Positions 1 through 64,000 of a stretch of 64,000 nucleotides of DNA are shown here, one piece after another. Source of the DNA: Anaerolineae bacterium (GTDB lineage Bacteria > Chloroflexota > Anaerolineae > UBA1429); the NCBI GenBank assembly GCA_963675785.1, contig OY776562.1, positions 1,344,001-1,408,000 on the forward strand, given 5' to 3'. Each line of letters opens with the position of its first letter. Within the stretch, counting starts at the first letter, position 1. The notes beneath the pieces are model-generated. The model was given only the letters and a program-made list of their open reading frames with translations. It did not search any database and was not told where the DNA came from. A program made the translations under genes and the position numbers.

Positions 1-233
1 ATGTTCTCATAGCTCTCCAAACCAGCATTGATGCCTACTTGGGGCCACACAAAAGCAGGAGGATTGGATATCGTGCGCGAAGGAGAGAAAAGGTCGCCCA
101 CAAACTCGCGACCGCAAAAGGCACGCCATTCAGCCTCAATACGTTCTTCTTCACGAGGATTCAGGCGATCTTCGAGGTCTTGCAGGCATCGCTCTAATAG
201 ATCGCGCGTTTCGGCGCCTTTATTGCTAGTCAC
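1..233 (-). CDS. N-terminal part of a hypothetical protein running off the window edge
   Basis: Not in the ORF track. GTG at 233 lies 3 nt after the amidase stop and the frame is open to the edge: MTSNKGAETRDLLERCLQDLEDRLNPREEERIEAEWRAF... Confidence 0.6.
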   Translation of the reverse strand, partial: MTSNKGAETRDLLERCLQDLEDRLNPREEERIEAEWRAFCGREFVGDLFSPSRTISNPPAFVWPQVGINAGLESYEN

Positions 234-236
234 AGA

Positions 237-1295
237 TCAAGCGTCCTCGTCTTCAGTCTGCCCTTTGATGCCACTGCCTGGGCTATCGACAGGGAAAGGG
301 TCGCATGGTGAAGCGGGCAAATCGCCAAAGACCACATCCTCGTCCACCTCGTCCTCAGTGCCGTTTTCGTCCGCAGCCTTTTTGGCGTTGCGCCCCTCAA
401 ACTGCTTGTAATCCTCATATTCGCCCAGGGTCATGGGTTCCAGTGAACCGTCTGCGGGCACGAGCATAGCCGCCGCATAGTATTGCAGCAAATAAGCCTC
501 GCCATCCACCTCAAAAGGAATCTCGTCGCTCAGTGGCCCCACCATGCCCCGTTCACCAGCAGCCTGGGTCAACGAGCCGTTGGGATCAGGTCGCACCAAT
601 AGATGCTGCACCTGCTCGGTGATTGTCCGGCGCACCGCGCTGAGTTTTTCTTTTCGCTCCTCCCGGTACTCTGCCACCCATGCAGTCACCTGAGGGATGA
701 TCCAGGCTTTTTGTACCGTCAAACCCGGACAAGTTTTTGTTGAAAAATCACGATGAAAGCCCAGGTCCGTTACGGATAGGCCAAAACGTTCGCTCAAAAT
801 ACCCAGAGCGATGATGCTGTTCTCGAGAATAGCCCCAGAAGGCAGTGCATTATCGTAATTTCCCACCATCTCGACGTGGCGTGTACGATAATTGTGTCCG
901 TAAACCCCCACGCCGTCATAGCGCAAATCACTAAAGAGCCAAATGCCATCAGGCGCCACAAAGATATGTGGCCCCACAGTCCACCCCTCATACCACTGGT
1001 CATCGGTATCCTGCCAGAGCTGTCGCTCATAATAGGCCTTCATTGCCAGGATGGTATCCATGCCCTTCCAACTGTCCACAGTTGGCTTCCATGTATGATG
1101 CAAAAACACTTGAGTGGGCCGCGGTTCTGGCACGTCCATGGCCTCAACATATTCGATGAACTCATCGGCTGTCAGGCATTTGCCCACGATCTCCATCGCA
1201 GGTGACTTGATGACATCATGCGCCCCAACGCGAGAGTTCTCTCCCCGCGCATTGACTCCCTCACGGTGCAATCCGCGCCACAACGATTGCCACAT
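237..1295 (-). CDS. N-acetylmuramoyl-L-alanine amidase (Amidase_2/PGRP-like) domain protein
   Basis: Zn-ligand motifs FLHHT, HIFV, GFHRD and KTCPG; TAATG stop/start overlap with the upstream gene. Confidence 0.75.
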   Translation of the reverse strand: MWQSLWRGLHREGVNARGENSRVGAHDVIKSPAMEIVGKCLTADEFIEYVEAMDVPEPRPTQVFLHHTWKPTVDSWKGMDTILAMKAYYERQLWQDTDDQWYEGWTVGPHIFVAPDGIWLFSDLRYDGVGVYGHNYRTRHVEMVGNYDNALPSGAILENSIIALGILSERFGLSVTDLGFHRDFSTKTCPGLTVQKAWIIPQVTAWVAEYREERKEKLSAVRRTITEQVQHLLVRPDPNGSLTQAAGERGMVGPLSDEIPFEVDGEAYLLQYYAAAMLVPADGSLEPMTLGEYEDYKQFEGRNAKKAADENGTEDEVDEDVVFGDLPASPCDPFPVDSPGSGIKGQTEDEDA

Positions 1296-2563
1296 TATGC
1301 GTCCCCCTGCACTAGATCCCAGCGGTAATTCCGCGCCATCGCGTGCTTTAAATCCGTCACAACCTGGTTCTTACCATCAATACTCCAAATATCCTTTTGC
1401 TTCCACCGGTAAAGCACCATGCAGCGTATCTTTTGATGGTCAGCGGAGGCGTTCCACTCAGCGATCTCCTGATAAGACCGCTGCACCCAGGCTCGATTCG
1501 CATCTTCCCAGGGCACATTCTGGTCTGTCTCAGTAAGATAAGCTGGTAAATGCCGCATGGTCTCTGGCACCGCCTCCATAAAGTCCATATAGCTGCGGAA
1601 CAAAGCCCGGCGATTCTCAAACGGCGGGCGCATGCATTCCTCACTGGTGATATCATCCGGATTGGCGCTACGACCGTATGTATGCAACGAAATACCGTCA
1701 GCGATGCCCTGTAGTTCTGTCAGCACATCGGCAAAATACTGCACCCAATCGCCACGAGGATTGCTGGCATAGGTGGTTTGTGTATTCCATGGGCCTATAG
1801 CCGCCGTTACCACCTGGTCATTCTCATGGCCTGGTTGAGCATGAATACGTTCGGCACACTGGCGAAAGCAATCGGCATACATTTGAGGGGTGATGATCTC
1901 GCCATTCAAGGGACCACCCGGACGCTCAATGGCCAGATTTGGCTCGTTACCGATGACCCAGATATGGCAACCGCTAGAACCTGCCACATAGCGGGAGCAG
2001 CGAACAGCAAAATCCGCATAGCGACTTGAATGGGGAATGCTGCCACCTGGCGTATAGCCATTGTTGATCCGCACAATCACACCAAAACCGCGCGCAGTGA
2101 GATCATCATAAGCTTCGCTGGAAGCGTCGTCCGTTTCACAGCCAATGTCATCACTGACCAGTACCCAGCCAGGTCTTCCAGCCTGTTCCATCAACTGTTC
2201 GCCACCGCGGTCGTGCAAACCATAGAGATAGGGCGATTCGCCTTCAGCGAGAGGTTCCGGCTCAGGTGGCTCAGGTATGAGAATGATCTGGCCAATTTCA
2301 AGGGCTGTGGGGTCTGTAATACCATTAAAGGCAGCCAACACGGAAAATTTGGCGCCGTCACCATAATATCGGCGGGCAATCGCCCAGAGGGTCTCGCCAG
2401 CAGCGATACGGTGAGCGCCAACTCGCTTGCCCCACTCCCCAACCCAATCGGCGCAATAGACGCCTAGCAGCTCACTCAGGTCCACGCCCTGATCAGCCGC
2501 ACGCGCCAAAACACGTCGAACCAATGCTTGCTCAAGGGAAAAGGATAGCGTCTCTCGGGCCAT
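1295..2563 (-). CDS. LysM domain + glycoside-hydrolase-like (clan GH-A) protein
   Basis: LysM motif HRIAAGETLWAIARRYYG...GQIILIP; acid/base GNEPN and nucleophile-like YLTET. Confidence 0.75.
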   Translation of the reverse strand: MARETLSFSLEQALVRRVLARAADQGVDLSELLGVYCADWVGEWGKRVGAHRIAAGETLWAIARRYYGDGAKFSVLAAFNGITDPTALEIGQIILIPEPPEPEPLAEGESPYLYGLHDRGGEQLMEQAGRPGWVLVSDDIGCETDDASSEAYDDLTARGFGVIVRINNGYTPGGSIPHSSRYADFAVRCSRYVAGSSGCHIWVIGNEPNLAIERPGGPLNGEIITPQMYADCFRQCAERIHAQPGHENDQVVTAAIGPWNTQTTYASNPRGDWVQYFADVLTELQGIADGISLHTYGRSANPDDITSEECMRPPFENRRALFRSYMDFMEAVPETMRHLPAYLTETDQNVPWEDANRAWVQRSYQEIAEWNASADHQKIRCMVLYRWKQKDIWSIDGKNQVVTDLKHAMARNYRWDLVQGDA

Positions 2564-2598
2564 GCCTTCTCATTTCTGTGTAGAACGCGATAATGAAC

Positions 2599-4494
2599 TC
2601 ATCCACCGCGCAAAACGCGGGTATCTCCCAAACGCCGGGTAACTCGACGCTGATCCAGTGCTTCGAGCAAGGCCAATGTATAGCGTCTGCTCGTGCCCAG
2701 CAGGTCCCGTATTTCAGCCACAGTTGCCTGCCCATGTTCTTTCAAAAAAGCCACTACACGCTCTTGCATTTCTGTAAAAACGCCTGCCTCATACGCCAAA
2801 TCCGGGCTCACCCGCACCAACCGGCCCGATTCGATCAAATACCCCAATAACTCGGATCCAATCTCGGCCTCAACTTCACCTAGCGCAGGTGGTGTATACC
2901 CTGCATTCCGGATGCGTTCATAGACCCCATCAACAGCCTGTTGTTGAGTTACAGTCAGCACAACCTTGTGTTCGGCCAAAGAGGCTATGCCGCCAATCAA
3001 TTGCAGCGTACCGCGCGCCTGGGCTTCGCGACTCCAGGCATCAAAAGCCTCATCTGATAGCCGCAAGCGGCTGCGCAATTCTTCACGCGACATGCCAACT
3101 CTCAACGGGTGCTCCACGTAAAAGTCCTCTAGCAACTCTAGCGCCTGCTGACAGGTCGTCTCCCAAGCTTCCCGCCCGAATACAATACTGTCGTCGCGAA
3201 GGGCATCGAGCGAGCCGCTGGCCAATACCAGACTGCCCCGCTGCACAAGTTGCCCCAACGCAGTCAGTGCCTCAGTAGCTGCCAAACCGCTGGCATTGCG
3301 CAATTCCTGCCAGCTCTGCGGTCGATTGCCTGGCAAAGCCGCCATAATCTCCAGCGGGGATCCCCCCGAAAAGGCCTTGAGCCGCTCAATGACACGCAGA
3401 TCATTTCGCTTATAACGTCGTCCAGGACGCGTATTCAGCACCACGCCGCCGCCCAGTGTATCCGCAGGAGAAGGCCGGCGCAAGACAAAGCGATCGCCGC
3501 GTTTACATGCCAGTGCCTCGCTCAATCTCAATTGGCCCCAGCCACTCTCTCCCGGCAACAGATCCTCAGCATCCAGCAGTCTCACCCGCGCCAACACACG
3601 AGATGAGCCGGTATAGAACTCGAGTTCATCGTCATGGTCAATACCAATAGGCGCGTCATTGACCACGCGCAGCGACACATCCAGCAGCAAGGTGCCGCTA
3701 ATAACGCCAGGAGCCGCGATCACCTGGCCTCGCTGCACAGCATCCTTGTCTATGCCCGCCAGATTTATAGCCAGACGACTTCCCGGCCCAGCCTTTTCCA
3801 ACGTCTCGCGATGAGATTGCAAACCACGGATGCGAGCCCGTCCTTCGCCCGGGCGAATCTCGACATCTTGCCCTACCTCAAACCACCCGTCTGAAAGTGT
3901 CCCTGTTACCACCGTGCCAAACCCAGACATGGTAAAGACACGATCCACAGGTAAACGAGGCAACCCCAGGTCAGGGCGTTCAGGGGCATCGGCCAGCAAC
4001 CGATCCAATTCGGCCAGCAACTCATCCAGGCCCTGGCCGCTTGTTGCTGAACAGGGAATAATATGTGAACCTTCCAGGCTGGTGCCCATCAACAAGGTTT
4101 CAATCTCATCCACGACCAGTGAGAGCCACTCCTCATCTTTGACGAGATCAACCTTGGTCAGGGCAACCACGCCCCGTTCAATCCCCAGCAAGTCAATAAT
4201 TGCCAGGTGTTCGCGAGTCTGGGGCATCACGGCTTCATCAGCAGCCACCACAAACAGAGCCGCATCAATACCACCAATGCCTGCCAGCATGTTTTTGACG
4301 AAATCCTCATGGCCGGGCACATCGACAACGCTTACATCCAAACCACTTGGCAGAGTCAACCAGGCAAACCCCAGATCAATGGTCATCTGGCGCTGCTGCT
4401 CTTCTTCCAACCGATCCGGATTGATCCCTGTCAACGCCTTGACCAGGGTAGACTTGCCGTGATCTACATGGCCAGCCGTTCCGATAACGTACAA
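2599..4494 (-). CDS. selB: Selenocysteine-specific translation elongation factor
   Basis: GTAGHVDHGKS, TIDLGFA and DVPGHEDFVKNMLAG motifs; C-terminal winged-helix GTSRRYTLALLEALD...TRRLGDTR; 631 aa. Confidence 0.95.
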   Translation of the reverse strand: MYVIGTAGHVDHGKSTLVKALTGINPDRLEEEQQRQMTIDLGFAWLTLPSGLDVSVVDVPGHEDFVKNMLAGIGGIDAALFVVAADEAVMPQTREHLAIIDLLGIERGVVALTKVDLVKDEEWLSLVVDEIETLLMGTSLEGSHIIPCSATSGQGLDELLAELDRLLADAPERPDLGLPRLPVDRVFTMSGFGTVVTGTLSDGWFEVGQDVEIRPGEGRARIRGLQSHRETLEKAGPGSRLAINLAGIDKDAVQRGQVIAAPGVISGTLLLDVSLRVVNDAPIGIDHDDELEFYTGSSRVLARVRLLDAEDLLPGESGWGQLRLSEALACKRGDRFVLRRPSPADTLGGGVVLNTRPGRRYKRNDLRVIERLKAFSGGSPLEIMAALPGNRPQSWQELRNASGLAATEALTALGQLVQRGSLVLASGSLDALRDDSIVFGREAWETTCQQALELLEDFYVEHPLRVGMSREELRSRLRLSDEAFDAWSREAQARGTLQLIGGIASLAEHKVVLTVTQQQAVDGVYERIRNAGYTPPALGEVEAEIGSELLGYLIESGRLVRVSPDLAYEAGVFTEMQERVVAFLKEHGQATVAEIRDLLGTSRRYTLALLEALDQRRVTRRLGDTRVLRGG

Positions 4495-4496
4495 TC

Positions 4497-5726
4497 CTAG
4501 CTCCCTGGCTTGAGTCTGGGTTCAAGGTCTGTCAGTGTCTGCCGTACAGCGGCAACTCGCAACTTGAGCAAATCGAGCATCACGCTCTCGAGTTCCTGCA
4601 CACGAGACATGGCCTCACTATGCAGTGCCGCTACCTGTACTGCTAATTGATCAACCGTACCCACATCCTGCTTGCGCCAGGCTTCGAGGTTATCCAGGCG
4701 TCCATCATGTTGATCCAACACTTTGTTCAGACCAGTCTCCACCGTCTTGAAGCGATCGCTTTCTTGTGCCAGGCGGCGCTCCAACTGGGCGCGGGCTTCG
4801 TCAAGTTGGCGACGCTGCTGATCCGAATCAATCTGCTGTACCTGCCGCACCTGATCCACCTGCTGGCTCACGCCGTGAATGAGTTCCTGGCTTTCCTGCA
4901 GTACACGGCGATTCTTTTCGTGTTGATCGCTGTAATAGCGCATCTGGTCGGCCCACACATCAACCTGGTGGCCAAAGCTCTCGATCTTGCGCCCCCACTC
5001 GGTAAGAGTCTGCGCCCGTGCACGTTCATTCAATCGCACCGTCTCAAACAAGTCGTCTCGCTCACGAGAAATTTCTGCGCGGATGCCATCATAGGCTTTC
5101 ATACGCTCCGCAAGGCGAGGCAATTCCGTCTCCAGCAAGAGCAAGCGCGCTGTCTGATTCTTGTCCGTCTCACCCGATGCTTGCGTTACTTCTTGAATCT
5201 GACCAATAGATTGAACAGTTCGACTAATGCCTTCTTGAAGCTGGCGTTGCTTTTCTTCGCCTGCAGCCACTTTTTTGCCAACATCAGTAAGCGTCTCTTG
5301 CATACGCAAAAGCTGTTCACTCAGCCTGTGTTCTTCGGCTGTTCTCATCGTCAGTGACTGTTCTACACTGTCGAAACGCTCGAGTTCATTTTGAATATCG
5401 CGGATGGCCTGCATATCGTGCTCTCGTTGGGCTTGCCGCGTCTTGGTTTGGTCGTTCAGTGTGCTCTGTAATCCGCGCTCAACTTCATTGACCCTGAGCA
5501 CCAGTTCATCGCGAGTATGCTGCATCGCATCTTCAACAGCTGGAACACGCGCCAGTTGGGCCTGCAACTTTGTCATGCGCTCTTCCATAGACGCGAGCCG
5601 TTGGTTCTGGTCAGCAAGCGCTACTGCTTGCTTGTCTAGTGTCTCACGCAGCTCGGTCACCAGAGAACGCGATTTGCGCAGCTCTTGGTCCAGGTAAGAT
5701 ACGCTAATATCTGGATTAGTGCTCAT
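4497..5726 (-). CDS. Long coiled-coil hypothetical protein
   Basis: 409 aa, E/Q/R/L-rich heptads; 4-nt overlap with the upstream gene. Confidence 0.75.
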   Translation of the reverse strand: MSTNPDISVSYLDQELRKSRSLVTELRETLDKQAVALADQNQRLASMEERMTKLQAQLARVPAVEDAMQHTRDELVLRVNEVERGLQSTLNDQTKTRQAQREHDMQAIRDIQNELERFDSVEQSLTMRTAEEHRLSEQLLRMQETLTDVGKKVAAGEEKQRQLQEGISRTVQSIGQIQEVTQASGETDKNQTARLLLLETELPRLAERMKAYDGIRAEISRERDDLFETVRLNERARAQTLTEWGRKIESFGHQVDVWADQMRYYSDQHEKNRRVLQESQELIHGVSQQVDQVRQVQQIDSDQQRRQLDEARAQLERRLAQESDRFKTVETGLNKVLDQHDGRLDNLEAWRKQDVGTVDQLAVQVAALHSEAMSRVQELESVMLDLLKLRVAAVRQTLTDLEPRLKPGS

Positions 5727-7345
5727 TCAATCCCCTCGAATCTGTACATAAGCGGCGCCTCAAAACCCTCATCATTTACGAAAGCAACAGTCCCAAGATC
5801 TGCCCAGTTCCAAAGCCATTCGGCATTCTCATCGGCACTCACAATGCAGCCGTATGAATGGGCCTGGCCCACATACTGTGCCCAATCGACAGCACCGTTG
5901 GAAAGCCGCGGGAGAGCGTGAAAGCCATTCTCAGTGCCACCGGCCCAATAAAGCCCCAGCCACTTGGGCATCCAAATATTCCAGGTTGAGCCATATGCTT
6001 CTTCCATCTTGCTCTGTAGCGGATAGCGCCCAGCATTGGTGGGCGCAGAAGCTCGCCCAATCATAACCGACCACTCTTTGACAACAACATCATCCTCATA
6101 GACTTTGACCCAGAAATCGGCTAATGAAACCACGATCCGCGTAGAAGGGCAATAGGCATCGCGCACCGCAACGATGGCTGCCTGCACATCCGGATCGTCA
6201 GGGCAAACCTCGGCCAATTCCAGCACAGCATCTATAGCCACTTCCCAATCTTCGGCGTCGACGTTAGGATCGTCGCTCCAATCCGCTACAATGTTGGCAT
6301 AAGAATCGCATAGCATTGTAATAGTGTCTTTGTAATCACTATGCAGTTTTTCTACGCGCGTGAGCTTTTCAATGACAGTCTCCGAGTCATTCACCCAGTA
6401 GGCTTCAACACCCTCCATGTACAATTCGTGTACCCGGCGTACGTCCTGAACGCCTAAATGGTTCCCATCCAGGCGTACTGCCTCGTCCAACAACAGGTTG
6501 GCATCACTCAACTGGTTTTCGTCAATAAGCTCAAGGGCCTTTTCATAATAAGCATTGGCCAGTGCAGTACAAGCCTCATTATCATAGGGGGCAATCTCGC
6601 GAATCGCTTCAAGGGATGTGATGGCCGAATCCCAATCCGCCACCGTAATGCCCACATTCGCTCTGATCCAGAGATCCGCCGTCAGTTCATCAGTAGTAGG
6701 AGTAGGCGTTAGGTTGGGATCTTGCGTGGGTAACACTTCGGCCAGAGCAAAGGCGTAGCTCTGTCGATACGCCGAAAAACCCAACATCACGCCAGCGACA
6801 ACTATAACCACTGTGATAAAGGAAATAACTGGTGTGGCAATCTTGTCGAGACGTTCTCTCGTAAGCCATACATGCCACAAGCGGTGCCAAAAAGCGGCAA
6901 AACCAGCGCCGGCTTTTGCCAGCCAGCGGCCCAATGTGGTAGCGCTGCCCTGTGTAACCAGCCAGGCACGTTTTGCCCCACCACTCAAGGCTTCACGGCG
7001 TTCCTTGCGGCGCATCTGCGCAGCTTCAACTTCAAGTTCTTCACGCGTCTGGCCGCCTTGAGCAATCCGCTGTTCTTCAGCCCAACGCAATGCTTCGGCA
7101 ATACGGGGACTGTCGCGCAGCATGGTTTGCCCTTCGGTCAACAGCCGCACCGCCTCAGTGGGCGTTTCAGCACAATAAGCCAGCCAAAGCCAAGCCTCCT
7201 CACAGTCGGGGCATGTCTGAATCACACGGCGGAAAACCTCTGCCGCTTTTTGCGTGTCACCACCCTTGGCCAAAGAAACGCCTTCAGTGAGGTGGGACTC
7301 GATCAAATAGCGCATCCGAATCTCTTCTTGCCCGCTCGAAGCCAT
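5723..7345 (-). CDS. Membrane-anchored TPR-containing L,D-transpeptidase (YkuD family)
   Basis: N-terminal TPR (AWLWLA), one TM helix, C-terminal GFHA...SYGCI catalytic motif. Confidence 0.85.
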   Translation of the reverse strand: MASSGQEEIRMRYLIESHLTEGVSLAKGGDTQKAAEVFRRVIQTCPDCEEAWLWLAYCAETPTEAVRLLTEGQTMLRDSPRIAEALRWAEEQRIAQGGQTREELEVEAAQMRRKERREALSGGAKRAWLVTQGSATTLGRWLAKAGAGFAAFWHRLWHVWLTRERLDKIATPVISFITVVIVVAGVMLGFSAYRQSYAFALAEVLPTQDPNLTPTPTTDELTADLWIRANVGITVADWDSAITSLEAIREIAPYDNEACTALANAYYEKALELIDENQLSDANLLLDEAVRLDGNHLGVQDVRRVHELYMEGVEAYWVNDSETVIEKLTRVEKLHSDYKDTITMLCDSYANIVADWSDDPNVDAEDWEVAIDAVLELAEVCPDDPDVQAAIVAVRDAYCPSTRIVVSLADFWVKVYEDDVVVKEWSVMIGRASAPTNAGRYPLQSKMEEAYGSTWNIWMPKWLGLYWAGGTENGFHALPRLSNGAVDWAQYVGQAHSYGCIVSADENAEWLWNWADLGTVAFVNDEGFEAPLMYRFEGIE

Positions 7346-7997
7346 AGGAGATCTCCTTCTGCAGCGTAAACGCTGGCTCGATTATAGCATTGCACCACAC
7401 ACCCGGCAATAGCACCATGCCCGAAGCAGCCTGACTGAAGCGGCTAGAATATTGCTCAAAGTAGATTGCAAGTTTTCTTACCTAAAATGTAGTATAACGT
7501 TATTATCAGAATAAATAATGATAAAATATATAAATGCATATGATTGAATAAAGGAGTAAATTTCAAAGAATTGACAGTATTATCATCCGGATGCGCAAAG
7601 CTTGGTCAGTTACCCCAGCAAGCCAGAGCCCTTGGGAAAAACAGCTTTAGGCAACCAATGCGCTGACACATATAGAAGTATCTGTACACCGAAATATGCA
7701 AAATTCAGTAATCAAACAATCGAAAATCATGTTCGATTGTTCAACGATAGAAATCATGCTATATCACTAATAAATGATTAACATGACATCTAGAAATGAT
7801 TTTAATAGATTCATAACCTCGACACATAATGAAATAGACATCTGAAGAGAACCTACCTGGCTGAAATCAGAGTGAATAATCACTTTTATTTGGTGACAAC
7901 CCTGCAACATCGATGATCTAGACTCATTGTTAAAGCCATATGATGATCACTCTGCACAAACAAATCTGTTTAACCGTGGTTGAATCGAGAAGGTGCG

Positions 7998-8717
7998 ATG
8001 AATCCATCAGAGAAAAAAGCGGAACGCATCCTGCAAATCGAGCAATTGCTGCTGGCTTACCCCGAAGGACTCACTCAAGCGGAAATCGCCCGCCGCCTCA
8101 ACGTAGATCGTTCCACGATCAGTCGATATCTAGTTTCAATGCCTGCCCATATTTACATTGACGATCTAAACGGTAACCGCTGGAAAGTGGATAGAGAATC
8201 CTACCTGATCCATGTGCGCTTTACCCTCAATGAGGCACTGGCCATACACCTGGCTACACGCTTGCTAGCTACGCGGATGGAACGCCAGAATCCTCATGCT
8301 GCTTCTGGGCTGCGCAAACTGGCTGGTTCCTTGACTCTCCTAGCGCCGCGAATTAGTCAACACATGCAGCGTTCAGCAGACGTTATGGATGACCCCGGGC
8401 AACTCCAAGACCCAAATTTCTTGCGCACCTTGGAGGTTCTCACTCTGGCCTGGGCAGAGGGGCGCAAAACACAGGTTTGGCATCGTAGCGATGATGGTCA
8501 AGTCAGCGAATCTGTTTTTTCTCCCTATTTCATCGAACCGTACGCGGTCGGCCAGGCGGTGCATGTCATTGGCTGGCGAGAACCGCCTGAAGCCATTCGC
8601 ACCCCACACGGGGTGCGTGGATTGAAACCTCAACCGATCGTGCTACCGGCACTCACCTTTTATCGCACTCCACACAGGTATCCTGTGAGCAGACGGATGT
8701 CACCCAGTTCAGACTGA
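7998..8717 (+). pseudogene. HTH-WYL transcriptional regulator, truncated within the WYL domain and running into a CRISPR repeat
   Basis: HTH GLTQAEIARRLNVDRSTISRY and WYL-type FSPYFIEPYAVGQAVHVIG...AIRT. The sequence after IRT (PHGVRGLK) is translated CRISPR repeat; the WCX domain is absent. Confidence 0.85.
8596..8680 (+). CRISPR. Remnant type I-C-like CRISPR array: one repeat, one 33-nt spacer and one degenerate terminal repeat
   Basis: Repeat 8596-8628 (T)TCGCACCCCACACGGGGTGCGTGGATTGAAAC with a GCACCCC/GGGGTGC hairpin and ATTGAAAC end; spacer 8629-8661; degenerate copy ATCGCACTCCACACAGGTA from 8662. Confidence 0.85.
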
Positions 8718-9031
8718 GAATCCACTTTTTCCCCTGTGACGCAATGCAAAAAAGCCAGTGCCAAACGTCCCTAAAAATGTGTGGCAGAAGTCGTGAGTTT
8801 AGGTTCCTTGTGATTACTCGCCTGTATCTGTATCAAGATTGTTAACAGTTCATAGCTGTACTTGTGTCGTTAATATTATGTTTAGGGCTACTAGAAATAT
8901 AGGCCTAGTCATGAATAGGCACAGCATTCGGTGGTTCGATACGTTCGCTAAAATACATTCTTGCTTGCGGCACCCCTGCGAATTGTGCTAGTGTGGCGGC
9001 ATAAACGTGATACGAGGAGTGATAAATACGG

Positions 9032-9553
9032 ATGGTAGAAACAGATCGATTGATATTGCGCCCATTGCTGGCCGAGGAACTGGAGCTGATTGCAGCAGAT
9101 CCGCAGCAGCTGACGCGAAAAGCAGGCTTGACCGTCGAACCAGATTTGGCCGAAGAACCGGTGCCCCAAGCTATAGAATCCATGTTGGTTGGCTTGCGTG
9201 CTGCAGACGAGATCGATCGGCCCTGGCAGACTTTTTGGCTAATGCAGCTCAAACCTGATGGTCACGGCGTGGGTATGTTGGGGTTCAAAGGAGTGCCCAA
9301 CGAGAAAGGCGAAACAGAAGTGGGGTATGGCACTACTTTCGCCTATCGTGGAAAGGGCCTGATGAGTGAAGCGTTGGTGGGTTTGCTGGGTTGGGCTTTT
9401 GCCAGTGGGCGCTGCCAGGCAGTGACGGCCGAGACTCTGCCAGAGAACGGGGCATCTCAGCGGGTGTTAAGCAAGGCGGGCTTTGTGCGCGTGCCGGAAC
9501 ACACAGGCGAATGCTGGCTGTGGCGTTTGGAACGAGAGACATGGCGAGCGTGA
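9032..9553 (+). CDS. GNAT (RimJ/RimL-type) N-acetyltransferase
   Basis: ETDRLILRP start, EVGY, YRGKGLMSEA and NGASQRVLSKAGF motifs. Confidence 0.9.
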   Translation: MVETDRLILRPLLAEELELIAADPQQLTRKAGLTVEPDLAEEPVPQAIESMLVGLRAADEIDRPWQTFWLMQLKPDGHGVGMLGFKGVPNEKGETEVGYGTTFAYRGKGLMSEALVGLLGWAFASGRCQAVTAETLPENGASQRVLSKAGFVRVPEHTGECWLWRLERETWRA

Positions 9554-9604
9554 TGTTGATTTCCCCACTCCGTTTGGGCCGCAAATGAAGACGAGTTTTT
9601 TCAT
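9552..9604 (-). pseudogene. N-terminal remnant of a P-loop NTPase/kinase
   Basis: MKKLVFICGPNGVGKST with an upstream GAGGA; the resemblance ends where it meets the GNAT stop codon. Confidence 0.6.
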
Positions 9605-9767
9605 CAGGCGTTTCCTCGACATCGCATGAGCAATACACGAGAAACTTGGTTTATGCTTGAGCATTCACGAGTGCAGTTGTGGTCTTATTTTGCGCTGGCT
9701 ATCTTAACATAAAGCTGTTATACTATACATGCATCTTGATGATGCCTTATAGTCGAGGGAGTACACA

Positions 9768-10022
9768 ATGATGATGTACCCACATTGGGGAAATTTCACA
9801 GGTTTTTGGGGCTTGTTGGCCGTTCTACTCGGCCTGTTTTTGACCTTGTTGCTGGTAGCGGCAATCGTTATTTTGATTATCTGGCTGGTACGCAAGGCTA
9901 AGGGAGATTCAGCGACCAGGGCCAATCAGCCTTCTGCAAAAGAACTCTTGGCGCAGCGCTATGCACGCGGCGAGATCAACCATGACGAGTTCATACGCAT
10001 AAAAGACGACTTGGATACCTAG
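9768..10022 (+). CDS. SHOCT-domain membrane protein
   Basis: TM helix followed by AKELLAQRYARGEINHDEF. Confidence 0.85.
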   Translation: MMMYPHWGNFTGFWGLLAVLLGLFLTLLLVAAIVILIIWLVRKAKGDSATRANQPSAKELLAQRYARGEINHDEFIRIKDDLDT

Positions 10023-10040
10023 ATCGAAGGTCATTCATTC

Positions 10041-10080
10041 AACCGCCCGACATATCAAAAGTATGTCGGGCGGCTTTGTT
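10041..10080 (+). terminator. Intrinsic terminator
   Basis: CCGCCCGACATA...TATGTCGGGCGG followed by CTTTGTT. Confidence 0.7.
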
Positions 10081-10126
10081 ATTGGGCATTGTCTTGATTG
10101 TGTCAAGAAACAGCACTGATCAGGGA

Positions 10127-10218
10127 ATCAAGCGTTACGCCGATCGGAGATCGAGCGTTACGCCGATCGGGGATCAAGCGTTGCGCCGATCGGGGATCAA
10201 GCGTTGCGCCGATCCCAG
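10127..10218. repeat. Four tandem copies of a 23-bp unit overlapping the AKR stop codon
   Basis: ATC(A/G)AGCGTT(A/G)CGCCGATCGGGG-type units start at 10127, 10150, 10173 and 10196. Confidence 0.9.
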
Positions 10219-11183
10219 GGATACGTCCAGCCGTGGTACCACTTGCTGGCATAGAGCCTGGTCAAGTCCTCGGCAGAAAGGCGCGGCTCGCCAGAGGCGG
10301 CGGCGTTGGCCTCTACATGGGCGATGCGGCGCATGCCGGGAATCACTGTGCTGACAGCCGGGTGGTCAAGGATGAACTTGAGTGCCAGGGTAGCCATATC
10401 GGGGGCGCGATTGCTGAGCGCCTTTTCCACCTGCAGAATATGGGGTTCGGCCTCTTCCAGGCGTTCGGATGTCATCCAACTGGCGCGCCAGTCGCCATCG
10501 GCGAATTGGTGCCCAGCGCGGAACTTGCCGGTCAGCAGGCCCTCCTCAAAGGGCACGCGCACAATGACGCCCACCCCATGCGCTATGGCTGCGGGCAGTA
10601 GCTTTTCGGAAGGGCGCTGCTCAAAAATATTGTAGATTACTTGCACGGTGTCGATGAGGCCGGATTCTATCAGGGTAACGGGGCCGTAGGGATCCCAGTC
10701 GTTGGCCGAGACGCCAAAGGCGCGGATCTTGCCCTGTTCCTTGAGCTTGTTGGCTGCTTCCAGCCAGGCGTCCTCTTTCACCCAGGGGGGCGTCCAGGCG
10801 TGCAGCTGCTGTACATCCACATAATCCATGCCCAGGTTGCGCAGGCTGGTCTCGGTGCATTCAATGATATAGTCAGTCGGGAAGACGTCCTCGATGGATT
10901 CATCGGATAATGCGGGCCAAAGGCCGGTTTTGGTAGGTACCTTGGTGCTGACGGTGATTTCGCTGCGGTGGCTGCCCAGCGCCTTGCCAATGAGTTCTTC
11001 AGAATGACCGTTACCATAGCCCAGAGCTGTATCAAAATGGGTGATGCCCTTATCAAAAGCCTTCTGCAGGCATTCAATGGCCTCTTGATCGTCGCGGGGG
11101 CCCCATCCTCCGCCAATACTCCACGCTCCAAAGCCGATCTCGCTTACCCGAATCCCAGTTTTCCCCAGGGTACGCTGCTTCAT
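10197..11183 (-). CDS. Aldo/keto reductase
   Basis: Start reassigned to MKQRTLGKTG (GGAGG RBS); FDTALGYG, STK, QQLH and IPGMR motifs. Confidence 0.9.
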   Translation of the reverse strand: MKQRTLGKTGIRVSEIGFGAWSIGGGWGPRDDQEAIECLQKAFDKGITHFDTALGYGNGHSEELIGKALGSHRSEITVSTKVPTKTGLWPALSDESIEDVFPTDYIIECTETSLRNLGMDYVDVQQLHAWTPPWVKEDAWLEAANKLKEQGKIRAFGVSANDWDPYGPVTLIESGLIDTVQVIYNIFEQRPSEKLLPAAIAHGVGVIVRVPFEEGLLTGKFRAGHQFADGDWRASWMTSERLEEAEPHILQVEKALSNRAPDMATLALKFILDHPAVSTVIPGMRRIAHVEANAAASGEPRLSAEDLTRLYASKWYHGWTYPWDRRNA

Positions 11184-11250
11184 TCTTATCAACCTCCATG
11201 CTATGCACGCAATCGACGCACAAAAGGAGCGCCGCAGGCGCACTGCCTTT

Positions 11251-11278
11251 ATTGTAACGTGCCCCGGGGGTGTGTCAA
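11251..11278 (-). promoter_or_regulatory. Sigma70-type promoter of the AKR gene
   Basis: TTGACA-16 nt-TACAAT on the minus strand. Confidence 0.6.
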
Positions 11279-11504
11279 TGCCGCCAGCACCCGACAAATG
11301 GCTTATTGGGATGGGCGGCGTACCCTTACACAATCGAGCATACATCCGCCATGGATGTTTCTGCCGTATGTGCGCAACAGCTTGATCGAGTTTACCGCTC
11401 AGACTGGCAGAGTATGAGGATGAGAAGGCCAGCATTCACGCACAGAACCTTGTTTATTCTGTTACGTAATGTATATGCGAGTTGGCAGTACAAGGAGACG
11501 TGAA

Positions 11505-12155
11505 ATGACTATAAGAAAGACCCGCCGGGCCTTTTTAATTGGTGGGAGTGTGTTAGCTCTGGGTGCAGCCGGGGGGTTGGTTTGGGGTCTGCATGCACCA
11601 GAGGATTACAACACGAGCTGGGTTCTGGGGGATGCCGAAGGCAAGCGTGTGCTGGTGGCCTACGCCAGCAAGAGTGGTTCGACCATGGAGATTGCCCGCA
11701 GGATTGGCGAAGAGATGGCTCGTGCTGGCTGGACGGCCGATGTAGCCCCTGCTGAGGAAATCGGAACACTGGCAGGCTATGATGCTGTTGTATTGGGCTC
11801 GGGCATTCGCATAGGCAAACCCTACAAGCCAGCGAGAGATTTTGCGGGGCGTTTTGCTGATGTGCTGGCGGCGCTGCCTACAGCGGCTTTTGCCGTCAGC
11901 CTGAGTGCGGCCTCGCCAGATGAAGAAGCGATGGCCGAAGGTCAGCGTTATGCTCAAGACCTGGGTGCCCTTGTTGATGCCAGGCTGACAGCCAGCATGC
12001 CCGGCGTGAACAATCCCGAAACCCTGGCGCCGATCATCAAGATGGCTTTTCAACAGGTTGATGCAAGTGACCCGAGTTTGCCGCCTGCTGGTGATTATCG
12101 CGATTGGGATTTGGTGCAAAGTTGGGCGGCTGCCCTCGCTTTGGGTCTTGCGTGA
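11505..12155 (+). CDS. Flavodoxin-domain (HemG-like) protein with a Tat-like signal
   Basis: TRRAFLIGG signal; VLVAYASKSGSTMEIA, YDAVVLGS and DYRDWD motifs. Confidence 0.8.
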   Translation: MTIRKTRRAFLIGGSVLALGAAGGLVWGLHAPEDYNTSWVLGDAEGKRVLVAYASKSGSTMEIARRIGEEMARAGWTADVAPAEEIGTLAGYDAVVLGSGIRIGKPYKPARDFAGRFADVLAALPTAAFAVSLSAASPDEEAMAEGQRYAQDLGALVDARLTASMPGVNNPETLAPIIKMAFQQVDASDPSLPPAGDYRDWDLVQSWAAALALGLA

Positions 12156-12172
12156 TAGGTTGCTAAACAAAG

Positions 12173-12204
12173 AACCGCCCCGGTCATAAATGATCGGGGC
12201 GGTT
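12173..12204. terminator. Hairpin terminator between convergent genes
   Basis: AACCGCCCCGGTCA-taaa-TGATCGGGGCGGTT. Confidence 0.7.
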
Positions 12205-12225
12205 GGTGTTTACGGACAGGTAGGG

Positions 12226-12690
12226 CTAGATGAGCTGAAAGCCCTTTTCTTCGATGAGCCATTTACCAAACGACTGGATGCTCAGCATAACAGTGGTAAT
12301 GAAATCATCAAACAGTTCCTTGTGCACACCCAGTTCCAGGTCAATCTGCTCTTCCATGACAATGTCATAGTTACCGCGGCTGGTTGGTGTACTGCGAACA
12401 AAGGCCTTGGGCCAGCGCTTGTTGCGATTGTGTTCGTCGCATAGGACTCTGGCAGTGCTGGCGCTGCGGGGTTCAACTTCTTTATCAAACACGGCACGCA
12501 CATAAAGAATCTCGTGCTTTTGGCCGCCCGCGATCACATTGATCTGATACTTGATGCCCAAATCGCTGTCTGAGAGCAAGAGCACGATATCACCATCGTC
12601 ATCCGTCATGTACTTGAGTTCACGACCCTTGCAATATTCGACGGCCATTCGCTGAATGGTATCGGGGTTGATGTTCACAATGGAGGGCAT
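12226..12690 (-). CDS. YbjN-domain protein
   Basis: DDDGD, CDEHNRNKRWPKAF and QIDLELGVH motifs; paralogous to the adjacent gene. Confidence 0.7.
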   Translation of the reverse strand: MPSIVNINPDTIQRMAVEYCKGRELKYMTDDDGDIVLLLSDSDLGIKYQINVIAGGQKHEILYVRAVFDKEVEPRSASTARVLCDEHNRNKRWPKAFVRSTPTSRGNYDIVMEEQIDLELGVHKELFDDFITTVMLSIQSFGKWLIEEKGFQLI

Positions 12691-12726
12691 GTGTATTCTC
12701 CTTATCCTAAACCAAAGCGAATGGTT

Positions 12727-13167
12727 TTACTTGACCCCGGGGAACTGGTCGGGCAGCCACTCCCAAAACTGAATGCAGGAAGCGATGGTTGTTGTAGTAT
12801 AGCTCTCAAAGAGTTCCTGATGGATTCCCTCGACGAGATCCAGCTCTTGCTCAAGACTAAAGCTAAAGGTATCCTCGCTGGGGGATGTATAGGCTACTGG
12901 CCAGCGCTTTTCTTCGTTCCACTGGTTACAAAGAGCAATGGCCTTGTCGACACGAGCCATATCAAAATCCTTGGTCGAACGACATAGAATCTGGTAGATG
13001 TTACCTTTGCTACCGGTACTGATAAGATGAATAACGAGGTTCAAGTCGGCAAAGGGCAGCACAAGATCACCGTCTTCATCGGTCAAAAAATGCAGATCGT
13101 GATTTCGGCAATAGCGCTGGGCCATCTCGATGACGAGGCCATCGCGATAGAGCTCTACAGCTGGCAT
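12727..13167 (-). CDS. YbjN-domain protein
   Basis: DEDGD, CNQWNEEKRWPVAY and ELDLVEGIH motifs. Confidence 0.7.
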   Translation of the reverse strand: MPAVELYRDGLVIEMAQRYCRNHDLHFLTDEDGDLVLPFADLNLVIHLISTGSKGNIYQILCRSTKDFDMARVDKAIALCNQWNEEKRWPVAYTSPSEDTFSFSLEQELDLVEGIHQELFESYTTTTIASCIQFWEWLPDQFPGVK

Positions 13168-13256
13168 GGACGCATCCTTTCACTGCTTATGCAAAATTAT
13201 ACAAGACCAAACACAAGACAAGTATATGCACTCAACTGTATGATGCAAGCGGTATT

Positions 13257-13832
13257 TCACTCATTTTCATCTACATCGAGCTCGTCATTCGGGATTTCTT
13301 TGGACTCTTCTTCTGCTGGCTCACTATCATTATAAGAGGGCTCGATCAGCAATCCGGGCACTTCGGAGCAATTGATAAAAGCATTCGCAGCCACAATCAT
13401 TTCCCAGGCGGTGCCTTCGTCCGGCCCGATGACGGTAACGGCTTTGTTTCGTGACTGCACTCGTTCGACCACAGCGACGAAATCCGAATCACCGGTTACC
13501 AACACCAAGCGATCAAAGATATCATCGCGGGCTGCTTCGGCGATATCCATGGCCATAATCATGTCGATATCGCTCTTGTAGACACCGATGCTGCGTTCAT
13601 GACTGTTTCGCACAACAATGCGGTCAAACCCCAGAAACTTTAGTTTTACTAAAAAACCGCTCCACCTATCGATATAGGTGGGGCGTGCGACATAAATCCA
13701 GGCACCAACCGGTGTACCATATGCCGCGACCAGACTGATAAGTGCTTCATAATCAATATAACGGCTGACATTGCGGGCACAACGGTATACGTTTTCGGAA
13801 TCGATGGCTAGCAGTACACGTTCTTGAGTCAT
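13257..13832 (-). CDS. NYN-domain (LabA/DUF88) PIN-like ribonuclease
   Basis: IDSENV, KSDIDMIMAMD and LVTGDSDF motifs. Confidence 0.9.
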   Translation of the reverse strand: MTQERVLLAIDSENVYRCARNVSRYIDYEALISLVAAYGTPVGAWIYVARPTYIDRWSGFLVKLKFLGFDRIVVRNSHERSIGVYKSDIDMIMAMDIAEAARDDIFDRLVLVTGDSDFVAVVERVQSRNKAVTVIGPDEGTAWEMIVAANAFINCSEVPGLLIEPSYNDSEPAEEESKEIPNDELDVDENE

Positions 13833-13866
13833 TTAGAACCTTTCCTGGTGGTGTGACGAGCAGAAA

Positions 13867-14658
13867 TCAGCATGGTTCTGCGGCATAGTGCAACAGATGT
13901 TTGCAAAAAATCGGTACGGTATATTCGGCGGATCCTTGTAGCAGGGCGTAAGGTTGACAGGGATAATACCCCTCACCACGAGTTAAGGGTGTGCTCTCCA
14001 GGTTAAACTCGACGATTAGGGCACCCTGTTCATGCGCCCTGGCTGGCAGGTCAGAGGCGGGATAAACATTGGCAGACGTGCCGATGACCAGCATTAAACC
14101 GCAGGCATCCACTGCCTGATGAATCTCTTCCATACAGCGCACGTCTTCGCCAAAGAGCACCATATTGGGTTTGAGTGGATAGTTGCACTTGGGACAGGCG
14201 GGAGCACTTGGCACTGGAAGCAGATATTCGGCTGTAAAAGGGCCAGTGTAGCCGCATTTGAGGCATTGTACGCTGCGGTGGTCGCCGTGTATTTCCAACA
14301 CTCGAAGGCTGCCAGCAATCTGGTGCAGTCCATCCACATTCTGGGTGATGATGGTGGTGGATAAGCCAGCATTTTGCAATTCGGCCAGAGCCAGGTGGGC
14401 AGCGTTGGGGTGCTTATCTCGCAGGTTTTGGGCCAATGCGCGAAACATTTCCCAGCAGAGACTGGGTGAGCGGTAAAAGGTGTCGATGCTGGCATATAGG
14501 TCGGGGTCGAAAACAGACCAGAGACCATCCTTGCTGCGAAAGTCTGGAATGCCGCTTTCCACCGAGATGCCGGCGCCTGTAAGAATGACGATGGGGCCCA
14601 TGTGCAAGTGTAGGGCAGCCAATTGAGCAAGCTCGACTAGCTCAGTAGGTTCATTCAT
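13867..14658 (-). CDS. cobB: NAD-dependent protein deacylase (Sir2/CobB family)
   Basis: TGAGISVESGIPDFR, TQNVDGLH, EIHG, two CxxC pairs and IGTS. Confidence 0.85.
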   Translation of the reverse strand: MNEPTELVELAQLAALHLHMGPIVILTGAGISVESGIPDFRSKDGLWSVFDPDLYASIDTFYRSPSLCWEMFRALAQNLRDKHPNAAHLALAELQNAGLSTTIITQNVDGLHQIAGSLRVLEIHGDHRSVQCLKCGYTGPFTAEYLLPVPSAPACPKCNYPLKPNMVLFGEDVRCMEEIHQAVDACGLMLVIGTSANVYPASDLPARAHEQGALIVEFNLESTPLTRGEGYYPCQPYALLQGSAEYTVPIFCKHLLHYAAEPC

Positions 14659-14850
14659 CTGAGGATCACTATATGAAATAATCAACGGGCACATTGTTCG
14701 GCCTTTTATCCTGGATGTCGCAGTGTGCGATAAATGATTGACATCTGCTTTGATCTACATTATTCTATAAAAGAATCTAGGTAATTATTCGAAAGCGTCT
14801 TTTCAAAAGGGACACCGGTGTGCTAAAAAAGCATCTGGTGATGGGATTGT

Positions 14851-14886
14851 AGACGTCCTCGGGCTAAGCCCGAGGACGTCTTTTTA
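14851..14886. terminator. Hairpin terminator
   Basis: AGACGTCCTCGGGCT-a-AGCCCGAGGACGTCT followed by a T-run. Confidence 0.7.
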
Positions 14887-14920
14887 TTCATCAGACAGCA
14901 CTACTATAACTCGAAATGGA

Positions 14921-15496
14921 CTAGATGTCTCGGATCAAAATACGTCTTTGCCCTTCTAAATAGCGCAAATCCCTATGGAGACGGGCAACGCGCATGTCGA
15001 GTATTTTAACACGCTCTTGAATAGCTAGTTGCTCTTTGCACCTGCGTCGGCAGTATGTTTGTGCAAGCGCCAGGAGAACAGTTCCCCCACTTACAAGGCC
15101 GCAACCGATGCCTACCCACCCCCAACTTGATCTAGCAATGCCAACCAGTATGCTTCCAAGGCCGGCAAGGAGAGGGATAGCAGCATATAACAAAAAAGTT
15201 AACGATCGTCCCCCGTTAGTACTACTTTGAGCGCGGTTCGTTTCGAGTTCCTCTTGTATTTCGACAAGACTTTGAGACAGTAAGGTACACGCCTCGGTAA
15301 TGGCTATAAAATCCGTGCTGGCTTCAGCGGCAGCAGAGTGAGCAGTGGCATTTCCTTTATCATCCAATCCCAGACGCAAAGGGCTGCTACAAACGGGACA
15401 GTTGATCTGAAACGCCGTGCGATTTTCATCTGAGGGGGATGTATCAAGTAGTGGACTCTGACATTCCGGGCAGTATGTAAGCTCTGCAGTCGGCAC
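14921..15496 (-). CDS. Zn-ribbon, two-TM, coiled-coil hypothetical protein
   Basis: CPECQ...CPVCS, two hydrophobic helices, GGAGG RBS before the GTG. Confidence 0.7.
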   Translation of the reverse strand: MPTAELTYCPECQSPLLDTSPSDENRTAFQINCPVCSSPLRLGLDDKGNATAHSAAAEASTDFIAITEACTLLSQSLVEIQEELETNRAQSSTNGGRSLTFLLYAAIPLLAGLGSILVGIARSSWGWVGIGCGLVSGGTVLLALAQTYCRRRCKEQLAIQERVKILDMRVARLHRDLRYLEGQRRILIRDI

Positions 15497-15691
15497 CGAT
15501 CCACCTCCTCTATTATCCAGGATAAGTATCTTGGGCAGGTACGAAAGCCACGCCGGACGTGTCTAACTTATTTCTCATTCTAATTTTGTAGGATACCCGA
15601 CAATAGATTGTTTTACCAGCAAGTTAACGTTAAAGAATCGTTCAAGTTTACATATATTTATGCTTCTCTAGGGCAGAAATTCGACAATATA

Positions 15692-15720
15692 AAAAAGGGC
15701 ACTGGCAATTGCCAGTGCCC
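15692..15720 (-). terminator. Intrinsic terminator
   Basis: GGGCACTGGCAATTGCCAGTGCCC followed by T6 on the minus strand. Confidence 0.75.
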
Positions 15721-15732
15721 AAGAAGACTATC

Positions 15733-16200
15733 TTACGATGCACATTCCGTGCAGTTGCCGCTATTCATACCACGGCCATTGGTGCCCTGAGTACCGATGC
15801 CGGTACCGTCACAAGTGGCGTCTCCTGCACCATTACTATTATTCGAAGCGTTTCCATTGAGCTGTTGCCCGTTGTTGTTGCGCAGACCTTGAGCTCCAGC
15901 ATATCCATAACCTTCGGCAGGGGCATTGTCGCAAATCCCATCGCCATCCTCGTCAACAAAGGCTTCGCCGGTTCCGTCGCAAATGCCATCATTGTCCGTA
16001 TCAGCCCAGGCCCCAAGCCCGGCCTGAACGCCGTTGTATTCGCAAACACAATCTTCATCCAAGAGCTGCTCACGAATTTGCTGACGATTCTGAGTTGTGG
16101 TGGTGTCTACTACTTCGTCCGCAGATACGGCGAATACGCCCAAGCTAGCAACGGCCAACAGTGATAGCGCAAGTGCAACGATTCTCGGTGTACGAGACAT
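15733..16200 (-). CDS. Secreted Cys/Gly/Asn-rich protein with DxDxDG motifs
   Basis: AAGGAG RBS, signal peptide MSRTPRIVALALSLLAVA, and the repeats DTDNDGICDG / DEDGDGICDN. Confidence 0.7.
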   Translation of the reverse strand: MSRTPRIVALALSLLAVASLGVFAVSADEVVDTTTTQNRQQIREQLLDEDCVCEYNGVQAGLGAWADTDNDGICDGTGEAFVDEDGDGICDNAPAEGYGYAGAQGLRNNNGQQLNGNASNNSNGAGDATCDGTGIGTQGTNGRGMNSGNCTECAS

Positions 16201-16596
16201 GTGTGTTTCTCCTTGTTTTGTTCGCGTCCCGATCGCACGGGAGATTCGGTAAGAGTGTATTGGCCTATGCCATTTTGCGATCTGTCCGCGAGCGTTTTTG
16301 CTGTCCGAATCTGTCTTCAATATACCCCCTGGGGGTTTAGTAAATGTTAAGACTTGTTTGGGAACCCAAGTAGACAAGTACGTAGCATTTCAAGATGGGT
16401 GATGGGTGGGCTGGCCATGAATCCATTCCTCCACAAAAAATCATGTTTCTTTTTTAGTATCGTATCATGCTTTCTGTTATATTTGTAGAAATGACAGTCT
16501 TTACTGTTTCAGAATTACATCTATACGAGAATAGGCTTCAGCATATTCATTGTTTTTCATCCCTTTAGATAACCTTGTTTTGATAGGAGCAACCCC

Positions 16597-17022
16597 ATGG
16601 AAAAAGAAACACCCGACCTCTATCGTTTTCCAGCCATTGTCCTTTTCGCCCTTGGTCTACTCGATCTAATACGCGGATTCATGCACACCTTTTTGCTCAC
16701 CTGGTCGGCAGAGCATTTTGCCGGATTCGATCTCGCCACCGTCCCCACCGATCAGCTCTTTTTACTGGGTGTGTTTGGCATCTCGAATCTGTTGACCGGC
16801 CTCATCTACCTGCTCATCTACGCCAAAGCGCGACAACTTGCCCCCTGGATTCTGGCCATCATTCCAATAGCTTATGTCGTCGGTCTGGTGGGCATACGCA
16901 TCTCCGGCGTCGCCGCTCAGGCCACTTTCTCTGGGCGCTACATGATGATGGTTTACCTGGCGGTCAGTGCCATCACCGCCATCATCTTTTTTGTGCGCAG
17001 GAGGCGCACGACGGCAGCATAG
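16597..17022 (+). CDS. Four-TM membrane protein
   Basis: AGGAG RBS, four hydrophobic segments. Confidence 0.75.
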   Translation: MEKETPDLYRFPAIVLFALGLLDLIRGFMHTFLLTWSAEHFAGFDLATVPTDQLFLLGVFGISNLLTGLIYLLIYAKARQLAPWILAIIPIAYVVGLVGIRISGVAAQATFSGRYMMMVYLAVSAITAIIFFVRRRRTTAA

Positions 17023-17164
17023 CCTACTCATAGTGCGAACAGCCACGTCTATGCCACTTTTGTTTTGGTCAGTTAGCTGAAATCAATGTCTGTTTCTTTA
17101 GCAAGCTCGGCCATCTCGATTGGCTCTAGAATGTGAGCATCTAGACTCACTAGAAAGGCAAACC

Positions 17165-17908
17165 GTGGACAGACGTATCCCCCATAACACAGATCTGCCA
17201 CATGTTATCCTTGTCGTCGCTGCCAGCATATTTCTGATTCTGTCTATGGCTTCGTGCAATTCCAGTAATTCCGACGATACCATGATGGATGATGTAGAAA
17301 TAGCAACTGCTACAAAGGAGCCCTCCCCTACCAAAGCAGTGACGACAACGCACACACCTCAACCTATACCCTCTGCAATGGCTACAACCAAGCCGACCGA
17401 CACAGCATTGCCTTCGGCGACCCCTACTGTGGCGTCTACACTTACATCCACATCTCTGCCAACTGATACATCTACGCCTGTGCCAGCCACAGCCACAGCT
17501 ACACTTGCCCCTACCAGAGAACCAACCAAAGTCCCTACCGAGACATCGACTGAATCTCCTACTGAGCAACCAGTAGCTGCCGTCTCAGAGGTGCAGATCA
17601 TCAGCATCTTTTACGACGGCGTTGTCAGTCGTAGCGAACCGGATGAATACTGCGAAATCGCCAACCTGGGCGGAACAGACCAATCGCTGAACGGTTGGCA
17701 TCTCAACGCTGGAAATCCCGGCCAAGATTACTGGTTTGGCGATTATGCTCTGGAAGCCGGGCAGCATTGCCGAGTCTATACCAACGAGAACCATGCAGAA
17801 TGGGGCACCTTGTCATTTGGCTGCGGCACTGCCATCTGGAAAAACAGTGGCGATTGCGGCTACCTCTATGACGCCTCAGGACAGTTGGTCAGCAGTTGGT
17901 GTTACTAG
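17165..17908 (+). CDS. Lamin-tail-domain (LTD) exported protein, probable lipoprotein, with a P/T linker
   Basis: Hydrophobic signal ending MASC, TPT-rich linker, EPDEYCEIAN...LNGW...IWKNSGD; start uncertain. Confidence 0.75.
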   Translation: MDRRIPHNTDLPHVILVVAASIFLILSMASCNSSNSDDTMMDDVEIATATKEPSPTKAVTTTHTPQPIPSAMATTKPTDTALPSATPTVASTLTSTSLPTDTSTPVPATATATLAPTREPTKVPTETSTESPTEQPVAAVSEVQIISIFYDGVVSRSEPDEYCEIANLGGTDQSLNGWHLNAGNPGQDYWFGDYALEAGQHCRVYTNENHAEWGTLSFGCGTAIWKNSGDCGYLYDASGQLVSSWCY

Positions 17909-17925
17909 TCGACAAACATAGAGAT

Positions 17926-17962
17926 AAAAAACACGCGGAGAGATTACGCTCTCCGCGTGTTT
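17926..17962. terminator. Bidirectional terminator
   Basis: AAACACGCGGAGAG...CTCTCCGCGTGTTT between convergent genes. Confidence 0.75.
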
Positions 17963-17982
17963 GCTTATAACTTGTTTGGTGT

Positions 17983-19857
17983 TTATTTCAATACCAAAGG
18001 CAGCATCACATGTGTCATGGAGGGATCGAGGGTGGGCAACGGCGTGTGCGTTGGTGTGCTTGTCGCCGTAGCCGTAGCCGTCGGAGTCGTTGAAGGTGTG
18101 GCGGTCACAGTCGGTGTAGATGTTGGCGTAGCAGTTCCCGCAGATGGCGTGCTATCTGGTACGAGCAGTCGTCCATAGCCAGTGAACCAGTCGTATCCAG
18201 CATCTTCCACATCCAGAGCAGTGCCCGTTAAATAGGCCTCGATCTCATCTGGCCCCCACGAGGGACAGGCTTGAGCCACCAACGCGACCAGTCCAGCCAC
18301 GTGCGGTGTCGCCGCAGATGTGCCGTTGAACAGATACCCCGCATAGGAAGCCGTCAAAACATTAGCATAGGCGGCAATTTCAGGCTTGTCGGCGCCGCCT
18401 GTGCCAATGCCCCCTGGCCCATTTGTAGGCCCTCCTGAGGAATAGTCTTCCAGTGCATAGGGATCAAAATAGGCATCGAGGGCGCCCACTGTCACTGCCG
18501 CTGGAGAATCGGCCAGGTCGCACAAAGCATGGTTGGGATCGGGATTGACGAAAACAGGATAGCCCGAAATCACCACATCAAAATGCACACTGCTGGTTAC
18601 GCTTTCATCCCCATAGACAGCGATCGCATAGGCAGAGTAGCCGATGGGCAACGTGAATGAAAGAAAATCCAGCGGCTGTTGACCGCCAAGGCCGTTCTGT
18701 GGATCGGAGCTCTCGCCTATAATCTTCCAACCACTGTCATAGCCCAGCAACACAACCGCCAGATCTTGGTCACAGTCTTCCCAATCGCTCCAGCGAATAG
18801 CGAAATAACCCGTATCGCCAGAGGCGGCATCATCAAGAAGAGTGGCCTCATTTCCATCCGGAAACTCGTGCCAGCCATCGCCATCGGCATCCGTATAGTC
18901 TCCCGACAAATGCTGATCGGCTTCGTTGCCCGCTGCCGTCGCCCAAAAGATGCCCGCATCCCGGGCCCGTTGTACCTGGTCGGCCAACGGGCCGTAACCA
19001 TCGCCAGCAGTGAGATAATCCCAACCAATCGAGGTAGAAATCACGTCCACGCCCAGCGAAAGAGCCCAGGTTACTGCCTCGGGCAAGTCGGCGTTGGTCT
19101 GTATCTTGGCCAGATAGAGTTGTACGCCAGGCGCCATGTCCGCCACAATCTCGGCACAGGCCGAACCATGCGCACTCGTCGAGCCGTTGATATCGCTATA
19201 GGTCTCGCCATCTACAAAGTTCTGTGCAATGGTAGAAGCAGGCAATTCGCCAGAAGAGACCAGCGATTCCCACCCTTGAAAGCCACCATCGATGACCATC
19301 ACCTTGACGCCAGAGCCGGTGAGCCCTGCGCTCTGCCAGGCATCGGCGTTGGATGCCGTAACACCCTGAGTGGTGTAGGAACCCAGATTGAGCGTCTCAT
19401 ACATCTGTATATAGGCCGGCGTGCGCACATAATTCACAAAAGTCGAATCTGCAGCAGTTTGCAGTGCACTGGGAGGCAGCCAGCACTGCAAAATCAGGCC
19501 ATCCACCCCATCAGACACCGCTGCTTGCTCGATCAGACCCCCTAGCCCAACCACAGTTTTGCGCGCCGAACGCTCATTATCTCCTGTTATGTAGAGTTGA
19601 ATCTGTACCCGCTCCTGGTCATCGAAAACCAGACGTGAGCTGGTATTCTGTAGATCCTGAAGCGAGGCCCCCTTACTGGCAGCCTGGCTGAGCGTATAGA
19701 GTTCCCCATCCATGTTATCGGCACCTGTTTGGGGAGTCACGGTGCCATCGATAGTCAGATTGCCTGACTCTAACGCCTCAGTCGAGTCGTCGGCATAAGC
19801 AGCCGCCGGATAGACAAACCCCACCACTATGAGGAGCAAAGTCAATAACCAACGCAT
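17983..19857 (-). CDS. Secreted S8 (subtilisin-like) serine peptidase
   Basis: Catalytic triad VIDGGF / HGSACA / GTSAATP, AAGN, P/T linker and C-terminal VMLPLVLK. Confidence 0.9.
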   Translation of the reverse strand: MRWLLTLLLIVVGFVYPAAAYADDSTEALESGNLTIDGTVTPQTGADNMDGELYTLSQAASKGASLQDLQNTSSRLVFDDQERVQIQLYITGDNERSARKTVVGLGGLIEQAAVSDGVDGLILQCWLPPSALQTAADSTFVNYVRTPAYIQMYETLNLGSYTTQGVTASNADAWQSAGLTGSGVKVMVIDGGFQGWESLVSSGELPASTIAQNFVDGETYSDINGSTSAHGSACAEIVADMAPGVQLYLAKIQTNADLPEAVTWALSLGVDVISTSIGWDYLTAGDGYGPLADQVQRARDAGIFWATAAGNEADQHLSGDYTDADGDGWHEFPDGNEATLLDDAASGDTGYFAIRWSDWEDCDQDLAVVLLGYDSGWKIIGESSDPQNGLGGQQPLDFLSFTLPIGYSAYAIAVYGDESVTSSVHFDVVISGYPVFVNPDPNHALCDLADSPAAVTVGALDAYFDPYALEDYSSGGPTNGPGGIGTGGADKPEIAAYANVLTASYAGYLFNGTSAATPHVAGLVALVAQACPSWGPDEIEAYLTGTALDVEDAGYDWFTGYGRLLVPDSTPSAGTATPTSTPTVTATPSTTPTATATATSTPTHTPLPTLDPSMTHVMLPLVLK

Positions 19858-19989
19858 CGTGCGGCCTTTCGTCAACAACAGTTAGCACCTATATCATGAA
19901 AATTATATCATTTTTGTAACAACAATGCCATCAAAGCAGCTTGTTCTACTTGCCAAAACGTCTGGGGCGAACGACCCGTTCCACTGCCG

Positions 19990-20231
19990 CTTGCCACCCC
20001 ACATAATAGGTCTCGGCAGCACCGTATACAGCGCCTCGATAGAATACCCCTTACTTTGAATGTAATAGTCGCGGTCTGGATCATCCACTCGGTCGGGAGA
20101 GACATCTATCATCCGGTTCTAGGCACGTTGAGAACAGCAATGCACAAAAGGCATCCCCTGTATGGCCTGCTTGATCCTGATGACTAATCTCAGGATAGAC
20201 TTGCGATAAGCTACCGACTTGAATTGAATCA
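19990..20231 (-). pseudogene. Degraded transketolase N-terminal subunit fragment
   Basis: Across frameshifts: KSVAYRKSIL / AGHTG / IAVLNV / DVSPDRVDDPDRDYYIQSKGYSIEALYTVL, matching the DRDxxxxSKGH motif with His changed to Tyr; boundaries approximate. Confidence 0.7.
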
Positions 20232-20343
20232 TTCGTTCGCCCAGTATACATACCCCGGTGAGAGCGTGCATATCCACAGCTCGGATGCACAAAAACAGCC
20301 AGACAATACCCTTGCAGGCACGGTCTGGCTGGCTTAAAACCTA

Positions 20344-20865
20344 CTAGCACTGCTCGGCAAGCAGCTTGTCACGCATCGCCGAAACTTGATCCCCTATATG
20401 CCTATAGGCTCGCGCACGGCAGGCATATAGCAAAGCAAAATTATCACCCGGCTCGGCTCGATCGATGGCGTGGGTCAAGTCTTCCACAGCCCCTACATAG
20501 TCCTCCAACTCTATACGAGCCAGGGCACTCATGTGCAGCGTCTCAATATCCGCAGGGTCGGCCGCAAGCACGGTACAAAAGTCGACTACCGCACCAGCAT
20601 AATCACCGGCCTCCATGCGTACGTACCCACGGCGTCGTATACAGGCCAGGTTGTCGCCGCAGCAAAGGGCTGTATCAAAATCTATCACGGCCTCATCCAG
20701 ACGATTCAGGCTGTGATGAGTCAAACCCAGAAAATACCAGGCTTCCATGAGCGTAGGATCCAGCTCTACCGCCCGACTGAGGTTATCCGTTGCATCGGGC
20801 CAGTTACGCCGTCCGTAAGCATAGATACCCCACTGCTGGTGCAAAACAGCCGGATTCGCCGCCAT
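20344..20865 (-). CDS. TPR-repeat protein
   Basis: Repeated TPR patterns (AWYFLGLTHH, RRGYVR, ACRARAY). Confidence 0.8.
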   Translation of the reverse strand: MAANPAVLHQQWGIYAYGRRNWPDATDNLSRAVELDPTLMEAWYFLGLTHHSLNRLDEAVIDFDTALCCGDNLACIRRRGYVRMEAGDYAGAVVDFCTVLAADPADIETLHMSALARIELEDYVGAVEDLTHAIDRAEPGDNFALLYACRARAYRHIGDQVSAMRDKLLAEQC

Positions 20866-20965
20866 CTCCCCACCCTCCAATTTGCCAACGCAGGGGAATT
20901 ATGCGTAGACAAGAAGGCAGAAGCAAGAGAGTCCGACCATTCTATGCAAACTGTTAAGAATGCTC

Positions 20966-21325
20966 CTATTGGGCTACCACCATGGCGATAGCATGAGTAC
21001 GCTCGTGGGTCAGGCTGACGGCCCACTCGGTGAGGCCCAACGCAGCAGCACGATCCGCAGCACGACCATGCAGCCGCACAAAGGGTTTGCCGCGAGAATC
21101 CGCCAGGATTTCCATCTCCACCCAGCGAATGCCCACAATCCCGGTGCCTAGCGCCTTGCTGATGGCCTCTTTGGCGGCAAAACGCGCCGCATACTCGGGG
21201 ACATTATCGCCGCAATAGGCCTGTTCTGCCGGGGTATAAATGTGCTTGAGAAAGCGGGGGCCAAAACGCGTCAACGCCCCTTTGATGCGCTCGACCTCGG
21301 TGATATCCACCCCGCAAGTCAGCAT
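20966..21325 (-). CDS. acpS: Holo-ACP synthase
   Basis: GVDITEVERI, AARFAAKEAISKALGTG and VSLTH motifs. Confidence 0.95.
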   Translation of the reverse strand: MLTCGVDITEVERIKGALTRFGPRFLKHIYTPAEQAYCGDNVPEYAARFAAKEAISKALGTGIVGIRWVEMEILADSRGKPFVRLHGRAADRAAALGLTEWAVSLTHERTHAIAMVVAQ

Positions 21326-22660
21326 CTACCAGCGCTCCGAAACCGCGGCAGGCCGCCCTTGAACCGTCTCGCTGATAGCCTCGCCCAGACGCACGGCATA
21401 GTTCATGCCGCGATCCTCGGGGTAAATCTGCGAGGTGTTGGCCAAATAGAGCTTTTTGATGGGCGTGCGCAAACCAGGAATCCGCCCAGAATAGTCCAGC
21501 CCAATGACCGGCTGAGCATACTGGTCAGAAAACAGCCAGCGCTGCTTGATCCAGTCCGGCGAAAAGCGCGGGTTGATCTTTTGCAGGCTGGGCGTGTACA
21601 GGCGGATGAGTGAATCGGCGTCCATCAAGAACTGCATGTCGTCCACCGACAAATAGTTGGATAGATAGAGCAGATGCGTGCCGCCATAATGGGCCCGCGG
21701 TACATAGTTGGTGTGCTCGATAGCCGCCACCAGGGGGATCGAGGGATCAGCCAGGTTCAGCCAATAATAGGGGCTAAGCGACTCGCTGAGCTCTAGCACC
21801 AACACCTGCGCCGCCATGTATTTGAGCTCGCGCAGCCGCAGGGCATAGGGATCGGGAATCTCAGGCGCCAGGTGCATCGCCACCGGAGAAGGCACCGTCA
21901 TGATGATAGCGTCATGCTCGGCCACCTGCGAGAGCTTTTCATAGGTGTAGGTAAGGCCGCGCGCCTCGCCCCGCTCAATGCGCACCCGCTCAACCTGAGC
22001 GCCGGTAAGCACCCTTCCGCCAGCTTCAGTGATGCCCGCAATCAACGCATCTGTGAGCAACTGGAAGGAGCCCAGCATATAGCCCAGCGTCTCTTGCTTG
22101 AGGCCGCCCCCGGCCAGTTTGCGCCGTAGAGCGATCTTGCCCCACAACCAGGCCATGTTCACCCGTTCGGCGTCAGGACCAAACTTGCTGCGCAGCAGCG
22201 CCCCCCACATCACATCATAAATACGCTGACCGCCCCACTGCAGCACCCACTCTTTGGCGGTGATGCGCTCCAAATGGCGCCAATTGCCAAAACGCTGCAG
22301 GTACAGCGTCTGCATACCCAGCTTGAGCCGCTGCATGAGAGTCAAGGGTGTGAAATTGAGCAAATCCTTCGGCGTAACGAAATCGTAGGCTGTGCCGTCG
22401 TAAAAATAACCCATACGGCTGGAAAGCCAAACGAGCTTTTCTCGCAAGCCCATCTCTTCGATGAGTCGGACGACGTCGGTATCTGAGGGGTAGATGTGGT
22501 GATAGAAATGCTCCAGGCGGGTGCCGGCTACCTCAAAAGTGCCGGCCTGCCCGCCTGCTTGCTTGTTCTTTTCATAGATGGTTACAGTGTTCCCGGCTTG
22601 GCTCAACCGATATCCGGCTACCAAACCCGTCACGCCGCCGCCGACAATCCCAATGCGCAT
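21326..22660 (-). CDS. NAD(P)/FAD-dependent oxidoreductase (amine oxidase/HemY-like superfamily)
   Basis: GGGVTG dinucleotide fold, EHFYHH and YPEDRGMN motifs. Confidence 0.85.
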   Translation of the reverse strand: MRIGIVGGGVTGLVAGYRLSQAGNTVTIYEKNKQAGGQAGTFEVAGTRLEHFYHHIYPSDTDVVRLIEEMGLREKLVWLSSRMGYFYDGTAYDFVTPKDLLNFTPLTLMQRLKLGMQTLYLQRFGNWRHLERITAKEWVLQWGGQRIYDVMWGALLRSKFGPDAERVNMAWLWGKIALRRKLAGGGLKQETLGYMLGSFQLLTDALIAGITEAGGRVLTGAQVERVRIERGEARGLTYTYEKLSQVAEHDAIIMTVPSPVAMHLAPEIPDPYALRLRELKYMAAQVLVLELSESLSPYYWLNLADPSIPLVAAIEHTNYVPRAHYGGTHLLYLSNYLSVDDMQFLMDADSLIRLYTPSLQKINPRFSPDWIKQRWLFSDQYAQPVIGLDYSGRIPGLRTPIKKLYLANTSQIYPEDRGMNYAVRLGEAISETVQGRPAAVSERW

Positions 22661-22731
22661 AACTGTGAATTAACCTCAAAACGTGTGTGTGATAAGCGCG
22701 GCGTTCGCCCCCATGGCGAACGCATTTCGAA

Positions 22732-22980
22732 TTATACCTCGACTGGCTCGTCCAGGGTAACCATGGCTCCAAGAATCCGCTCCATGGCCATGACATGGCT
22801 GCATACACCGCGTTGCTCAAAGAACCCGCAGCTGCAATGCCACTTGCCGCCCTCATAGGTCACCTGATGGGTCGAGTTATCGCCCTCAAACTGCACCGAA
22901 AAGGTCTCAAAAGAGACTCGACCCGGTTCCTGGGCGTAACGCCGCGCCTTTTGGATCTTGCTAATCATCCCTGAATCCAT
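22732..22980 (-). CDS. Small SWIM zinc-finger protein
   Basis: AAGGAGG RBS; MDSGMISKIQKARRYA...CSCGFFEQRGVCSH (CxC-x8-CxH). Confidence 0.85.
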   Translation of the reverse strand: MDSGMISKIQKARRYAQEPGRVSFETFSVQFEGDNSTHQVTYEGGKWHCSCGFFEQRGVCSHVMAMERILGAMVTLDEPVEV

Positions 22981-23001
22981 CACAGCACCCTCCTTAATAG
23001 C

Positions 23002-23035
23002 AAAAAGGCACCAGGGCTCGTGTCCCTGGTGCCTT
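23002..23035 (-). terminator. Terminator hairpin in the 5' leader of the SWIM gene
   Basis: AAGGCACCAGGG-acacgag-CCCTGGTGCCTTTTT on the minus strand. Confidence 0.7.
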
Positions 23036-23066
23036 ACAATGCCGTATCCTGTTTGAGAAGAATCAT
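23034..23066 (-). other. Putative 10-codon leader peptide MILLKQDTAL
   Basis: GAAGGGGGG SD-like sequence upstream; the TAA stop forms the start of the terminator stem. Confidence 0.5.
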
Positions 23067-23092
23067 ATCGTGTGCCCCCCTTCACTATCCTG

Positions 23093-23121
23093 ATTATAAA
23101 TAGGCAAAGTGGGCCTGTCAA
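23093..23121 (-). promoter_or_regulatory. Consensus sigma70 promoter
   Basis: TTGACA-17 nt-TATAAT exact match on the minus strand. Confidence 0.8.
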
Positions 23122-23430
23122 CAAGCGCTGCGTGTAATTCTCGTTAAGCCGCGAATTGCAGCAAACCCACCCCCAACAGGGCAACGGCAGCTAGTAATAC
23201 GGCGGCTACAGGCAGGCTGATCATACGGATGTGGTTCATGGTGTTGCTCTCCAGTTTGTGCGCGTTTCATACATATATATACGCACAAACTGGCAATTAG
23301 TTCCGTAAAGAAAGCGTTAATTTGCGAGAGAATTGCAGGTTGCTCGGGGTAGTTGACGAAGGACAGAGCGGCAGTATAATGGGTTTGTCTCACGTTTGTC
23401 ATCATCAACCTTTTCCCTCGAATCTATACT

Positions 23431-24531
23431 GTGGAGGTCTCGGTGCCGCCAAGGATTCTCGAGATACTTGGTTCCATATCTTCAGACACGATTCGTGTAC
23501 TTCCTTGTGAACGCCTGAATCTGGACCGAATCGAAGGACTTGTCGACTACTCCGAGCTCGAGTCCATCAACAAGCCGAATCAGCCTTTCGAAGTTGATGT
23601 CCGCACTGACTGGACGGGCGACCTCCATAGCGTTCCCATTCCTTCGCCCTCTCTGCTGCGCTACTTCATGGACGGTTCGAGGCGTACGTACCGGATCGCC
23701 GACATCATTGTGAAGGATCATTACTACCCACTGATCGCCGGCCAGGTGGGAGTGGCTGTCGTCGAGCGAGAGCCAATGAGCGGGAGGCTGCATCCCCTGC
23801 GCCAGTACTGCTCATCCCAGACCGTGCTAGCCATACCGCCATGCTTCACCGAGAGTGACTCCAAGCAGCTTCAGGCGGAAATCGAGCGAAAATCGCCGTA
23901 TCCTGTCGAAGTGCTCCGATATAAAGCCGAAACAGACAAGGACCCCGTCGACTTGGGAGTTGCCCGCATCATGCGTGAGATGGCCGCCAATGAGGTTGAG
24001 ACAGTCATACGCATGTTTTCTGATCAAGCTCTGGGTAACGGCCGCATGCTCGTGGTTGACGGACCACTTCGCTTTGGTCAGTCGTTCGATGTGACTCAAT
24101 TTCGCAACGTCATTGGCGTTAGCAAGACCTTCTTGCCCAGTCTCAAACTCGGCAAAGGCAGGGGACGCCAAGATGTAGGAGCGGTCACGTCGCAACTCGG
24201 CCAAGCTCATAGGACTTGTGTTTACAAGTCGCCCCACGACGATCGGGTGATGGGTGTTTGGTACGTACGCCTCCGCAGCCCCAGCAACCTGACCGGCCCG
24301 CTGCAAGGCCTGATCAAGGTGGAGATATTCGCTTGCGACCAACAGGAACGTGAATATGGGTTCAGCCCTGCGCGCATCGATACGCTCTCTCGCTGTCTCT
24401 ACGAGCACAGAAACGTGACCCCTTTTGGCAGCGATTGGCGCTGGGCGAGCCACCTCTACCCTGTCTTTGCTGCAGAAAGCTATGTCAAGTCCAGGTTCGT
24501 CAGTGACGTCGTGTTCAAAGCCATGTTCTGA
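23431..24531 (+). CDS. NurA-like (RNase H fold) nuclease
   Basis: FMDGSRR, VVDGPL, GVSKTF and HLYPVFAAE motifs, plus its position upstream of a HerA-like ATPase; start uncertain. Confidence 0.7.
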   Translation: MEVSVPPRILEILGSISSDTIRVLPCERLNLDRIEGLVDYSELESINKPNQPFEVDVRTDWTGDLHSVPIPSPSLLRYFMDGSRRTYRIADIIVKDHYYPLIAGQVGVAVVEREPMSGRLHPLRQYCSSQTVLAIPPCFTESDSKQLQAEIERKSPYPVEVLRYKAETDKDPVDLGVARIMREMAANEVETVIRMFSDQALGNGRMLVVDGPLRFGQSFDVTQFRNVIGVSKTFLPSLKLGKGRGRQDVGAVTSQLGQAHRTCVYKSPHDDRVMGVWYVRLRSPSNLTGPLQGLIKVEIFACDQQEREYGFSPARIDTLSRCLYEHRNVTPFGSDWRWASHLYPVFAAESYVKSRFVSDVVFKAMF

Positions 24532-24539
24532 GGTGAAAG

Positions 24540-26195
24540 ATGACAAACCGATGCATTGGTCGTGTGACAGCCACAGAGAATGCCCCAACCAGCTGCGATT
24601 CGCTGCAATTCTGGGTCGACGCTGATGTCATACTCAAACCCTTCGACATTGTTCGTGTAGAGCAAAGAGGACGGGACCCGTCCGAGACAAGCCACACCTA
24701 TGCCATCGTGACCGGCCTGTCCTACATCACGGACAGCGCAAGCCATCTGGCAAACTATGTATCCGCAGACTTTGGAGATGTGAGCCAACATGCCGTGAAC
24801 AAGCGCATGGGCACGGCGATCGCTTTCGCGGACGTGCTCTACAACAACGCCGAGATCGAGATGCCCGTTGTCGATGGTGCCGCTGTCGAATGGGCCGACG
24901 AAGAAGGAATCCGCGAAGCCCTCGGCATCAACAGCTACAGATACCCCATTCCCGCCGGCTATATAAGAACCTCAAATGGCATCGAAGTCCCCGTGGATTT
25001 GGAGGCGGACTATCTGCTTGGCCCAGAAGGAGCCCATCTCAACATCGCAGGGATATCTGGACTGGCTACTAAGACTTCGTACGCCATGTTCCTCCTCAGC
25101 TCAGTCCAGCAACGGCGGGCCGACCAGGTATCTATGATCATCTTCAACGTCAAGGGGCAAGACCTCCTTGCAATCAATGAGCCAAACGACGATCTGACAG
25201 AAGCCCAGCGGCTGGATTGGACACGGTGCGGACTCGACCCAGTGCCGTTCCGAGATGTGCGGTTCCTGTACCCATATAGTCGTAGCGCTACGCAGAACCA
25301 CACAACATCCCACGTTTCGCGAACGACCCTCGAACGACAGAAAGATCAGGGGATAGCACGTAACTACTACTATGATGTGCAGACGGCAATTCCAAAGCTT
25401 TCCTACTTGTTCGCAGACGTGGATGACTCGACTTCGACAATGCAATCAATTGCTGCCGAGATTGCGGAGTGGGAAGATATATCGGAATGGTCAGAATTAT
25501 TTACGAAGGTTGCAAATCGTACTAAATCCGGATCAGGACAAGATAAATCGATTGCAATTGCCTCTTGGAGGAAATTCAACAGAATATTGACAGCACGCTC
25601 TAAAAGCGATCTATTCTGTGAAAAAAGCATAATAAATCAAAAAGAGGAACGACAGGAGACAATCGAGGATGCTGTCAGCTCACTCCGTGGGGGACAGGTT
25701 CTGGTCATTGATATCGAACCGCTTCCTGACCACCTGCAACGCCTGGTCTTTGGAGACGTCATCAAGACCATCTATGGTATCAAGCTGAATGAGCGCGATG
25801 ACGTGTTACCTGATGATTTGGGTCACGTCATCATCTTTGCCGATGAATTGAACAAATACGCACCCGGTACCTCAGGCGCCAACACTAGTTCTCTGACTGC
25901 CAATATTCTCGAGGTTACCGAGCGTGGAAGGTCCCTTGGCACCGTGCTTTTCGGCGCAGAGCAATTTCGCACCGGAGTCCACGATAGAGTCCTGGGTAAC
26001 TGCAGCACAAATGTGTACGGAAGAACCAGTCCAGTCGAGATCGCCAAGTGCCCAGACTACAAGTACTTCCCCAACACCTACAAGAATGCGGTCACGCGCT
26101 TGCCAAAGGGCACCCTCTTGCTGCAGCACGCGCTGTTCCGCGCAGCACTCATCAAAGTTAGCTTCCCCTTCCCATGCTACTATCAGCCAAAGTAA
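24540..26195 (+). CDS. HerA-like ATPase/DNA translocase (HAS barrel + FtsK/HerA domain)
   Basis: N-terminal IGRV..TE beta-barrel, atypical Walker A GISGLATKT, IFNVKG, Walker B IIFADELNKY and Arg finger ERGRSLG. Confidence 0.85.
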   Translation: MTNRCIGRVTATENAPTSCDSLQFWVDADVILKPFDIVRVEQRGRDPSETSHTYAIVTGLSYITDSASHLANYVSADFGDVSQHAVNKRMGTAIAFADVLYNNAEIEMPVVDGAAVEWADEEGIREALGINSYRYPIPAGYIRTSNGIEVPVDLEADYLLGPEGAHLNIAGISGLATKTSYAMFLLSSVQQRRADQVSMIIFNVKGQDLLAINEPNDDLTEAQRLDWTRCGLDPVPFRDVRFLYPYSRSATQNHTTSHVSRTTLERQKDQGIARNYYYDVQTAIPKLSYLFADVDDSTSTMQSIAAEIAEWEDISEWSELFTKVANRTKSGSGQDKSIAIASWRKFNRILTARSKSDLFCEKSIINQKEERQETIEDAVSSLRGGQVLVIDIEPLPDHLQRLVFGDVIKTIYGIKLNERDDVLPDDLGHVIIFADELNKYAPGTSGANTSSLTANILEVTERGRSLGTVLFGAEQFRTGVHDRVLGNCSTNVYGRTSPVEIAKCPDYKYFPNTYKNAVTRLPKGTLLLQHALFRAALIKVSFPFPCYYQPK

Positions 26196-26210
26196 GAGGA
26201 CAAAGCGAGC

Positions 26211-27788
26211 ATGCAAGAATCAGAAGTCAGGATTGGCGCCTATTTGCTTGAGATCATCACCACTGGCATGTATACCAACCCGCTCGACACAGTCCGAGAA
26301 TACATCCAGAACAGCACAGACTCACTGCTGGAGGCCGTGCGTGAGGGGAAGGTTGACCGCGACAAGGCCCGCATAAGGGTTGCGTTCGACCCGCGAAGCC
26401 GCAACCTTTCCGTGCGAGATGAAGGTATGGGAATACCTGCCGATGAGGTAAGTGCCCGTCTGGTAAGTGTCGGAATATCCAATAAGAAGATCGGGGTTGA
26501 CGCCGGCTTTCGAGGCATTGGCCGCCTGGCTGGAACGGCGTTCTGCCGCAAGCTCATGTATGAGACCAGTGCCATCGGTGAGGACATCATATCTCGAGTG
26601 GAATTCGACTGCGAGGGTATGCGGCAGGCGGTTGCGAGGCGAGATGCGAGTCAGGCTGAGCTAGCCTCCGTGATAGCCAGCAACACAATGGTCTTTCAGG
26701 ATTCCACCAGTCTGCGAAACGAGCACTATTGTACAGTGCAAATGGTCGATATCGGTGATGATCATGGGGTGTTTCTTGACCGCAAGGCTTTGACCGACTA
26801 CCTTAGAGAGGTGGCTCCGGTGGCGTTTGACCAGCAATGGTTCTGTTACGCACCGAGAATTGTCGAGTGGACTTGCGAGCAAGGCATTGACCTTCCTGAA
26901 GTGACACTCGTCCTCGAAGAAACTGGCGGCAACAGCGTGCAGATATTCAAGCCCTACAGCACCCTGGAAACAAGTCGCAGCATGCGTGATGGGAATCACG
27001 AGATGCACATCACCGGCGTAGAGTTCTTGCAGGACTCCGGGCCACAGCCGAGGTACTGGGGATGGATAGGCAAGAGCAAGCTCGAAGGTCAGATTGGCAA
27101 CAACCTGACTCGTGGACTCCGTTTTCGTATGCACAACATCTCCATCGGTGAAGAAGCCGTAAGCAACCGATTCTTCAGGGAATGCAATGTAGCTTCGCGC
27201 TTCAATGGCTATTTTGTCGGAGAGATCCATATAATCGATGACCGCGTGCTGCCGAACGCAAGGAGGGATTGGTTCGAAAACAACCCGACCTGGCAGGCCA
27301 TAAGCAATGATCTAGGACGACAAGTCAAGCAGCTCGAAAAACGTGTGAGAGTCGTCTCTACAGAGAGAAACTCAAAGCCGGCCAAGGCGGCGGCGCGCGC
27401 AGCGCGCCTTATCACAAAATACAAGGATACCTCTCAAGAGAGCTCTTCCGCTCCGCCGCATGTCATCACACACGCCGAAGCTAGACAGGCAATGGAGGAT
27501 ATCGGTGACAGCATCCGCGGCATCGATGATTCCAGACCAGTTCCCGGGAAGAGCTATGCCGGCTACAGCCCAGACCAACTCCGGGAGCAACTGGAGTACC
27601 TAAGGTCGCAGATAGGGTCCCAGACCAACGGGACAGTGGCCCTGGCGTCTTGGCTTGACAAGAAGCAGCGCAAAGTTATCACCACACTGCTTGACACACT
27701 TCATTCAAGACTTGATGCTGAACCATATCGAATTGCCAAGGAAACCGTGCTTGAGCTCTACGGTCCTAACGCCAGAAAGAATCAATGA
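26211..27788 (+). CDS. GHKL ATPase (HATPase_c_3, MORC/HtpG-like)
   Basis: N-box REYIQNSTD, G1 DEGMGI, G2 GFRGIGRLAG and S5-like region GEIHI...PNARRDWF. Confidence 0.85.
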   Translation: MQESEVRIGAYLLEIITTGMYTNPLDTVREYIQNSTDSLLEAVREGKVDRDKARIRVAFDPRSRNLSVRDEGMGIPADEVSARLVSVGISNKKIGVDAGFRGIGRLAGTAFCRKLMYETSAIGEDIISRVEFDCEGMRQAVARRDASQAELASVIASNTMVFQDSTSLRNEHYCTVQMVDIGDDHGVFLDRKALTDYLREVAPVAFDQQWFCYAPRIVEWTCEQGIDLPEVTLVLEETGGNSVQIFKPYSTLETSRSMRDGNHEMHITGVEFLQDSGPQPRYWGWIGKSKLEGQIGNNLTRGLRFRMHNISIGEEAVSNRFFRECNVASRFNGYFVGEIHIIDDRVLPNARRDWFENNPTWQAISNDLGRQVKQLEKRVRVVSTERNSKPAKAAARAARLITKYKDTSQESSSAPPHVITHAEARQAMEDIGDSIRGIDDSRPVPGKSYAGYSPDQLREQLEYLRSQIGSQTNGTVALASWLDKKQRKVITTLLDTLHSRLDAEPYRIAKETVLELYGPNARKNQ

Positions 27789-29176
27789 ACGTACTGATAG
27801 TCGAACCTTCCTACCGATCCAAATACCCCCCTCTTGGCCTAATGAGAATCTCCGCGTGCCACAAGGCACGCGGAGATTGTGTTACCTTCATTCGAGGAAA
27901 GATGCCTGAGATGCGCGTGCCCCAGCGATGGCATCGCATTTATGTGGGGTCCCTTTTCACGTATGAATTGCCTCGTACAGTAGACACTGTCAACTACTAT
28001 GCAGATTGTGTGCCTTCTCCGGGTGATCTTTGGGTGGGTGGCATAGGGGCAACGCTGCTCCCAGAGTATGTAAAAGAACGCGTTCCAGATGGGGTCCATG
28101 TCTTTGAAGGTCCCCTTGATAGGTCCAACATGCTGGGTCTCGGAGAGCCTCCCGTTGCAGAGTGCATTCCCGACTATGCCATGATTGACTCTGTGGAGTA
28201 TGGCTATCGGCCCAGGGATTCGTACTTTATTCGCGTCTCCATCGGGTGCATTCGCAAGTGCCAATTCTGCGCTGTGCGTCTTCTCGAACCGACTTTTGGC
28301 TACCTGCAGAGTGTCCGAGACCAGCTCGATGCCATTGACTCTCAACACGGTGAGCGCCAAAACCTCGTCATCATGGATAACAACATCCTGGCCCTAGAAA
28401 ACCTCGATCTTGTAATCGCCGAAATTCGCGATGAGGGCTTTGCACGAGGTTCAAAGAGAGGCGGGAAGCTAAGGACCGTCGATTGCAACCAGGGCATTGA
28501 TGCCAGGCTCATCAATGAACATATAGCAGAACAACTGTACTCTATTGCGCTTAAGCCAGTCCGGTTGGCTTTCGATAATCTGTCCGTCGAAAAGGACTAC
28601 AGGCGCGCTGTCGCACTGATGGCCAACGCAGGCTTTAAGCAATTTACCACCTATACCATGTTCAACTACAAAGACGACCCGGCAAGCTTCTATCGCCGCC
28701 TCCAGATCGGCCACGAGCTTGGACAAGAGCATGGCGTCAAGATAACGAGCTTCCCGATGCGGTTCATTCCTATCGATGATGTGAACCGACACTATATCTC
28801 GCCGAACTGGAGCTATCGCTGGCTCCGAGGAATCCAGTGTATTCTCCAGGCAACACATGGCATCGTAAGTCCTAGCGTGCCGTTCTTTGAGCGGGCCTTC
28901 GGAGCAACTCTGGATGAATTCTTGGAGATAACGGCCATGCCTGACGACTATATCATCTACCGTGCCAAGAATGAGACGGAAGGTGCTGCCGAATGGCGTA
29001 GTCTCTATCGGAGACTCGCTCCCTCCGAGCGTCGAGCGTTCTTGTCTTGCCTGCAAGATCTCCATGCCAGCGGCGGGGCCAAACGTGCGACAGAGTATCC
29101 AGAGTTCCTGGATCTCCTCGTCCACTACTACCCGGAGATCAGAGAGGGCGTGACAATGCCTCTGCGCCCCGTCTAG
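27785..29176 (+). CDS. Radical SAM protein with an N-terminal B12-binding-like domain
   Basis: YPPLGL, VGGIGATL, GCIRKCQFC (CxxxCxxC), MDNN and NQGIDAR; ATGA overlap with the upstream gene. Confidence 0.85.
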   Translation: MNVLIVEPSYRSKYPPLGLMRISACHKARGDCVTFIRGKMPEMRVPQRWHRIYVGSLFTYELPRTVDTVNYYADCVPSPGDLWVGGIGATLLPEYVKERVPDGVHVFEGPLDRSNMLGLGEPPVAECIPDYAMIDSVEYGYRPRDSYFIRVSIGCIRKCQFCAVRLLEPTFGYLQSVRDQLDAIDSQHGERQNLVIMDNNILALENLDLVIAEIRDEGFARGSKRGGKLRTVDCNQGIDARLINEHIAEQLYSIALKPVRLAFDNLSVEKDYRRAVALMANAGFKQFTTYTMFNYKDDPASFYRRLQIGHELGQEHGVKITSFPMRFIPIDDVNRHYISPNWSYRWLRGIQCILQATHGIVSPSVPFFERAFGATLDEFLEITAMPDDYIIYRAKNETEGAAEWRSLYRRLAPSERRAFLSCLQDLHASGGAKRATEYPEFLDLLVHYYPEIREGVTMPLRPV

Positions 29177-29266
29177 CCCCATCCTCCGTCCCCAGCACTT
29201 GACACACCCCCTCTCTCCCTCGACAATCAACCTAACCTACTAATATCCCTAAGGAGACCCCCGATC

Positions 29267-30124
29267 ATGATGAAATCCCTCACCGATACTTACACCCTGC
29301 ATAACGGCACACAGATTCCTTGCGTGGGCTTTGGCACCTGGCGTACACCCGATGGCGACGTATGCATCCGTGCCGTCAAGGACGCCATCGCAGCCGGCTA
29401 CCGCCACATCGATACCGCCGCCGCCTATGGCAACGAAGAAAGCGTGGGCGCTGGCATCAAGCAAGCTGGTGTGCCCCGAGAAGAGCTGTTCATCACCACC
29501 AAACTCTGGAACGCACATCACGGCTACGAGGCCACCTGCGCCGCCTTTGAAGACAGCCTGAATCGGCTGGGCCTGGATTACCTTGACCTGTACCTCATCC
29601 ACTGGCCCAACCCAATCAAATTCCGCCACAACTGGCAAGAGACCAACGCCGGAAGCTGGAAGGCCTTTGAAGAGTTCTATGCCGCCGGTCGCATCCGTGC
29701 CATCGGCGTCAGCAATTTCATGCCGCGCCACCTGGATGAACTCATGAAAACCGCCACCATCGCGCCCATGGTCAACCAGATCTTTGTTTGCCCAGGATAC
29801 ACCGAGCCCGAAACCACCGCCTACTGCAAAAAGAACAACATCCTGATCGAGGCCTACAGCCCGCTGGGCTCCGGTGAGCTTCTCGCCAACCCCACGCTGC
29901 AGGCGCTGGCTCAAAAGTACGCCAAGAGCGCGGCGCAAGTCTGCCTGCGCTGGAGCCTGCAGATGGGCTTTTTGCCGCTGCCCAAGTCCGTCACCACCTC
30001 GCGCATCATCGAAAACACCGCCCTGTTCGATTTCGAGCTCTCTGCCGAGGACGTCGACACCCTGTCCAATCTCAAGACCGATTTCTACGGTGTCGCCAAG
30101 AACCCCGACACTGCCACCTGGTAG
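29267..30124 (+). CDS. Aldo/keto reductase (2,5-DKG reductase-like)
   Basis: GFGTW, IDTAAAYGNE, LYLIHWP, IGVSNF and LPKS; TTGACA-17-GACAAT promoter at about 29199-29227. Confidence 0.92.
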   Translation: MMKSLTDTYTLHNGTQIPCVGFGTWRTPDGDVCIRAVKDAIAAGYRHIDTAAAYGNEESVGAGIKQAGVPREELFITTKLWNAHHGYEATCAAFEDSLNRLGLDYLDLYLIHWPNPIKFRHNWQETNAGSWKAFEEFYAAGRIRAIGVSNFMPRHLDELMKTATIAPMVNQIFVCPGYTEPETTAYCKKNNILIEAYSPLGSGELLANPTLQALAQKYAKSAAQVCLRWSLQMGFLPLPKSVTTSRIIENTALFDFELSAEDVDTLSNLKTDFYGVAKNPDTATW

Positions 30125-30147
30125 CGGCTGTCAGGCCTCCGCACGCA

Positions 30148-30178
30148 CATCCCCCGCTCAAGGCGGGGGATGTTTTTT
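30148..30178 (+). terminator. Intrinsic terminator
   Basis: CATCCCCCGC-tcaag-GCGGGGGATG followed by T6. Confidence 0.8.
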
Positions 30179-30201
30179 ACCCAACTACTTTCTCCCCCCA
30201 T

Positions 30202-30230
30202 TTGACAGCCCCTCCCCATTCTCCTATAAT
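30202..30230 (+). promoter_or_regulatory. Consensus sigma70 promoter of the pyr operon
   Basis: TTGACA-17 nt-TATAAT exact match. Confidence 0.85.
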
Positions 30231-30355
30231 CTCGTCAGTTTGCCACAGGGCCGCCGCGCTACCCGGCCTCACATACAGCACCCAACGGCGAGTCCCTCGC
30301 GATGACGCGGAACCACAGGACTCGTCTTTTCTTACGCCAACTTGCAGGAGCCACC

Positions 30356-31432
30356 ATGCCCAGCATTCTCATCCCGGGCCTTATTGATGCCCATGTACAC
30401 CTGCGTCAGCCGGGCGCTCCCCACAAAGAGCGCATTGCCACCGGCACCGCGGCCGCCCTCGCCGGCGGCGTCGTTGGCGTTCTCGATATGCCCAACAACA
30501 CACCGCCCCTCCTCACCAGGATGGATTTTTTCCACAAAGTCGATCTTTTCAACGCCCAGGCCGTAAGTGATTACGGTCTTTTTTGTGGCTACCAGGCTGG
30601 GCGCGCTGAGGACGCCTGCGCCGTCGCTCCGCTGGCCATCGGCTGCAAACTCTATTTGGACGAAACCCACAATGCCGGGGGCGATCCTCTCTCCGACGAG
30701 GACCTCGACGCCTTGTTCGCTTCTTGGCCCGGACCCGGCCCCATCGCCATACACGCTTCTTCGGCCAGTATTCGCCGGGTGCTGCGCTTCGCCGAACGCT
30801 ACGACCAGCCCCTGCACGTTTGCCATGTGCCCCATCCCGACGACTTGCTGGTCATCGACGCTGCCCGTCAGGCTGGGGTAAACGTCACTTGCGAGGTAAC
30901 GCCCCATCACCTGCTCCTCACCACCGAGGACGCCGCGCGCCTGGGCCCCCTCGGCCAGATGAAGCCGCCCCTCTTGCCGCCTGAAATCGTCAAGCTCTAC
31001 TGGGAGCGGTTGGACCTGGTGGATATTATCGCCACCGACCACGCCCCCCACACCCTGGAAGAAAAGGCTGGTCCCAACCCGCCGCCAGGTGTGCCTGGGC
31101 TAGAGACCCTGCTGCCCCTCATGCTGCAGGCCGTCCGCGAGGATCGCCTCACCATGGAGCGCCTCATGCGCCTGCTGGTCTATGGGCCAGCCCGCGTCTA
31201 CCACCTCGATCCGCCCGATGCCGAGGTGCGCGTCTCGCTGGAAGAGTATACCCTGCCCGAATTCGGCTACCAGACCCTTTGTGGCTGGAGCCCCTTTGGC
31301 GGGAAAACCGCCTATGGCCGCGTCGAGTCCGTTACCCTGCGCGGCAAGATTGCCTATGAGAACGGCCAGGTGTTTGCCGAGCCAGGCTCGGGCAGGCTCC
31401 TGAGCTGTATTGAACCCGCCGGCCTCGTTTGA
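30356..31432 (+). CDS. pyrC: Dihydroorotase
   Basis: [26 protein letters not shown] and PGLET motifs; AGGAG RBS. Confidence 0.92.
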
Positions 31433-31475
31433 GGACCGGCGTATTTTTTGCCATGCGTTCATCACTAGAGGAGGT

Positions 31476-32462
31476 ATGCCTGTGGAACCGCCAAGGAATG
31501 GTCTGAAAACTGTGGGCCTCTCGCCCGACCGCGACAACAGCTTTTATGGTCGAGACATCGTATCCGTCAGTCAATTCTCACCGGCCGATCTCACCTACAT
31601 CATCGGCGTCGCCGATGAAATGCGCTCGCTGGTTCGCCGTGTGGGCGCCACCGACCTGCTCAAGGGCCACATTCTGGCCAACCTGTTCTACGAACCCTCC
31701 ACCCGCACCTCGTCCTCCTTTATTGCCGCCATGGAGCGGCTGGGTGGCTCGGTGATCCCCATTCACGGCGTGCAGTACTCTTCGGTCAGCAAGGGTGAAT
31801 CCCTGCCCGATACCATCCGCACCCTCGAATGCTATGCCGATGTCATTGTGCTGCGCCACCCCGAGATAGGTGCTTCCGAAGTGGCCGCCAAGTATGCAAA
31901 CAAGCCGGTCATCTCCGCTGGCGACGGCGTGGGTGAACACCCCACCCAGGGCCTGCTCGATCTCTACACCATCCATGCCGAGCTCGGCACATTGGACGGC
32001 CTGCATGTGGCCATGGTCGGCGACCTCAAGAACGGTCGAACCGTCCATTCGCTCACGCGCCTCCTTTCGATGTATGATACGCGCATCACCTTTGTCTCGC
32101 CGCCCAGCCTGCGCGCCCCCGAGGGCCTCAAGCAAGAGCTGGACCAGGCCGGCATCGCCTACAGCGAAACCGAAGCCGTCGAGAACGTCATCGACGACGT
32201 GGACGTGCTCTATGTCACCCGCGTGCAAAAAGAGCGCTTTGCCGATCTCGACCTGTACGAGCGAGTCAAGGATTATTACCGCATCACGCCCGAACTGATG
32301 CAGCGCGCCAAGGAACACATGGCCCTGATGCACCCGCTGCCCCGTGTGGGCGAGATACCCTACGAGGTCGATGCCGACCCGCGAGCCGCTTATTTCCGCC
32401 AGGTCGAGAACGGCATGTACGTGCGCATGGCCCTGTTGGCCGCCGTCCTCGGCAAAGCCTAA
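31476..32462 (+). CDS. pyrB: Aspartate carbamoyltransferase catalytic subunit
   Basis: [23 protein letters not shown] and HPLPR motifs. Confidence 0.95.
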
Positions 32463-32474
32463 GGTGATACGCTC

Positions 32475-33887
32475 ATGATATCCTTTTGGGAAAAGCTAGA
32501 GTTCTCTGCCGCCAAACGTAACAGCCTGCTCTGCGTGGGTCTCGATCCGCGCCCCGGTCAGGTGCCCGCTCGCTATGCCGATGTGGCCGAATTCATGCTG
32601 GATATCATCGATAAAACCAGCGACCTGGCCGCCTGCTACAAACCCAACATCGCCTTTTTTGAGGCTATGGGCCCCCAGGGCATGGAGGTGCTGAAGCGCA
32701 TCATTACGGCCCTGCCGCCCGATACGCCCCTGCTGCTGGACTGCAAGCGCGCCGACATCGCCTCTACCGGCGAAGCCTACGCCGTGGCCGCTTATGACGT
32801 GCTGAACGTCGATGCGGTGACCGTGAACCCTTATCTGGGTGCCGATGGTGTGCGCCCGTTCTTGCGCCCCGATCGCGGCGTCTTTGTGCTCTGCCGCACT
32901 TCCAACCCTTCCGCACCCGAACTGCAAAACTGGACCGCCAACGGTCAACCGCTCTACGAGCACGTGGCCGATCTGGCCGCCGAATGGGGCACCGCTTCCG
33001 GTGTCGAGGTGGGACTGGTCATCGGCGCCACTTATCCCGAAGAGCTGACTCGCATCCGCCGACGCCACGCCCAGCCCTGGTTCCTGGTGCCCGGCGTGGG
33101 TGCCCAAGGCGGCGACCTGCAAGCCGTATTGTCCGCTGGCCTGCGTGAGGATGGCCTTGGTCTGCTCATCAACTCTTCGCGGGGCATCATCTATGCCGAC
33201 GATCCCCGCGCTGCCGCCCAGACCCTGCGCGATCAGATCAACACCGAGCGTGCCGCCTACAAACCGGCTGCTGTACCCTGCCCCGTATCCATCGAGGAGC
33301 GCGAGCTAGCGCGCACCCTCTTTCAAGCGGGCTGCGTGCGCTTTGGCGATTTCACCCTGCACTCTGGCGCCCATTCGCCCGTCTATATCGACCTGCGCGT
33401 GCTGGTGAGTCATCCGGCGGCCCTGGCCGAGGCGGCCAGCGCTTATGCCCGTCTGCTTCGGCCTCTCAGCTATCAGCGGGTGGCCGGGCTGCCCTATGCC
33501 GCCTTGCCCATCGCCACCGCCGTCTGCCTGCAAACCGGCGATCCGCTCATCTATCCTCGCCGCGAGGTCAAGCAGTACGGCACCAAGCGCCAAATCGAGG
33601 GCGAGTTTAACGACGGCGAGACCGCCGTGGTGCTCGATGACCTCATCACCTCTGGCGGAAGCGTGCTCGAGGCCGCCGAACCGCTGCAAGGCGCCGGATT
33701 GCGCATCAGCGACGTGGTGGTGCTCATCGACCGCGAACAGGGCGGCGTAGCCAACTTGGCCGAACGGGGTTATACCGTCCATGCCGTCACCACCCTGACC
33801 CGCATCGTCGCGGCCTTGGAGTATGACCAGCTCATCTCGTCCGAACAGGCCGCTCGCGTTAGAGACTACCTGGAGGCCCGCCCCTGA
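32475..33887 (+). CDS. pyrF: Bifunctional OMP decarboxylase / orotate phosphoribosyltransferase (PyrF-PyrE fusion)
   Basis: LCVGLDP, DCKRADI and PGVGAQGG, followed by [13 protein letters not shown] and the PRPP motif [10 protein letters not shown]. Confidence 0.92.
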
Positions 33888-34843
33888 TGGATTCCCTCTC
33901 CGACATCGGCCACATTTACCACCCTGGCTTGTCCATTGACCTGGCTGGCGTGCACCTGACGAACCCCTTGGTGTTGGCTAGCGGCGTATGGGGCTGCGCC
34001 GCCGAAACCCTGGTGCGCATTGGGCGCCACGGCGCCGGTGCCGTCACCACCAAATCCTGCAGCCTGCAGCCGCGCACAGGGCATCCCAATCCCTCGGTAG
34101 TGCCCTGGGAGGGCGGTTTGATTAACGCTGTCGGTTTGGCCAACCCGGGAGCCGAACAAGAAGCGATCGAGATAGCTGACGCCCGCGAGGGGCTGGCCGC
34201 TTTGGGCGTGCCCCTCATTGCCAGCGTGTTTGGCGGCCGTCACCAAGAATACGCCCGCACCGCCGAGATTGTGGCCCGTGCCCACCCTGAGCTCATCGAG
34301 CTCAACATTAGCTGCCCCAACGTGGCCGACGAGTTCGGCCAGGCTTTCGCCTTCGACCCCCTCGCTGCCAGCGAGGTTACCGCTGCCGTCCGCGAGGTCT
34401 ATGCCGGGCCTCTGCTGGTCAAGCTGTCGCCCTCGGCACCCAACATCGTGCGCGTAGCCCAGGCCGTAGTGGCCGCCGGCGCCGACGGCCTCAATATAGG
34501 CAATACCCTGGGGCCGGGCATGTTGATCGACATCTACGCCCGTCGCCCCGTGCTCTCTAACAAAGTGGGCGGCATTTCCGGGCAGGCCATTCGCCCCATC
34601 GCCGTACGCTGTGTTTGGCAGGTTAGCCAGGCCGTGGATGTACCCATCATTGGCACAGGCGGCGTGTGCACCGGAGAAGACGCCCTAGAGATGGTCATGG
34701 CCGGAGCCACCGCCGTGGGCATCGGCAGCGTGCTGCAAGAAGGCCCGATCGCCGTAGAGCGCATCCTGGCCGAGATGACCGACCTGATGCGCCAGGAGAA
34801 CATCACCACCTTGGAGGAGATTCGGGGGTGTGCCCATGAGTAG
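33887..34843 (+). CDS. pyrD: Dihydroorotate dehydrogenase (family 1B)
   Basis: VTTKS, NAVGLAN, ELNISCPN, KLSP and GGISG motifs. Confidence 0.93.
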   Translation: MDSLSDIGHIYHPGLSIDLAGVHLTNPLVLASGVWGCAAETLVRIGRHGAGAVTTKSCSLQPRTGHPNPSVVPWEGGLINAVGLANPGAEQEAIEIADAREGLAALGVPLIASVFGGRHQEYARTAEIVARAHPELIELNISCPNVADEFGQAFAFDPLAASEVTAAVREVYAGPLLVKLSPSAPNIVRVAQAVVAAGADGLNIGNTLGPGMLIDIYARRPVLSNKVGGISGQAIRPIAVRCVWQVSQAVDVPIIGTGGVCTGEDALEMVMAGATAVGIGSVLQEGPIAVERILAEMTDLMRQENITTLEEIRGCAHE

Positions 34844-35570
34844 CTACTATGCCATGCGCATTCGGCGACGCATAGCCGAGCACAAGGCTGGCGTTACCCT
34901 AGTGTTCGATGGCGAACTGCCCGCCGAGCCAGGCCAGTTCGTGCTCGCCTGGCTGCCGGGGGTCGAAGAACGCCCCCTGGCCGTGGTCAGCAGCGCCCCC
35001 TTTGCCCTCACCATCGCCGCCGTTGGGCCCTTTACCGAGGCCGTTTGCGCCCTGCAGCCCGGCCAGCGACTCTGGATTCGCGGTCCCTATGGACACGGCT
35101 TTGAGCCCGAGGGCACCCGCCATCTGTTGGTGGGCGGAGGCTGCGGCACCGCTTCTCTTACTCTGTTGGCCGCCCGTCTGCTGCGTCAGGGCGACCGCGT
35201 GATCGCCGCCATCGGTGCTCGCAGCGCCAGCCAGCTCATGCTCGATGTCGCCTTTTCGCACATGGATGTGGACCTGCTGGTAGCCACCGACGATGGCAGC
35301 GCCGGCTCCAAAGGCACCGTCCTCGATGCCGCCGGCCCCCTCATCGACGCTTGCTGGCCTCACGCCGTATATGCTTGCGGCCCAGAACGCATGTTACAGG
35401 CCGTGGCACTCCGCTGCCGAGAGGCGGGCGTAGCCTGTCAGCTCAGCTTGGAGCGCACCATGCGCTGCGGCATTGGGGTTTGCGGACAATGCAACTGCGG
35501 CGGTAAGCTCGTCTGCGCCGACGGCCCCGTCTTTGACGGCTTGACCTATCTGGAATCGCTGCTGGATTAG
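34836..35570 (+). CDS. pyrK: Dihydroorotate dehydrogenase electron transfer subunit
   Basis: PGQF, RGPYGHGF, GGGCG, CGPERM and CGIGVCGQC...C.DGPVF. Confidence 0.92.
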   Translation: MSSYYAMRIRRRIAEHKAGVTLVFDGELPAEPGQFVLAWLPGVEERPLAVVSSAPFALTIAAVGPFTEAVCALQPGQRLWIRGPYGHGFEPEGTRHLLVGGGCGTASLTLLAARLLRQGDRVIAAIGARSASQLMLDVAFSHMDVDLLVATDDGSAGSKGTVLDAAGPLIDACWPHAVYACGPERMLQAVALRCREAGVACQLSLERTMRCGIGVCGQCNCGGKLVCADGPVFDGLTYLESLLD

Positions 35571-35582
35571 GTGTGGATGCGC

Positions 35583-35620
35583 AAGAGCCGCGAGGGAGTA
35601 CCGTACCCTCGCGGCTCTTT
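35583..35620 (+). terminator. Terminator of the pyr operon
   Basis: AAGAGCCGCGAGGG...CCCTCGCGGCTCTTT. Confidence 0.75.
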
Positions 35621-35718
35621 GTATAGTCCGTCAATCTCCCTCGCGTTACCCCTTGCCACAACCGCCCTCACTGAGGCATAATATACTGGTAACTACAAAA
35701 CACCCTGAGGAGCAGCCC

Positions 35719-38700
35719 TTGACCGCCCTATCCGATTACTGCCAGTCCATCAATGCCGCACTTGTCACCGGCGATGCCACCGAGCACACCCATCGGTCTG
35801 CCTTACAAGACCTGGTGAAAAACCTTGCTCCTGGCCTGACCGTGCTCAACGAGCCGCGCCATATCGCCTGTGGTGCGCCTGACTTGGTAGTCCGTCGAGG
35901 AAACACCCCTGTCGGCTATATCGAGACCAAAGACATCGGCCAAGACCTGTCCCGTACCGAGCGCTCAGAACAGCTCAAACGCTATCGTGAAGCCCTGCAC
36001 AACCTCATCCTTACGGATTATGTCGAGTTTCGCCTCTATCGCGGCGGAGAGCTGGCCGCCAGCGCCAGTCTGGGCTCTCTCGACAGCGGCAATCGCCTGC
36101 ATCGCACCCGTGACGGTGAATCCGCAGTAATGGCGCTCTTTCAACAGTTCTTGGCTGCCAAAGCGCCAACCCTGGGCAACGCCAAAGAACTCGCCGAGCA
36201 CATGGCCGCCCTCACCCGCTTGCTTTGCGCTACCATCCTCAAGGCCTATGAGGACGAGGAACACGATCCGAACATTGAGCAGCATTTCCATCATGAGATG
36301 GCCATCTTTCGGCGCGTGCTCATCCACGATCTCAAACCAGAGACCTTTGCCGATATGTATGCCCAAACCATCAGCTACGGCCTGTTCGCCGCCCGCTGTG
36401 CCCACCATGCCGGCACACCCTTTGATCGTCAGAGCGCCATCTTTGACCTGCCCGGCACCAATCCGCTCTTGCGCTCTCTGTTCGGCCGCATGGCTGGCCC
36501 CGAGATCGACCCGCGCATCGAGTGGGCCGTGAACGACCTGGCCGCTTTGCTCGACCGCGCTCGTATGGCCGAGATCCTGCGCGATTTTGGCCAGCGCAGC
36601 CAGCGTGAAGACCCTGTTGTTCATTTCTACGAGACCTTTTTGGCCGCTTATAATCCCAAGCTGCGCGAACAACGCGGTGTCTATTACACGCCCGAGCCCG
36701 TGGTGGGCTATATCGTCCGCTCGGTGCACGCCTTGCTCAAGGGTGAATTCGGCCTGCCCATGGGCCTGGCCGATACGGACACCACCACCTATGCCAACAC
36801 CAACCCCACCGTGCAAACGGCCGCCGGCAAGCCGCGCAAGCGTGTCGAGAGCCCCCGCGTGCTGGTGTTGGACCCCGCCTGTGGCACGGGCACCTTTTTG
36901 CATGCCGTGGTGGACGAGATTCAGGACGAACTGCGCTCCCAGGGCTTGGCTGGTGCCTGGCCCGCTTATGTGGCCGACCATCTGCTGCCCCGCCTCTTTG
37001 GTTTTGAGCTGCTCATGGCCCCCTACACTGTGGCTCACCTCAAGCTGGGCTTACAACTGGCCGAGAGCGGTTATGATGTGCAAGATGCCCATAGCCGTCT
37101 CAACGTCTATCTGACCAACACCCTGGAGCAGCCCGGCGATATGGAGGTATTGCCCCTCTACGGCCAGGCCCTGGCTGCTGAGAGCCGTGAGGCCGCCGGC
37201 GTCAAGAGCGACCTGCCCATTATGGTGGTGCTGGGCAACCCGCCTTATTCCGGCAACTCGGCTAACGCCAGCTATCGCGAGGTAGACGGCAAACGCCAGT
37301 TCACCCCCATCGGCAAACTGGTACATGACTATTATTACGTCGATGGCCACCCTCTGGGCGAGCGCAACCCTAAATATCTCCAGGATGACTACGTCAAATT
37401 CATCCGCTGGGCCGAGGATCGCGTTGAACGCACGGGGGCGGGTGTGGTGGCCTATATCACCAACCACGGCTACTTGGATAACCCCACCTTTCGCGGTATG
37501 CGCCAGCACCTGATGAGCACCTTTGACGAGCTCTACCTGTTGGACCTGCACGGTAGTAGCAAGCGCCAGGAAAAAGCGCCCGATGGTGGTGTCGATGAGA
37601 ACGTCTTTGATATCATGCCGGGCGTGACTATCGCCCTGATGGTGCGCCGCTCCGGCCCTCACAGTGTAGCCTGTGCCGTTTATCACGCCGATCTCTACGG
37701 CCAGCGCCAGGACAAGTACGCCTGGCTCAATGCCCACGATAAAAACGATACCCCCTGGGAACGACTCATGCCCCAAAGTCCTTTTTATCGCTTTGTGTCA
37801 GTAGGGCACTCAGCGAGTGAGTACGAAGCTCTGCCCTCGACCACAGAACTCTTCGGCGTCTCTGTGAATGGTTTCAAGACCCATCGCGACGATTTCGCCA
37901 TTGCCTTCCAACGAAGTGATATCGAGGGGCGTATCCGCGATCTGCGCGATGAGCGCCTCAGCGATGAGGCCCTACGCACTCGCTACAAACTGGGCACGCG
38001 TTATGATTTGCGTTCCGCTCGCAAAGCTATCGAAGCAAATCCTGTCTGGGAGCGGGCCGTCATGTGCTGTGCTTATCGGCCTTTCGATGAACGCTGGTGC
38101 TATTACTCTTCGACCGTGATGGATCGCCCCCGCCGCGAGTTGTTCGATCATGTGGTCGGACAGCGGAATTTCTGCCTTTCGATCTCACGACAGCAGGCTA
38201 CTGTAGGTTTTTGCCATGCTATCATATCAGTTGCACCGCCCAATGATTGTCTTATCTCGAATGTCTCCCGTGAAGCCGGCCATGCCTTTCCCCTCTACCT
38301 CTACCCGCAATCGGACATGCTTCCCGGTTTAGAGCAGCCGACCGCGGCCCCTGGCGGGCGGCGCCCCAACCTGGATGAAAAGCTCATCGCCCGCCTCTCT
38401 CGCGGCCTGGGTCTATCCTTTGTACCCGATGGCCACGGCGACTTGCAGGCCACCTACGGTCCCGAGGATATGCTGCACTACATCTATGCCCTGCTCTATG
38501 CCCCTGGCTACCGTGCCCGCTATGCCGATCAGCTCAAGATCGACTTTCCGCGCATTCCCTTTACCGCCAACGTCGCTCTCTTCCGCACCTTGTGTGGCTT
38601 TGGGGATGAACTCTGCGCTTTGCACCTGCTGGATTCACCCGCCCTGGATACGCTGCGCACTCGCTATCCCTCTAGCGACGGCGACAACTTGGTAGACAAG

Positions 38701-38967
38701 CCGCGCTACCTTCCCGAAGAAGACGGCGGCAAGGTGCACATCAACAAAAAGCAGTACTTTGAGGGTATCACCGAGGAAGCCTGGAGCTTTTACATCGGCG
38801 GTTACCAGCCCCTGCAAAAGTGGCTCAAAGACCGCCAGGGCCGTAACCTCGATTACGACGACATCTTGCATTATCAGCACATCGTGGTCGCCCTTGAGGA
38901 GACCATGCGCCTCATGGCCGAAATCGACGAGGCCATTGAAGATGCTGGCGGCTGGCCGCTGAAATAA
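35719..38967 (+). CDS. Single-polypeptide restriction-modification enzyme (type IIG/ISP-like N6-adenine methyltransferase with an N-terminal nuclease and C-terminal specificity region)
   Basis: PD...IETK nuclease motif, GVYYTP, LDPACGTGTF, GNPPY, YRPFD and IGGYQ..KWLKDR; TTG start after GAGGAG. Confidence 0.9.
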   Translation: MTALSDYCQSINAALVTGDATEHTHRSALQDLVKNLAPGLTVLNEPRHIACGAPDLVVRRGNTPVGYIETKDIGQDLSRTERSEQLKRYREALHNLILTDYVEFRLYRGGELAASASLGSLDSGNRLHRTRDGESAVMALFQQFLAAKAPTLGNAKELAEHMAALTRLLCATILKAYEDEEHDPNIEQHFHHEMAIFRRVLIHDLKPETFADMYAQTISYGLFAARCAHHAGTPFDRQSAIFDLPGTNPLLRSLFGRMAGPEIDPRIEWAVNDLAALLDRARMAEILRDFGQRSQREDPVVHFYETFLAAYNPKLREQRGVYYTPEPVVGYIVRSVHALLKGEFGLPMGLADTDTTTYANTNPTVQTAAGKPRKRVESPRVLVLDPACGTGTFLHAVVDEIQDELRSQGLAGAWPAYVADHLLPRLFGFELLMAPYTVAHLKLGLQLAESGYDVQDAHSRLNVYLTNTLEQPGDMEVLPLYGQALAAESREAAGVKSDLPIMVVLGNPPYSGNSANASYREVDGKRQFTPIGKLVHDYYYVDGHPLGERNPKYLQDDYVKFIRWAEDRVERTGAGVVAYITNHGYLDNPTFRGMRQHLMSTFDELYLLDLHGSSKRQEKAPDGGVDENVFDIMPGVTIALMVRRSGPHSVACAVYHADLYGQRQDKYAWLNAHDKNDTPWERLMPQSPFYRFVSVGHSASEYEALPSTTELFGVSVNGFKTHRDDFAIAFQRSDIEGRIRDLRDERLSDEALRTRYKLGTRYDLRSARKAIEANPVWERAVMCCAYRPFDERWCYYSSTVMDRPRRELFDHVVGQRNFCLSISRQQATVGFCHAIISVAPPNDCLISNVSREAGHAFPLYLYPQSDMLPGLEQPTAAPGGRRPNLDEKLIARLSRGLGLSFVPDGHGDLQATYGPEDMLHYIYALLYAPGYRARYADQLKIDFPRIPFTANVALFRTLCGFGDELCALHLLDSPALDTLRTRYPSSDGDNLVDKPRYLPEEDGGKVHINKKQYFEGITEEAWSFYIGGYQPLQKWLKDRQGRNLDYDDILHYQHIVVALEETMRLMAEIDEAIEDAGGWPLK

Positions 38968-39014
38968 GGGTAACATGAATTGCTACCAACAGACATTCTG
39001 TAGAGGGAGATAAC

Positions 39015-40673
39015 ATGGATAGAACGATACCCACAGAAGAGTCGATGACCGTTGAATTTAAAAGTGACCGTAATCGCCTGTCTGACCGAGATCTGATAGC
39101 GGCTGTCGTGTGCCTAACCAACACAGAAGGTGGCGATCTATACCTTGGCGTAGAAGCAGATGGCGAGATAACGGGGCTTAATCCTGCCCATCGCGATTTC
39201 TCTGGCCTTGCAGCGCTTATTGCCAATCACACCAGCCCCCCTTTAAGCGTGCGGGTACAGGCCATCGAGGAAAGTGGAAAAATCGTTGGGCACATTCATG
39301 TGCCGCACTCGCAGCGTATTGTAGCTACCTCAGAAGGCCTGGTTCAGAGGCGAAGGCTGCAAATGGACGGAACACCTCAATGTGTGCCTTTCTTGCCGCA
39401 TGAATGGGTCAGTCGACAAGCAGACTTGGGTACCCTGGATTACACAGCCATGCCTATTGAGGACGCAACCCCAGATGATCTTGATCCATTGGAGCGAATT
39501 CGTCTCAGGCAGATGATAGAGCGGTATGGTGGAGATCGATCATTGCTATCTCTCGATGATGAGCAATTGGACAAAGCGCTGGGCCTGATTCAAAGCACAA
39601 ATGGTCACTATAACGTTACTGTTGCTGGACTATTGCTCATTGGTCAAGAGGTTGCTCTGCGCCGCTATATCCCCACCCACGAAGTAGCCTTCCAAGTATT
39701 GGATGGCACAAAAGTGCGCGTCAATGAGTTTAGCCACAGTTCTCTTCTTAAGGGTTTTGATCGTATCATGACGCAATTCTTAGCGCGCATTGAAGAAGAA
39801 GAAATTCAGGTAGGCCTATTTCGTGTGCCAATTCCTACTTTTGACCAACGGTCCTTTCGTGAAGCCCTAGTCAATGCCCTTACCCATCGCGACTATACGC
39901 GCCTTGGCCCAGTTTATGTGCGTTGGACGGATCAAGAACTGGTGATTAGCAACCCCGGTGGCTTTGTGGAAGGGGTAACCTTGGATAATCTGTTAGTCGT
40001 TGAGCCAAAACCGCGGAACCCCATTTTGGCAGATGCCATCAAACGTATAGGTTTAGCAGAGCGTACAGGGCGCGGCGTTGACTTGATCTACGAAGGCATG
40101 CTGCGATATGGTCGACCAGCACCCGATTATTCCTATTCTGATTCAACAACAGTTTCGGTACATCTAACCAGTACCGCCGCCGATATTCCCTTTCTCAAAA
40201 TGATCTTACAGGAAGAACAACGTCTAGGGACCAGAATTCCTGTGCAATCCCTGATCCTATTGGCTCAGTTGCGAGAAGAACGAAGACTCGATGTAGTCAG
40301 GGCAGCAGCAGCCATTCAAAAGAATGAGGCGGCAACGCGCAGTGTTTTGGAACGGTTAGTAGAAAGCGGTCTTGTTGAAGCCCATGGAGCTACCAAGGGG
40401 CGCAGTTATACGCTCAGTTCTGCAGTCTACCAACGCATGGGGAAGACCAGTGATTATGTTCGACAAGTAGGCTTTGATCGTATCCAACAAGAACAGATGG
40501 TGATCAATCTAGTAAAAACAAAGGGTATAGCCAGGCGCCGCGATGTCATCGACTTGTGCAAAATTACTCCTCAACAGGCATCGCATCTGCTCAGGGGAAT
40601 GACTGAAAAAGGTCTTTTGCGCAAGTCTGGAACGCGCAAAGGGACATTTTATGAATCAGGCCCCAATATATGA
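39015..40673 (+). CDS. AlbA_2 (Schlafen-like) + HATPase_c_4 + wHTH protein
   Basis: VEFKSD, NTEGGDLYLGV, REALVNALTHRDY, NPGG, PRNP and ERTGRGVD. Confidence 0.88.
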   Translation: MDRTIPTEESMTVEFKSDRNRLSDRDLIAAVVCLTNTEGGDLYLGVEADGEITGLNPAHRDFSGLAALIANHTSPPLSVRVQAIEESGKIVGHIHVPHSQRIVATSEGLVQRRRLQMDGTPQCVPFLPHEWVSRQADLGTLDYTAMPIEDATPDDLDPLERIRLRQMIERYGGDRSLLSLDDEQLDKALGLIQSTNGHYNVTVAGLLLIGQEVALRRYIPTHEVAFQVLDGTKVRVNEFSHSSLLKGFDRIMTQFLARIEEEEIQVGLFRVPIPTFDQRSFREALVNALTHRDYTRLGPVYVRWTDQELVISNPGGFVEGVTLDNLLVVEPKPRNPILADAIKRIGLAERTGRGVDLIYEGMLRYGRPAPDYSYSDSTTVSVHLTSTAADIPFLKMILQEEQRLGTRIPVQSLILLAQLREERRLDVVRAAAAIQKNEAATRSVLERLVESGLVEAHGATKGRSYTLSSAVYQRMGKTSDYVRQVGFDRIQQEQMVINLVKTKGIARRRDVIDLCKITPQQASHLLRGMTEKGLLRKSGTRKGTFYESGPNI

Positions 40674-40848
40674 ATACATTCATAAAATATATAAATATGT
40701 TCATATATTTGGACACTATTCAATATATAAATCTGTCATCCTCTACAGTTAGTCTATCTCTATAGTTCTGACTTTCACCCACTCTAGAAATAGACTGTTC
40801 GTCTTTTGCCCTAAAGGAACCGTGTGGGGTCGCCTCCCTCTCACCCCC

Positions 40849-41637
40849 TCACTCCTCCGGCACATACACAAACTGACTCGCCGCATACAGCTCATTCAAC
40901 CAGGCAACCACCTCCGCCTCTGGCGGGGCGCCGGCCACATCGCCGGTGACCTCTATCATCTCCGGCGGCTCTGCCCCGGTAAAGCTGGTACAGCCCGTCA
41001 CCGTTCGGCTCTCCACATCGATCAGCCACACCTTCCAGGTTACTCGCAGGGCATCACCCGTCTTGAAAAGCCCCAACAAGCGGGGCTTGTAGGTTCCCAC
41101 CACCGCCGTCTCTTCCTGAATCCACACCAGCGTCGCGGCCTCATCGAACTGCTGAGCTGTTCCCTCCGTTACGAGCCCGTCCAGGGTTGAGATCACTGGC
41201 CCGTCATCCCCCGCAAAAGCTACCAGCATCTTGCCTGTGCAGGTATTGTTCATACAGCTATCCGGAAGCGCTACTGCTGCCATCACCTCGGTCACGCGCT
41301 GCGCCTCGGCCGTCTCTGCCTGAGTTACTACCGCTTTCTGCGCCGCCACCTCAGCCCGATAGCCGGGGCACACCAGCGTATAGGCCCCCAACAAGCTGAT
41401 CACCACACCCACCGCCGCCACACTGAGTGCGAATCCCCGCAGCACCTCTCCCAATCGAGACGACGTAACTAAAATACCAAAGAGCAGTACCGCTCCCGCG
41501 CCCGTGCCGATGTACAGGAACACATTAAAAGTGCCCCGCGCGGCGGAATGCCAGGCACACACGTCAAGCAACACGACGATGATCGCCAACAGGATGTAAA
41601 CCCACAGTCTACGCGTGTTCCGTTCAGACCGCATCAT
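40849..41637 (-). CDS. Membrane hypothetical protein
   Basis: Three N-terminal TM segments followed by a soluble domain. Confidence 0.65.
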   Translation of the reverse strand: MMRSERNTRRLWVYILLAIIVVLLDVCAWHSAARGTFNVFLYIGTGAGAVLLFGILVTSSRLGEVLRGFALSVAAVGVVISLLGAYTLVCPGYRAEVAAQKAVVTQAETAEAQRVTEVMAAVALPDSCMNNTCTGKMLVAFAGDDGPVISTLDGLVTEGTAQQFDEAATLVWIQEETAVVGTYKPRLLGLFKTGDALRVTWKVWLIDVESRTVTGCTSFTGAEPPEMIEVTGDVAGAPPEAEVVAWLNELYAASQFVYVPEE

Positions 41638-41725
41638 CTTTTTCCCTTTTCACCGTGGCGCTACCCCCACAAGCCCCCGCCGAACGCACGAGTCCCCTTA
41701 CCACGAAAAACATTATGTCTACTTT

Positions 41726-42961
41726 CTAATCGCTCCCCCACGAGGCAGAAGAAGCGTCGCCCGAATAGACAAAGGTGGTCACCATATAACCGTGAGTGCT
41801 CGCCCAGTTGCGCGCAGCATTTTCGAGTGCTGTGTTGTTGGAATTGAGGTACTTGCCGGCCAAGGCTGCATCGCCATAAGCGTCGAGCGCCTCGATCAAG
41901 ACCTCTTCCGAGCTCTCTTGGCCTTTTCGAATAAAGAAATCGACCGCGCCAGTTACGATGAACAAATCCCCTTGGTCAAAAGCCTCGTTCAACCGCTCTT
42001 CCGCCAAGGGGTCATCGGTCATGCCCAAGGCCGCGGCCGCATAGAATCGGGGACCTTCTGTGTCATCCACAATCGCAATCAACCGCTCGACCGCCTCAGA
42101 TCCCGCCTCCCCCAGGGCCTCTGCCGCCTTTTCCTGTAGGTCGGGATCGTCAGCATATAATAGATCGATCAACGTCGTAACAGCCTTTTCGCCGCCTATC
42201 CGTCCCAGTGCCGTGATCGCCGCATTATCACCTGCTTCTACCAGCACGATGAGCGCATCCACCGCGCGCTCGTCGCCAATATCCCCCAGGGCAGTAACCG
42301 CGGCAGAGCGTACCCCGTAATCCCCACTTTGCAGCAAAGGAATCAGAGACTCTACAGCGCGCACCTCGCCCGCATTCCCCAATGTTTCAGCCGCATACAT
42401 CTGGACAAAAACATCCTCATCCTGTAGCGCCGCAATCAGGGCATCCATAGCGTCGTCGCTACCAATTGCCGCCAGAGCAGCGGCGGCATTACTTTGCACA
42501 GCATAGTCCTCATCGCTCAGCGCCACAGCCAAGGCATCTACCGCCTCCTCAGCTTTGCGCTGCCCCAAAAGCGCCACTGCTCTGGCTCGCACACTACCGT
42601 CAGCATCTTGCAGCGCACTGATCAGCGCCTTTGTCGCTTTGTCTGTGCCAATCGTTCCCAGTTCCTCTACAGCCGCCAGGCGGGCATCGTTGTCTCCCTC
42701 TTGCAAAACAGCGGTACAAGTCTTAACCCTGCCCCACTCGCTTTCCGGGCCTAGTTGCGTGTAATAGGTAACCGCGATAAAGATCACCGCCATCAGTCCA
42801 GCCAACACGAAAATTAAAGTCCGATTCCGTTTCGCCTTGGCCATAGATTGCAGTGCCGCGGGATCGTCCGCATAGCGATCATAACATTCGCTACATGCAC
42901 CTACTTTCGCCCCACGAGAAGAACGATCGTACTGTTTGCCGCAAACGACACACCTAGCCAT
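41726..42961 (-). CDS. HEAT/PBS-lyase repeat membrane protein with an N-terminal Zn ribbon
   Basis: CVVC...CSEC, one TM helix, repeated ALxDxD..VR..A..ALG.IG. Confidence 0.85.
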   Translation of the reverse strand: MARCVVCGKQYDRSSRGAKVGACSECYDRYADDPAALQSMAKAKRNRTLIFVLAGLMAVIFIAVTYYTQLGPESEWGRVKTCTAVLQEGDNDARLAAVEELGTIGTDKATKALISALQDADGSVRARAVALLGQRKAEEAVDALAVALSDEDYAVQSNAAAALAAIGSDDAMDALIAALQDEDVFVQMYAAETLGNAGEVRAVESLIPLLQSGDYGVRSAAVTALGDIGDERAVDALIVLVEAGDNAAITALGRIGGEKAVTTLIDLLYADDPDLQEKAAEALGEAGSEAVERLIAIVDDTEGPRFYAAAALGMTDDPLAEERLNEAFDQGDLFIVTGAVDFFIRKGQESSEEVLIEALDAYGDAALAGKYLNSNNTALENAARNWASTHGYMVTTFVYSGDASSASWGSD

Positions 42962-43165
42962 CGACTCACCTCTACCCTGCACACGTCGGTGATAGAGCCT
43001 CTTTATCTCAATCAAAAGCCCGAACAAGCGCTTTATGCTGATATACCACAAACAAAAGTGTTTTGCACTTTCTAGAGAGATTGTTCAGTATGATTCCCAC
43101 ACAAAACAAAAACGCCCGGAGGAATCATCCTCCAGGATGATTCCTCCAGGCGTCCTTCAAACCCT

Positions 43166-43663
43166 CTACTTTAGCTTCACCGGCAGCCAAAACTCGCAAT
43201 CGCCGCTGGCCGTGGGCAAATACACCTCCAACTCGGGTGCGGCGGCATGTACATATCCCGATTCCGGCAACCACTCGCCAAAGGCGTACATCTCAGCGGC
43301 CACCAGGCTGTCTGGCAGGGTGTGCCCGCCATCGAACACCGCCCAGGTGCAAGCCGGAACCTCGCGCACCAGCAGCCCCAGCGTTCGCGCTTCCGCTATC
43401 GCCTCTGGCCCCAACTCAGCCGCGATCCAAAACCAAAAGGCTCTGTCCGCGGGATCCTCGTCCACACACGATACTCCCATCACCGCCGCGCCAGTGCAGG
43501 CGCCTGGCTCCGAGCCGCGCAAACGGGGCAGCTCGCTCAGCAGGCCCTCTTCACGAAACTGCGCCCAAAAGCTGCCGAACAGGCTGTTGTCCTGATCCGA
43601 TATCCAGGTGCGCTGCCCCGCCACCACAAAGCTATCCCGCTCCACCACACGCCACATCACCAT
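43166..43663 (-). CDS. GyrI-like effector-binding domain protein
   Basis: FVVAG, WAVF, EWLPESGY, PELEVY and EFWLPV. Confidence 0.8.
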   Translation of the reverse strand: MVMWRVVERDSFVVAGQRTWISDQDNSLFGSFWAQFREEGLLSELPRLRGSEPGACTGAAVMGVSCVDEDPADRAFWFWIAAELGPEAIAEARTLGLLVREVPACTWAVFDGGHTLPDSLVAAEMYAFGEWLPESGYVHAAAPELEVYLPTASGDCEFWLPVKLK

Positions 43664-43741
43664 GAGCACCCTCTTTAGCAGGAAAATGGCTGATCAATAT
43701 ACCTCATGCCAATAGCTGAGCCAATATTCTGGCCAACAACG

Positions 43742-44065
43742 TCAGTCCCTCACGTGGTGAGGCATCTCCGCCGGCAGCACAATCTGCATCTCCACCAACC
43801 CGGCAAACTCGCCATCCACATACCACGGCGATTGATCCACCAGCTTGCGCACCCCGTTCTTCTCCGTGGTATAAGTGTGGCGCTTGCCCTCGGCCAGCAT
43901 CTCCGCCACCATCGTCCGCGAAGGCTCCGGGTGGCAATCCAGAATATTCTGCCCCGTCAGGTCCCCCTTAAAGGCCGCCACCGCGGCGGCGTTCATGTAC
44001 ACAATCACTCCCGCCGTATCCGTCACCGTAATCACCGCCGGATGCTCCTTGGCCCAATCTAGCAT
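43742..44065 (-). CDS. Stand-alone PAS-domain protein
   Basis: ITVTD..G.IVYMN, ILDCHP and YTTEKNG.KLV.Q.PWY; AAGGAGG RBS. Confidence 0.8.
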   Translation of the reverse strand: MLDWAKEHPAVITVTDTAGVIVYMNAAAVAAFKGDLTGQNILDCHPEPSRTMVAEMLAEGKRHTYTTEKNGVRKLVDQSPWYVDGEFAGLVEMQIVLPAEMPHHVRD

Positions 44066-44365
44066 CATCATCCTCCTTGCCGGGCACCAAGCCGCCCTGC
44101 GCTCACCGGCACCACCCCGATGCGGGGGCGCGCCTCTGGCAGTTACCCCACCACCGACCACGATACGTTCCCCAGTCGGCGGGGCCAACCGTATTCGCCA
44201 GCCCCTTTATCCGCCCAGAAATACAGAGAACGCCCGGATACGCATCCGCGCGTTCTCTATCCACAACCGGCCAACCCTCTTGCCGGACATCAATTCTCTA
44301 TCTGCAATGTTGGGCTGAGTATATGAAGGATTGGCCCAAAGGCAAAATGACGAAAGTTAGGCATC

Positions 44366-44409
44366 TTGACACACCTCTCCCTTCTTTCTATAATAGAACA
44401 AATGTTCTA
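44366..44409 (+). promoter_or_regulatory. Consensus sigma70 promoter with a LexA (Cheo-type) SOS box over the start site
   Basis: TTGACA (44366)-17 nt-TATAAT (44389) followed by TAGAAC-AAAT-GTTCTA (44394-44409). Confidence 0.85.
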
Positions 44410-44424
44410 AGCAGGAGGTCGCGC

Positions 44425-44823
44425 ATGTACCAAAGCCTAACCCTCATCGGACGCATTGACGCCACCCCAGAACGCCGCATCAGCCGCTCTGGCCGTCATG
44501 CCACCGTCTTTTACCTGCTCATCGAGCAATCCATTCGCGAGGCCGACGGCAGCTTTACCAACGAGTCCGTCCGCTTTCGCGTGAGCTGCTTTGAGCCTCT
44601 GGGCGAATTCGTCTATCCCCTCTTGCGACAGGACGCCATGGTATTGGTGCGCGGCACCCTGGCGCAACCCCACGCTTATCGTGGGCGTAATGGGCGTTGG
44701 CAGGCTGGCCTCGATGTGCGTGCGCAGCAAGTGCTGGCGCTGCCGCTCTCAACAGACAAGCTCGCGCCCAACCCCATGGATGAGCATATTCAGGTGCTAG
44801 AGCCAGAAATACTGCTGTTCTAG
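44425..44823 (+). CDS. Single-stranded DNA-binding (SSB-like OB fold) protein, divergent
   Basis: AGGAGG RBS; LTLIGR...PERR, FRVSCF and VLVRGTL; 132 aa. Confidence 0.75.
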   Translation: MYQSLTLIGRIDATPERRISRSGRHATVFYLLIEQSIREADGSFTNESVRFRVSCFEPLGEFVYPLLRQDAMVLVRGTLAQPHAYRGRNGRWQAGLDVRAQQVLALPLSTDKLAPNPMDEHIQVLEPEILLF

Positions 44824-44935
44824 CGAGAAATCGAATCTCGCCCTTGCCTCATATCGCTCAGTTGATGCATAATGCGGCGGTCATCGCTGAAACGTTGTTT
44901 GTTGTTGCCAGCAGAGACCCAATAAACAAGAGGCC

Positions 44936-45499
44936 ATGTCTATGCAAGTTACATCGATTCAGTGCCCCAATTGCGGGGCACCCCTCAACATCGAGCCATC
45001 GCAAGAAAAGATCATCTGTGGCTCTTGCGGCTCTCTCTTGCAACTGACCACCGGCTCCTCGGGCTTTCTCATGGCCCGACTAGTGAGCATCGGTCAAGAT
45101 ACCAGCTTTATCGCCCGCACCCAGGCCACCGAGCGACTGAAAAAACAGGTAGAAGCGCTGCAAGAAGAACAAGAAACTTTGGAGCTAAATCTCCAACTCC
45201 CCTTTAAACCCGTATCCAAGAAAACTGTGCGCCTATTTCTTCTCCTCTCAATCGCTATCTCGATAGCCATCTTTTTAGCCGTTGAAAACAAGTGGTTCTG
45301 CCTTGCCCCGCCGTTCTTGACTCTGGGAGTGTTTGGTCTCATCTATGCATTCCAGGATGCGCAGCATACAGCAGCGTTAGAAAGGCTACAGAAAACCTAC
45401 GGCCCCAAGCTAAAGGCAGTAGAGCAAGAGATCTTCGCCAAACAAGCCCAGCTTGACAAGCTGGAAAACGACCTCGATACCATAGCTATGAGCTTGTAA
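44936..45499 (+). CDS. Zn-ribbon, two-TM, coiled-coil hypothetical protein
   Basis: CPNCGAPL...CGSCG, two TM helices flanked by coiled coils. Confidence 0.75.
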   Translation: MSMQVTSIQCPNCGAPLNIEPSQEKIICGSCGSLLQLTTGSSGFLMARLVSIGQDTSFIARTQATERLKKQVEALQEEQETLELNLQLPFKPVSKKTVRLFLLLSIAISIAIFLAVENKWFCLAPPFLTLGVFGLIYAFQDAQHTAALERLQKTYGPKLKAVEQEIFAKQAQLDKLENDLDTIAMSL

Positions 45500-45577
45500 A
45501 AATGCCTCGTGCTCATCCTCGCTCGCGCACAACAAAAAACGGAGAGGGTTTTCTCCCTCTCCATTCTTCTTTATTTC

Positions 45578-46399
45578 CTACTTTTGGCAGCCCTCGCAGT
45601 AATAAATGCTGCCTCCTAGATAACTGGCCTTTTCGATCGTGCCGCCGCACCGCGGGCAAGCCGTGCCCACCGTGTTCCTGCTGAGCAGCGTCCGATAGCC
45701 GCCGTACTCGCCGAACAGGTCCTTCTCAGTGTCTCGACCGCCCTTTTCGGTCATCTCCCGTAACACGCTCACCACCTTGTCGTACATCAGCCGCAGCTCG
45801 TCTTCCGACACCGCGCCCATCTTGCGCTTGGGGTGCACCCCCGAGAGATAGAGGATGTCCTGCAGCACGCCGTTGCCCAGGCCGGGAATCCGCTGCTCGG
45901 TGGCCAAAAAGGCCTTGGCCGATAGCTTGTCCTCACAACCGGCCCGCAGCTCGCGGAAATAGTCCCAGGTGAAATCATCGCCCAACGGCGAAGGCTTTTT
46001 CACCGACCCCAGATAATACCCGTTCTCCAACTCACCCGCTGGCGAGACAAAGATGCCGCCGTACATCTGCACCGTTACGGCCAAGGCTGTTTCATCGCTA
46101 AACGTCAACAAAAGCTGGTGCTTTTTCGGCAGCTCAGCCAGGTTCGCACAGTAGCGCGGATAGGCCCCATCGCTCAGCACGATGCGGTAATCCCCCGCCG
46201 CCATCTCCACCAGGCCGCCCCAGGACACGCTCTCGCCCATCGTCTTGCCTGAAAGAAACCCGTCATACGCCGCCGGGTCGCCCTCGAACCAGGCAAATTT
46301 GTGCGGCGATTGGTTAGCGACCACGCTGGCAATCGTCTTGCCCGCCACCGTCTGCGAAAGCTGCTTGGCCAGGGTGTAACTTTCCGGTATCTCTAGCAT
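45578..46399 (-). CDS. Fpg/Nei-family DNA glycosylase (endonuclease VIII-like)
   Basis: MLEIPE start, H2TH motif KAFL..EQRIPGLGNGVLQDIL and Zn finger CPRC...CEGCQ. Confidence 0.88.
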   Translation of the reverse strand: MLEIPESYTLAKQLSQTVAGKTIASVVANQSPHKFAWFEGDPAAYDGFLSGKTMGESVSWGGLVEMAAGDYRIVLSDGAYPRYCANLAELPKKHQLLLTFSDETALAVTVQMYGGIFVSPAGELENGYYLGSVKKPSPLGDDFTWDYFRELRAGCEDKLSAKAFLATEQRIPGLGNGVLQDILYLSGVHPKRKMGAVSEDELRLMYDKVVSVLREMTEKGGRDTEKDLFGEYGGYRTLLSRNTVGTACPRCGGTIEKASYLGGSIYYCEGCQK

Positions 46400-46570
46400 G
46401 GTGCACCCTCCCCTGTCGTCGCAAGAGAATCATTATGTGTATGATTTAGCTGAGTGAAAACTAAATTATAAAACGGAATAAATAACATAAAATCTTCAAA
46501 CGATCCACAAGTGACCAAAAAGTAAACAACTCATCCGTTATGAGTTCAGTGTCCCTTAGCATATATAAGT

Positions 46571-47701
46571 CTATACAGAAACGACATACCCTAAAGCCTC
46601 AGCCCTTGGATCATCCCAGCCAAGTTTTCTTTTAAATCTATTTAGTCCTGTCTGCCAAGGAAGGACTGAATCATGTTGTAATCGCCCAACTATTATCCCA
46701 GGAGCCACGCCAATCTTCCGAGATTCTTCAACTATCTTGCTTCGAGTATATCGCTCTATCCCAATAAGTCGCTCATAATCTAATGGTTCAATTAAGAAGT
46801 CTGAAGCGAATTTATCTGCTTGGCGTTCCGATTCATCTATAGAATCACACGAGGCATCGCTATTTTCAAGATAGGTCTCTTTTTTGGAATCATTGAGAAG
46901 ATGACCAGCTTCATGAAATAAAGTAAACCAAAGTTGATCATCCGTTTTGTAGCGAAAACTAAGAAGAATCAAAGCTTTATCGGGAGTCAACCACTGAGAA
47001 GCACCAGAGCATCTAGTCCCCTTGAACTGCTTTACAAATGCAAGAGCCACACCAGCAGATGCAAATTCGTCTTGAATAGCTTGAAGAGCGATAATTGGAT
47101 CTTCTTTCAAACTGAGTGTTCTAGCTTCGACTAGTGCTTGTCGAAAAGCTACCTTATCGTACGACTGACAAGCAAGCTCACGTGCAGCCAATTCACCAAC
47201 TTTGAGCCAAGCTGCCAAATGGGCAGCCTCAGAATCCCAAGCGCGAGCAGCTCGAAGCATTGAAGGTTTTGCTTGCCAGCTATTCATACAAGCACTAGGA
47301 GTATCACATTCATAAAACCGCAAAAGCTGAAGTAAGCGATCAACTGAGCTTGAAGCTCCCAAGATTATTCCCCTATTCACAAGCTCAGAGTAAGGACATA
47401 CTTTGACCCAAGCGACTTCTGTAGAAAGTTCCTTCCGTTTTTTAGCGCGTTCTGCAGAAGCATCATATTCAGCCTGAATGCGAAGCAAATACTCGGATTC
47501 GATTCCAAGCACATTCTCCAGCTTAGCCGCCATAGGGGGAGTCAGTCTAATGTGCCCATTTACAAGCTGACTCATTGTCTTTTGGCTCAAGCCAGCTCTT
47601 TTTGCGACATCACCTTGGCTCAAGCCTAACTCGCTTATTCTCTCATCAATGAGAAGGCCGATATTGCCAACGTAGATTGGAAAGAATTCATTTCTAGCCA
47701 T
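46571..47701 (-). CDS. HigA-like HTH antitoxin fused to an ImmA/IrrE (DUF955) metallopeptidase
   Basis: XRE-type HTH LSQGDVAKRAGLSQKTMSQLVNG; WFTLFHEAGH and E.QADKFA; AT-rich. Confidence 0.88.
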   Translation of the reverse strand: MARNEFFPIYVGNIGLLIDERISELGLSQGDVAKRAGLSQKTMSQLVNGHIRLTPPMAAKLENVLGIESEYLLRIQAEYDASAERAKKRKELSTEVAWVKVCPYSELVNRGIILGASSSVDRLLQLLRFYECDTPSACMNSWQAKPSMLRAARAWDSEAAHLAAWLKVGELAARELACQSYDKVAFRQALVEARTLSLKEDPIIALQAIQDEFASAGVALAFVKQFKGTRCSGASQWLTPDKALILLSFRYKTDDQLWFTLFHEAGHLLNDSKKETYLENSDASCDSIDESERQADKFASDFLIEPLDYERLIGIERYTRSKIVEESRKIGVAPGIIVGRLQHDSVLPWQTGLNRFKRKLGWDDPRAEALGYVVSV

Positions 47702-48029
47702 GATAATCCTCAATTCGGACGATCTGTATCGCCGTCACGTGCGCCCAATCCAAACTTCCATCAGTATGTTCTGGAATTGGGTCGTTTGCTGGTTCTAAAA
47801 TAAGCCGCTTACCGTCATCTAGACGTAGTGATAAGACGTGGCAATCGGGAAAGTGCCTCAATTCCTCAAGGTGGCCAGGCGCTGATTTCGCTTCTAGGAG
47901 ATTGTTGGCAGCCTTCAGTGTCATTAAACGTTGTATATACAAATCAAAACGTTTCTGAGGCCATTTACGTGGTCGACGCCCACTATCAGCGACTTTCCTA
48001 AGATCATCCTGTAAGAATTGTATATCCAT
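47694..48029 (-). CDS. HigB/RelE-like toxin
   Basis: MDIQF, LEEL, SLRL and IEDYHG; overlaps the HigA start by 8 nt. Confidence 0.78.
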   Translation of the reverse strand: MDIQFLQDDLRKVADSGRRPRKWPQKRFDLYIQRLMTLKAANNLLEAKSAPGHLEELRHFPDCHVLSLRLDDGKRLILEPANDPIPEHTDGSLDWAHVTAIQIVRIEDYHG

Positions 48030-48284
48030 TCCTAGCTTTCGTCAATATTTTTATTACCAAATTGGTAATATTTTCTGGATATGAGGAATACGCGTAAGTT
48101 AAACAAACGATCGAGCAGAAAAACTATATGCGCATATAATATCATAAACAACCTATCCGATAATACCCTTATAAACAGAATTTTTAAATATAAAATAACA
48201 ACCAAGTGCTTGATTCTTTTTGCCTTTTCCCACAAACAAAAAAAGCGCGGCGAGGTCTCCCTCACCGCGCTCTACATTCACTCC

Positions 48285-50021
48285 CTACTCCTGCCGGGTC
48301 GTCCAAAAACTGCCCGACTCTGCATACTCGCCACCCTCTTCGGCCACACCGCGCGCCGCTTGCTCCTTACGCAACCGGTCATCGGCGTATTCTCGGCCCA
48401 CAATGCGGTTGGGCGGACTCAGGTACAGGTAATAGCCCGAACCGAGCTGGCTGCGGTCGTGCAAATATTCAAACGTCTCCGAGGGCGAATACCCCCGATA
48501 GTCGTGTGGCGTCATGTTCGAGAGCACAATCAGCGAATTATCCGCCTCATCGACGGTCACAATCTCTTCGCGGTAATCGCCGCACACATCCACACAAACC
48601 ATATTGCGGCCAAACACCGCCGTCTCTGGCAGCGTGCCGTCCGGCAAATCCACAATTTCGCCCGATGGCGCCAGTCGCACCACCCGCTTGTTACGCTTGC
48701 GCATCACAAAGCACACCTCGGGGCGGGCATCCCAGTGCACCGGCACAAAGCACTTGCGCTGCTCCTCGGTCAGGTTCTGCCAATGCCGCCCGTTAAAGGC
48801 GAATATCGGGTTGTGCTCCACCTGGCGCATACCAGCATCACCGGCGCCGTATTCCACGCGACCGTCCTCCGCCGTATGAGGCTGCAACCCCTGAATCTGC
48901 GCCGTGTGGCGGGCCACCCAGCCGAAATGCGCATGGCGATAGGGCTCTTTCCACAGCGTGCGCCCCTCGTTGTCCACCAAATACACGCCTGGGTTGTCCC
49001 CCTCCACCGCATACCAAATCTGCTTCCCCGGCAGGCTGCGGTCGATGTAGGCCGGCTTGTTGATATCCGTATGGCCGAACCACTCGGCCTCCCAGCGCAC
49101 CGTGCCGTCGCCGTTGTAACACATGCCACCGCAAATCACTTCTTGCACGCCGTCCTCGTCGATGTCCGCCACATCCAGGTTATGGCCGCCGGGTCGGGTT
49201 TGGTGCACCTGCCAAAACACGCCGCCATCCTCGCCGCGCAGCGCAGTCAGGTCCACCGGCCCGTACGTTTCGTCCTGCACCACCATGCAAGGGGCCTCAT
49301 CCCTGCCTCGCAAATAGGCCAGGGTCATCATCACACGGGATTGCTGAGCCGGCCAGGGTACGCGCCACACCACCTCACCCGTCTCCCCATCCAGACAGGT
49401 CATGGTCTCCCCATCAATGGCCGTGCTGTAATCCTCTGTGGGGTACGCCCCGTCTACAGGGTAATCGTGCACCAGCACCTCAGTGCGGCCATCGTGGTTC
49501 ACATCCCAGGCTGCCCAGGGGCAGTGGTTCATCGAACCATCCCAACCGCCGTGCACCGGCAGATGGGTATCGTATCGCCATAATTGTTTGCCCTCGTGGC
49601 CAATGGCAATCAGCCAGATGGTGCCCCCGCGAGCGCAACGCACCACATAACCCATGCGACCGTTGTTCTCCAAGTCGCCCACGATGATGCCCTGTACATC
49701 GTCATTCAGCGGCAGCGGCACACGTAGCGCTACATTGCTGCGCGGCACGCCAAAGCTCTGCCGCACTGTCTCACTGATGCGTCCCTCACCGTCCACCACG
49801 CGGTAATCGTACGTGCCCTGGTAGGGCTGGTGATCCTCATAGTTGGTGCGGTCGCGCAGGGGCTCAGGCGTCAAACGCTCCCAGCTACCGCTAATATCAC
49901 CTTCCACTGTTGCACGTTCCACCCAAAAGGGCATGTCCGGCGCATCGGATTCCAACAGCCGCCAGGATAGGCACACCGAACCGCCCGTTGCAAGCCCCAC
50001 AAGATAACGATAGATGTCCAT
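48285..50021 (-). CDS. Rhamnogalacturonan lyase (PL11)-like beta-propeller protein
   Basis: LSWRLL..D, TNYED, GDLENNG, DVNHDGRTEV, GHNLDVADIDEDGVQE and DVCGDYREE. Confidence 0.75.
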   Translation of the reverse strand: MDIYRYLVGLATGGSVCLSWRLLESDAPDMPFWVERATVEGDISGSWERLTPEPLRDRTNYEDHQPYQGTYDYRVVDGEGRISETVRQSFGVPRSNVALRVPLPLNDDVQGIIVGDLENNGRMGYVVRCARGGTIWLIAIGHEGKQLWRYDTHLPVHGGWDGSMNHCPWAAWDVNHDGRTEVLVHDYPVDGAYPTEDYSTAIDGETMTCLDGETGEVVWRVPWPAQQSRVMMTLAYLRGRDEAPCMVVQDETYGPVDLTALRGEDGGVFWQVHQTRPGGHNLDVADIDEDGVQEVICGGMCYNGDGTVRWEAEWFGHTDINKPAYIDRSLPGKQIWYAVEGDNPGVYLVDNEGRTLWKEPYRHAHFGWVARHTAQIQGLQPHTAEDGRVEYGAGDAGMRQVEHNPIFAFNGRHWQNLTEEQRKCFVPVHWDARPEVCFVMRKRNKRVVRLAPSGEIVDLPDGTLPETAVFGRNMVCVDVCGDYREEIVTVDEADNSLIVLSNMTPHDYRGYSPSETFEYLHDRSQLGSGYYLYLSPPNRIVGREYADDRLRKEQAARGVAEEGGEYAESGSFWTTRQE

Positions 50022-50034
50022 GAATGTTCCTTGG

Positions 50035-50970
50035 TCAGCAATTGCTCAAACTGTCGATTTGCCCTTTGGTCGTAAGGATAGTCAACGAGCCATAGACGAT
50101 TGGATCATCATCTGGGCCATAAAAGCTAAAGGGCAGATGCTGATTGTGCTCCTGTAGCATCAGTCCCCAACTGCAATGCTCGGCCACACAGACGCGTACA
50201 GCTCGGGCGCCCTCCTCATCTTCTTTAAAATCCTCGTTGCACACCACTGGCTTGCCAAAACGGCGTGCCTCGGCCACGCGTAGCGGAATCTCTTCCACTG
50301 GGGTTTCGTTGAAATGGATGAGCACATAGTCCGCAACCTCGCCCACGACATCCGGCACGTGGCCGTGGCCCAGCGTGCTGGTCGAAACCAGCAGCAGCGG
50401 ATTGGCCTCCTTGGCTATCTGCATCAGTTCCACCTGCCCGGCAGGCTCCTTGAGGATATCGTGCTTGTAGCCGGGGTGTCCGAACTCGTTGGCCACCTCT
50501 AGCAGCACATGCTCATAGCCCTGTTCCAGCAGCCAGGTAGCCGTGGCATACACCCCCGAACGCACCGCATCAGCATCCACCAGTATCCCACTCTGCCGCT
50601 GATAGTACACGCCCAGAATGACGGCCATGCCCAGGTCATCACAAGCCTCAATCACCCGAGCAACGCGGACCATATAGCCTGGTCGTAGCGTACCATCGGG
50701 GTTCAGTGCCGAATTCACCGCACCCTCATAGCCAGGCATACCGCCTTGCAAATTAAGGGTAATGGCCCGCATACCGGCGTTGCGGTATAGGGGCAGCATA
50801 CGCAAAAAAGCTCTGGTATTGGCCTCGGGGTCAAAATCGGGGCGTCCAGAATCCTCAAAGGTGCTGTTCACCGCACGCAAGTTCATCAGCAGTCCCTCAG
50901 CAGCAGCCCCCCGATAGGGCACACTGCCGTTGAGCAGCCACTCATTGCCACAAATAGCAATACGCGTCAA
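50035..50970 (-). CDS. Glycoside-hydrolase-like TIM-barrel protein (clan GH-A-like)
   Basis: EVANE and KPVVCNED motifs. Confidence 0.65.
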   Translation of the reverse strand: MTRIAICGNEWLLNGSVPYRGAAAEGLLMNLRAVNSTFEDSGRPDFDPEANTRAFLRMLPLYRNAGMRAITLNLQGGMPGYEGAVNSALNPDGTLRPGYMVRVARVIEACDDLGMAVILGVYYQRQSGILVDADAVRSGVYATATWLLEQGYEHVLLEVANEFGHPGYKHDILKEPAGQVELMQIAKEANPLLLVSTSTLGHGHVPDVVGEVADYVLIHFNETPVEEIPLRVAEARRFGKPVVCNEDFKEDEEGARAVRVCVAEHCSWGLMLQEHNQHLPFSFYGPDDDPIVYGSLTILTTKGQIDSLSNC

Positions 50971-50982
50971 GAGTATTCTCCT

Positions 50983-51807
50983 TCAATTAGCCTGGCTAAT
51001 GCAGAGTATATTACGTGCTTGTTCGGGCGTGGCAACCTCTAAACCCATAATGCGAATGAATTGTGCTAAATGTGCCACCATATCAGCATTGCGCATATAG
51101 GGTCTGCCCGGAATCACCGAATAGCTATTCTCATAGCCGATGCGCACAAACGTTGCGCCACTACTCAAAGCAAAAGAAACCAGTGACAGATCGCGCATGG
51201 GGTACTCTGATAGTCCCCACAGCGTATCCGGCGCAATCCACTTGCGCAGCGTCCAAACAGCGGTGGAAGTGGCCGGCATAATCCCCGGATAGCCCAGTGT
51301 AAAGCCATAGAAAAGGGGTTGAGGCAACAAGCCCTCTTGCGCCAGCGTTCGCACATTGGCCACCATGCTCACATCAGAAATCTCTAGCTCTGTCCTCACA
51401 TTGGCCTGCATGATTCGCTCGGCCCAATATCTAAGGTCGGGCCTCGTGTTGATATAGACCAACTCGCCTATATTGGTAGAGCCCATATTGAGCTGAACAA
51501 CCTCAACACGAGGATCGTGGAGACAGGCACAGTGATCTTCCTCGCCCCAAGTGCTTGGCCCGCAGGTCGTGCTCTGAATGACGATATCATCCTGCTGGCG
51601 GATCAAATCGAGTGTGGCGCTAAAAATGGATGGATCCGCCGTGGGCTGTCCGCAGTCATCGCGCACGTGCAAATGCACCATGCTGGCCCCCTGCTCAGCG
51701 CAAGCATGAATATCCTCGGCCAACTCCTGCGGATCAACCGGGTTGGGCAAAATCGCTGGCGGGTTCTCTGCTACTGGGGATACAACAATAACAATGGGTT
51801 TTGCCAT
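50983..51807 (-). CDS. BKACE (3-keto-5-aminohexanoate cleavage, DUF849) family protein
   Basis: GASMVHLHVRD, LNMGS, RIGYEN and ATPEQARNIL. Confidence 0.88.
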   Translation of the reverse strand: MAKPIVIVVSPVAENPPAILPNPVDPQELAEDIHACAEQGASMVHLHVRDDCGQPTADPSIFSATLDLIRQQDDIVIQSTTCGPSTWGEEDHCACLHDPRVEVVQLNMGSTNIGELVYINTRPDLRYWAERIMQANVRTELEISDVSMVANVRTLAQEGLLPQPLFYGFTLGYPGIMPATSTAVWTLRKWIAPDTLWGLSEYPMRDLSLVSFALSSGATFVRIGYENSYSVIPGRPYMRNADMVAHLAQFIRIMGLEVATPEQARNILCISQAN

Positions 51808-51818
51808 AGCGTCCTTGC

Positions 51819-52637
51819 CTATCCAATACCGAGAATATTGCGGGCTTGCTCAGGCGTGGCCACTTCACGTCCCATACCATGGATCATGCGTACCACCGCA
51901 TCCACGACATCGACATTGTTCAGCCAGGGGCTTTGCTCCAACATGCCATAGCAGGTTTCCATTCCCACGCGAATGCACGTAGCCCCGATGGATACCGCAA
52001 AGGTAGCCAAATTCAAATCGAGCACGTGCTGCTGCGCCAGTCCCCACAAATGGCCCTTGGGCACGTAACGCAGCAACGACCACAGGCCATCGGGTGAGGC
52101 CGGCATGCTACCGGGCATCCCCACCGACAGGCTGTAAAAGCGCTTCTCTGGGAGCAATCCCTCTGCCGCAATCAGATCCGCCGTGCACATCATGCCAATG
52201 TCCGAACAGCGCAATTCGGGGTAAACGCCAGCTTGCTGTATGCATTGGGCAAAGTAACGAATATCCGATAGCGAGCAGATGAACTTGCTGTCCATCACAT
52301 TAAAAGTGCCCATATTGAGCACCGCCACTTCTGTACGTGGTTCATTCAACGCAGGGCAGCGTTCCTCCCGTGGTACCTGGAAGGAACGATCTCCCGTTGA
52401 GGCATGAATGATGACATCGCCGCGCGCTGAAATCTCGTCCAACGTCTCGGAATACACATCCGTCTCGCCGACCTGCCAGCCCTCTCGATTGCACACATGC
52501 AGATGCACCATGCTGGCCCCGGCAAGCATACAAGAATAAACATCCTCCGCTACTTCTACGGGGTCAAACAGCAGGGGCGGTCGTTGCGGCGCACGCCGCT
52601 CAATGGGAGCCACGCAAACAATGACAGGCTCTATCAT
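51819..52637 (-). CDS. BKACE family protein (paralogue)
   Basis: GASMVHLHV, LNMGT, RVGMET and ATPEQARNILG; start reassigned to MIEPVIV. Confidence 0.88.
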   Translation of the reverse strand: MIEPVIVCVAPIERRAPQRPPLLFDPVEVAEDVYSCMLAGASMVHLHVCNREGWQVGETDVYSETLDEISARGDVIIHASTGDRSFQVPREERCPALNEPRTEVAVLNMGTFNVMDSKFICSLSDIRYFAQCIQQAGVYPELRCSDIGMMCTADLIAAEGLLPEKRFYSLSVGMPGSMPASPDGLWSLLRYVPKGHLWGLAQQHVLDLNLATFAVSIGATCIRVGMETCYGMLEQSPWLNNVDVVDAVVRMIHGMGREVATPEQARNILGIG

Positions 52638-52971
52638 GCCGCAAGCCTCTGCGCACGTGGTTTTGAAAAAGCGGGCAGGATGCGTGATGAGCAAACAGGC
52701 GCCTTGCTTGCGCAATAATCGCAAGGCACTATGGCCGATCCGGCAGCATCGGCCAATTCCTTCAGGGCAGCGTAGCGCTCGGCACGTATCAACATGGTTG
52801 CCTCCCTGGAACCAACGCAGAGATTGTAAACGCAACCGCCATTGAGTACAAGCCCAAATATGTATAATGGCCTAGCCTTCCACCAAAGCGAGACCGACAG
52901 CCCCGCGCTATTGCCTTCCCTCCCACTTTGCCTATAATGCCCCCGTGCCGAACACAGGAGAAGACAACGCC

Positions 52972-54504
52972 ATGCCGCATCCCGCCAACCCAACCGAGTC
53001 CGCTGAGAGCCCGCTTTCTTTAGAGATCGCCCGCTGGCAGCAGGCCTGCACGGCCCAGCGCCGCCAACTTGCCGCCGATCCCCACTGGCCACGCTATCAC
53101 CTGACGGCCCCCCAAGGCTGGATGAACGATCCTTGCGGGCCCACTTACTGGCAGGGGCAGTACCACCTGTTCTACCAGTGGGATCCCGAGGCCACGGCCT
53201 ACCCCTATGATCCGGCCCGTATTTGCTGGGGACACGCCGTCAGCGACGATCTGGTGCACTGGCGCGATCTGCCCATCGCCGTTTGGCCCGATTCCCCCTG
53301 GGATCGCGGCGGCGCCCACTCCGGCAACATCGTCATCGACGACCAGGGCCGCCCTACCATGCTCTACACCGGCACAGTGGTGGTGCGCAAGGTGCGCTAT
53401 GGCATGTTGGCCCGCAGCACCGATAACATGCTCACCTGGCAAAAGCAGATGGTCATCGACGCCACCCCGCCCTGGCCCGGCACCACCGCCATCCACGATG
53501 CCCACGTGTGGAAGGAAAACGGCCTGTGGTGGTGGCTTACCGGCGGCAACCGCGATGGTAAGGGCGCCACGCCCCTCTACAGTTCGCCCGATCTGGAGCA
53601 TTGGAACTACCGCAGCTGCCTGTTCACCGATGACCGCTATGCCAACTGGTTCGAATGCCCTTGCCTCATCCCTTTGTGCGATGCTAACGGCCTGCCCACC
53701 GACCAGCACGAGGGCACCGAGCGCTTTATGCTGCTGGCCTGCACCCACCCCGTGCGCTATTGGGCGGGCACCTATAACCGCCAAACCCTGACCTTTGCGC
53801 CGGATGATCCCGAAGCAGACATCATCGACTATTCCAACACCCTCTACGCCCCCAATCCGGATTGCGTCGATGATCGAGGCCCCGGCAGCAGCACTCGCCG
53901 CCTCATGTTCGGCTGGGTTCTGCAGGGCTCCCCGACCGCCAATGTCCCCTATTGGGAGGGGGTTCAGGCCCTGCCGCGGGTGCTCACCTGGGACGGCGCA
54001 CGTCTCATCCAGCAGCCCATCCCTGAACTGGCCGCCCTCCGTGAGGAGCACCACACCTATGAGAACCTGTGTCTGTCTGCGGACGAACGACGTATTCTGC
54101 CCGAGTTGCGCGGCGATTCGCTGGAAATCATCGCCGAGTTCGACTTGGCCGCCAGCAGTGCCCACAAACTGGGCCTCGAACTGCGCTGCTCTGCCGATGG
54201 CCAAACCGCCACCCGCATCTGGTACGATACCACCACCGGCGAGTTCGGCGTGGATGGCAATGTCAGCCTCTCTGCCCAGTACAACGGCGTCATCACTGGC
54301 GGCCCCGCTGGCCTAGAGCCAGGGCAACCCTTGCGTATGCACCTCTTCCTCGATCGCTCCGTGCTGGAAGTATTCGTCAACGGTTATGTGCAAACCGAAC
54401 GCCTCTTTGCTGATGAGGATTGCCTGGGCGTAGCCCTCTTTGCCGAGGGTGACGAGGCGGTGTTGCGCCGTCTGGATGGCTGGAGGATGGGCAGTATTTG
54501 GTAA
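52972..54504 (+). CDS. GH32 glycoside hydrolase (beta-fructosidase family)
   Basis: WMNDP, HLFYQ, WGHA, FECP and DRSVLEVF; the RDP motif appears as HDA. Confidence 0.9.
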   Translation: MPHPANPTESAESPLSLEIARWQQACTAQRRQLAADPHWPRYHLTAPQGWMNDPCGPTYWQGQYHLFYQWDPEATAYPYDPARICWGHAVSDDLVHWRDLPIAVWPDSPWDRGGAHSGNIVIDDQGRPTMLYTGTVVVRKVRYGMLARSTDNMLTWQKQMVIDATPPWPGTTAIHDAHVWKENGLWWWLTGGNRDGKGATPLYSSPDLEHWNYRSCLFTDDRYANWFECPCLIPLCDANGLPTDQHEGTERFMLLACTHPVRYWAGTYNRQTLTFAPDDPEADIIDYSNTLYAPNPDCVDDRGPGSSTRRLMFGWVLQGSPTANVPYWEGVQALPRVLTWDGARLIQQPIPELAALREEHHTYENLCLSADERRILPELRGDSLEIIAEFDLAASSAHKLGLELRCSADGQTATRIWYDTTTGEFGVDGNVSLSAQYNGVITGGPAGLEPGQPLRMHLFLDRSVLEVFVNGYVQTERLFADEDCLGVALFAEGDEAVLRRLDGWRMGSIW

Positions 54505-54616
54505 TTCTGCCCAAAAGGGGCTGAAAAACGCACAGTTTTACGCGAGATTTCCTTCTAGCGCTTGACCAAATCTTTTTCCGCATGCACAATATAGCCGGAA
54601 GGGAAGGAACCGCACC

Positions 54617-55141
54617 ATGAACCAGGCATGCAAGCTCGTTGAAAAGGGCATAGAGCATTACCGCATCCGCTCGTTGGACGACGCAGCGGCGTATCTTGTA
54701 CGTGGCCTGGAAGTGGACCCCACGCAGAGTGAGGGCTGGTACTTTCTCGGGCTCACCCGCCACAGCCAGGGCCGCCTGGCTGAAGCCGAAGAGGCTCTCA
54801 CCCGGGTGATCGAACTACAAAAGACGCGCCTGCTGGCTGCCTACAAACGACGGGGCTATATCCGCCTGGATCGTGGCTCGCTGCTGGCTGCCGCCGCCGA
54901 TTTCTCCACCGCCATCGTCATCTCCCCCGACGATTGGCGCAGCCACAACATGCTCGGCCTGGTGCAAATAGAACAAGAGCACCCCTGCAGAGCCGCCGAG
55001 TCCTTCCGCCAGGCGCTGGCACTGCTCCCCGCTAATGCCGATGCCGATGCTCGCGAAATAAGCGCCAACCTGGCCCGCGCCCTGCGCCTCATCGACCCCG
55101 CCTTTGTCCACGCTGAAGTTGTCGCTGTTAGCGTTCAGTAA
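54617..55141 (+). CDS. TPR-repeat protein
   Basis: GWYFLGLTRHS, RRGYIR and HNMLGLV. Confidence 0.8.
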   Translation: MNQACKLVEKGIEHYRIRSLDDAAAYLVRGLEVDPTQSEGWYFLGLTRHSQGRLAEAEEALTRVIELQKTRLLAAYKRRGYIRLDRGSLLAAAADFSTAIVISPDDWRSHNMLGLVQIEQEHPCRAAESFRQALALLPANADADAREISANLARALRLIDPAFVHAEVVAVSVQ

Positions 55142-55158
55142 GGGTGTATAGAATAGAT

Positions 55159-55184
55159 AAAATCCGCCGGGAGGCGGTTTTTTT
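55159..55184 (+). terminator. Intrinsic terminator
   Basis: CCGCC-ggga-GGCGG followed by T7. Confidence 0.7.
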
Positions 55185-55287
55185 ATTCTGGAAGCATAAC
55201 CCCTTGCGTAAGCAACACACTCCCAGTAAAATAAACTCCAGTGAGCTGCAGCTAACCTAAACTCAACGGCTTAATCACGGGAGTGCC

Positions 55288-58200
55288 ATGCATATCACCA
55301 ACGAAGTCGACCTGCCTGATGAACTGATCCAAGCCCAACGAGAGGGCAAACTCGTCATCTTTGCGGGATCTGGAGTATCGAAAGGTCCGCCAGCCAACCT
55401 GCCCAACTTTCAGGAACTGGTCGACGAGATCGATCCTACTAGAGGGAACCGCAAGGACTATGATAGGTTCCTGGGCGAGCGCGAAGACGCAGGAGTACCA
55501 ATTAGAGAGAAAACTCGACAGATACTTGGAAAGAAAGACATCCCGTTCACACCGCTTCACTTGGCCTTACTGCAGCTCTTTCCCAACCCCGAGCAGGTGC
55601 GCATCGTTACCACCAACCTTGACCGTCTTTTCTCGGACGCGGCTGAACAGGCGTTCGATACCAGTCTGGATACTTACTATGCCCCCGCACTCCCATTGGG
55701 TCGCGAATTCCATGGGTTGGTCTATCTTCATGGAAGCGTAGACAAAGACAACAGCCGTATGGTGCTTACCGACAAGGACTTTGGCAGGGCTTACATCACT
55801 GACGGCTGGGCCACTTCTTTCCTTTGCACGCTGTTTGCTACATACGCCGTTCTGTTCGTCGGCTACAGCCACAAGGATATTGTCATGCAATACCTTGCAC
55901 GTGGCTTGGCCCCCCAGACAAAGCCGCGTTTTGCACTGACTAACTCTCTCAATGAAAAACTGGCGGTCGCAGAGAACAACGCTTACTGGAACCATATGAG
56001 AATTAAGCCAGTGTTTTATCCCTGTGACGAATCCATTGGGCATATCGAATTGACGAACGCAATGCAAGCCTGGGCCAAGCAAATCCACATGGGAGCTCTA
56101 GATCACGCCCGCCGAGTACAACAACTGGTTACGATGAGTGCCATCGACGACAAGAGCACATGGCCATCTCTGGTTCCAGAAGAGGAAGACTATTTGGATA
56201 TTGCACTGAGGACGGAGGATAGAGTGATTCACTTTGTCCGAAAAGCCGATAACCTTGCCTGGCTAAACTGGGTCGCTTCACGACGTTGGTTTCCCAAACT
56301 CTTTGAACCAGCCCCAGAAAAGGACTCGAAGGACAACCCACTTCCCAACCTTCCGCCTAAAGCAGAAGAGCAACTCGCGCAATGGCTAGCACACACTTAC
56401 CTCAGCCGGATGCCGGGCGAATTGGTTGCCATCCTACGCGCCCAGCAGCAACAAAACCGGACGCTGGGGCATCAATTGTGGCACGCTCTGGCCTTGGAAC
56501 TGGGTAGCACTCCCTCTCTTGACGCGATGAGCAAAACCGTACTGATATCCCTTCTTCTTGATACGAGTCAACCTGGCTGGGATACCCAACGTCTGGTTTG
56601 GACACTCGAAGAATGCCGCTATCCCGAAGATCGGGATACCGCCCTCATTTTATTCGATTATCTCACAGCACCACACGCAAAACTCACACAGTCCTACTTT
56701 GAGAACACAAGCAAGAATTCTGCACTCTCAAGAACAGATATCGATCTGGCTTTGGCAGGAGACGAGTACGCACTGAACGAGGCCTGGCAAAATTACTTTT
56801 TGCCACACCTTGACGAAACGGCATCAATAATAGAACCTATCGTAACCACCAATCTACTCAAAGCTCACGTAATCCTGCAAGGAGCAGGAAAAGCAAGGGA
56901 AAACTCTGACCCGATCAGTTACCGGCGTGACAAGATCGCATCCACGCGCGAAGAGCAGCCATACTTTCGTGAATCCATTGATATTCTGATAGATGCTGCG
57001 CGCGACATTATTGAGGCTCTACTGCACACTAATTCCTCTAGGGCAGAGGCTGTCATAGATGCCTGGGCTAACTCAGAAGCGATGCTCTTGCGTCGTCTTG
57101 CTGTCCACGGTGTCGAAAAGAGTGACCGAACCGCGGAGGAAAAGATCGACTGGATTCTCAACCGAGACTTGCTCTACCAACCAGGTCTGAAATCAGAAGT
57201 TTTCTCCCTACTAGGCATAGCGTTCCCAAGTGCAAGTCCGGAGGCCCAAAAGCACTTGCTTGCCACGATTGATCGCGGCCCGCATTGTGAACATGTTCAT
57301 CCGTCACAGCAGAAAGCATCAGACCGTAAGCATTACGAGCTTCTTGTATGGCTTGACCGGCACTTACCAGGGCATGTTCTGGTAACAGAACAGCTTGAGA
57401 ACATCAAAACCAGACATCCGGATTTTATCCCACCCAAACATCCCGAGTATAACGGGCTTCGTATTGAGGTAGAAAACGGCAAGATCATTAGCCCCTTCTC
57501 TAGTAATCAGCTCTACGCTATGCAGCCAGGTGATATCGTCGATGCCTTGCCCAATTTTCCCAAAGTGGGATGGGATGAACCCGATCAAGAAGGTCTTCTA
57601 AGAGAGATTACCGCAGCGACAACTGAGAAATTCAACTTTGGCCTCGCACTCGCACAAACTCTAGTCGAGCACGAAGACTGGAATTCGTCGATCTGGCAAG
57701 CTCTTTTGCGAGGCTTGGAAAAAGCCAACTTGAATACAGAACAGTGGACGCAGATATTAGATCTGCTGAGCCATATTCAAGAACCTCATGCTAGTGCCAA
57801 GGAGATAGCAAACCTGCTATTAGCCGGCGCAAGAAACGACCCTAGCTTTAGTTCGATCCAGCTTGACCAGGTAGAAGGTATCTCTGACCGCATCTTTGAA
57901 TCAGCCAAGCGAGATAACTCCGCGATTACCGACGATGACTTGGGCTTTGTCGCATTGAACCATACCTGCGGAACAATCGCCCAGCTCTGGATGCAGACGC
58001 TCTTTTCTAGACGCCGCTTTGCTAAAGATACGTGGCAGGGTTTACCCCAAAGTTACAAGAAACGCTTCAAGGATATACTCTCTGGAGATTCTCTGGGAGC
58101 AGGGTTTGCATTTATCATGTTGATGCAAGCCCTTGCCCAGATAGCTCAACTCGACACAGAGTGGACCAGAACGAATCTGCTGCCACTTCTCGATTGGTCA

Positions 58201-58944
58201 GCAAACGCAGACTCGGCGAAAATAGCCTGGCACGGTTACCTGCATGGCACCGTACTCGGCTTTCTTGAAGACGAGATACTGCCACATTATCAATCGGCAT
58301 TCGCCCACCTGTCCGAACTCCCAAAACCTCTCCAAAAGCTATTCAGCAAACACATCGCACTCATTGTAGTACATGCAAAGAGCAATCCCGTATGCGAAGA
58401 TCATGCCTGGCTGTCTGACTTTATTGAGAAAGCAACACCGGATGGACGCACATTCTTTGCCAGAGCAGTCACTGAGGCCTTGTATGCGGTGGAAGTACCT
58501 CAGCGTGCGACAGTCTGGACTGAGCGGCTTTCTCCGTATTGGGATCACCGCAACAGCGGGTTCCCTCCTGCCCTAACCGATGATGAGAAGCAAGATATGG
58601 TGCGCTGGGTGTTTCCCCTTGAATCCAACTTTGAAGAGGTAGTGCGAGCTATTTGCATGACCACCGCACCAAACATGCCTCACAGAGGCGATATCTATCA
58701 AAAGCTACTTCAGGAAGGATTCTGCGAGAATCACCCTCGGGCCACAGCACAACTCGTCGGCCATCTTTTGCAGTCAGCCACCGTCATCTATGACTCTCGC
58801 CCCTTTGAGGAAATGATTCACACCCTCCACAACAACGGTGCTGACCTCGCTGACCTTCAAGTGATATGCAGCCGGCTCTGTCATCTAGACTATCCCAAAG
58901 CTCTAGAACTAGCAGACAGCTTGAAAGGTCCCGAAGCCACTTAG
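55288..58944 (+). CDS. Defence-associated sirtuin, Dsr1-like (SIR2_2 NADase domain plus a long helical C-terminus)
   Basis: FAGSGVS, VTTNLD, YLHGS, DFGRAY..GWA and FVGYS; no Zn-binding insert; 1218 aa. Confidence 0.8.
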   Translation: MHITNEVDLPDELIQAQREGKLVIFAGSGVSKGPPANLPNFQELVDEIDPTRGNRKDYDRFLGEREDAGVPIREKTRQILGKKDIPFTPLHLALLQLFPNPEQVRIVTTNLDRLFSDAAEQAFDTSLDTYYAPALPLGREFHGLVYLHGSVDKDNSRMVLTDKDFGRAYITDGWATSFLCTLFATYAVLFVGYSHKDIVMQYLARGLAPQTKPRFALTNSLNEKLAVAENNAYWNHMRIKPVFYPCDESIGHIELTNAMQAWAKQIHMGALDHARRVQQLVTMSAIDDKSTWPSLVPEEEDYLDIALRTEDRVIHFVRKADNLAWLNWVASRRWFPKLFEPAPEKDSKDNPLPNLPPKAEEQLAQWLAHTYLSRMPGELVAILRAQQQQNRTLGHQLWHALALELGSTPSLDAMSKTVLISLLLDTSQPGWDTQRLVWTLEECRYPEDRDTALILFDYLTAPHAKLTQSYFENTSKNSALSRTDIDLALAGDEYALNEAWQNYFLPHLDETASIIEPIVTTNLLKAHVILQGAGKARENSDPISYRRDKIASTREEQPYFRESIDILIDAARDIIEALLHTNSSRAEAVIDAWANSEAMLLRRLAVHGVEKSDRTAEEKIDWILNRDLLYQPGLKSEVFSLLGIAFPSASPEAQKHLLATIDRGPHCEHVHPSQQKASDRKHYELLVWLDRHLPGHVLVTEQLENIKTRHPDFIPPKHPEYNGLRIEVENGKIISPFSSNQLYAMQPGDIVDALPNFPKVGWDEPDQEGLLREITAATTEKFNFGLALAQTLVEHEDWNSSIWQALLRGLEKANLNTEQWTQILDLLSHIQEPHASAKEIANLLLAGARNDPSFSSIQLDQVEGISDRIFESAKRDNSAITDDDLGFVALNHTCGTIAQLWMQTLFSRRRFAKDTWQGLPQSYKKRFKDILSGDSLGAGFAFIMLMQALAQIAQLDTEWTRTNLLPLLDWSANADSAKIAWHGYLHGTVLGFLEDEILPHYQSAFAHLSELPKPLQKLFSKHIALIVVHAKSNPVCEDHAWLSDFIEKATPDGRTFFARAVTEALYAVEVPQRATVWTERLSPYWDHRNSGFPPALTDDEKQDMVRWVFPLESNFEEVVRAICMTTAPNMPHRGDIYQKLLQEGFCENHPRATAQLVGHLLQSATVIYDSRPFEEMIHTLHNNGADLADLQVICSRLCHLDYPKALELADSLKGPEAT

Positions 58945-58982
58945 GTCCCTTCATCACCCACAGCCTCCGACAGCAATCCCAG

Positions 58983-59013
58983 CCTAGGGACAATCCGGTG
59001 GATTGTCCCTAGG
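58983..59013. repeat. Perfect 14-bp inverted repeat (REP-like)
   Basis: CCTAGGGACAATCC-ggt-GGATTGTCCCTAGG. Confidence 0.6.
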
Positions 59014-59212
59014 GTTTGCAAGGATAGCACGAGGGTTTAGCCTCGTGTGTCTCCGCCAATCCCAGTCTAATCGGACGTTCCTTCACCAGCCAACCTGTCC
59101 GCAGGACACCGAATCCTAGGCCGCACCGCAGGTCGTGCATGTCTCAACCTAACCTCCCAACAACAAAAAATAAGCCGCGAGAGCCTTCGCCCTCGCGGCC
59201 TTGCCTTGCCTT

Positions 59213-60730
59213 CTACTTTAGCACCAGTGGCACATACACACGGAACGTGCTCGGTACCGTCGCCGTCGCCGTCGCCGTCGCGGTGGCTGTAGCCGTCGCA
59301 GTTGCTGTTGCTGTCGCGGTTGCTGTTGCTGTCGGCGTCGGGGGCACACTCCCGTACTCGTACGCCCCAATATCCACCCGACCGCCAGTCACGCGCGCAT
59401 ACCCCACACCACGCTGGTCATAAGCCGGCACACTACTCACCGCCGGATCACCTGTGTCGATAGCCGGGCTGCCCACCAGCAGCGCATGTGTCCTGGTAGA
59501 GCCGCCATTGTCTGCCAGCGCGCCCAGCAGTGGGTCTTGCCCGGTAATGTCTCCCGTACTGCTAAACGTGCAGTTGCCCACACTTTCCACCAGGTTGTAC
59601 CCCAGCGAAGTCACCGGGGCCGTTCCCCACTTCATACAATCGTCATAGGTCGAGTCCAAGCGGTCCTCGTTATTGGCGATGATCGTATCCTGCAAAAACA
59701 CTGTAGCGCCGCTCTGATAGGCAAAAAGGCCGCCGCCACCACCCGAACTCTCACCAACGCTGGACACGTTATCTACGACGGTTGAATGGGTTATGGTGAA
59801 GGGGATACGGGTATTGATTCCCCCGCCATAGCTGCCCGCCTCATTACCGCTGATGGTGCAATTCTCCATCACAACCGACTCGCCACTCGCAAAGAAAAAC
59901 CCGCCGCCCTCAGTATCGGCAATATTGTCAGCCACCAGGCTGTTGGTAATAAAGACACTCGGCGCGCCCGCACTATAGAGGCCGCCGCCAGAACCGTTAC
60001 TACTATTGCCAACAATCTCGCTGCCATCCATGACCAGCGCAGTATCTTGAATCCAAAGGCCAGCGCCGCTGTTTGTGCTGGTGTTGTATCCAACCAAGCT
60101 GTTGGTGAGATTCAAAACGCAGTCATAGGTATAGACGCCAGCGCCTTGGCCAGCAGTGTTACTGATGACCTGGGTATTGATCAAGGTCACATCGCTGCGC
60201 CAGGCCGATATCCCACCGCCGCTGCTGGAGCTGTCTACAGAGTTTTCAGAAAGCACCACATTCTCCAGCGTCAGGTCAGTACCATCGACATAGATGGCGC
60301 CGCGAACAGCCCCCTGGCTCACAGTCAGGGATTCGATGTGGACTTGATCGTTTGAACGCACATCAAAGACCCGATTATTAAGGAACGAGGCATCGATGAT
60401 CGTTTCCTCGGCGCCCTGCCCCACTAGATTCAGTGGTGCGAGCACATCCAGGTCGCCCGCTGCAGCGAAATCCTCATCACCCACCAGCGTCAGCACATAG
60501 GTGCCGGCGGCCAGGGTAATCGTGTCGACGCCAGGCGTGGCGTTAGCCGCAATGATGGCTTCGCGCAGTGAACAATCGCCATCACAGACGCCATCGTTCG
60601 TATCGGTGAATTTGGTCACGGTAAAATCATCGGCCCGTGCCGTGCCGCCAGGCAATCCTGGCCAAACGAACACGAGTAAAGCAGCGGTGAGAACACACAG
60701 GAATGGTGTAAAGCGTAGTTTGTTGCGCAT
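59213..60730 (-). CDS. Secreted CSLREA / beta-helix / choice-of-anchor Q protein with a (TA)n linker
   Basis: Signal peptide, CSLREAI, GGG-I/L repeats, LADNGG.T.THAL...DQRG...DIGAYE and C-terminal VYVPLVLK. Confidence 0.88.
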   Translation of the reverse strand: MRNKLRFTPFLCVLTAALLVFVWPGLPGGTARADDFTVTKFTDTNDGVCDGDCSLREAIIAANATPGVDTITLAAGTYVLTLVGDEDFAAAGDLDVLAPLNLVGQGAEETIIDASFLNNRVFDVRSNDQVHIESLTVSQGAVRGAIYVDGTDLTLENVVLSENSVDSSSSGGGISAWRSDVTLINTQVISNTAGQGAGVYTYDCVLNLTNSLVGYNTSTNSGAGLWIQDTALVMDGSEIVGNSSNGSGGGLYSAGAPSVFITNSLVADNIADTEGGGFFFASGESVVMENCTISGNEAGSYGGGINTRIPFTITHSTVVDNVSSVGESSGGGGGLFAYQSGATVFLQDTIIANNEDRLDSTYDDCMKWGTAPVTSLGYNLVESVGNCTFSSTGDITGQDPLLGALADNGGSTRTHALLVGSPAIDTGDPAVSSVPAYDQRGVGYARVTGGRVDIGAYEYGSVPPTPTATATATATATATATATATATATATVPSTFRVYVPLVLK

Positions 60731-61123
60731 TTAGCTCCCAATCTTCTTCTCATCGGTGTAGCTGGCAAGTTTCGTCGAGGGGCTTTTAGCAGGCGCAACA
60801 AAACATCTCCCGCCTGCCAGGCCGCTATTGCGCAGTCTAGAGGAATATGGGCAGATACACAAGAGGAAAAGGGGGGAGATTTCCATATTGAGGGGAATAG
60901 TAGGTAGATTATTCGTAACAAAATGCTTATTACAAGTCAGACCATAACATAATGTCACCGGCCAGCCAATGGGGTCACTACACAACTCCTCATCCATATA
61001 ACTCACCTGCAGATAAAGACTAATTTTACCAGCATAAAACAGCAAGTCAGTGGAATATAAAAATGGGGAGCGCCTTTAATTAACGGCTCTCCCCGACTCG
61101 TTTCATCTCGGAGCTCTGTATAC

Positions 61124-62554
61124 TTACTTGAGAACCAACGGCACAAAGACATTCACCCAGGCTTCATAGGCGCCAATGTCCACCCGGCCATCGATCACCC
61201 GCCCAAAGCCAGTTCCGCGCTGATCATAGAGCGGCGTACTGCTCACCGCCGGATTCCCCGCGTTGCGCGCCGGGCTGCTCGCCAACAGAGCATGTGTCCA
61301 AGAAGTCCCACCGTTATCCTGCAGCGCACCCAGCAGCGGGTCTTGCCCGGTTATATCGCCCGTGCTGCTAAACGTGCAGTTGCCCACATTCTCCACCAGG
61401 TTGTAGCCCAACGAGGTGACGGTAGCCGCTCCCCACTTGACGCAATCGTCATAGATCGGGTTTAGAATGCTCACATTATTGGCGATAATTGTATCCTGCA
61501 GGTACACATTGGCGGGTTGGTAGGCAAACAACCCGCCGCAATAGCCGCTCACCTCATTCACACTGGCAACGTTATTGACAATGGTCGAATGGGTAATCGT
61601 CATGGGCATGCGCACCTCAATACCGCCCGCATAGCCCCCAGCCTCGTTACCGCTGATGGTGCAGTTCACGATACTGGCCCCACTCCCCTCATCCGCCATG
61701 ATACCGCCCACCTCGGCGTAATCCCCCACAGCCGTATTATTGGCCACCAGGCAACTATCCAGAATCAGCCTCTCCCCTGGTGACCTGAAACTAAGTCCAC
61801 CAGTATGAGGCGCAGTATTGCCCACAATGCTGCAGCGCGTGAGGCTTGTGGGTGCATCGTACACATAGATGCCCCCTACCGACTCGGTAGCAGTGTTGTC
61901 CGAGACCTCACAATCCACCATGGTCAGTTCGCCACCGTAAACATAAATGCCGCCGCCCTGACTGCCTGTATTGCCCACCACTTCGCTATTGGTTAGGGTC
62001 ACCGTACTCTCATAGGCATAGAGCCCGCCCCCTGAATGGCTCGTGCCGGGGTCGTTATTCGTCAGCGACACATCATCCAGGGTCAAAGTCAGCCTGTCGC
62101 AGGCAATGCCACCACCGTGCGTAGCCGCACTCGTAACCCCCGTGATGGTCAACCCCGACATGCTCACCGTCGTAGCCGAGATCAATAGATTGAAAACACG
62201 ATCACCAAGTGCCGAAGCATCGATGATCGTTTCCTCGGCGCCCTGCCCCACCAGGTTCAGTGGTGCACGCACATCCAGATCGCCCGCTGCAGCGAAATCC
62301 TCATCGCCCACCAGCGACAGGGAAAACGTGCCGCTGGGCAGCGTAATCGTATCGATGCCGGGCGTGGCGTTGGCCGCAACAATGGCCTCGCGCAGCGAGC
62401 AATCGCCATCACAGACGCCGTCGTTCGTATCGGTGAACTTGGTCACAATGAGGGTGTCCGCTTGAACTGCACTGCCCGGCCAAGCCAGGCTTCCCAGCAG
62501 CAATAACGTAGCGGCGAATACGTACACTAGTGAATAAGGTGGCCTGTTGCGCAT
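61124..62554 (-). CDS. Secreted CSLREA / choice-of-anchor Q protein (tandem paralogue)
   Basis: Same motifs as the neighbour; C-terminal VFVPLVLK. Confidence 0.88.
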   Translation of the reverse strand: MRNRPPYSLVYVFAATLLLLGSLAWPGSAVQADTLIVTKFTDTNDGVCDGDCSLREAIVAANATPGIDTITLPSGTFSLSLVGDEDFAAAGDLDVRAPLNLVGQGAEETIIDASALGDRVFNLLISATTVSMSGLTITGVTSAATHGGGIACDRLTLTLDDVSLTNNDPGTSHSGGGLYAYESTVTLTNSEVVGNTGSQGGGIYVYGGELTMVDCEVSDNTATESVGGIYVYDAPTSLTRCSIVGNTAPHTGGLSFRSPGERLILDSCLVANNTAVGDYAEVGGIMADEGSGASIVNCTISGNEAGGYAGGIEVRMPMTITHSTIVNNVASVNEVSGYCGGLFAYQPANVYLQDTIIANNVSILNPIYDDCVKWGAATVTSLGYNLVENVGNCTFSSTGDITGQDPLLGALQDNGGTSWTHALLASSPARNAGNPAVSSTPLYDQRGTGFGRVIDGRVDIGAYEAWVNVFVPLVLK

Positions 62555-62736
62555 CTGGTTCCCTCCCAAATCGTCTTCTAAAAAGGCGAAACAGTTGAGC
62601 AGTACACCAGGGCAGCAAAAATCTCCCGCCTGCCAGTTGGTTATGTACAGTCTAAAAGATTATCAAGGCACTAGCAAGAGGAAGTGCACAAAAAAAGCGC
62701 CGCAAGAGTCTCCCCTTACGGCGCTATACAATTCCT

Positions 62737-63054
62737 CTATGAAGCGTTCCGTAATATCATCGGCACGTAAATCCAGTACACTTCCTCTGGCTCAGCCACC
62801 GAACGCAGCCAAAAGCCGCCCGACAGCGTGTACGCGCCACCTCCCCAGCTAACAGCATCGGGCTGTCCTGCTGTGCCGCGTAAAGTGTAGATGCCCCCGC
62901 TTAGCGTATCTCCACTACCATCTATATTCCGCCAGGAGAGATCATACATAGGTGTCGCCGTCGGCACAATATCCGCCAGTACAGGCACACTCAGCACCAG
63001 GCCAATGAGGAGCAGGGCCAGCAACAGCCCAAACCGCTCTGCACACTGTGTCAT
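62737..63054 (-). CDS. Small secreted protein
   Basis: Signal peptide, W..IDG.G..SGG.Y.L.GT.GQPDA...GGFW and C-terminal IYVPMILR. Confidence 0.75.
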   Translation of the reverse strand: MTQCAERFGLLLALLLIGLVLSVPVLADIVPTATPMYDLSWRNIDGSGDTLSGGIYTLRGTAGQPDAVSWGGGAYTLSGGFWLRSVAEPEEVYWIYVPMILRNAS

Positions 63055-63066
63055 CGCTGCCTCCTC

Positions 63067-64000
63067 TCACCAGGTAACCGTCGCTACAACATCTTCGTGT
63101 GTAGACGTCAGAACCAGCTTGTATTCGTTGACGTTGGGGCAGGAGAGTGTAATGGAGGTGCCGACTGTAATGACTGTATCGGTCGAATTGAGCAATGCCG
63201 TGCCATGAACAGCGGTTCCATCGCCCGCCATCCCCACCCAGGCTATACGATAGTCATTCTCCGCAATAGAAAGCCAGGCCACATTGTCAGGGGTGCCAAA
63301 TACCTCGCCAATAGTAATCTGGCAGGTTTGAAAATGCGGGATGGTTATATCTGCACTTCCTCCCGGATAGGTGACAACATATCGAGCGACGCGGGCCATA
63401 TTGGCGGCGTGCAGGTTATCCACCGTATCAGCATTCCCGGCTGTAGTAGCTGTAGTTGCAGTAGTTGCAGTGTTTGCCGCAAGCGCAGTGGTGGCCGTAG
63501 TCGCAAGCGTAGCAGTAATTGCCGTATCTGCTGTAAGCGCGGTTGTCGCTGTATTCGCTGTCAGTGCCGTCGTCGCCGTGGCCGCTGTATCGCATGTGCC
63601 CGCCGAAAGGCTATACAACGCATAGGGTGAGGCAACAAGCTCTTGACGCCCCAGATTGGCAAAGCTCGCATCACTCGACCCCTTGGCCTGAATCCCCAAC
63701 CACCTGATCTCGTCGGTAAAGGCGCCGCTGCCAAAGTTCAGGTTGACCGAGAACAGCCCGTCTGTCACTGTCACCGTGGTCGAGATGGGCGTCCCGATCA
63801 TATTGCCGCCGATTGCCGAGTCGTACAGGCTAAAGATCATGCTGCATTCGTCAGTGACTGGTTCGCCACTGGCCAACAATTGGCCCTGATAGTTAAAGGC
63901 CGTGCTTAGCGCACTCGCCTGCACATCGATTGCTTCAGTCGCATTCCCCTCTTGGGCGCTAGCCCCACCGCCAAAAAGCGCCATGCACAGGGCCAACACC
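63067..64000 (-). CDS. Secreted protein with an FxYQG domain and A/T-rich fibre-like repeats (5' end outside the window)
   Basis: FNYQGQL...DGLFSV.L.FG...PYALYS followed by (ATTA)n and ADTVDNLHA. Confidence 0.7.
   Translation of the reverse strand, partial: VLALCMALFGGGASAQEGNATEAIDVQASALSTAFNYQGQLLASGEPVTDECSMIFSLYDSAIGGNMIGTPISTTVTVTDGLFSVNLNFGSGAFTDEIRWLGIQAKGSSDASFANLGRQELVASPYALYSLSAGTCDTAATATTALTANTATTALTADTAITATLATTATTALAANTATTATTATTAGNADTVDNLHAANMARVARYVVTYPGGSADITIPHFQTCQITIGEVFGTPDNVAWLSIAENDYRIAWVGMAGDGTAVHGTALLNSTDTVITVGTSITLSCPNVNEYKLVLTSTHEDVVATVTW

Follow-up and report, generated by a model that had tools for sequence, protein, structure and literature searches.

The window analysed here, a stretch of 64,000 nucleotides from an Anaerolineae bacterium genome (GCA_963675785.1, contig OY776562.1, positions 1,344,001 to 1,408,000 of the forward strand), contains on its plus strand an open reading frame of 239 amino acids (7998–8717) that joins part of a regulator gene to the remains of a CRISPR array. 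Its first 202 codons (7998–8603) belong to a regulator of the wHTH-WYL-WCX type and comprise the wHTH, the linker helices, WYL strands 1 to 3 and half of strand 4; the N-terminal HTH (residues 9–48) is recognised by the Pfam models HTH_IclR (6.9e-7) and HTH_11 (4.9e-6). The chimeric tail (8604–8717, codons 203–239 and the stop) is coded by a repeat, a spacer and a terminal repeat, shows homology to no WYL protein in the alignment or by BLASTP, and ends in a TGA located in the flank (8715–8717). The codons GCC ATT CGC ACC, for A199, I200, R201 and T202 (8592–8603), continue unbroken into CCACACGGGGTGCGTGGATTGAAAC, and Thr202, where the WYL homology ends both in the alignment and in the BLASTP comparison with the intact allele P0121 (described below), falls at the first bases of the repeat. 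After the invariant R201-T202, homologues read L/F-K-x-E-R-I-E-R and the window reads PHGVRGLKPQ. An earlier note on this DNA, made by a model from the letters alone, had proposed that a WYL reading frame is fused directly to a type I-C repeat, and the codons, the alignment and the end of the BLASTP match at T202 confirm it. Any annotation of this product as a 239-residue “HTH protein” should be read with this in mind: it is chimeric, and its final 37 residues come from the translation of CRISPR repeat and spacer.

The last full repeat, read in the chimera as ...RTPHGVRGLK, occupies 8596–8628 on the plus strand. It has the 33 nucleotides given in the earlier note, but its first base is T where arrays have G, and the perfect type I-C repeat is the 32-nt stretch 8597–8628. 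The traits of I-C repeats are present (32–33 nt, a GTCGC start, a G+C-rich hairpin and a GTGGATTGAAAC end), and 30 of 33 positions are identical to the 33-nt array repeat of two relatives' loci (L002 and L004), the three mismatches to the L002 repeat being the first base and one compensated stem pair. As in L002, the repeat folds into an 8-bp hairpin with a free 3' handle (−16.6 kcal/mol), and none of 200 shuffles folded as well. The exact 32-mer was also found in multi-copy arrays at eight loci of the genome_contigs set, with 3–27 copies per locus. The assignment to type I-C made in the earlier note is upheld by these exact copies, by the shared fold and by the arrays of L002 and L009 that type the repeat, which adjoin I-C cas genes. 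The arrays with the exact 32-mer (L060–L067) belong to Bacteroidales, Prevotellaceae, Paludibacteraceae and Verrucomicrobiales MAGs, all from other phyla; this is a very widely shared I-C repeat variant, used in Bacteroidota and Verrucomicrobiota MAGs. An exact-repeat search of metagenome_contigs for an intact locus of the same species returned only one unrelated array (L068).

Behind this repeat lie the sole remaining spacer (33 nt, 8629–8661, plus strand) and a terminal, trailer-end repeat (8662–8694, plus strand), so that one spacer followed by a degenerate repeat is indeed what is found; the period of 66 between the two copies is within the range of 64–74 seen in relatives. In the terminal copy identity drops from 14/17 in the 5' part to 6/16 in the degenerate 3' half, and no hairpin forms (31 of 200 shuffles fold as well); a degenerate, hairpin-less second copy is the usual look of a trailer-end repeat. 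No leader is present, as the coding sequence of the regulator abuts the repeat directly, and on the other side the former trailer flank of the array (8695–9031, plus strand) extends up to a GNAT acetyltransferase gene (9032–9553). A search for further copies of the repeat, which the earlier note had suggested, found at up to three mismatches this single occurrence in the whole genome of 3,217,757 bases. The spacer has no second match in its own genome and no exact match in viral_contigs, and an Rfam scan of 7300–9100 at E≤1 matched no family. Just behind the scar, 8715–8803 is a short dispersed element with a split second copy on the minus strand at 1008062–1008242 (90–93% identical), and loose contig ends occur within it at 8715, 8757 and 8776 in three sequencing runs.

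The gene and the repeat overlap at the junction (8597–8602, plus strand), where the microhomology TCGCAC is common to codons I200–T202 and to the 5' end of the repeat. The earlier note had put this overlap at roughly 7 bp (TCGCACC); the shared bases do exist, but six of them are certain and seven, with base 8603, are the most that can be counted. Within the 720-nt reading frame, the 6-mer TCGCAC is confined to the junction and the terminal repeat.

The regulator belongs to a large family, with 721 homologues of the window protein at E≤0.001, the best of which have 325–348 residues with the domains PF13280 (WYL) and PF25583 (WCX) and cover only about 84–85% of the query; some are named WYL or YafY regulators in their source records, which are Chloroflexota and Anaerolineae MAGs. 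With P0009, a full-length homologue, 36 loci were found; the 27 with at least 3 kb downstream were counted and the other nine dropped. The regulator, of 325–335 residues, is located directly upstream of cas3 on the same strand in 26 of these 27 (20 type I-C and six type I-E), unlike in the window, where no cas3 stands beside the regulator. The statement in the earlier note that WYL genes often head cas operons holds for this family, whose full-length members are far from never being linked to cas genes. One regulator locus of the 27, L034, is the only one without downstream cas genes. Among other short homologues (P0102, P0051, P0054, P0078, P0079 and P0095), none has a repeat-coded tail.

The gene order in relatives gives an idea of what the locus has lost. 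In L009 a single strand carries, in this order, the regulator, cas3 (HD plus helicase), cas5c, cas8c, cas7c, cas4, cas1c, cas2 and then the array, with all cas genes above the NCBIfam cut-offs for the I-C models, and L002 has the same order, but with cas3 in three ORFs (L002:11014-13568). The arrays of relatives begin 8.2–9 kb downstream (8.2–8.4 kb in L009 and L002) on the strand of the regulator and oriented like the remnant in the window, so a deletion from codon 202 to a late repeat gives exactly the arrangement of the window. The nearest genome compared (G001, of the same family and another genus) has the regulator followed by cas3, cas5c, cas8c and cas7c up to the end of the contig; none of the 40 relatives is a genome of the same genus. 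The intact WYL-cas3...cas2-array order that the earlier note had predicted in relatives is present, but not between the same flanks, since the I-C locus of G001 is flanked by PNPase and signal peptidase and not by the neighbours seen in the window.

The rest of the genome, a single contig with 53.6% G+C, offers no second home for the missing genes. Searches by tblastn with Cas5c, Cas8c, Cas7c, Cas4, Cas1c and Cas2 of L009 found nothing at E≤1e-3, Cas3 of L009 matched only the cas3 of a type I-E system, and the regulator query matched only over residues 4–204. Because the genome has no I-C Cas proteins and the remnant has no leader, the latter cannot act as CRISPR immunity. The type I-E locus lies 270 kb away (1064900–1082900, L058) with cas3, cse1, cse2, cas7e, cas5e, cas6e and cas1e, and its array has 145 copies of a 29-nt repeat at a period of 61, with an interruption of 632 nt after the copy at 1082027. 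Since this system was kept, the strain did not lose CRISPR immunity altogether. Its cas3 is split into overlapping ORFs in different frames (L058:2942-4150 and 4069-5592, model positions 21–412 and 414–805), which is due either to a frameshift or to a sequencing error. A heliorhodopsin gene is found just upstream of the I-E locus, on the opposite strand.

At 90% identity the window protein falls in a cluster of four members: its own entry (P0123), P0001, P0122 and P0121. P0121, encoded on a contig of 38,575 nt, is the intact allele; it has 325 residues and is identical to the window protein at 201 of 202 positions up to T202, after which it continues with LKVERIERIELTQEQ..., the normal WYL end and a WCX domain. 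The residues right after T202 are LKVERIERIEL in P0121, and the window has the repeat-coded tail instead. In a search with Cas8c, none of the 120 matches listed was assignable to the 38,575-nt contig. P0001 is the same chimera as that of the window with H21 for Y21, and it is found on two other contigs, the longest of 2,588,069 nt. P0122, a second chimera of 230 residues, is identical through K210, which is the end of the repeat-coded part, and different from there on.

Evidence from sequenced samples was drawn from Logan contigs over positions 6500–10500 of the window. Contigs of three samples cross 8602/8603 with no differences: record 1 of X15 (11,578 nt, covering 6500–10190), record 8 of X16 (1,116 nt, 8091–9206) and record 26 of X19 (603 nt, 8081–8683), all from one study (P13) that is possibly the source of the assembly. 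The mapping across the junction proposed in the earlier note as a guard against misassembly has in this way found the join in the samples themselves.

A fourth sample, X18 (study P14), contains a near-identical strain, which carries H21 (8058 T>C) and otherwise differs in 0–2.7% of the letters in the flank pieces. Letters 1–491 of its record 17 (9,101 nt) fit 8112–8602, and the further 8,610 nt are unlike the window; that the fit extends only to 8602 suggests that the intact allele does not have the C at 8603. The corresponding codon of L009 is separated from the first repeat by 8,599 nt, and from this match in length and the existence of P0121, rather than from annotation, we infer that the 8,610 nt are the cas operon. 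Six other contigs of X18 have different inserts of 34–36 letters between two copies of 8597–8628, each insert ending in G, the first base of the canonical repeat. Record 18 (612 nt) runs from the interior of a repeat through a different last spacer and a homologous terminal repeat into the flank of the window, up to 9211; its terminal repeat has differences at 8669 and 8694 and one base inserted behind 8662, and a single difference is listed in the flank after 8694. No single contig of X18 joins the 8,610-nt stretch to the array or bridges both flanks. The depth of the intact path is 18.4, against 50–62 in the flanks, which means that the X18 population also holds other forms of the locus; two variants (depths 28.9 and 39.2) are present over 8027–8141, and most of the population must carry something else after about 8141.

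These data also bear on the notion that nothing was deleted at all, and that the locus is either an assembly artefact or a mini-array created by off-target integration of a spacer at a repeat-like site in the regulator gene. The genome is a single-contig assembly and the TCGCACC of the gene does resemble the start of the repeat, two circumstances from which such a notion could draw. An artefact, however, would hardly be crossed without differences in three samples and recur as the same chimeric protein on two further contigs, and an integration would duplicate gene sequence on both sides of the spacer, with the gene resuming behind it. In the window the canonical repeat is perfect in the first copy, the gene does not resume, and the flank is the trailer flank of the array of the sister strain. 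Both versions are extremely improbable.

With high probability, the locus is a scar left when about 8.6 kb and most of the array were recently deleted through a microhomology. The earlier note had envisaged a deletion that took away the C-terminus of the WYL protein, all cas genes, the leader and nearly the whole array, and the intact allele P0121, the cas-linked relatives and the X18 contigs support it. The ancestor would have carried, on the plus strand, the regulator, cas3, cas5c, cas8c, cas7c, cas4, cas1c, cas2, a leader, a type I-C array and the trailer flank. Illegitimate recombination through TCGCAC(C), by end joining after a break or by replication slippage, would then have linked regulator codons 200–202 to the start of a repeat close to the trailer end of the array. 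The same six or seven bases would have been on offer in every repeat of the array. What would have been lost are the last 123 codons of the regulator and about 8.6 kb of cas genes and leader, and what would have been left of the array are one repeat, one spacer and the degenerate terminal repeat. Joins at short microhomologies are a mark of RecA-independent illegitimate recombination or of alternative end joining.

The order of events is less clear-cut than the anatomy, and the second chimera is the reason to consider it. When the differences of X18 record 18 were read by hand into the window sequence and translated, a tail of 20 residues was obtained, the last 18 of which are the tail of P0122 (for the first two, differences near the end of the contig are not listed there). 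This makes P0122 the same fusion of gene and repeat, with the last spacer of the sister strain behind it. The window and P0001 carry another spacer than P0122, and the breakpoint is shared. The earlier note had taken the spacer of the window to be the oldest of the array; with a different trailer spacer in X18, and with two scar alleles that retain different spacers, one of them that of X18, this is not established.

Two scar alleles that share a breakpoint and keep different spacers are what would be expected if the loss had taken two steps, that is, if an initial deletion had ended in a repeat high up in the array, perhaps the first, and had removed only cas genes and leader, and the orphan array had later collapsed to different spacers in each lineage. 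The loss of spacers by recombination between repeats is documented, as stated in the study of type I-C Cas3 (10.1101/860999). The position of the window spacer beside the terminal repeat, however, would need a further recombination within some 14–17 shared bases, the two terminal repeats differ at three listed places, and independent deletions through the same microhomology fit the data equally well. The two-step course is plausible, at somewhat less than an even chance. If the deletions were independent, the fact that the Ile-Arg-Thr codons of the regulator spell the start of the repeat would make the locus a built-in fragile site, from which type I-C is shed repeatedly; this is put forward tentatively and is on the doubtful side. 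If true, it would let the species shed the whole type I-C system repeatedly and cleanly. Since the intact allele and two scar alleles are all present in one uncultured population, the route and the recurrence of the loss are questions that can be addressed with existing data.

As to what set off the deletion, the break could have been made by the Cas3 of the locus itself after self-targeting, or the loss could have been selected because the array targeted a resident prophage or plasmid. Type I systems are reportedly lost under the targeting of temperate phages, which speaks for selection by analogy only. Also by analogy only, type I-C Cas3 is described as producing large deletions that are mostly resolved at flanking microhomologies (10.1101/860999). 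Against this stand the spacers at hand, since the one remaining in the window has no second match in the genome and none of six X18 spacers, from a larger spacer set, matches it at up to three mismatches. A self-inflicted or selected loss of this kind is improbable.

The consequences for the protein can be judged on an AlphaFold2 model of the intact allele P0121 (34-row alignment, mean pLDDT of 78.5), in which the WYL strands span residues 156–163, 169–182, 187–195, 199–204 and 208–217 and the WCX domain residues 244–323. With the cut after residue 202, strand 4 is halved and strand 5 is missing, as are the invariant K204 and R207 and, with the WCX domain, its RWH motif. PF13280 has no match in residues 1–202 at E≤0.01, and it is matched in full-length homologues (2.6e-8 in P0009 and 8.6e-7 in P0002); PF25583 is absent from the window product and located at residues 243–318 in P0009. 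The ligand-sensing part is therefore not missing as a whole, as the earlier note had it: half of strand 4, strand 5 and the WCX domain are gone, but three and a half of the five WYL strands are kept. The linker helices that cross in the dimer are also retained, and two copies of residues 1–202 are predicted to pair via helices 66–119 with a score of 0.60, the best of three controls reaching 0.00. In this prediction at least 89% of the contacts are shared between runs and the partner pLDDT is at least 68; the mark used was reached by 20 of 30 solved homodimers and by one of 23 single chains, and the result may reflect likeness to solved dimers of the family.

Because the WYL barrel is incomplete, we infer that the 239-residue chimera has lost its function and is probably a very young pseudogene, whose frame is most likely open only because there has been no time for it to decay. 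Given the predicted dimerisation, some residual function of the 202-residue part is conceivable. The earlier note had gone further, toward a signal-blind repressor. On such a reading the product would be a wHTH dimer that stays bound to its operator because no ligand can release it, at its own promoter or at another target such as the I-E operon. The reading frame is open, the start, the upstream region and the conserved motif CCTGCAACA are intact, residues 1–202 may pair through the linker helices, and six of 27 relatives combine this family of regulators with I-E operons. In CapW, moreover, the point mutants S158E and R200A of the WYL surface no longer derepress (PMC11662680). The losses listed above, which leave a barrel likely to misfold, weigh on the other side, as do the fact that the operon once regulated is gone and the finding that no stretch of 10 or more letters is shared between the region upstream of the regulator and that upstream of the I-E cas3. 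Conservation offers no help, as the 201/202 identity to the intact allele makes the event too young for it to inform. A live repressor is accordingly unlikely, and the reading of the product as a young pseudogene is preferred.

The motif CCTGCAACA, located at 7901–7909 on the plus strand and kept in the scar, may serve the regulator gene as a promoter or operator element. In the window and in all four loci of the close clade (L002, L009, L020 and L059) it precedes the WYL start by 51–112 nt, and it is present in one of 28 loci of the distant clade, with a background of 0.03 per 270 nt. A scan of 7346–9040 for promoter and terminator consensus sequences found sites no more frequent than in shuffles. 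The region that contains the motif (7346–7997, 652 nt) separates the regulator from an L,D-transpeptidase/TPR gene on the minus strand (5723–7345) and has 37.7% G+C, against 55.1% in the window. In sample X16 a contig of 771 nt corresponds exactly to 7350–8120, that is, the upstream region and the first 41 codons, at a depth of 176 against 93–98 in its neighbours and with loose ends on both sides. This doubling of depth, together with the loose ends, points to a second form in that sample that shares only 7350–8120. The 30 letters behind 8120 in this form have no match in the genome of the window, and it may be another truncation of the same regulator gene.

Regulators with this architecture are known from other defence systems. 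The wHTH-WYL-WCX proteins CapW, BrxR, DriD and PafBC have been described as regulators of defence operons (PMC11662680, PMC9122601, PMC12041258, 10.1101/2022.01.04.474952), and the intact allele has the same three-domain layout and probably heads an immune operon; P0121 aligns over its whole length with the solved chains 9pfq and 8tp8 (E about 7e-11). In CapW and DriD, operator binding responds to an ssDNA ligand. The relatives of the window protein differ from the CapW/BrxR group in that they head CRISPR-Cas I-C or I-E operons and not CBASS or BREX, and the copy in the window differs in that it breaks off within the WYL barrel and lacks the WCX domain. Another parallel is sll7009 of Synechocystis, which has a WYL domain and negatively regulates the type I-D system there, as cited in PMC4012209. 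Like the regulators discussed here, it is associated with a type I CRISPR-Cas operon, but of another subtype (I-D).

CRISPR-Cas systems have a patchy distribution and are presumably lost often, but a natural loss is seldom observed in its states before and after the event together with a junction readable at the level of the base. The deletions provoked by type I-C Cas3 resemble the window in the subtype, in the kilobase scale of the deletion and in the short microhomology at the junction, and they differ from it in that no self-targeting spacer is found among the spacer of the window and the six X18 spacers (10.1101/860999). A broader comparison is with CRISPR-Cas deletions at large. Here the likeness is evident, given that the cas operon has disappeared, only a short remnant of the array without an evident job survives, and sister strains keep the locus at the same spot. 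That deletions remove CRISPR-Cas loci and leave orphan repeats or arrays behind is a general and well-known pattern, and the present case is a clean but ordinary example of it and not a new kind of system. It differs from the known cases in the location of its breakpoints, which fall within the regulator gene on one side and within a repeat on the other, and in the two alleles that share a breakpoint. What is particular to it is the in-frame fusion of gene and repeat, the readable microhomology of 6–7 nt, and the presence of an intact allele and two scar alleles in public data.

Follow-up and report, generated by a model that had tools for sequence, protein, structure and literature searches.

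A horizontally mobile four-gene cassette of NurA, HerA, GHKL and radical SAM proteins as a candidate anti-invader system

Introduction

What purpose is served by a compact block of four genes in which a NurA-family nuclease and a HerA-type ATPase are found together with a GHKL ATPase and a radical SAM (rSAM) enzyme? The block lies in a 64,000-nucleotide stretch of DNA from an Anaerolineae bacterium (GCA_963675785.1 OY776562.1:1344001-1408000; hereafter the window), and an initial annotation of the sequence had proposed it to be a novel defense or DNA-modification cassette in which the rSAM enzyme stands in place of a classical methyltransferase. Here we describe the genes, their recurrence in other genomes and their relation to known systems, and weigh the functions that may reasonably be ascribed to them.

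Results

The block consists of four co-oriented ORFs on the plus strand of the window (23431-29176), separated by gaps of 8, 15 and -4 nt; these coordinates agree with the layout given in the initial annotation. The features are as follows.

23353..23380, plus strand: promoter-like site, TTGACG-16-TATAAT (11/12), approximately 50 nt upstream of the first gene
23431..24531, plus strand: NurA-family nuclease, 366 aa, RNase H-like fold
24540..26195, plus strand: bacterial HerA-type hexameric ATPase/translocase, 551 aa
26211..27788, plus strand: GHKL (Bergerat-fold) ATPase, HSP90/MORC-like, 525 aa, with a helical C-terminal region
27785..29176, plus strand: divergent radical SAM enzyme with a B12-binding-like Rossmann N-domain, 463 aa, overlapping the GHKL gene by 4 nt
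29199..29227, plus strand: promoter-like site for the downstream aldo-keto reductase (AKR) gene, starting 23 nt past the last stop, at the right edge of the cassette

The nurA and herA genes, which may encode a complex, are adjacent (8-nt gap), and gene overlaps comparable to that at the end of the block occur in homologous loci. As read by eye from the sequence, the true start of the NurA gene is probably the GTG at 23443, which is preceded by GGAGG at 23433-23437. The AKR gene downstream of the cassette (29267-30124) matches PF00248 (5e-52). Promoter-like sites are present at both edges, where flanking promoters had been proposed, but they are no more frequent in the region than in shuffled sequence (4 observed, 4.0 expected), and they are thus only consistent with the description of a cassette promoter and edge. 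The window copy is bordered by housekeeping genes, and its annotated neighbors include neither an integrase nor transfer genes.

All four domain assignments proposed for the block hold, and the catalytic motifs, previously judged intact by inspection, consist of residues that are invariant in homolog alignments. The NurA gene product had no matches in Pfam or NCBIfam; a profile of 16 homologs matches the PDB NurA chain 7f6d_H (E 6e-6), and the best Foldseek match of its AF2 model (pLDDT 87) is Deinococcus NurA (7f6d_G, 1.3e-11), with 1zup (TM1739) and 2ygk (Sulfolobus NurA) among the further top matches. Residues D81, E188, D210 and H341 are invariant in the homolog alignment and, by analogy, presumably form the catalytic site. 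The HerA protein matches Deinococcus HerA (7f6d_B, E 2e-33) over residues 151-273 and 383-547, in an alignment that includes Walker A, and its Walker A, GISGLATKTS, has the unusual GISGxATKTS form in common with that chain. With K178/T179 (Walker A) and D435/E436 (Walker B) invariant in the alignment, the protein has the features of a P-loop ATPase of the FtsK/HerA class, with both Walker motifs. The Deinococcus radiodurans HerA-NurA complex (7f6d) is thereby the best match for genes 1 and 2 in both sequence and fold. That complex is a chromosomal repair system not known to have GHKL or rSAM partners; the NurA-HerA pair of the window, unlike it, is accessory and mobile.

The third protein matches PF13589 (HATPase_c_3) above the cut-off (3.2e-7), and its best partial NCBIfam matches are HSP90 and HtpG. 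Its Bergerat-fold motifs I-III are E30/N34, D70xGxG74 and G99-R105, all of them unchanged across 18 homologs. It resembles the prokaryotic MORC/paraMORC proteins of R-M loci (PMC2292703) in having an intact Bergerat-fold ATPase and a restriction-type neighborhood; the likeness is in the Bergerat motifs, MORC proteins having in addition a motif specific to them, GhXhhpXXRhl in the S5-fold domain (PMC2292703), and the top family matches of the window protein are HSP90/HtpG-like. A term search of PMC2292703 found no mention of "radical", HerA or NurA.

The fourth protein matches Pfam Radical_SAM below the cut-off (E 0.022), a family recorded for many of its homologs, and its CxxxCxxC (C155, C159, C162) is invariant in 22 homologs. 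Its AF2 model (pLDDT 86) matches B12-type and MiaB-type rSAM structures in Foldseek, the top list comprising MgmA (9ccb), AprD4 (6fd2), TsrM, MiaB, RimO, CysS, TokK and OxsB, in agreement with an rSAM core in which a CxxxCxxC that binds [4Fe-4S]/SAM lies within a partial TIM barrel. The N-domain is a Rossmann domain, B12-binding-like by fold (MgmA, TsrM, TokK, CysS and OxsB being in the top matches), and PF02310 is weak in the homologs. AprD4 and MiaB, which are not known to use B12, score as high against the model as the B12-type structures. Methylthiotransferases of the MiaB/RimO type bind a second cluster through three cysteines in their N-terminal domain and have a TRAM domain at the C-terminus; this assignment was rejected, as the 22 homologs have no invariant Cys beyond CxxxCxxC and the modeled C-terminal region consists entirely of helices. 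The family comprises 1569 clusters at 90% identity, and at 50% identity and E<=1e-30 it has 485 representatives. Most DNA methylases carry a variable target-recognition region; none was found in the rSAM alignment, the mean column identity of which is 52%. One family member carries a fused ParB-like domain similar in sequence (E 5e-6) to the ParB-like partner found in other loci (c1).

The four genes also co-occur elsewhere, as the initial annotation had anticipated for a genuine system. All four are present in 16 of 120 rSAM-anchored loci (NurA/HerA in 19 of the 120) and in 15 of 19 HerA-anchored viral-contig loci; of the remaining four, two end at a contig edge, another is decayed, and in the last the partners differ. 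Furthermore, of 32 viral contigs anchored on the GHKL gene, 28 also carry the rSAM gene. Genes were called with a crude longest-ORF caller and clustered by single-linkage BLAST, and the locus set contains many short contigs and near-duplicates (L113-117, L005-007, L018-020). Because the same four genes stand in the same order in many unrelated loci, the grouping is far beyond chance.

The view of the block as a discrete, horizontally acquired cassette is likewise borne out. Among 40 relatives no orthologs of the rSAM enzyme or HerA were found (two weak partial matches for the former and one weak match for the latter), and a SWIM/amine-oxidase/acpS block is syntenic in three relatives that lack the cassette. 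The GC content of the cassette ranges from 0.33 to 0.59 across loci, and among the 13 loci for which both values were computed, the window included, it is lower than that of the flanks in most, matches it in one and exceeds it by 0.02 in one. Tyrosine integrases and serine recombinases adjoin the cassettes, copies are often found inside prophages (one locus, L113, contains a prohead protease), and homologs occur on alphaproteobacterial plasmids. The temperate Marinitoga camini virus 1 encodes an rSAM relative next to a NurA and a HerA of the window's subfamily. The cassette is thus mobile, moving horizontally among bacteria, prophages and plasmids.

Where the initial annotation envisaged a closed four-gene unit, we observe the rSAM enzyme to be promiscuous and common to at least five architectures. 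It is the constant part, near-identical copies of which sit with quite different modules: NurA-HerA-GHKL, ParB-like with SNF2, PbeA/PbeC/PbeD-like, DGQHR with GHKL, PD-lambda-5_A, and type IIG methylases. These partners were recognized by matches to PbeA (8e-211), PbeC (1e-175), PD-Lambda-5_A (8e-72), a ZorD/DpdE-like SNF2 and, for DGQHR, TIGR03187 (2e-26); DndE-like neighbors are also present beside the rSAM gene. Following NCBIfam naming, we take the DGQHR/ParB-like partners to be DNA-modification accessories of the DndB/DpdB type. The rSAM tree interleaves the partner types, an rSAM of a NurA-HerA locus (L013) being sister to one of an SNF2 locus (L004) at 99, and two loci with near-identical rSAM enzymes (L022 and L025) have HerA proteins only 57% and 39% identical to that of the window. 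The associations are of the defense type suggested at the outset, namely integrases, prophages and plasmids together with Pbe, PD-lambda-5 and SNF2/ParB partners, and because the rSAM enzyme is a module shared by several antiviral gene sets, the cassette probably stands for an immune chemistry directed at DNA that has yet to be described. In some loci it is found together with DNA methylases (c39 in L021, L025 and L027; the methylase-like PD-lambda-5_A), and it is therefore not simply a methylase replacement.

With regard to known systems, PADLOC v2 (2023) gave no model matches for NurA or the rSAM enzyme, two HerA models for HerA (E ~0.005) and one REase_II model for the GHKL protein (0.009), and eight further versions of the rSAM enzyme matched no defense rSAM model, with one weak partial match to LmuB (0.0022). 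Assignment to a named PADLOC v2 system was rejected, since the component matches are absent or weak and never those of one system. In keeping with the novelty first claimed, no PADLOC model names the four-gene system, and a literature search found no published description of it.

There is one sister operon (L166), the HerA of which is 37% identical to that of the window and in which NurA-HerA is accompanied by a type IIG N6-methylase and an N4/N6 methylase in place of GHKL and rSAM (IIG 1127, NurA 391, HerA 615 and N4/N6 methylase 411 aa). As given in PMC5365140, the tdtA operon of ICEth1 in Thermus thermophilus HB27 runs Tth111II type IIG enzyme, NurA-like protein, TdtA, N4/N6 methylase (1106, 377, 568 and 410 aa, respectively), and the role shown for it there is in DNA donation, not defense. 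The sister locus, which belongs to the window's HerA subfamily, has the four-gene layout and sizes of tdtA and is in this respect a relative of it by layout. The cassette itself resembles the tdtA operon in being a four-gene operon of a mobile element with a NurA-like gene directly upstream of a HerA-like hexameric ATPase, but has GHKL and rSAM in place of the type IIG enzyme and methylase. An ICEth1 tdtA-type operon was therefore rejected for the window, the cassette containing neither an IIG enzyme nor a methylase. For the proposal that the rSAM enzyme takes the place of a methyltransferase, the methylases of the sister locus provide circumstantial support, while the co-occurrence with methylases elsewhere speaks against it.

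In the phosphorothioate system TdpABC, TdpAB is a HerA/NurA-like pair, and the concept of a one-gene DNA modifier joined to a HerA-like/NurA-like restriction pair is one the cassette would share with it. The NurA model matches the TdpABC structure chain 8wfd_G (E 2.4e-5), more weakly than it matches Deinococcus NurA. The TdpABC modifier is a phosphorothioation enzyme and not a radical SAM enzyme, and the system lacks a GHKL protein; tdpC alone makes the DNA mark, according to PMC12914056. Among the PbeABCD/CxC ABC ATPase-DndE systems, 16 of the 120 loci have a gene of the rSAM family after PbeA, PbeC and a PbeD-like gene, whereas the window has no Pbe genes. According to PMC6459918, Pbe requires that the DNA be marked, and for many loci of this type no such mark is known. 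Neither that paper nor PMC10853773 mentions the rSAM enzyme of the cassette: in a term search, "radical" was absent from the former and was used in the latter solely about DndC. Last, SIR2-HerA and DUF4297-HerA (Gao_Her) similarly couple a HerA-family ATPase to an effector, but the window has neither SIR2 nor DUF4297, and PDB chains of those systems match at 0.003-0.7.

Discussion

The cassette is probably a mobile conflict or defense system. Our best reading, a tentative one, is that of a horizontally mobile anti-invader cassette in which the rSAM enzyme marks DNA or a nucleotide and HerA-NurA executes. The rSAM enzyme, possibly cobalamin-dependent, would set an unusual covalent mark on host DNA or a nucleotide, a mark that would take the role filled by DNA methylases or phosphorothioation in related systems. 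The GHKL ATPase would serve as a DNA clamp or sensor gated by ATP; it would sense whether the DNA is marked and allow the HerA hexamer to feed foreign DNA that lacks the mark into NurA, which would degrade it. That the rSAM enzyme is a self-marking DNA modifier is the more doubtful component; it is favored circumstantially by the methylases of the sister locus, the mark dependence of Pbe, the DGQHR/ParB-like partners and the ParB-like fusion. On the other hand, the absence of a variable specificity region, the methylase co-occurrence and the free swapping of partners also fit a self-contained effector.

More speculative, and somewhat unlikely, is the broader postulate that the rSAM family modifies DNA covalently in a previously unknown way, such as by C-alkylation through radical chemistry or by some other adduct on base or sugar, and that several restriction machineries (HerA-NurA-GHKL, Pbe, ParB/SNF2 and DGQHR-GHKL-PIN) would read the result as "self". 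If true, epigenetic self-marking would gain a third class of chemistry in addition to methylation and to backbone phosphorothioation/deazaguanine insertion, and the many "solitary" Pbe-type systems would be explained.

An alternative that we consider unlikely, though the likeliest of three, takes the rSAM enzyme to be a portable or back-up effector and not a self-marker, switched on by varied sensor/motor sets during infection. Its product might be a toxic or chain-terminating nucleotide, or its radical chemistry might damage DNA or RNA, with the GHKL ATPase as the switch and HerA-NurA as a second, nuclease arm. The occurrence of one rSAM lineage on at least five unrelated partner sets, exchanged between close relatives, is suggestive of such a role, as are its coexistence with bona fide methylase-type proteins and its high conservation without a variable specificity domain. 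To our knowledge, viperins are the only known defense rSAM enzymes, and as effectors that modify nucleotides they lend this alternative some precedent, but the fold of the rSAM enzyme is nearest to B12-type/MiaB-type enzymes and not to viperin. A 2026 preprint places a PAACC, HSP90 and radical SAM triad among effector-type systems, a possible parallel to the cassette (10.64898/2026.10.19.760177). Self-marking is instead indicated by the sister operon, which places methylases exactly at the GHKL-rSAM position, by DGQHR/ParB-like and DndE-like neighbors typical of DNA-modification machinery, and by the existence of the fusion to a ParB-like DNA-binding domain.

As the only studied operon with the layout of the sister locus, ICEth1 tdtA, acts in DNA donation, the defense reading has a real rival, albeit a quite improbable one: the cassette may be a DNA-processing or transfer module that benefits the mobile element and not the host. 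Its model is the ICEth1 tdtA operon, in which export of DNA from the donor cell requires a restriction enzyme together with NurA and the HerA-like TdtA (PMC5365140). The reproduction of the tdtA layout and sizes in a locus with a related HerA is consistent with such a module, as is the occurrence of cassettes beside integrases, in prophages and on conjugative plasmids. The other rSAM partners (Pbe, PD-lambda-5_A, SNF2/ParB), in contrast, are defense components and not transfer genes, neither an integrase nor transfer genes surround the window copy, and the tdtA operon could itself be a restriction-type system with DNA release as a side effect.

A housekeeping double-strand-break repair locus, in which HerA-NurA would resect ends as in Deinococcus and archaea with the other two enzymes as accessories, is very improbable despite the Deinococcus radiodurans repair complex being the nearest solved relative of genes 1 and 2, given the lack of HerA and rSAM orthologs in the 40 relatives, the absence of mre11/rad50 among the annotated neighboring genes, the recurrence of the cassette in prophages, on plasmids and beside integrases, and a cassette GC content below that of the flanks in most loci.

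Results

Organization and identity of the four-gene cassette

The cassette and the promoter-like site ahead of it occupy the following positions in the window:

23353-23380, promoter-like site upstream of the cassette, 11/12 match
23431-24531 (+), NurA nuclease ORF; likely start, chosen by eye, GTG at 23443 behind GGAGG at 23433-23437
24540-26195 (+), HerA ATPase ORF
26211-27788 (+), GHKL ATPase ORF
27785-29176 (+), radical SAM ORF

The initial annotation had described four co-oriented, tightly packed genes with intact catalytic motifs and a promoter at either edge. The packing is as described, with intergenic distances of 8, 15 and -4 nt, and the catalytic residues are invariant across each of the four alignments. 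The promoters fare less well: the sites are present as described, the second beginning 23 nt past the last cassette stop and ahead of an aldo-keto reductase gene, but their number equals the shuffle expectation, and they are therefore consistent with the picture of a discrete unit rather than proof of it. The interval between the neighboring SWIM gene and the cassette also holds a minus-strand promoter-like site (23121-23093) with perfect -35 and -10 elements (12/12), a strong terminator-like hairpin of 12 pairs (23035-23005, minus strand) and, by eye, a hydrophobic 31-codon ORF (23239-23144, minus strand); a listed 96-aa ORF (23118-23408) is non-coding in appearance.

Single-sequence searches of Pfam, NCBIfam and PADLOC returned no match at a useful threshold for the NurA or radical SAM proteins; such searches are nearly blind here, and profiles and folds were therefore needed. 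The HerA protein matches the Deinococcus radiodurans HerA structure (7f6d_B, E 2e-33) and has in common with it the unusual Walker A motif GISGxATKTS, and a profile of 16 NurA homologs matches the NurA chain of the same 7f6d complex at 6e-6. The best Foldseek matches of the NurA model (AlphaFold, pLDDT 87) are Deinococcus NurA, TM1739 and Sulfolobus NurA, with a chain of the TdpAB complex also among the matches. The GHKL protein passes the PF13589 cut-off, and its top partial matches in NCBIfam are HSP90/HtpG. In the radical SAM alignment CxxxCxxC is invariant, and the model (pLDDT 86) is nearest to enzymes that join a Rossmann-type N-domain to a radical SAM barrel (MgmA, AprD4, TsrM, MiaB, RimO, CysS, TokK and OxsB). 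A methylthiotransferase of the MiaB/RimO type was ruled out, since the N-terminal cluster cysteines are absent and the C-terminus is helical and not TRAM-like.

Recurrence of the four-gene set

Loci anchored on the radical SAM were drawn from genomes, metagenomes and IMG/VR contigs, their ORFs called with a crude longest-ORF caller and clustered by BLAST. The counts refer to 120 loci in which the radical SAM is 380 aa or longer, with L001-L003, L011, the window copy and shorter matches left out. All four genes stand together in 16 of the 120, with four of the 16 near-identical (L113-117) and many other loci too short to reveal partners. The gene order is that of the window in 15 of the 16 (the radical SAM comes first in the other), the short gaps and overlaps are similar, and the GC content of the cassettes spans 0.33 to 0.59. 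Anchoring on HerA in viral contigs recovered all four genes in 15 of 19 loci, six of them on newly met contigs; of the remaining four, two end at a contig edge, one is decayed, and in the last (L166) the partners are different. The radical SAM is likewise present on 28 of 32 contigs anchored on the GHKL gene and unmatched on the other four, by a count in which contig names were matched by hand and the unmatched contigs searched again. Because the set recurs in this manner, chance adjacency of four unrelated genes is ruled out. Two viral contigs (L178 and L194) carry a GHKL gene of the cassette family for which a radical SAM match was not found, and one of these contigs is rated 100% complete.

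The radical SAM as a constant module

Clustering at 90% identity divides the radical SAM family into 1569 clusters; at 50% identity, 485 representatives match with E<=1e-30. Its hosts include Anaerolineae, Firmicutes, Sumerlaeota and Planctomycetes, among others, as well as prophages and plasmids, and the sole name found for it in the sources is "cobalamin-binding domain-containing protein". The enzyme is a constant module among varied sets of partners:

Table. Partners of the radical SAM (loci out of 120)
GHKL: 55
ParB_N-like protein with SNF2 helicase: 33
DGQHR-domain protein (TIGR03187 at 2e-26): 22
NurA/HerA: 19
PbeA/PbeC, plus an MzaA-like HTH protein and a small gene resembling PbeD/dnd_assoc_4: 16
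Uncharacterised 300-aa protein (cluster c14): 7
PD-Lambda-5_A: 5
Type IIG-like N6 methylase protein: 3
No recognised partner: 17

In a FastTree phylogeny of 121 radical SAM proteins the partner types are interleaved, and the enzymes of a NurA-HerA-GHKL locus (L013) and of an SNF2-type locus (L004) are sisters with a support of 99. At two further loci (L022 and L025) the radical SAMs barely differ (branches of 0.05), and yet the HerA proteins there share 57% and 39% identity, respectively, with that of the window. Fused forms are also found (P0263, P0156, P0163, P0172), several of about 800 aa with a helical extension of roughly 350 residues, in which Pfam finds nothing beyond Radical_SAM/B12-binding; one representative is fused to a C-terminal ParB-like domain that matches the ParB-like partner cluster c1 at E 5e-6. 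Going by the NCBIfam name, we take the DGQHR and ParB-like partners to be DNA-modification accessories of the DndB/DpdB kind. The earlier impression that the cassette belongs to no named system is upheld in PADLOC v2, where none of nine radical SAM versions matches a defence radical SAM model, one of them giving a weak partial match to LmuB.

Accessory status and mobility

Among 40 relatives, searches with the radical SAM gave two weak partial matches only, and searches with HerA a single one. The synteny of the left-hand acpS/amine-oxidase/SWIM block is kept in three relatives that lack the cassette; the right flank is not conserved, and no clean empty site could be demonstrated. To the right of the cassette the aldo-keto reductase gene is followed by a pyrimidine-biosynthesis operon (30302-35570) of amidohydrolase, aspartate carbamoyltransferase, an OMP decarboxylase/phosphoribosyltransferase fusion and dihydroorotate dehydrogenase B with its Fe-S subunit. 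Given this operon, the reductase and the left-hand block, the window copy is flanked by housekeeping genes and does not sit in a classical island.

At the homologous loci, cassettes adjoin tyrosine integrases and large serine recombinases, and one locus (L113) carries a phage prohead protease. Plasmids of Novosphingobium, Rhizobium, Agrobacterium and Mesorhizobium, conjugative ones among them, carry radical SAM relatives; the annotated order there is "DGQHR domain protein - radical SAM - ATP-binding protein", and a pair of PIN-like and ATP-binding genes adjoins it. A recurring five-gene set (L005-L007, L171-L172) of DGQHR protein, radical SAM, GHKL, PIN_8-like protein and second GHKL is found in Sphingopyxis, on Agrobacterium plasmids and, in one copy, on pNL1, a conjugative plasmid of Novosphingobium. 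The cultured, temperate Marinitoga camini virus 1 (L173, KP836355; 6995-10821) encodes, near a LexA-like repressor, a radical SAM relative of 360 aa that is annotated as hypothetical (32% identity over residues 2-350). Its neighbors are HerA and NurA genes that are convergent and belong to the subfamily of the window pair; this HerA is 32% identical to that of the window (E 1e-81), the NurA aligns with the window NurA at an hhalign probability of 99.8%, and a GHKL gene is absent from the annotation of the locus.

Discussion

A sister operon is informative as to the place of the radical SAM. On a provirus contig, L166 (3352-11000) encodes a type IIG-like N6 methylase protein (1127 aa), NurA (391 aa), HerA (615 aa) and an N4/N6 methylase (411 aa), and it is the sole complete HerA-anchored locus that lacks both the GHKL and radical SAM genes. 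Judging from these gene contents, the radical SAM appears to occupy the position of a methylase in the NurA-HerA lineage. The L166 layout matches that of the tdtA operon on the integrative element ICEth1 of Thermus thermophilus, which is reported to consist of Tth111II (1106 aa), NurA-like protein (377 aa), TdtA (568 aa) and N4/N6 methylase (410 aa) (PMC5365140); the likeness is one of operon layout. Proteins of Thermus are absent from the best 120 homologs listed for the L166 HerA, and a plasmid search gave two distant matches only.

Other partners have known associations. PbeABCD is described as dependent on a DNA mark, with more than half of PbeAC pairs lacking nearby dnd genes (PMC6459918), and according to Krishnan et al. 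[quoted passage not shown] PD-lambda-5 is presented by its discoverers as a compact RM+Abi system with a methyltransferase-like protein A (PMC9519451). Because of the L166, Pbe, PD-lambda-5 and DGQHR/ParB-like contexts, we assign the radical SAM to conflict systems that are directed at DNA and linked to its modification.

The cassette is probably a mobile anti-invader system. Within that reading we tentatively favor one division of labor above others, every step of which we infer: the radical SAM would put a mark on self DNA or on a nucleotide, the GHKL protein would be a DNA clamp or sensor gated by ATP, and HerA-NurA would translocate on and degrade unmarked DNA. It is also conceivable, if rather unlikely, that the radical SAM is a portable effector, a role favored by its free exchange of partners, by its co-occurrence with methylases and by the absence from it of any variable region for specificity. 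A DNA-transfer module, as in ICEth1, where all three genes tested in the tdtA operon are reported to be required for DNA donation in "transjugation" (PMC5365140), strikes us as improbable. That the cassette is a repair locus we consider very improbable.

We class the cassette as a modification-linked NTPase-nuclease defence system, a known kind, with a new enzymatic module, and we see a substantial chance of its chemistry being categorically new. Literature searches joining radical SAM, HerA, NurA and defence found no paper, although a passing mention may exist, and those that combined radical SAM and MORC, ParB/SNF2, anti-phage, defense island or gene neighborhood found no description of the cassette system; the terms "radical", HerA and NurA are absent from the MORC paper (PMC2292703). 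One sentence of a 2026 preprint names a "PAACC + HSP90 + Radical SAM" triad (10.64898/2026.10.19.760177), which may be the DGQHR-type triad of the present loci. Should the radical SAM mark DNA, it would bring new chemistry to self/non-self discrimination and provide Pbe-type and HerA-NurA-type systems that have no known modification gene with a partner open to testing. Were it the effector, it would be a second antiviral radical SAM family after the viperins, of a different fold class. On either reading the family is large and spread across phyla, prophages and plasmids, and because it pairs in a modular way with known parts of defence systems, the enzyme can readily be tested in laboratory strains.

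Elsewhere in the window, 13867-14694 (minus strand) holds a SIR2-family gene that is probably housekeeping. Past the cassette, about 6.5 kb downstream, two genes (35653-39998) may constitute a second, separate restriction-type locus: the first encodes a 1104-aa protein in which an N6 DNA methylase domain is combined with a C-terminal specificity domain of Type ISP (PF18135, 2.3e-87), and the next a Schlafen/AlbA_2 protein. GC falls to 0.49-0.50 at 39-41 kb.
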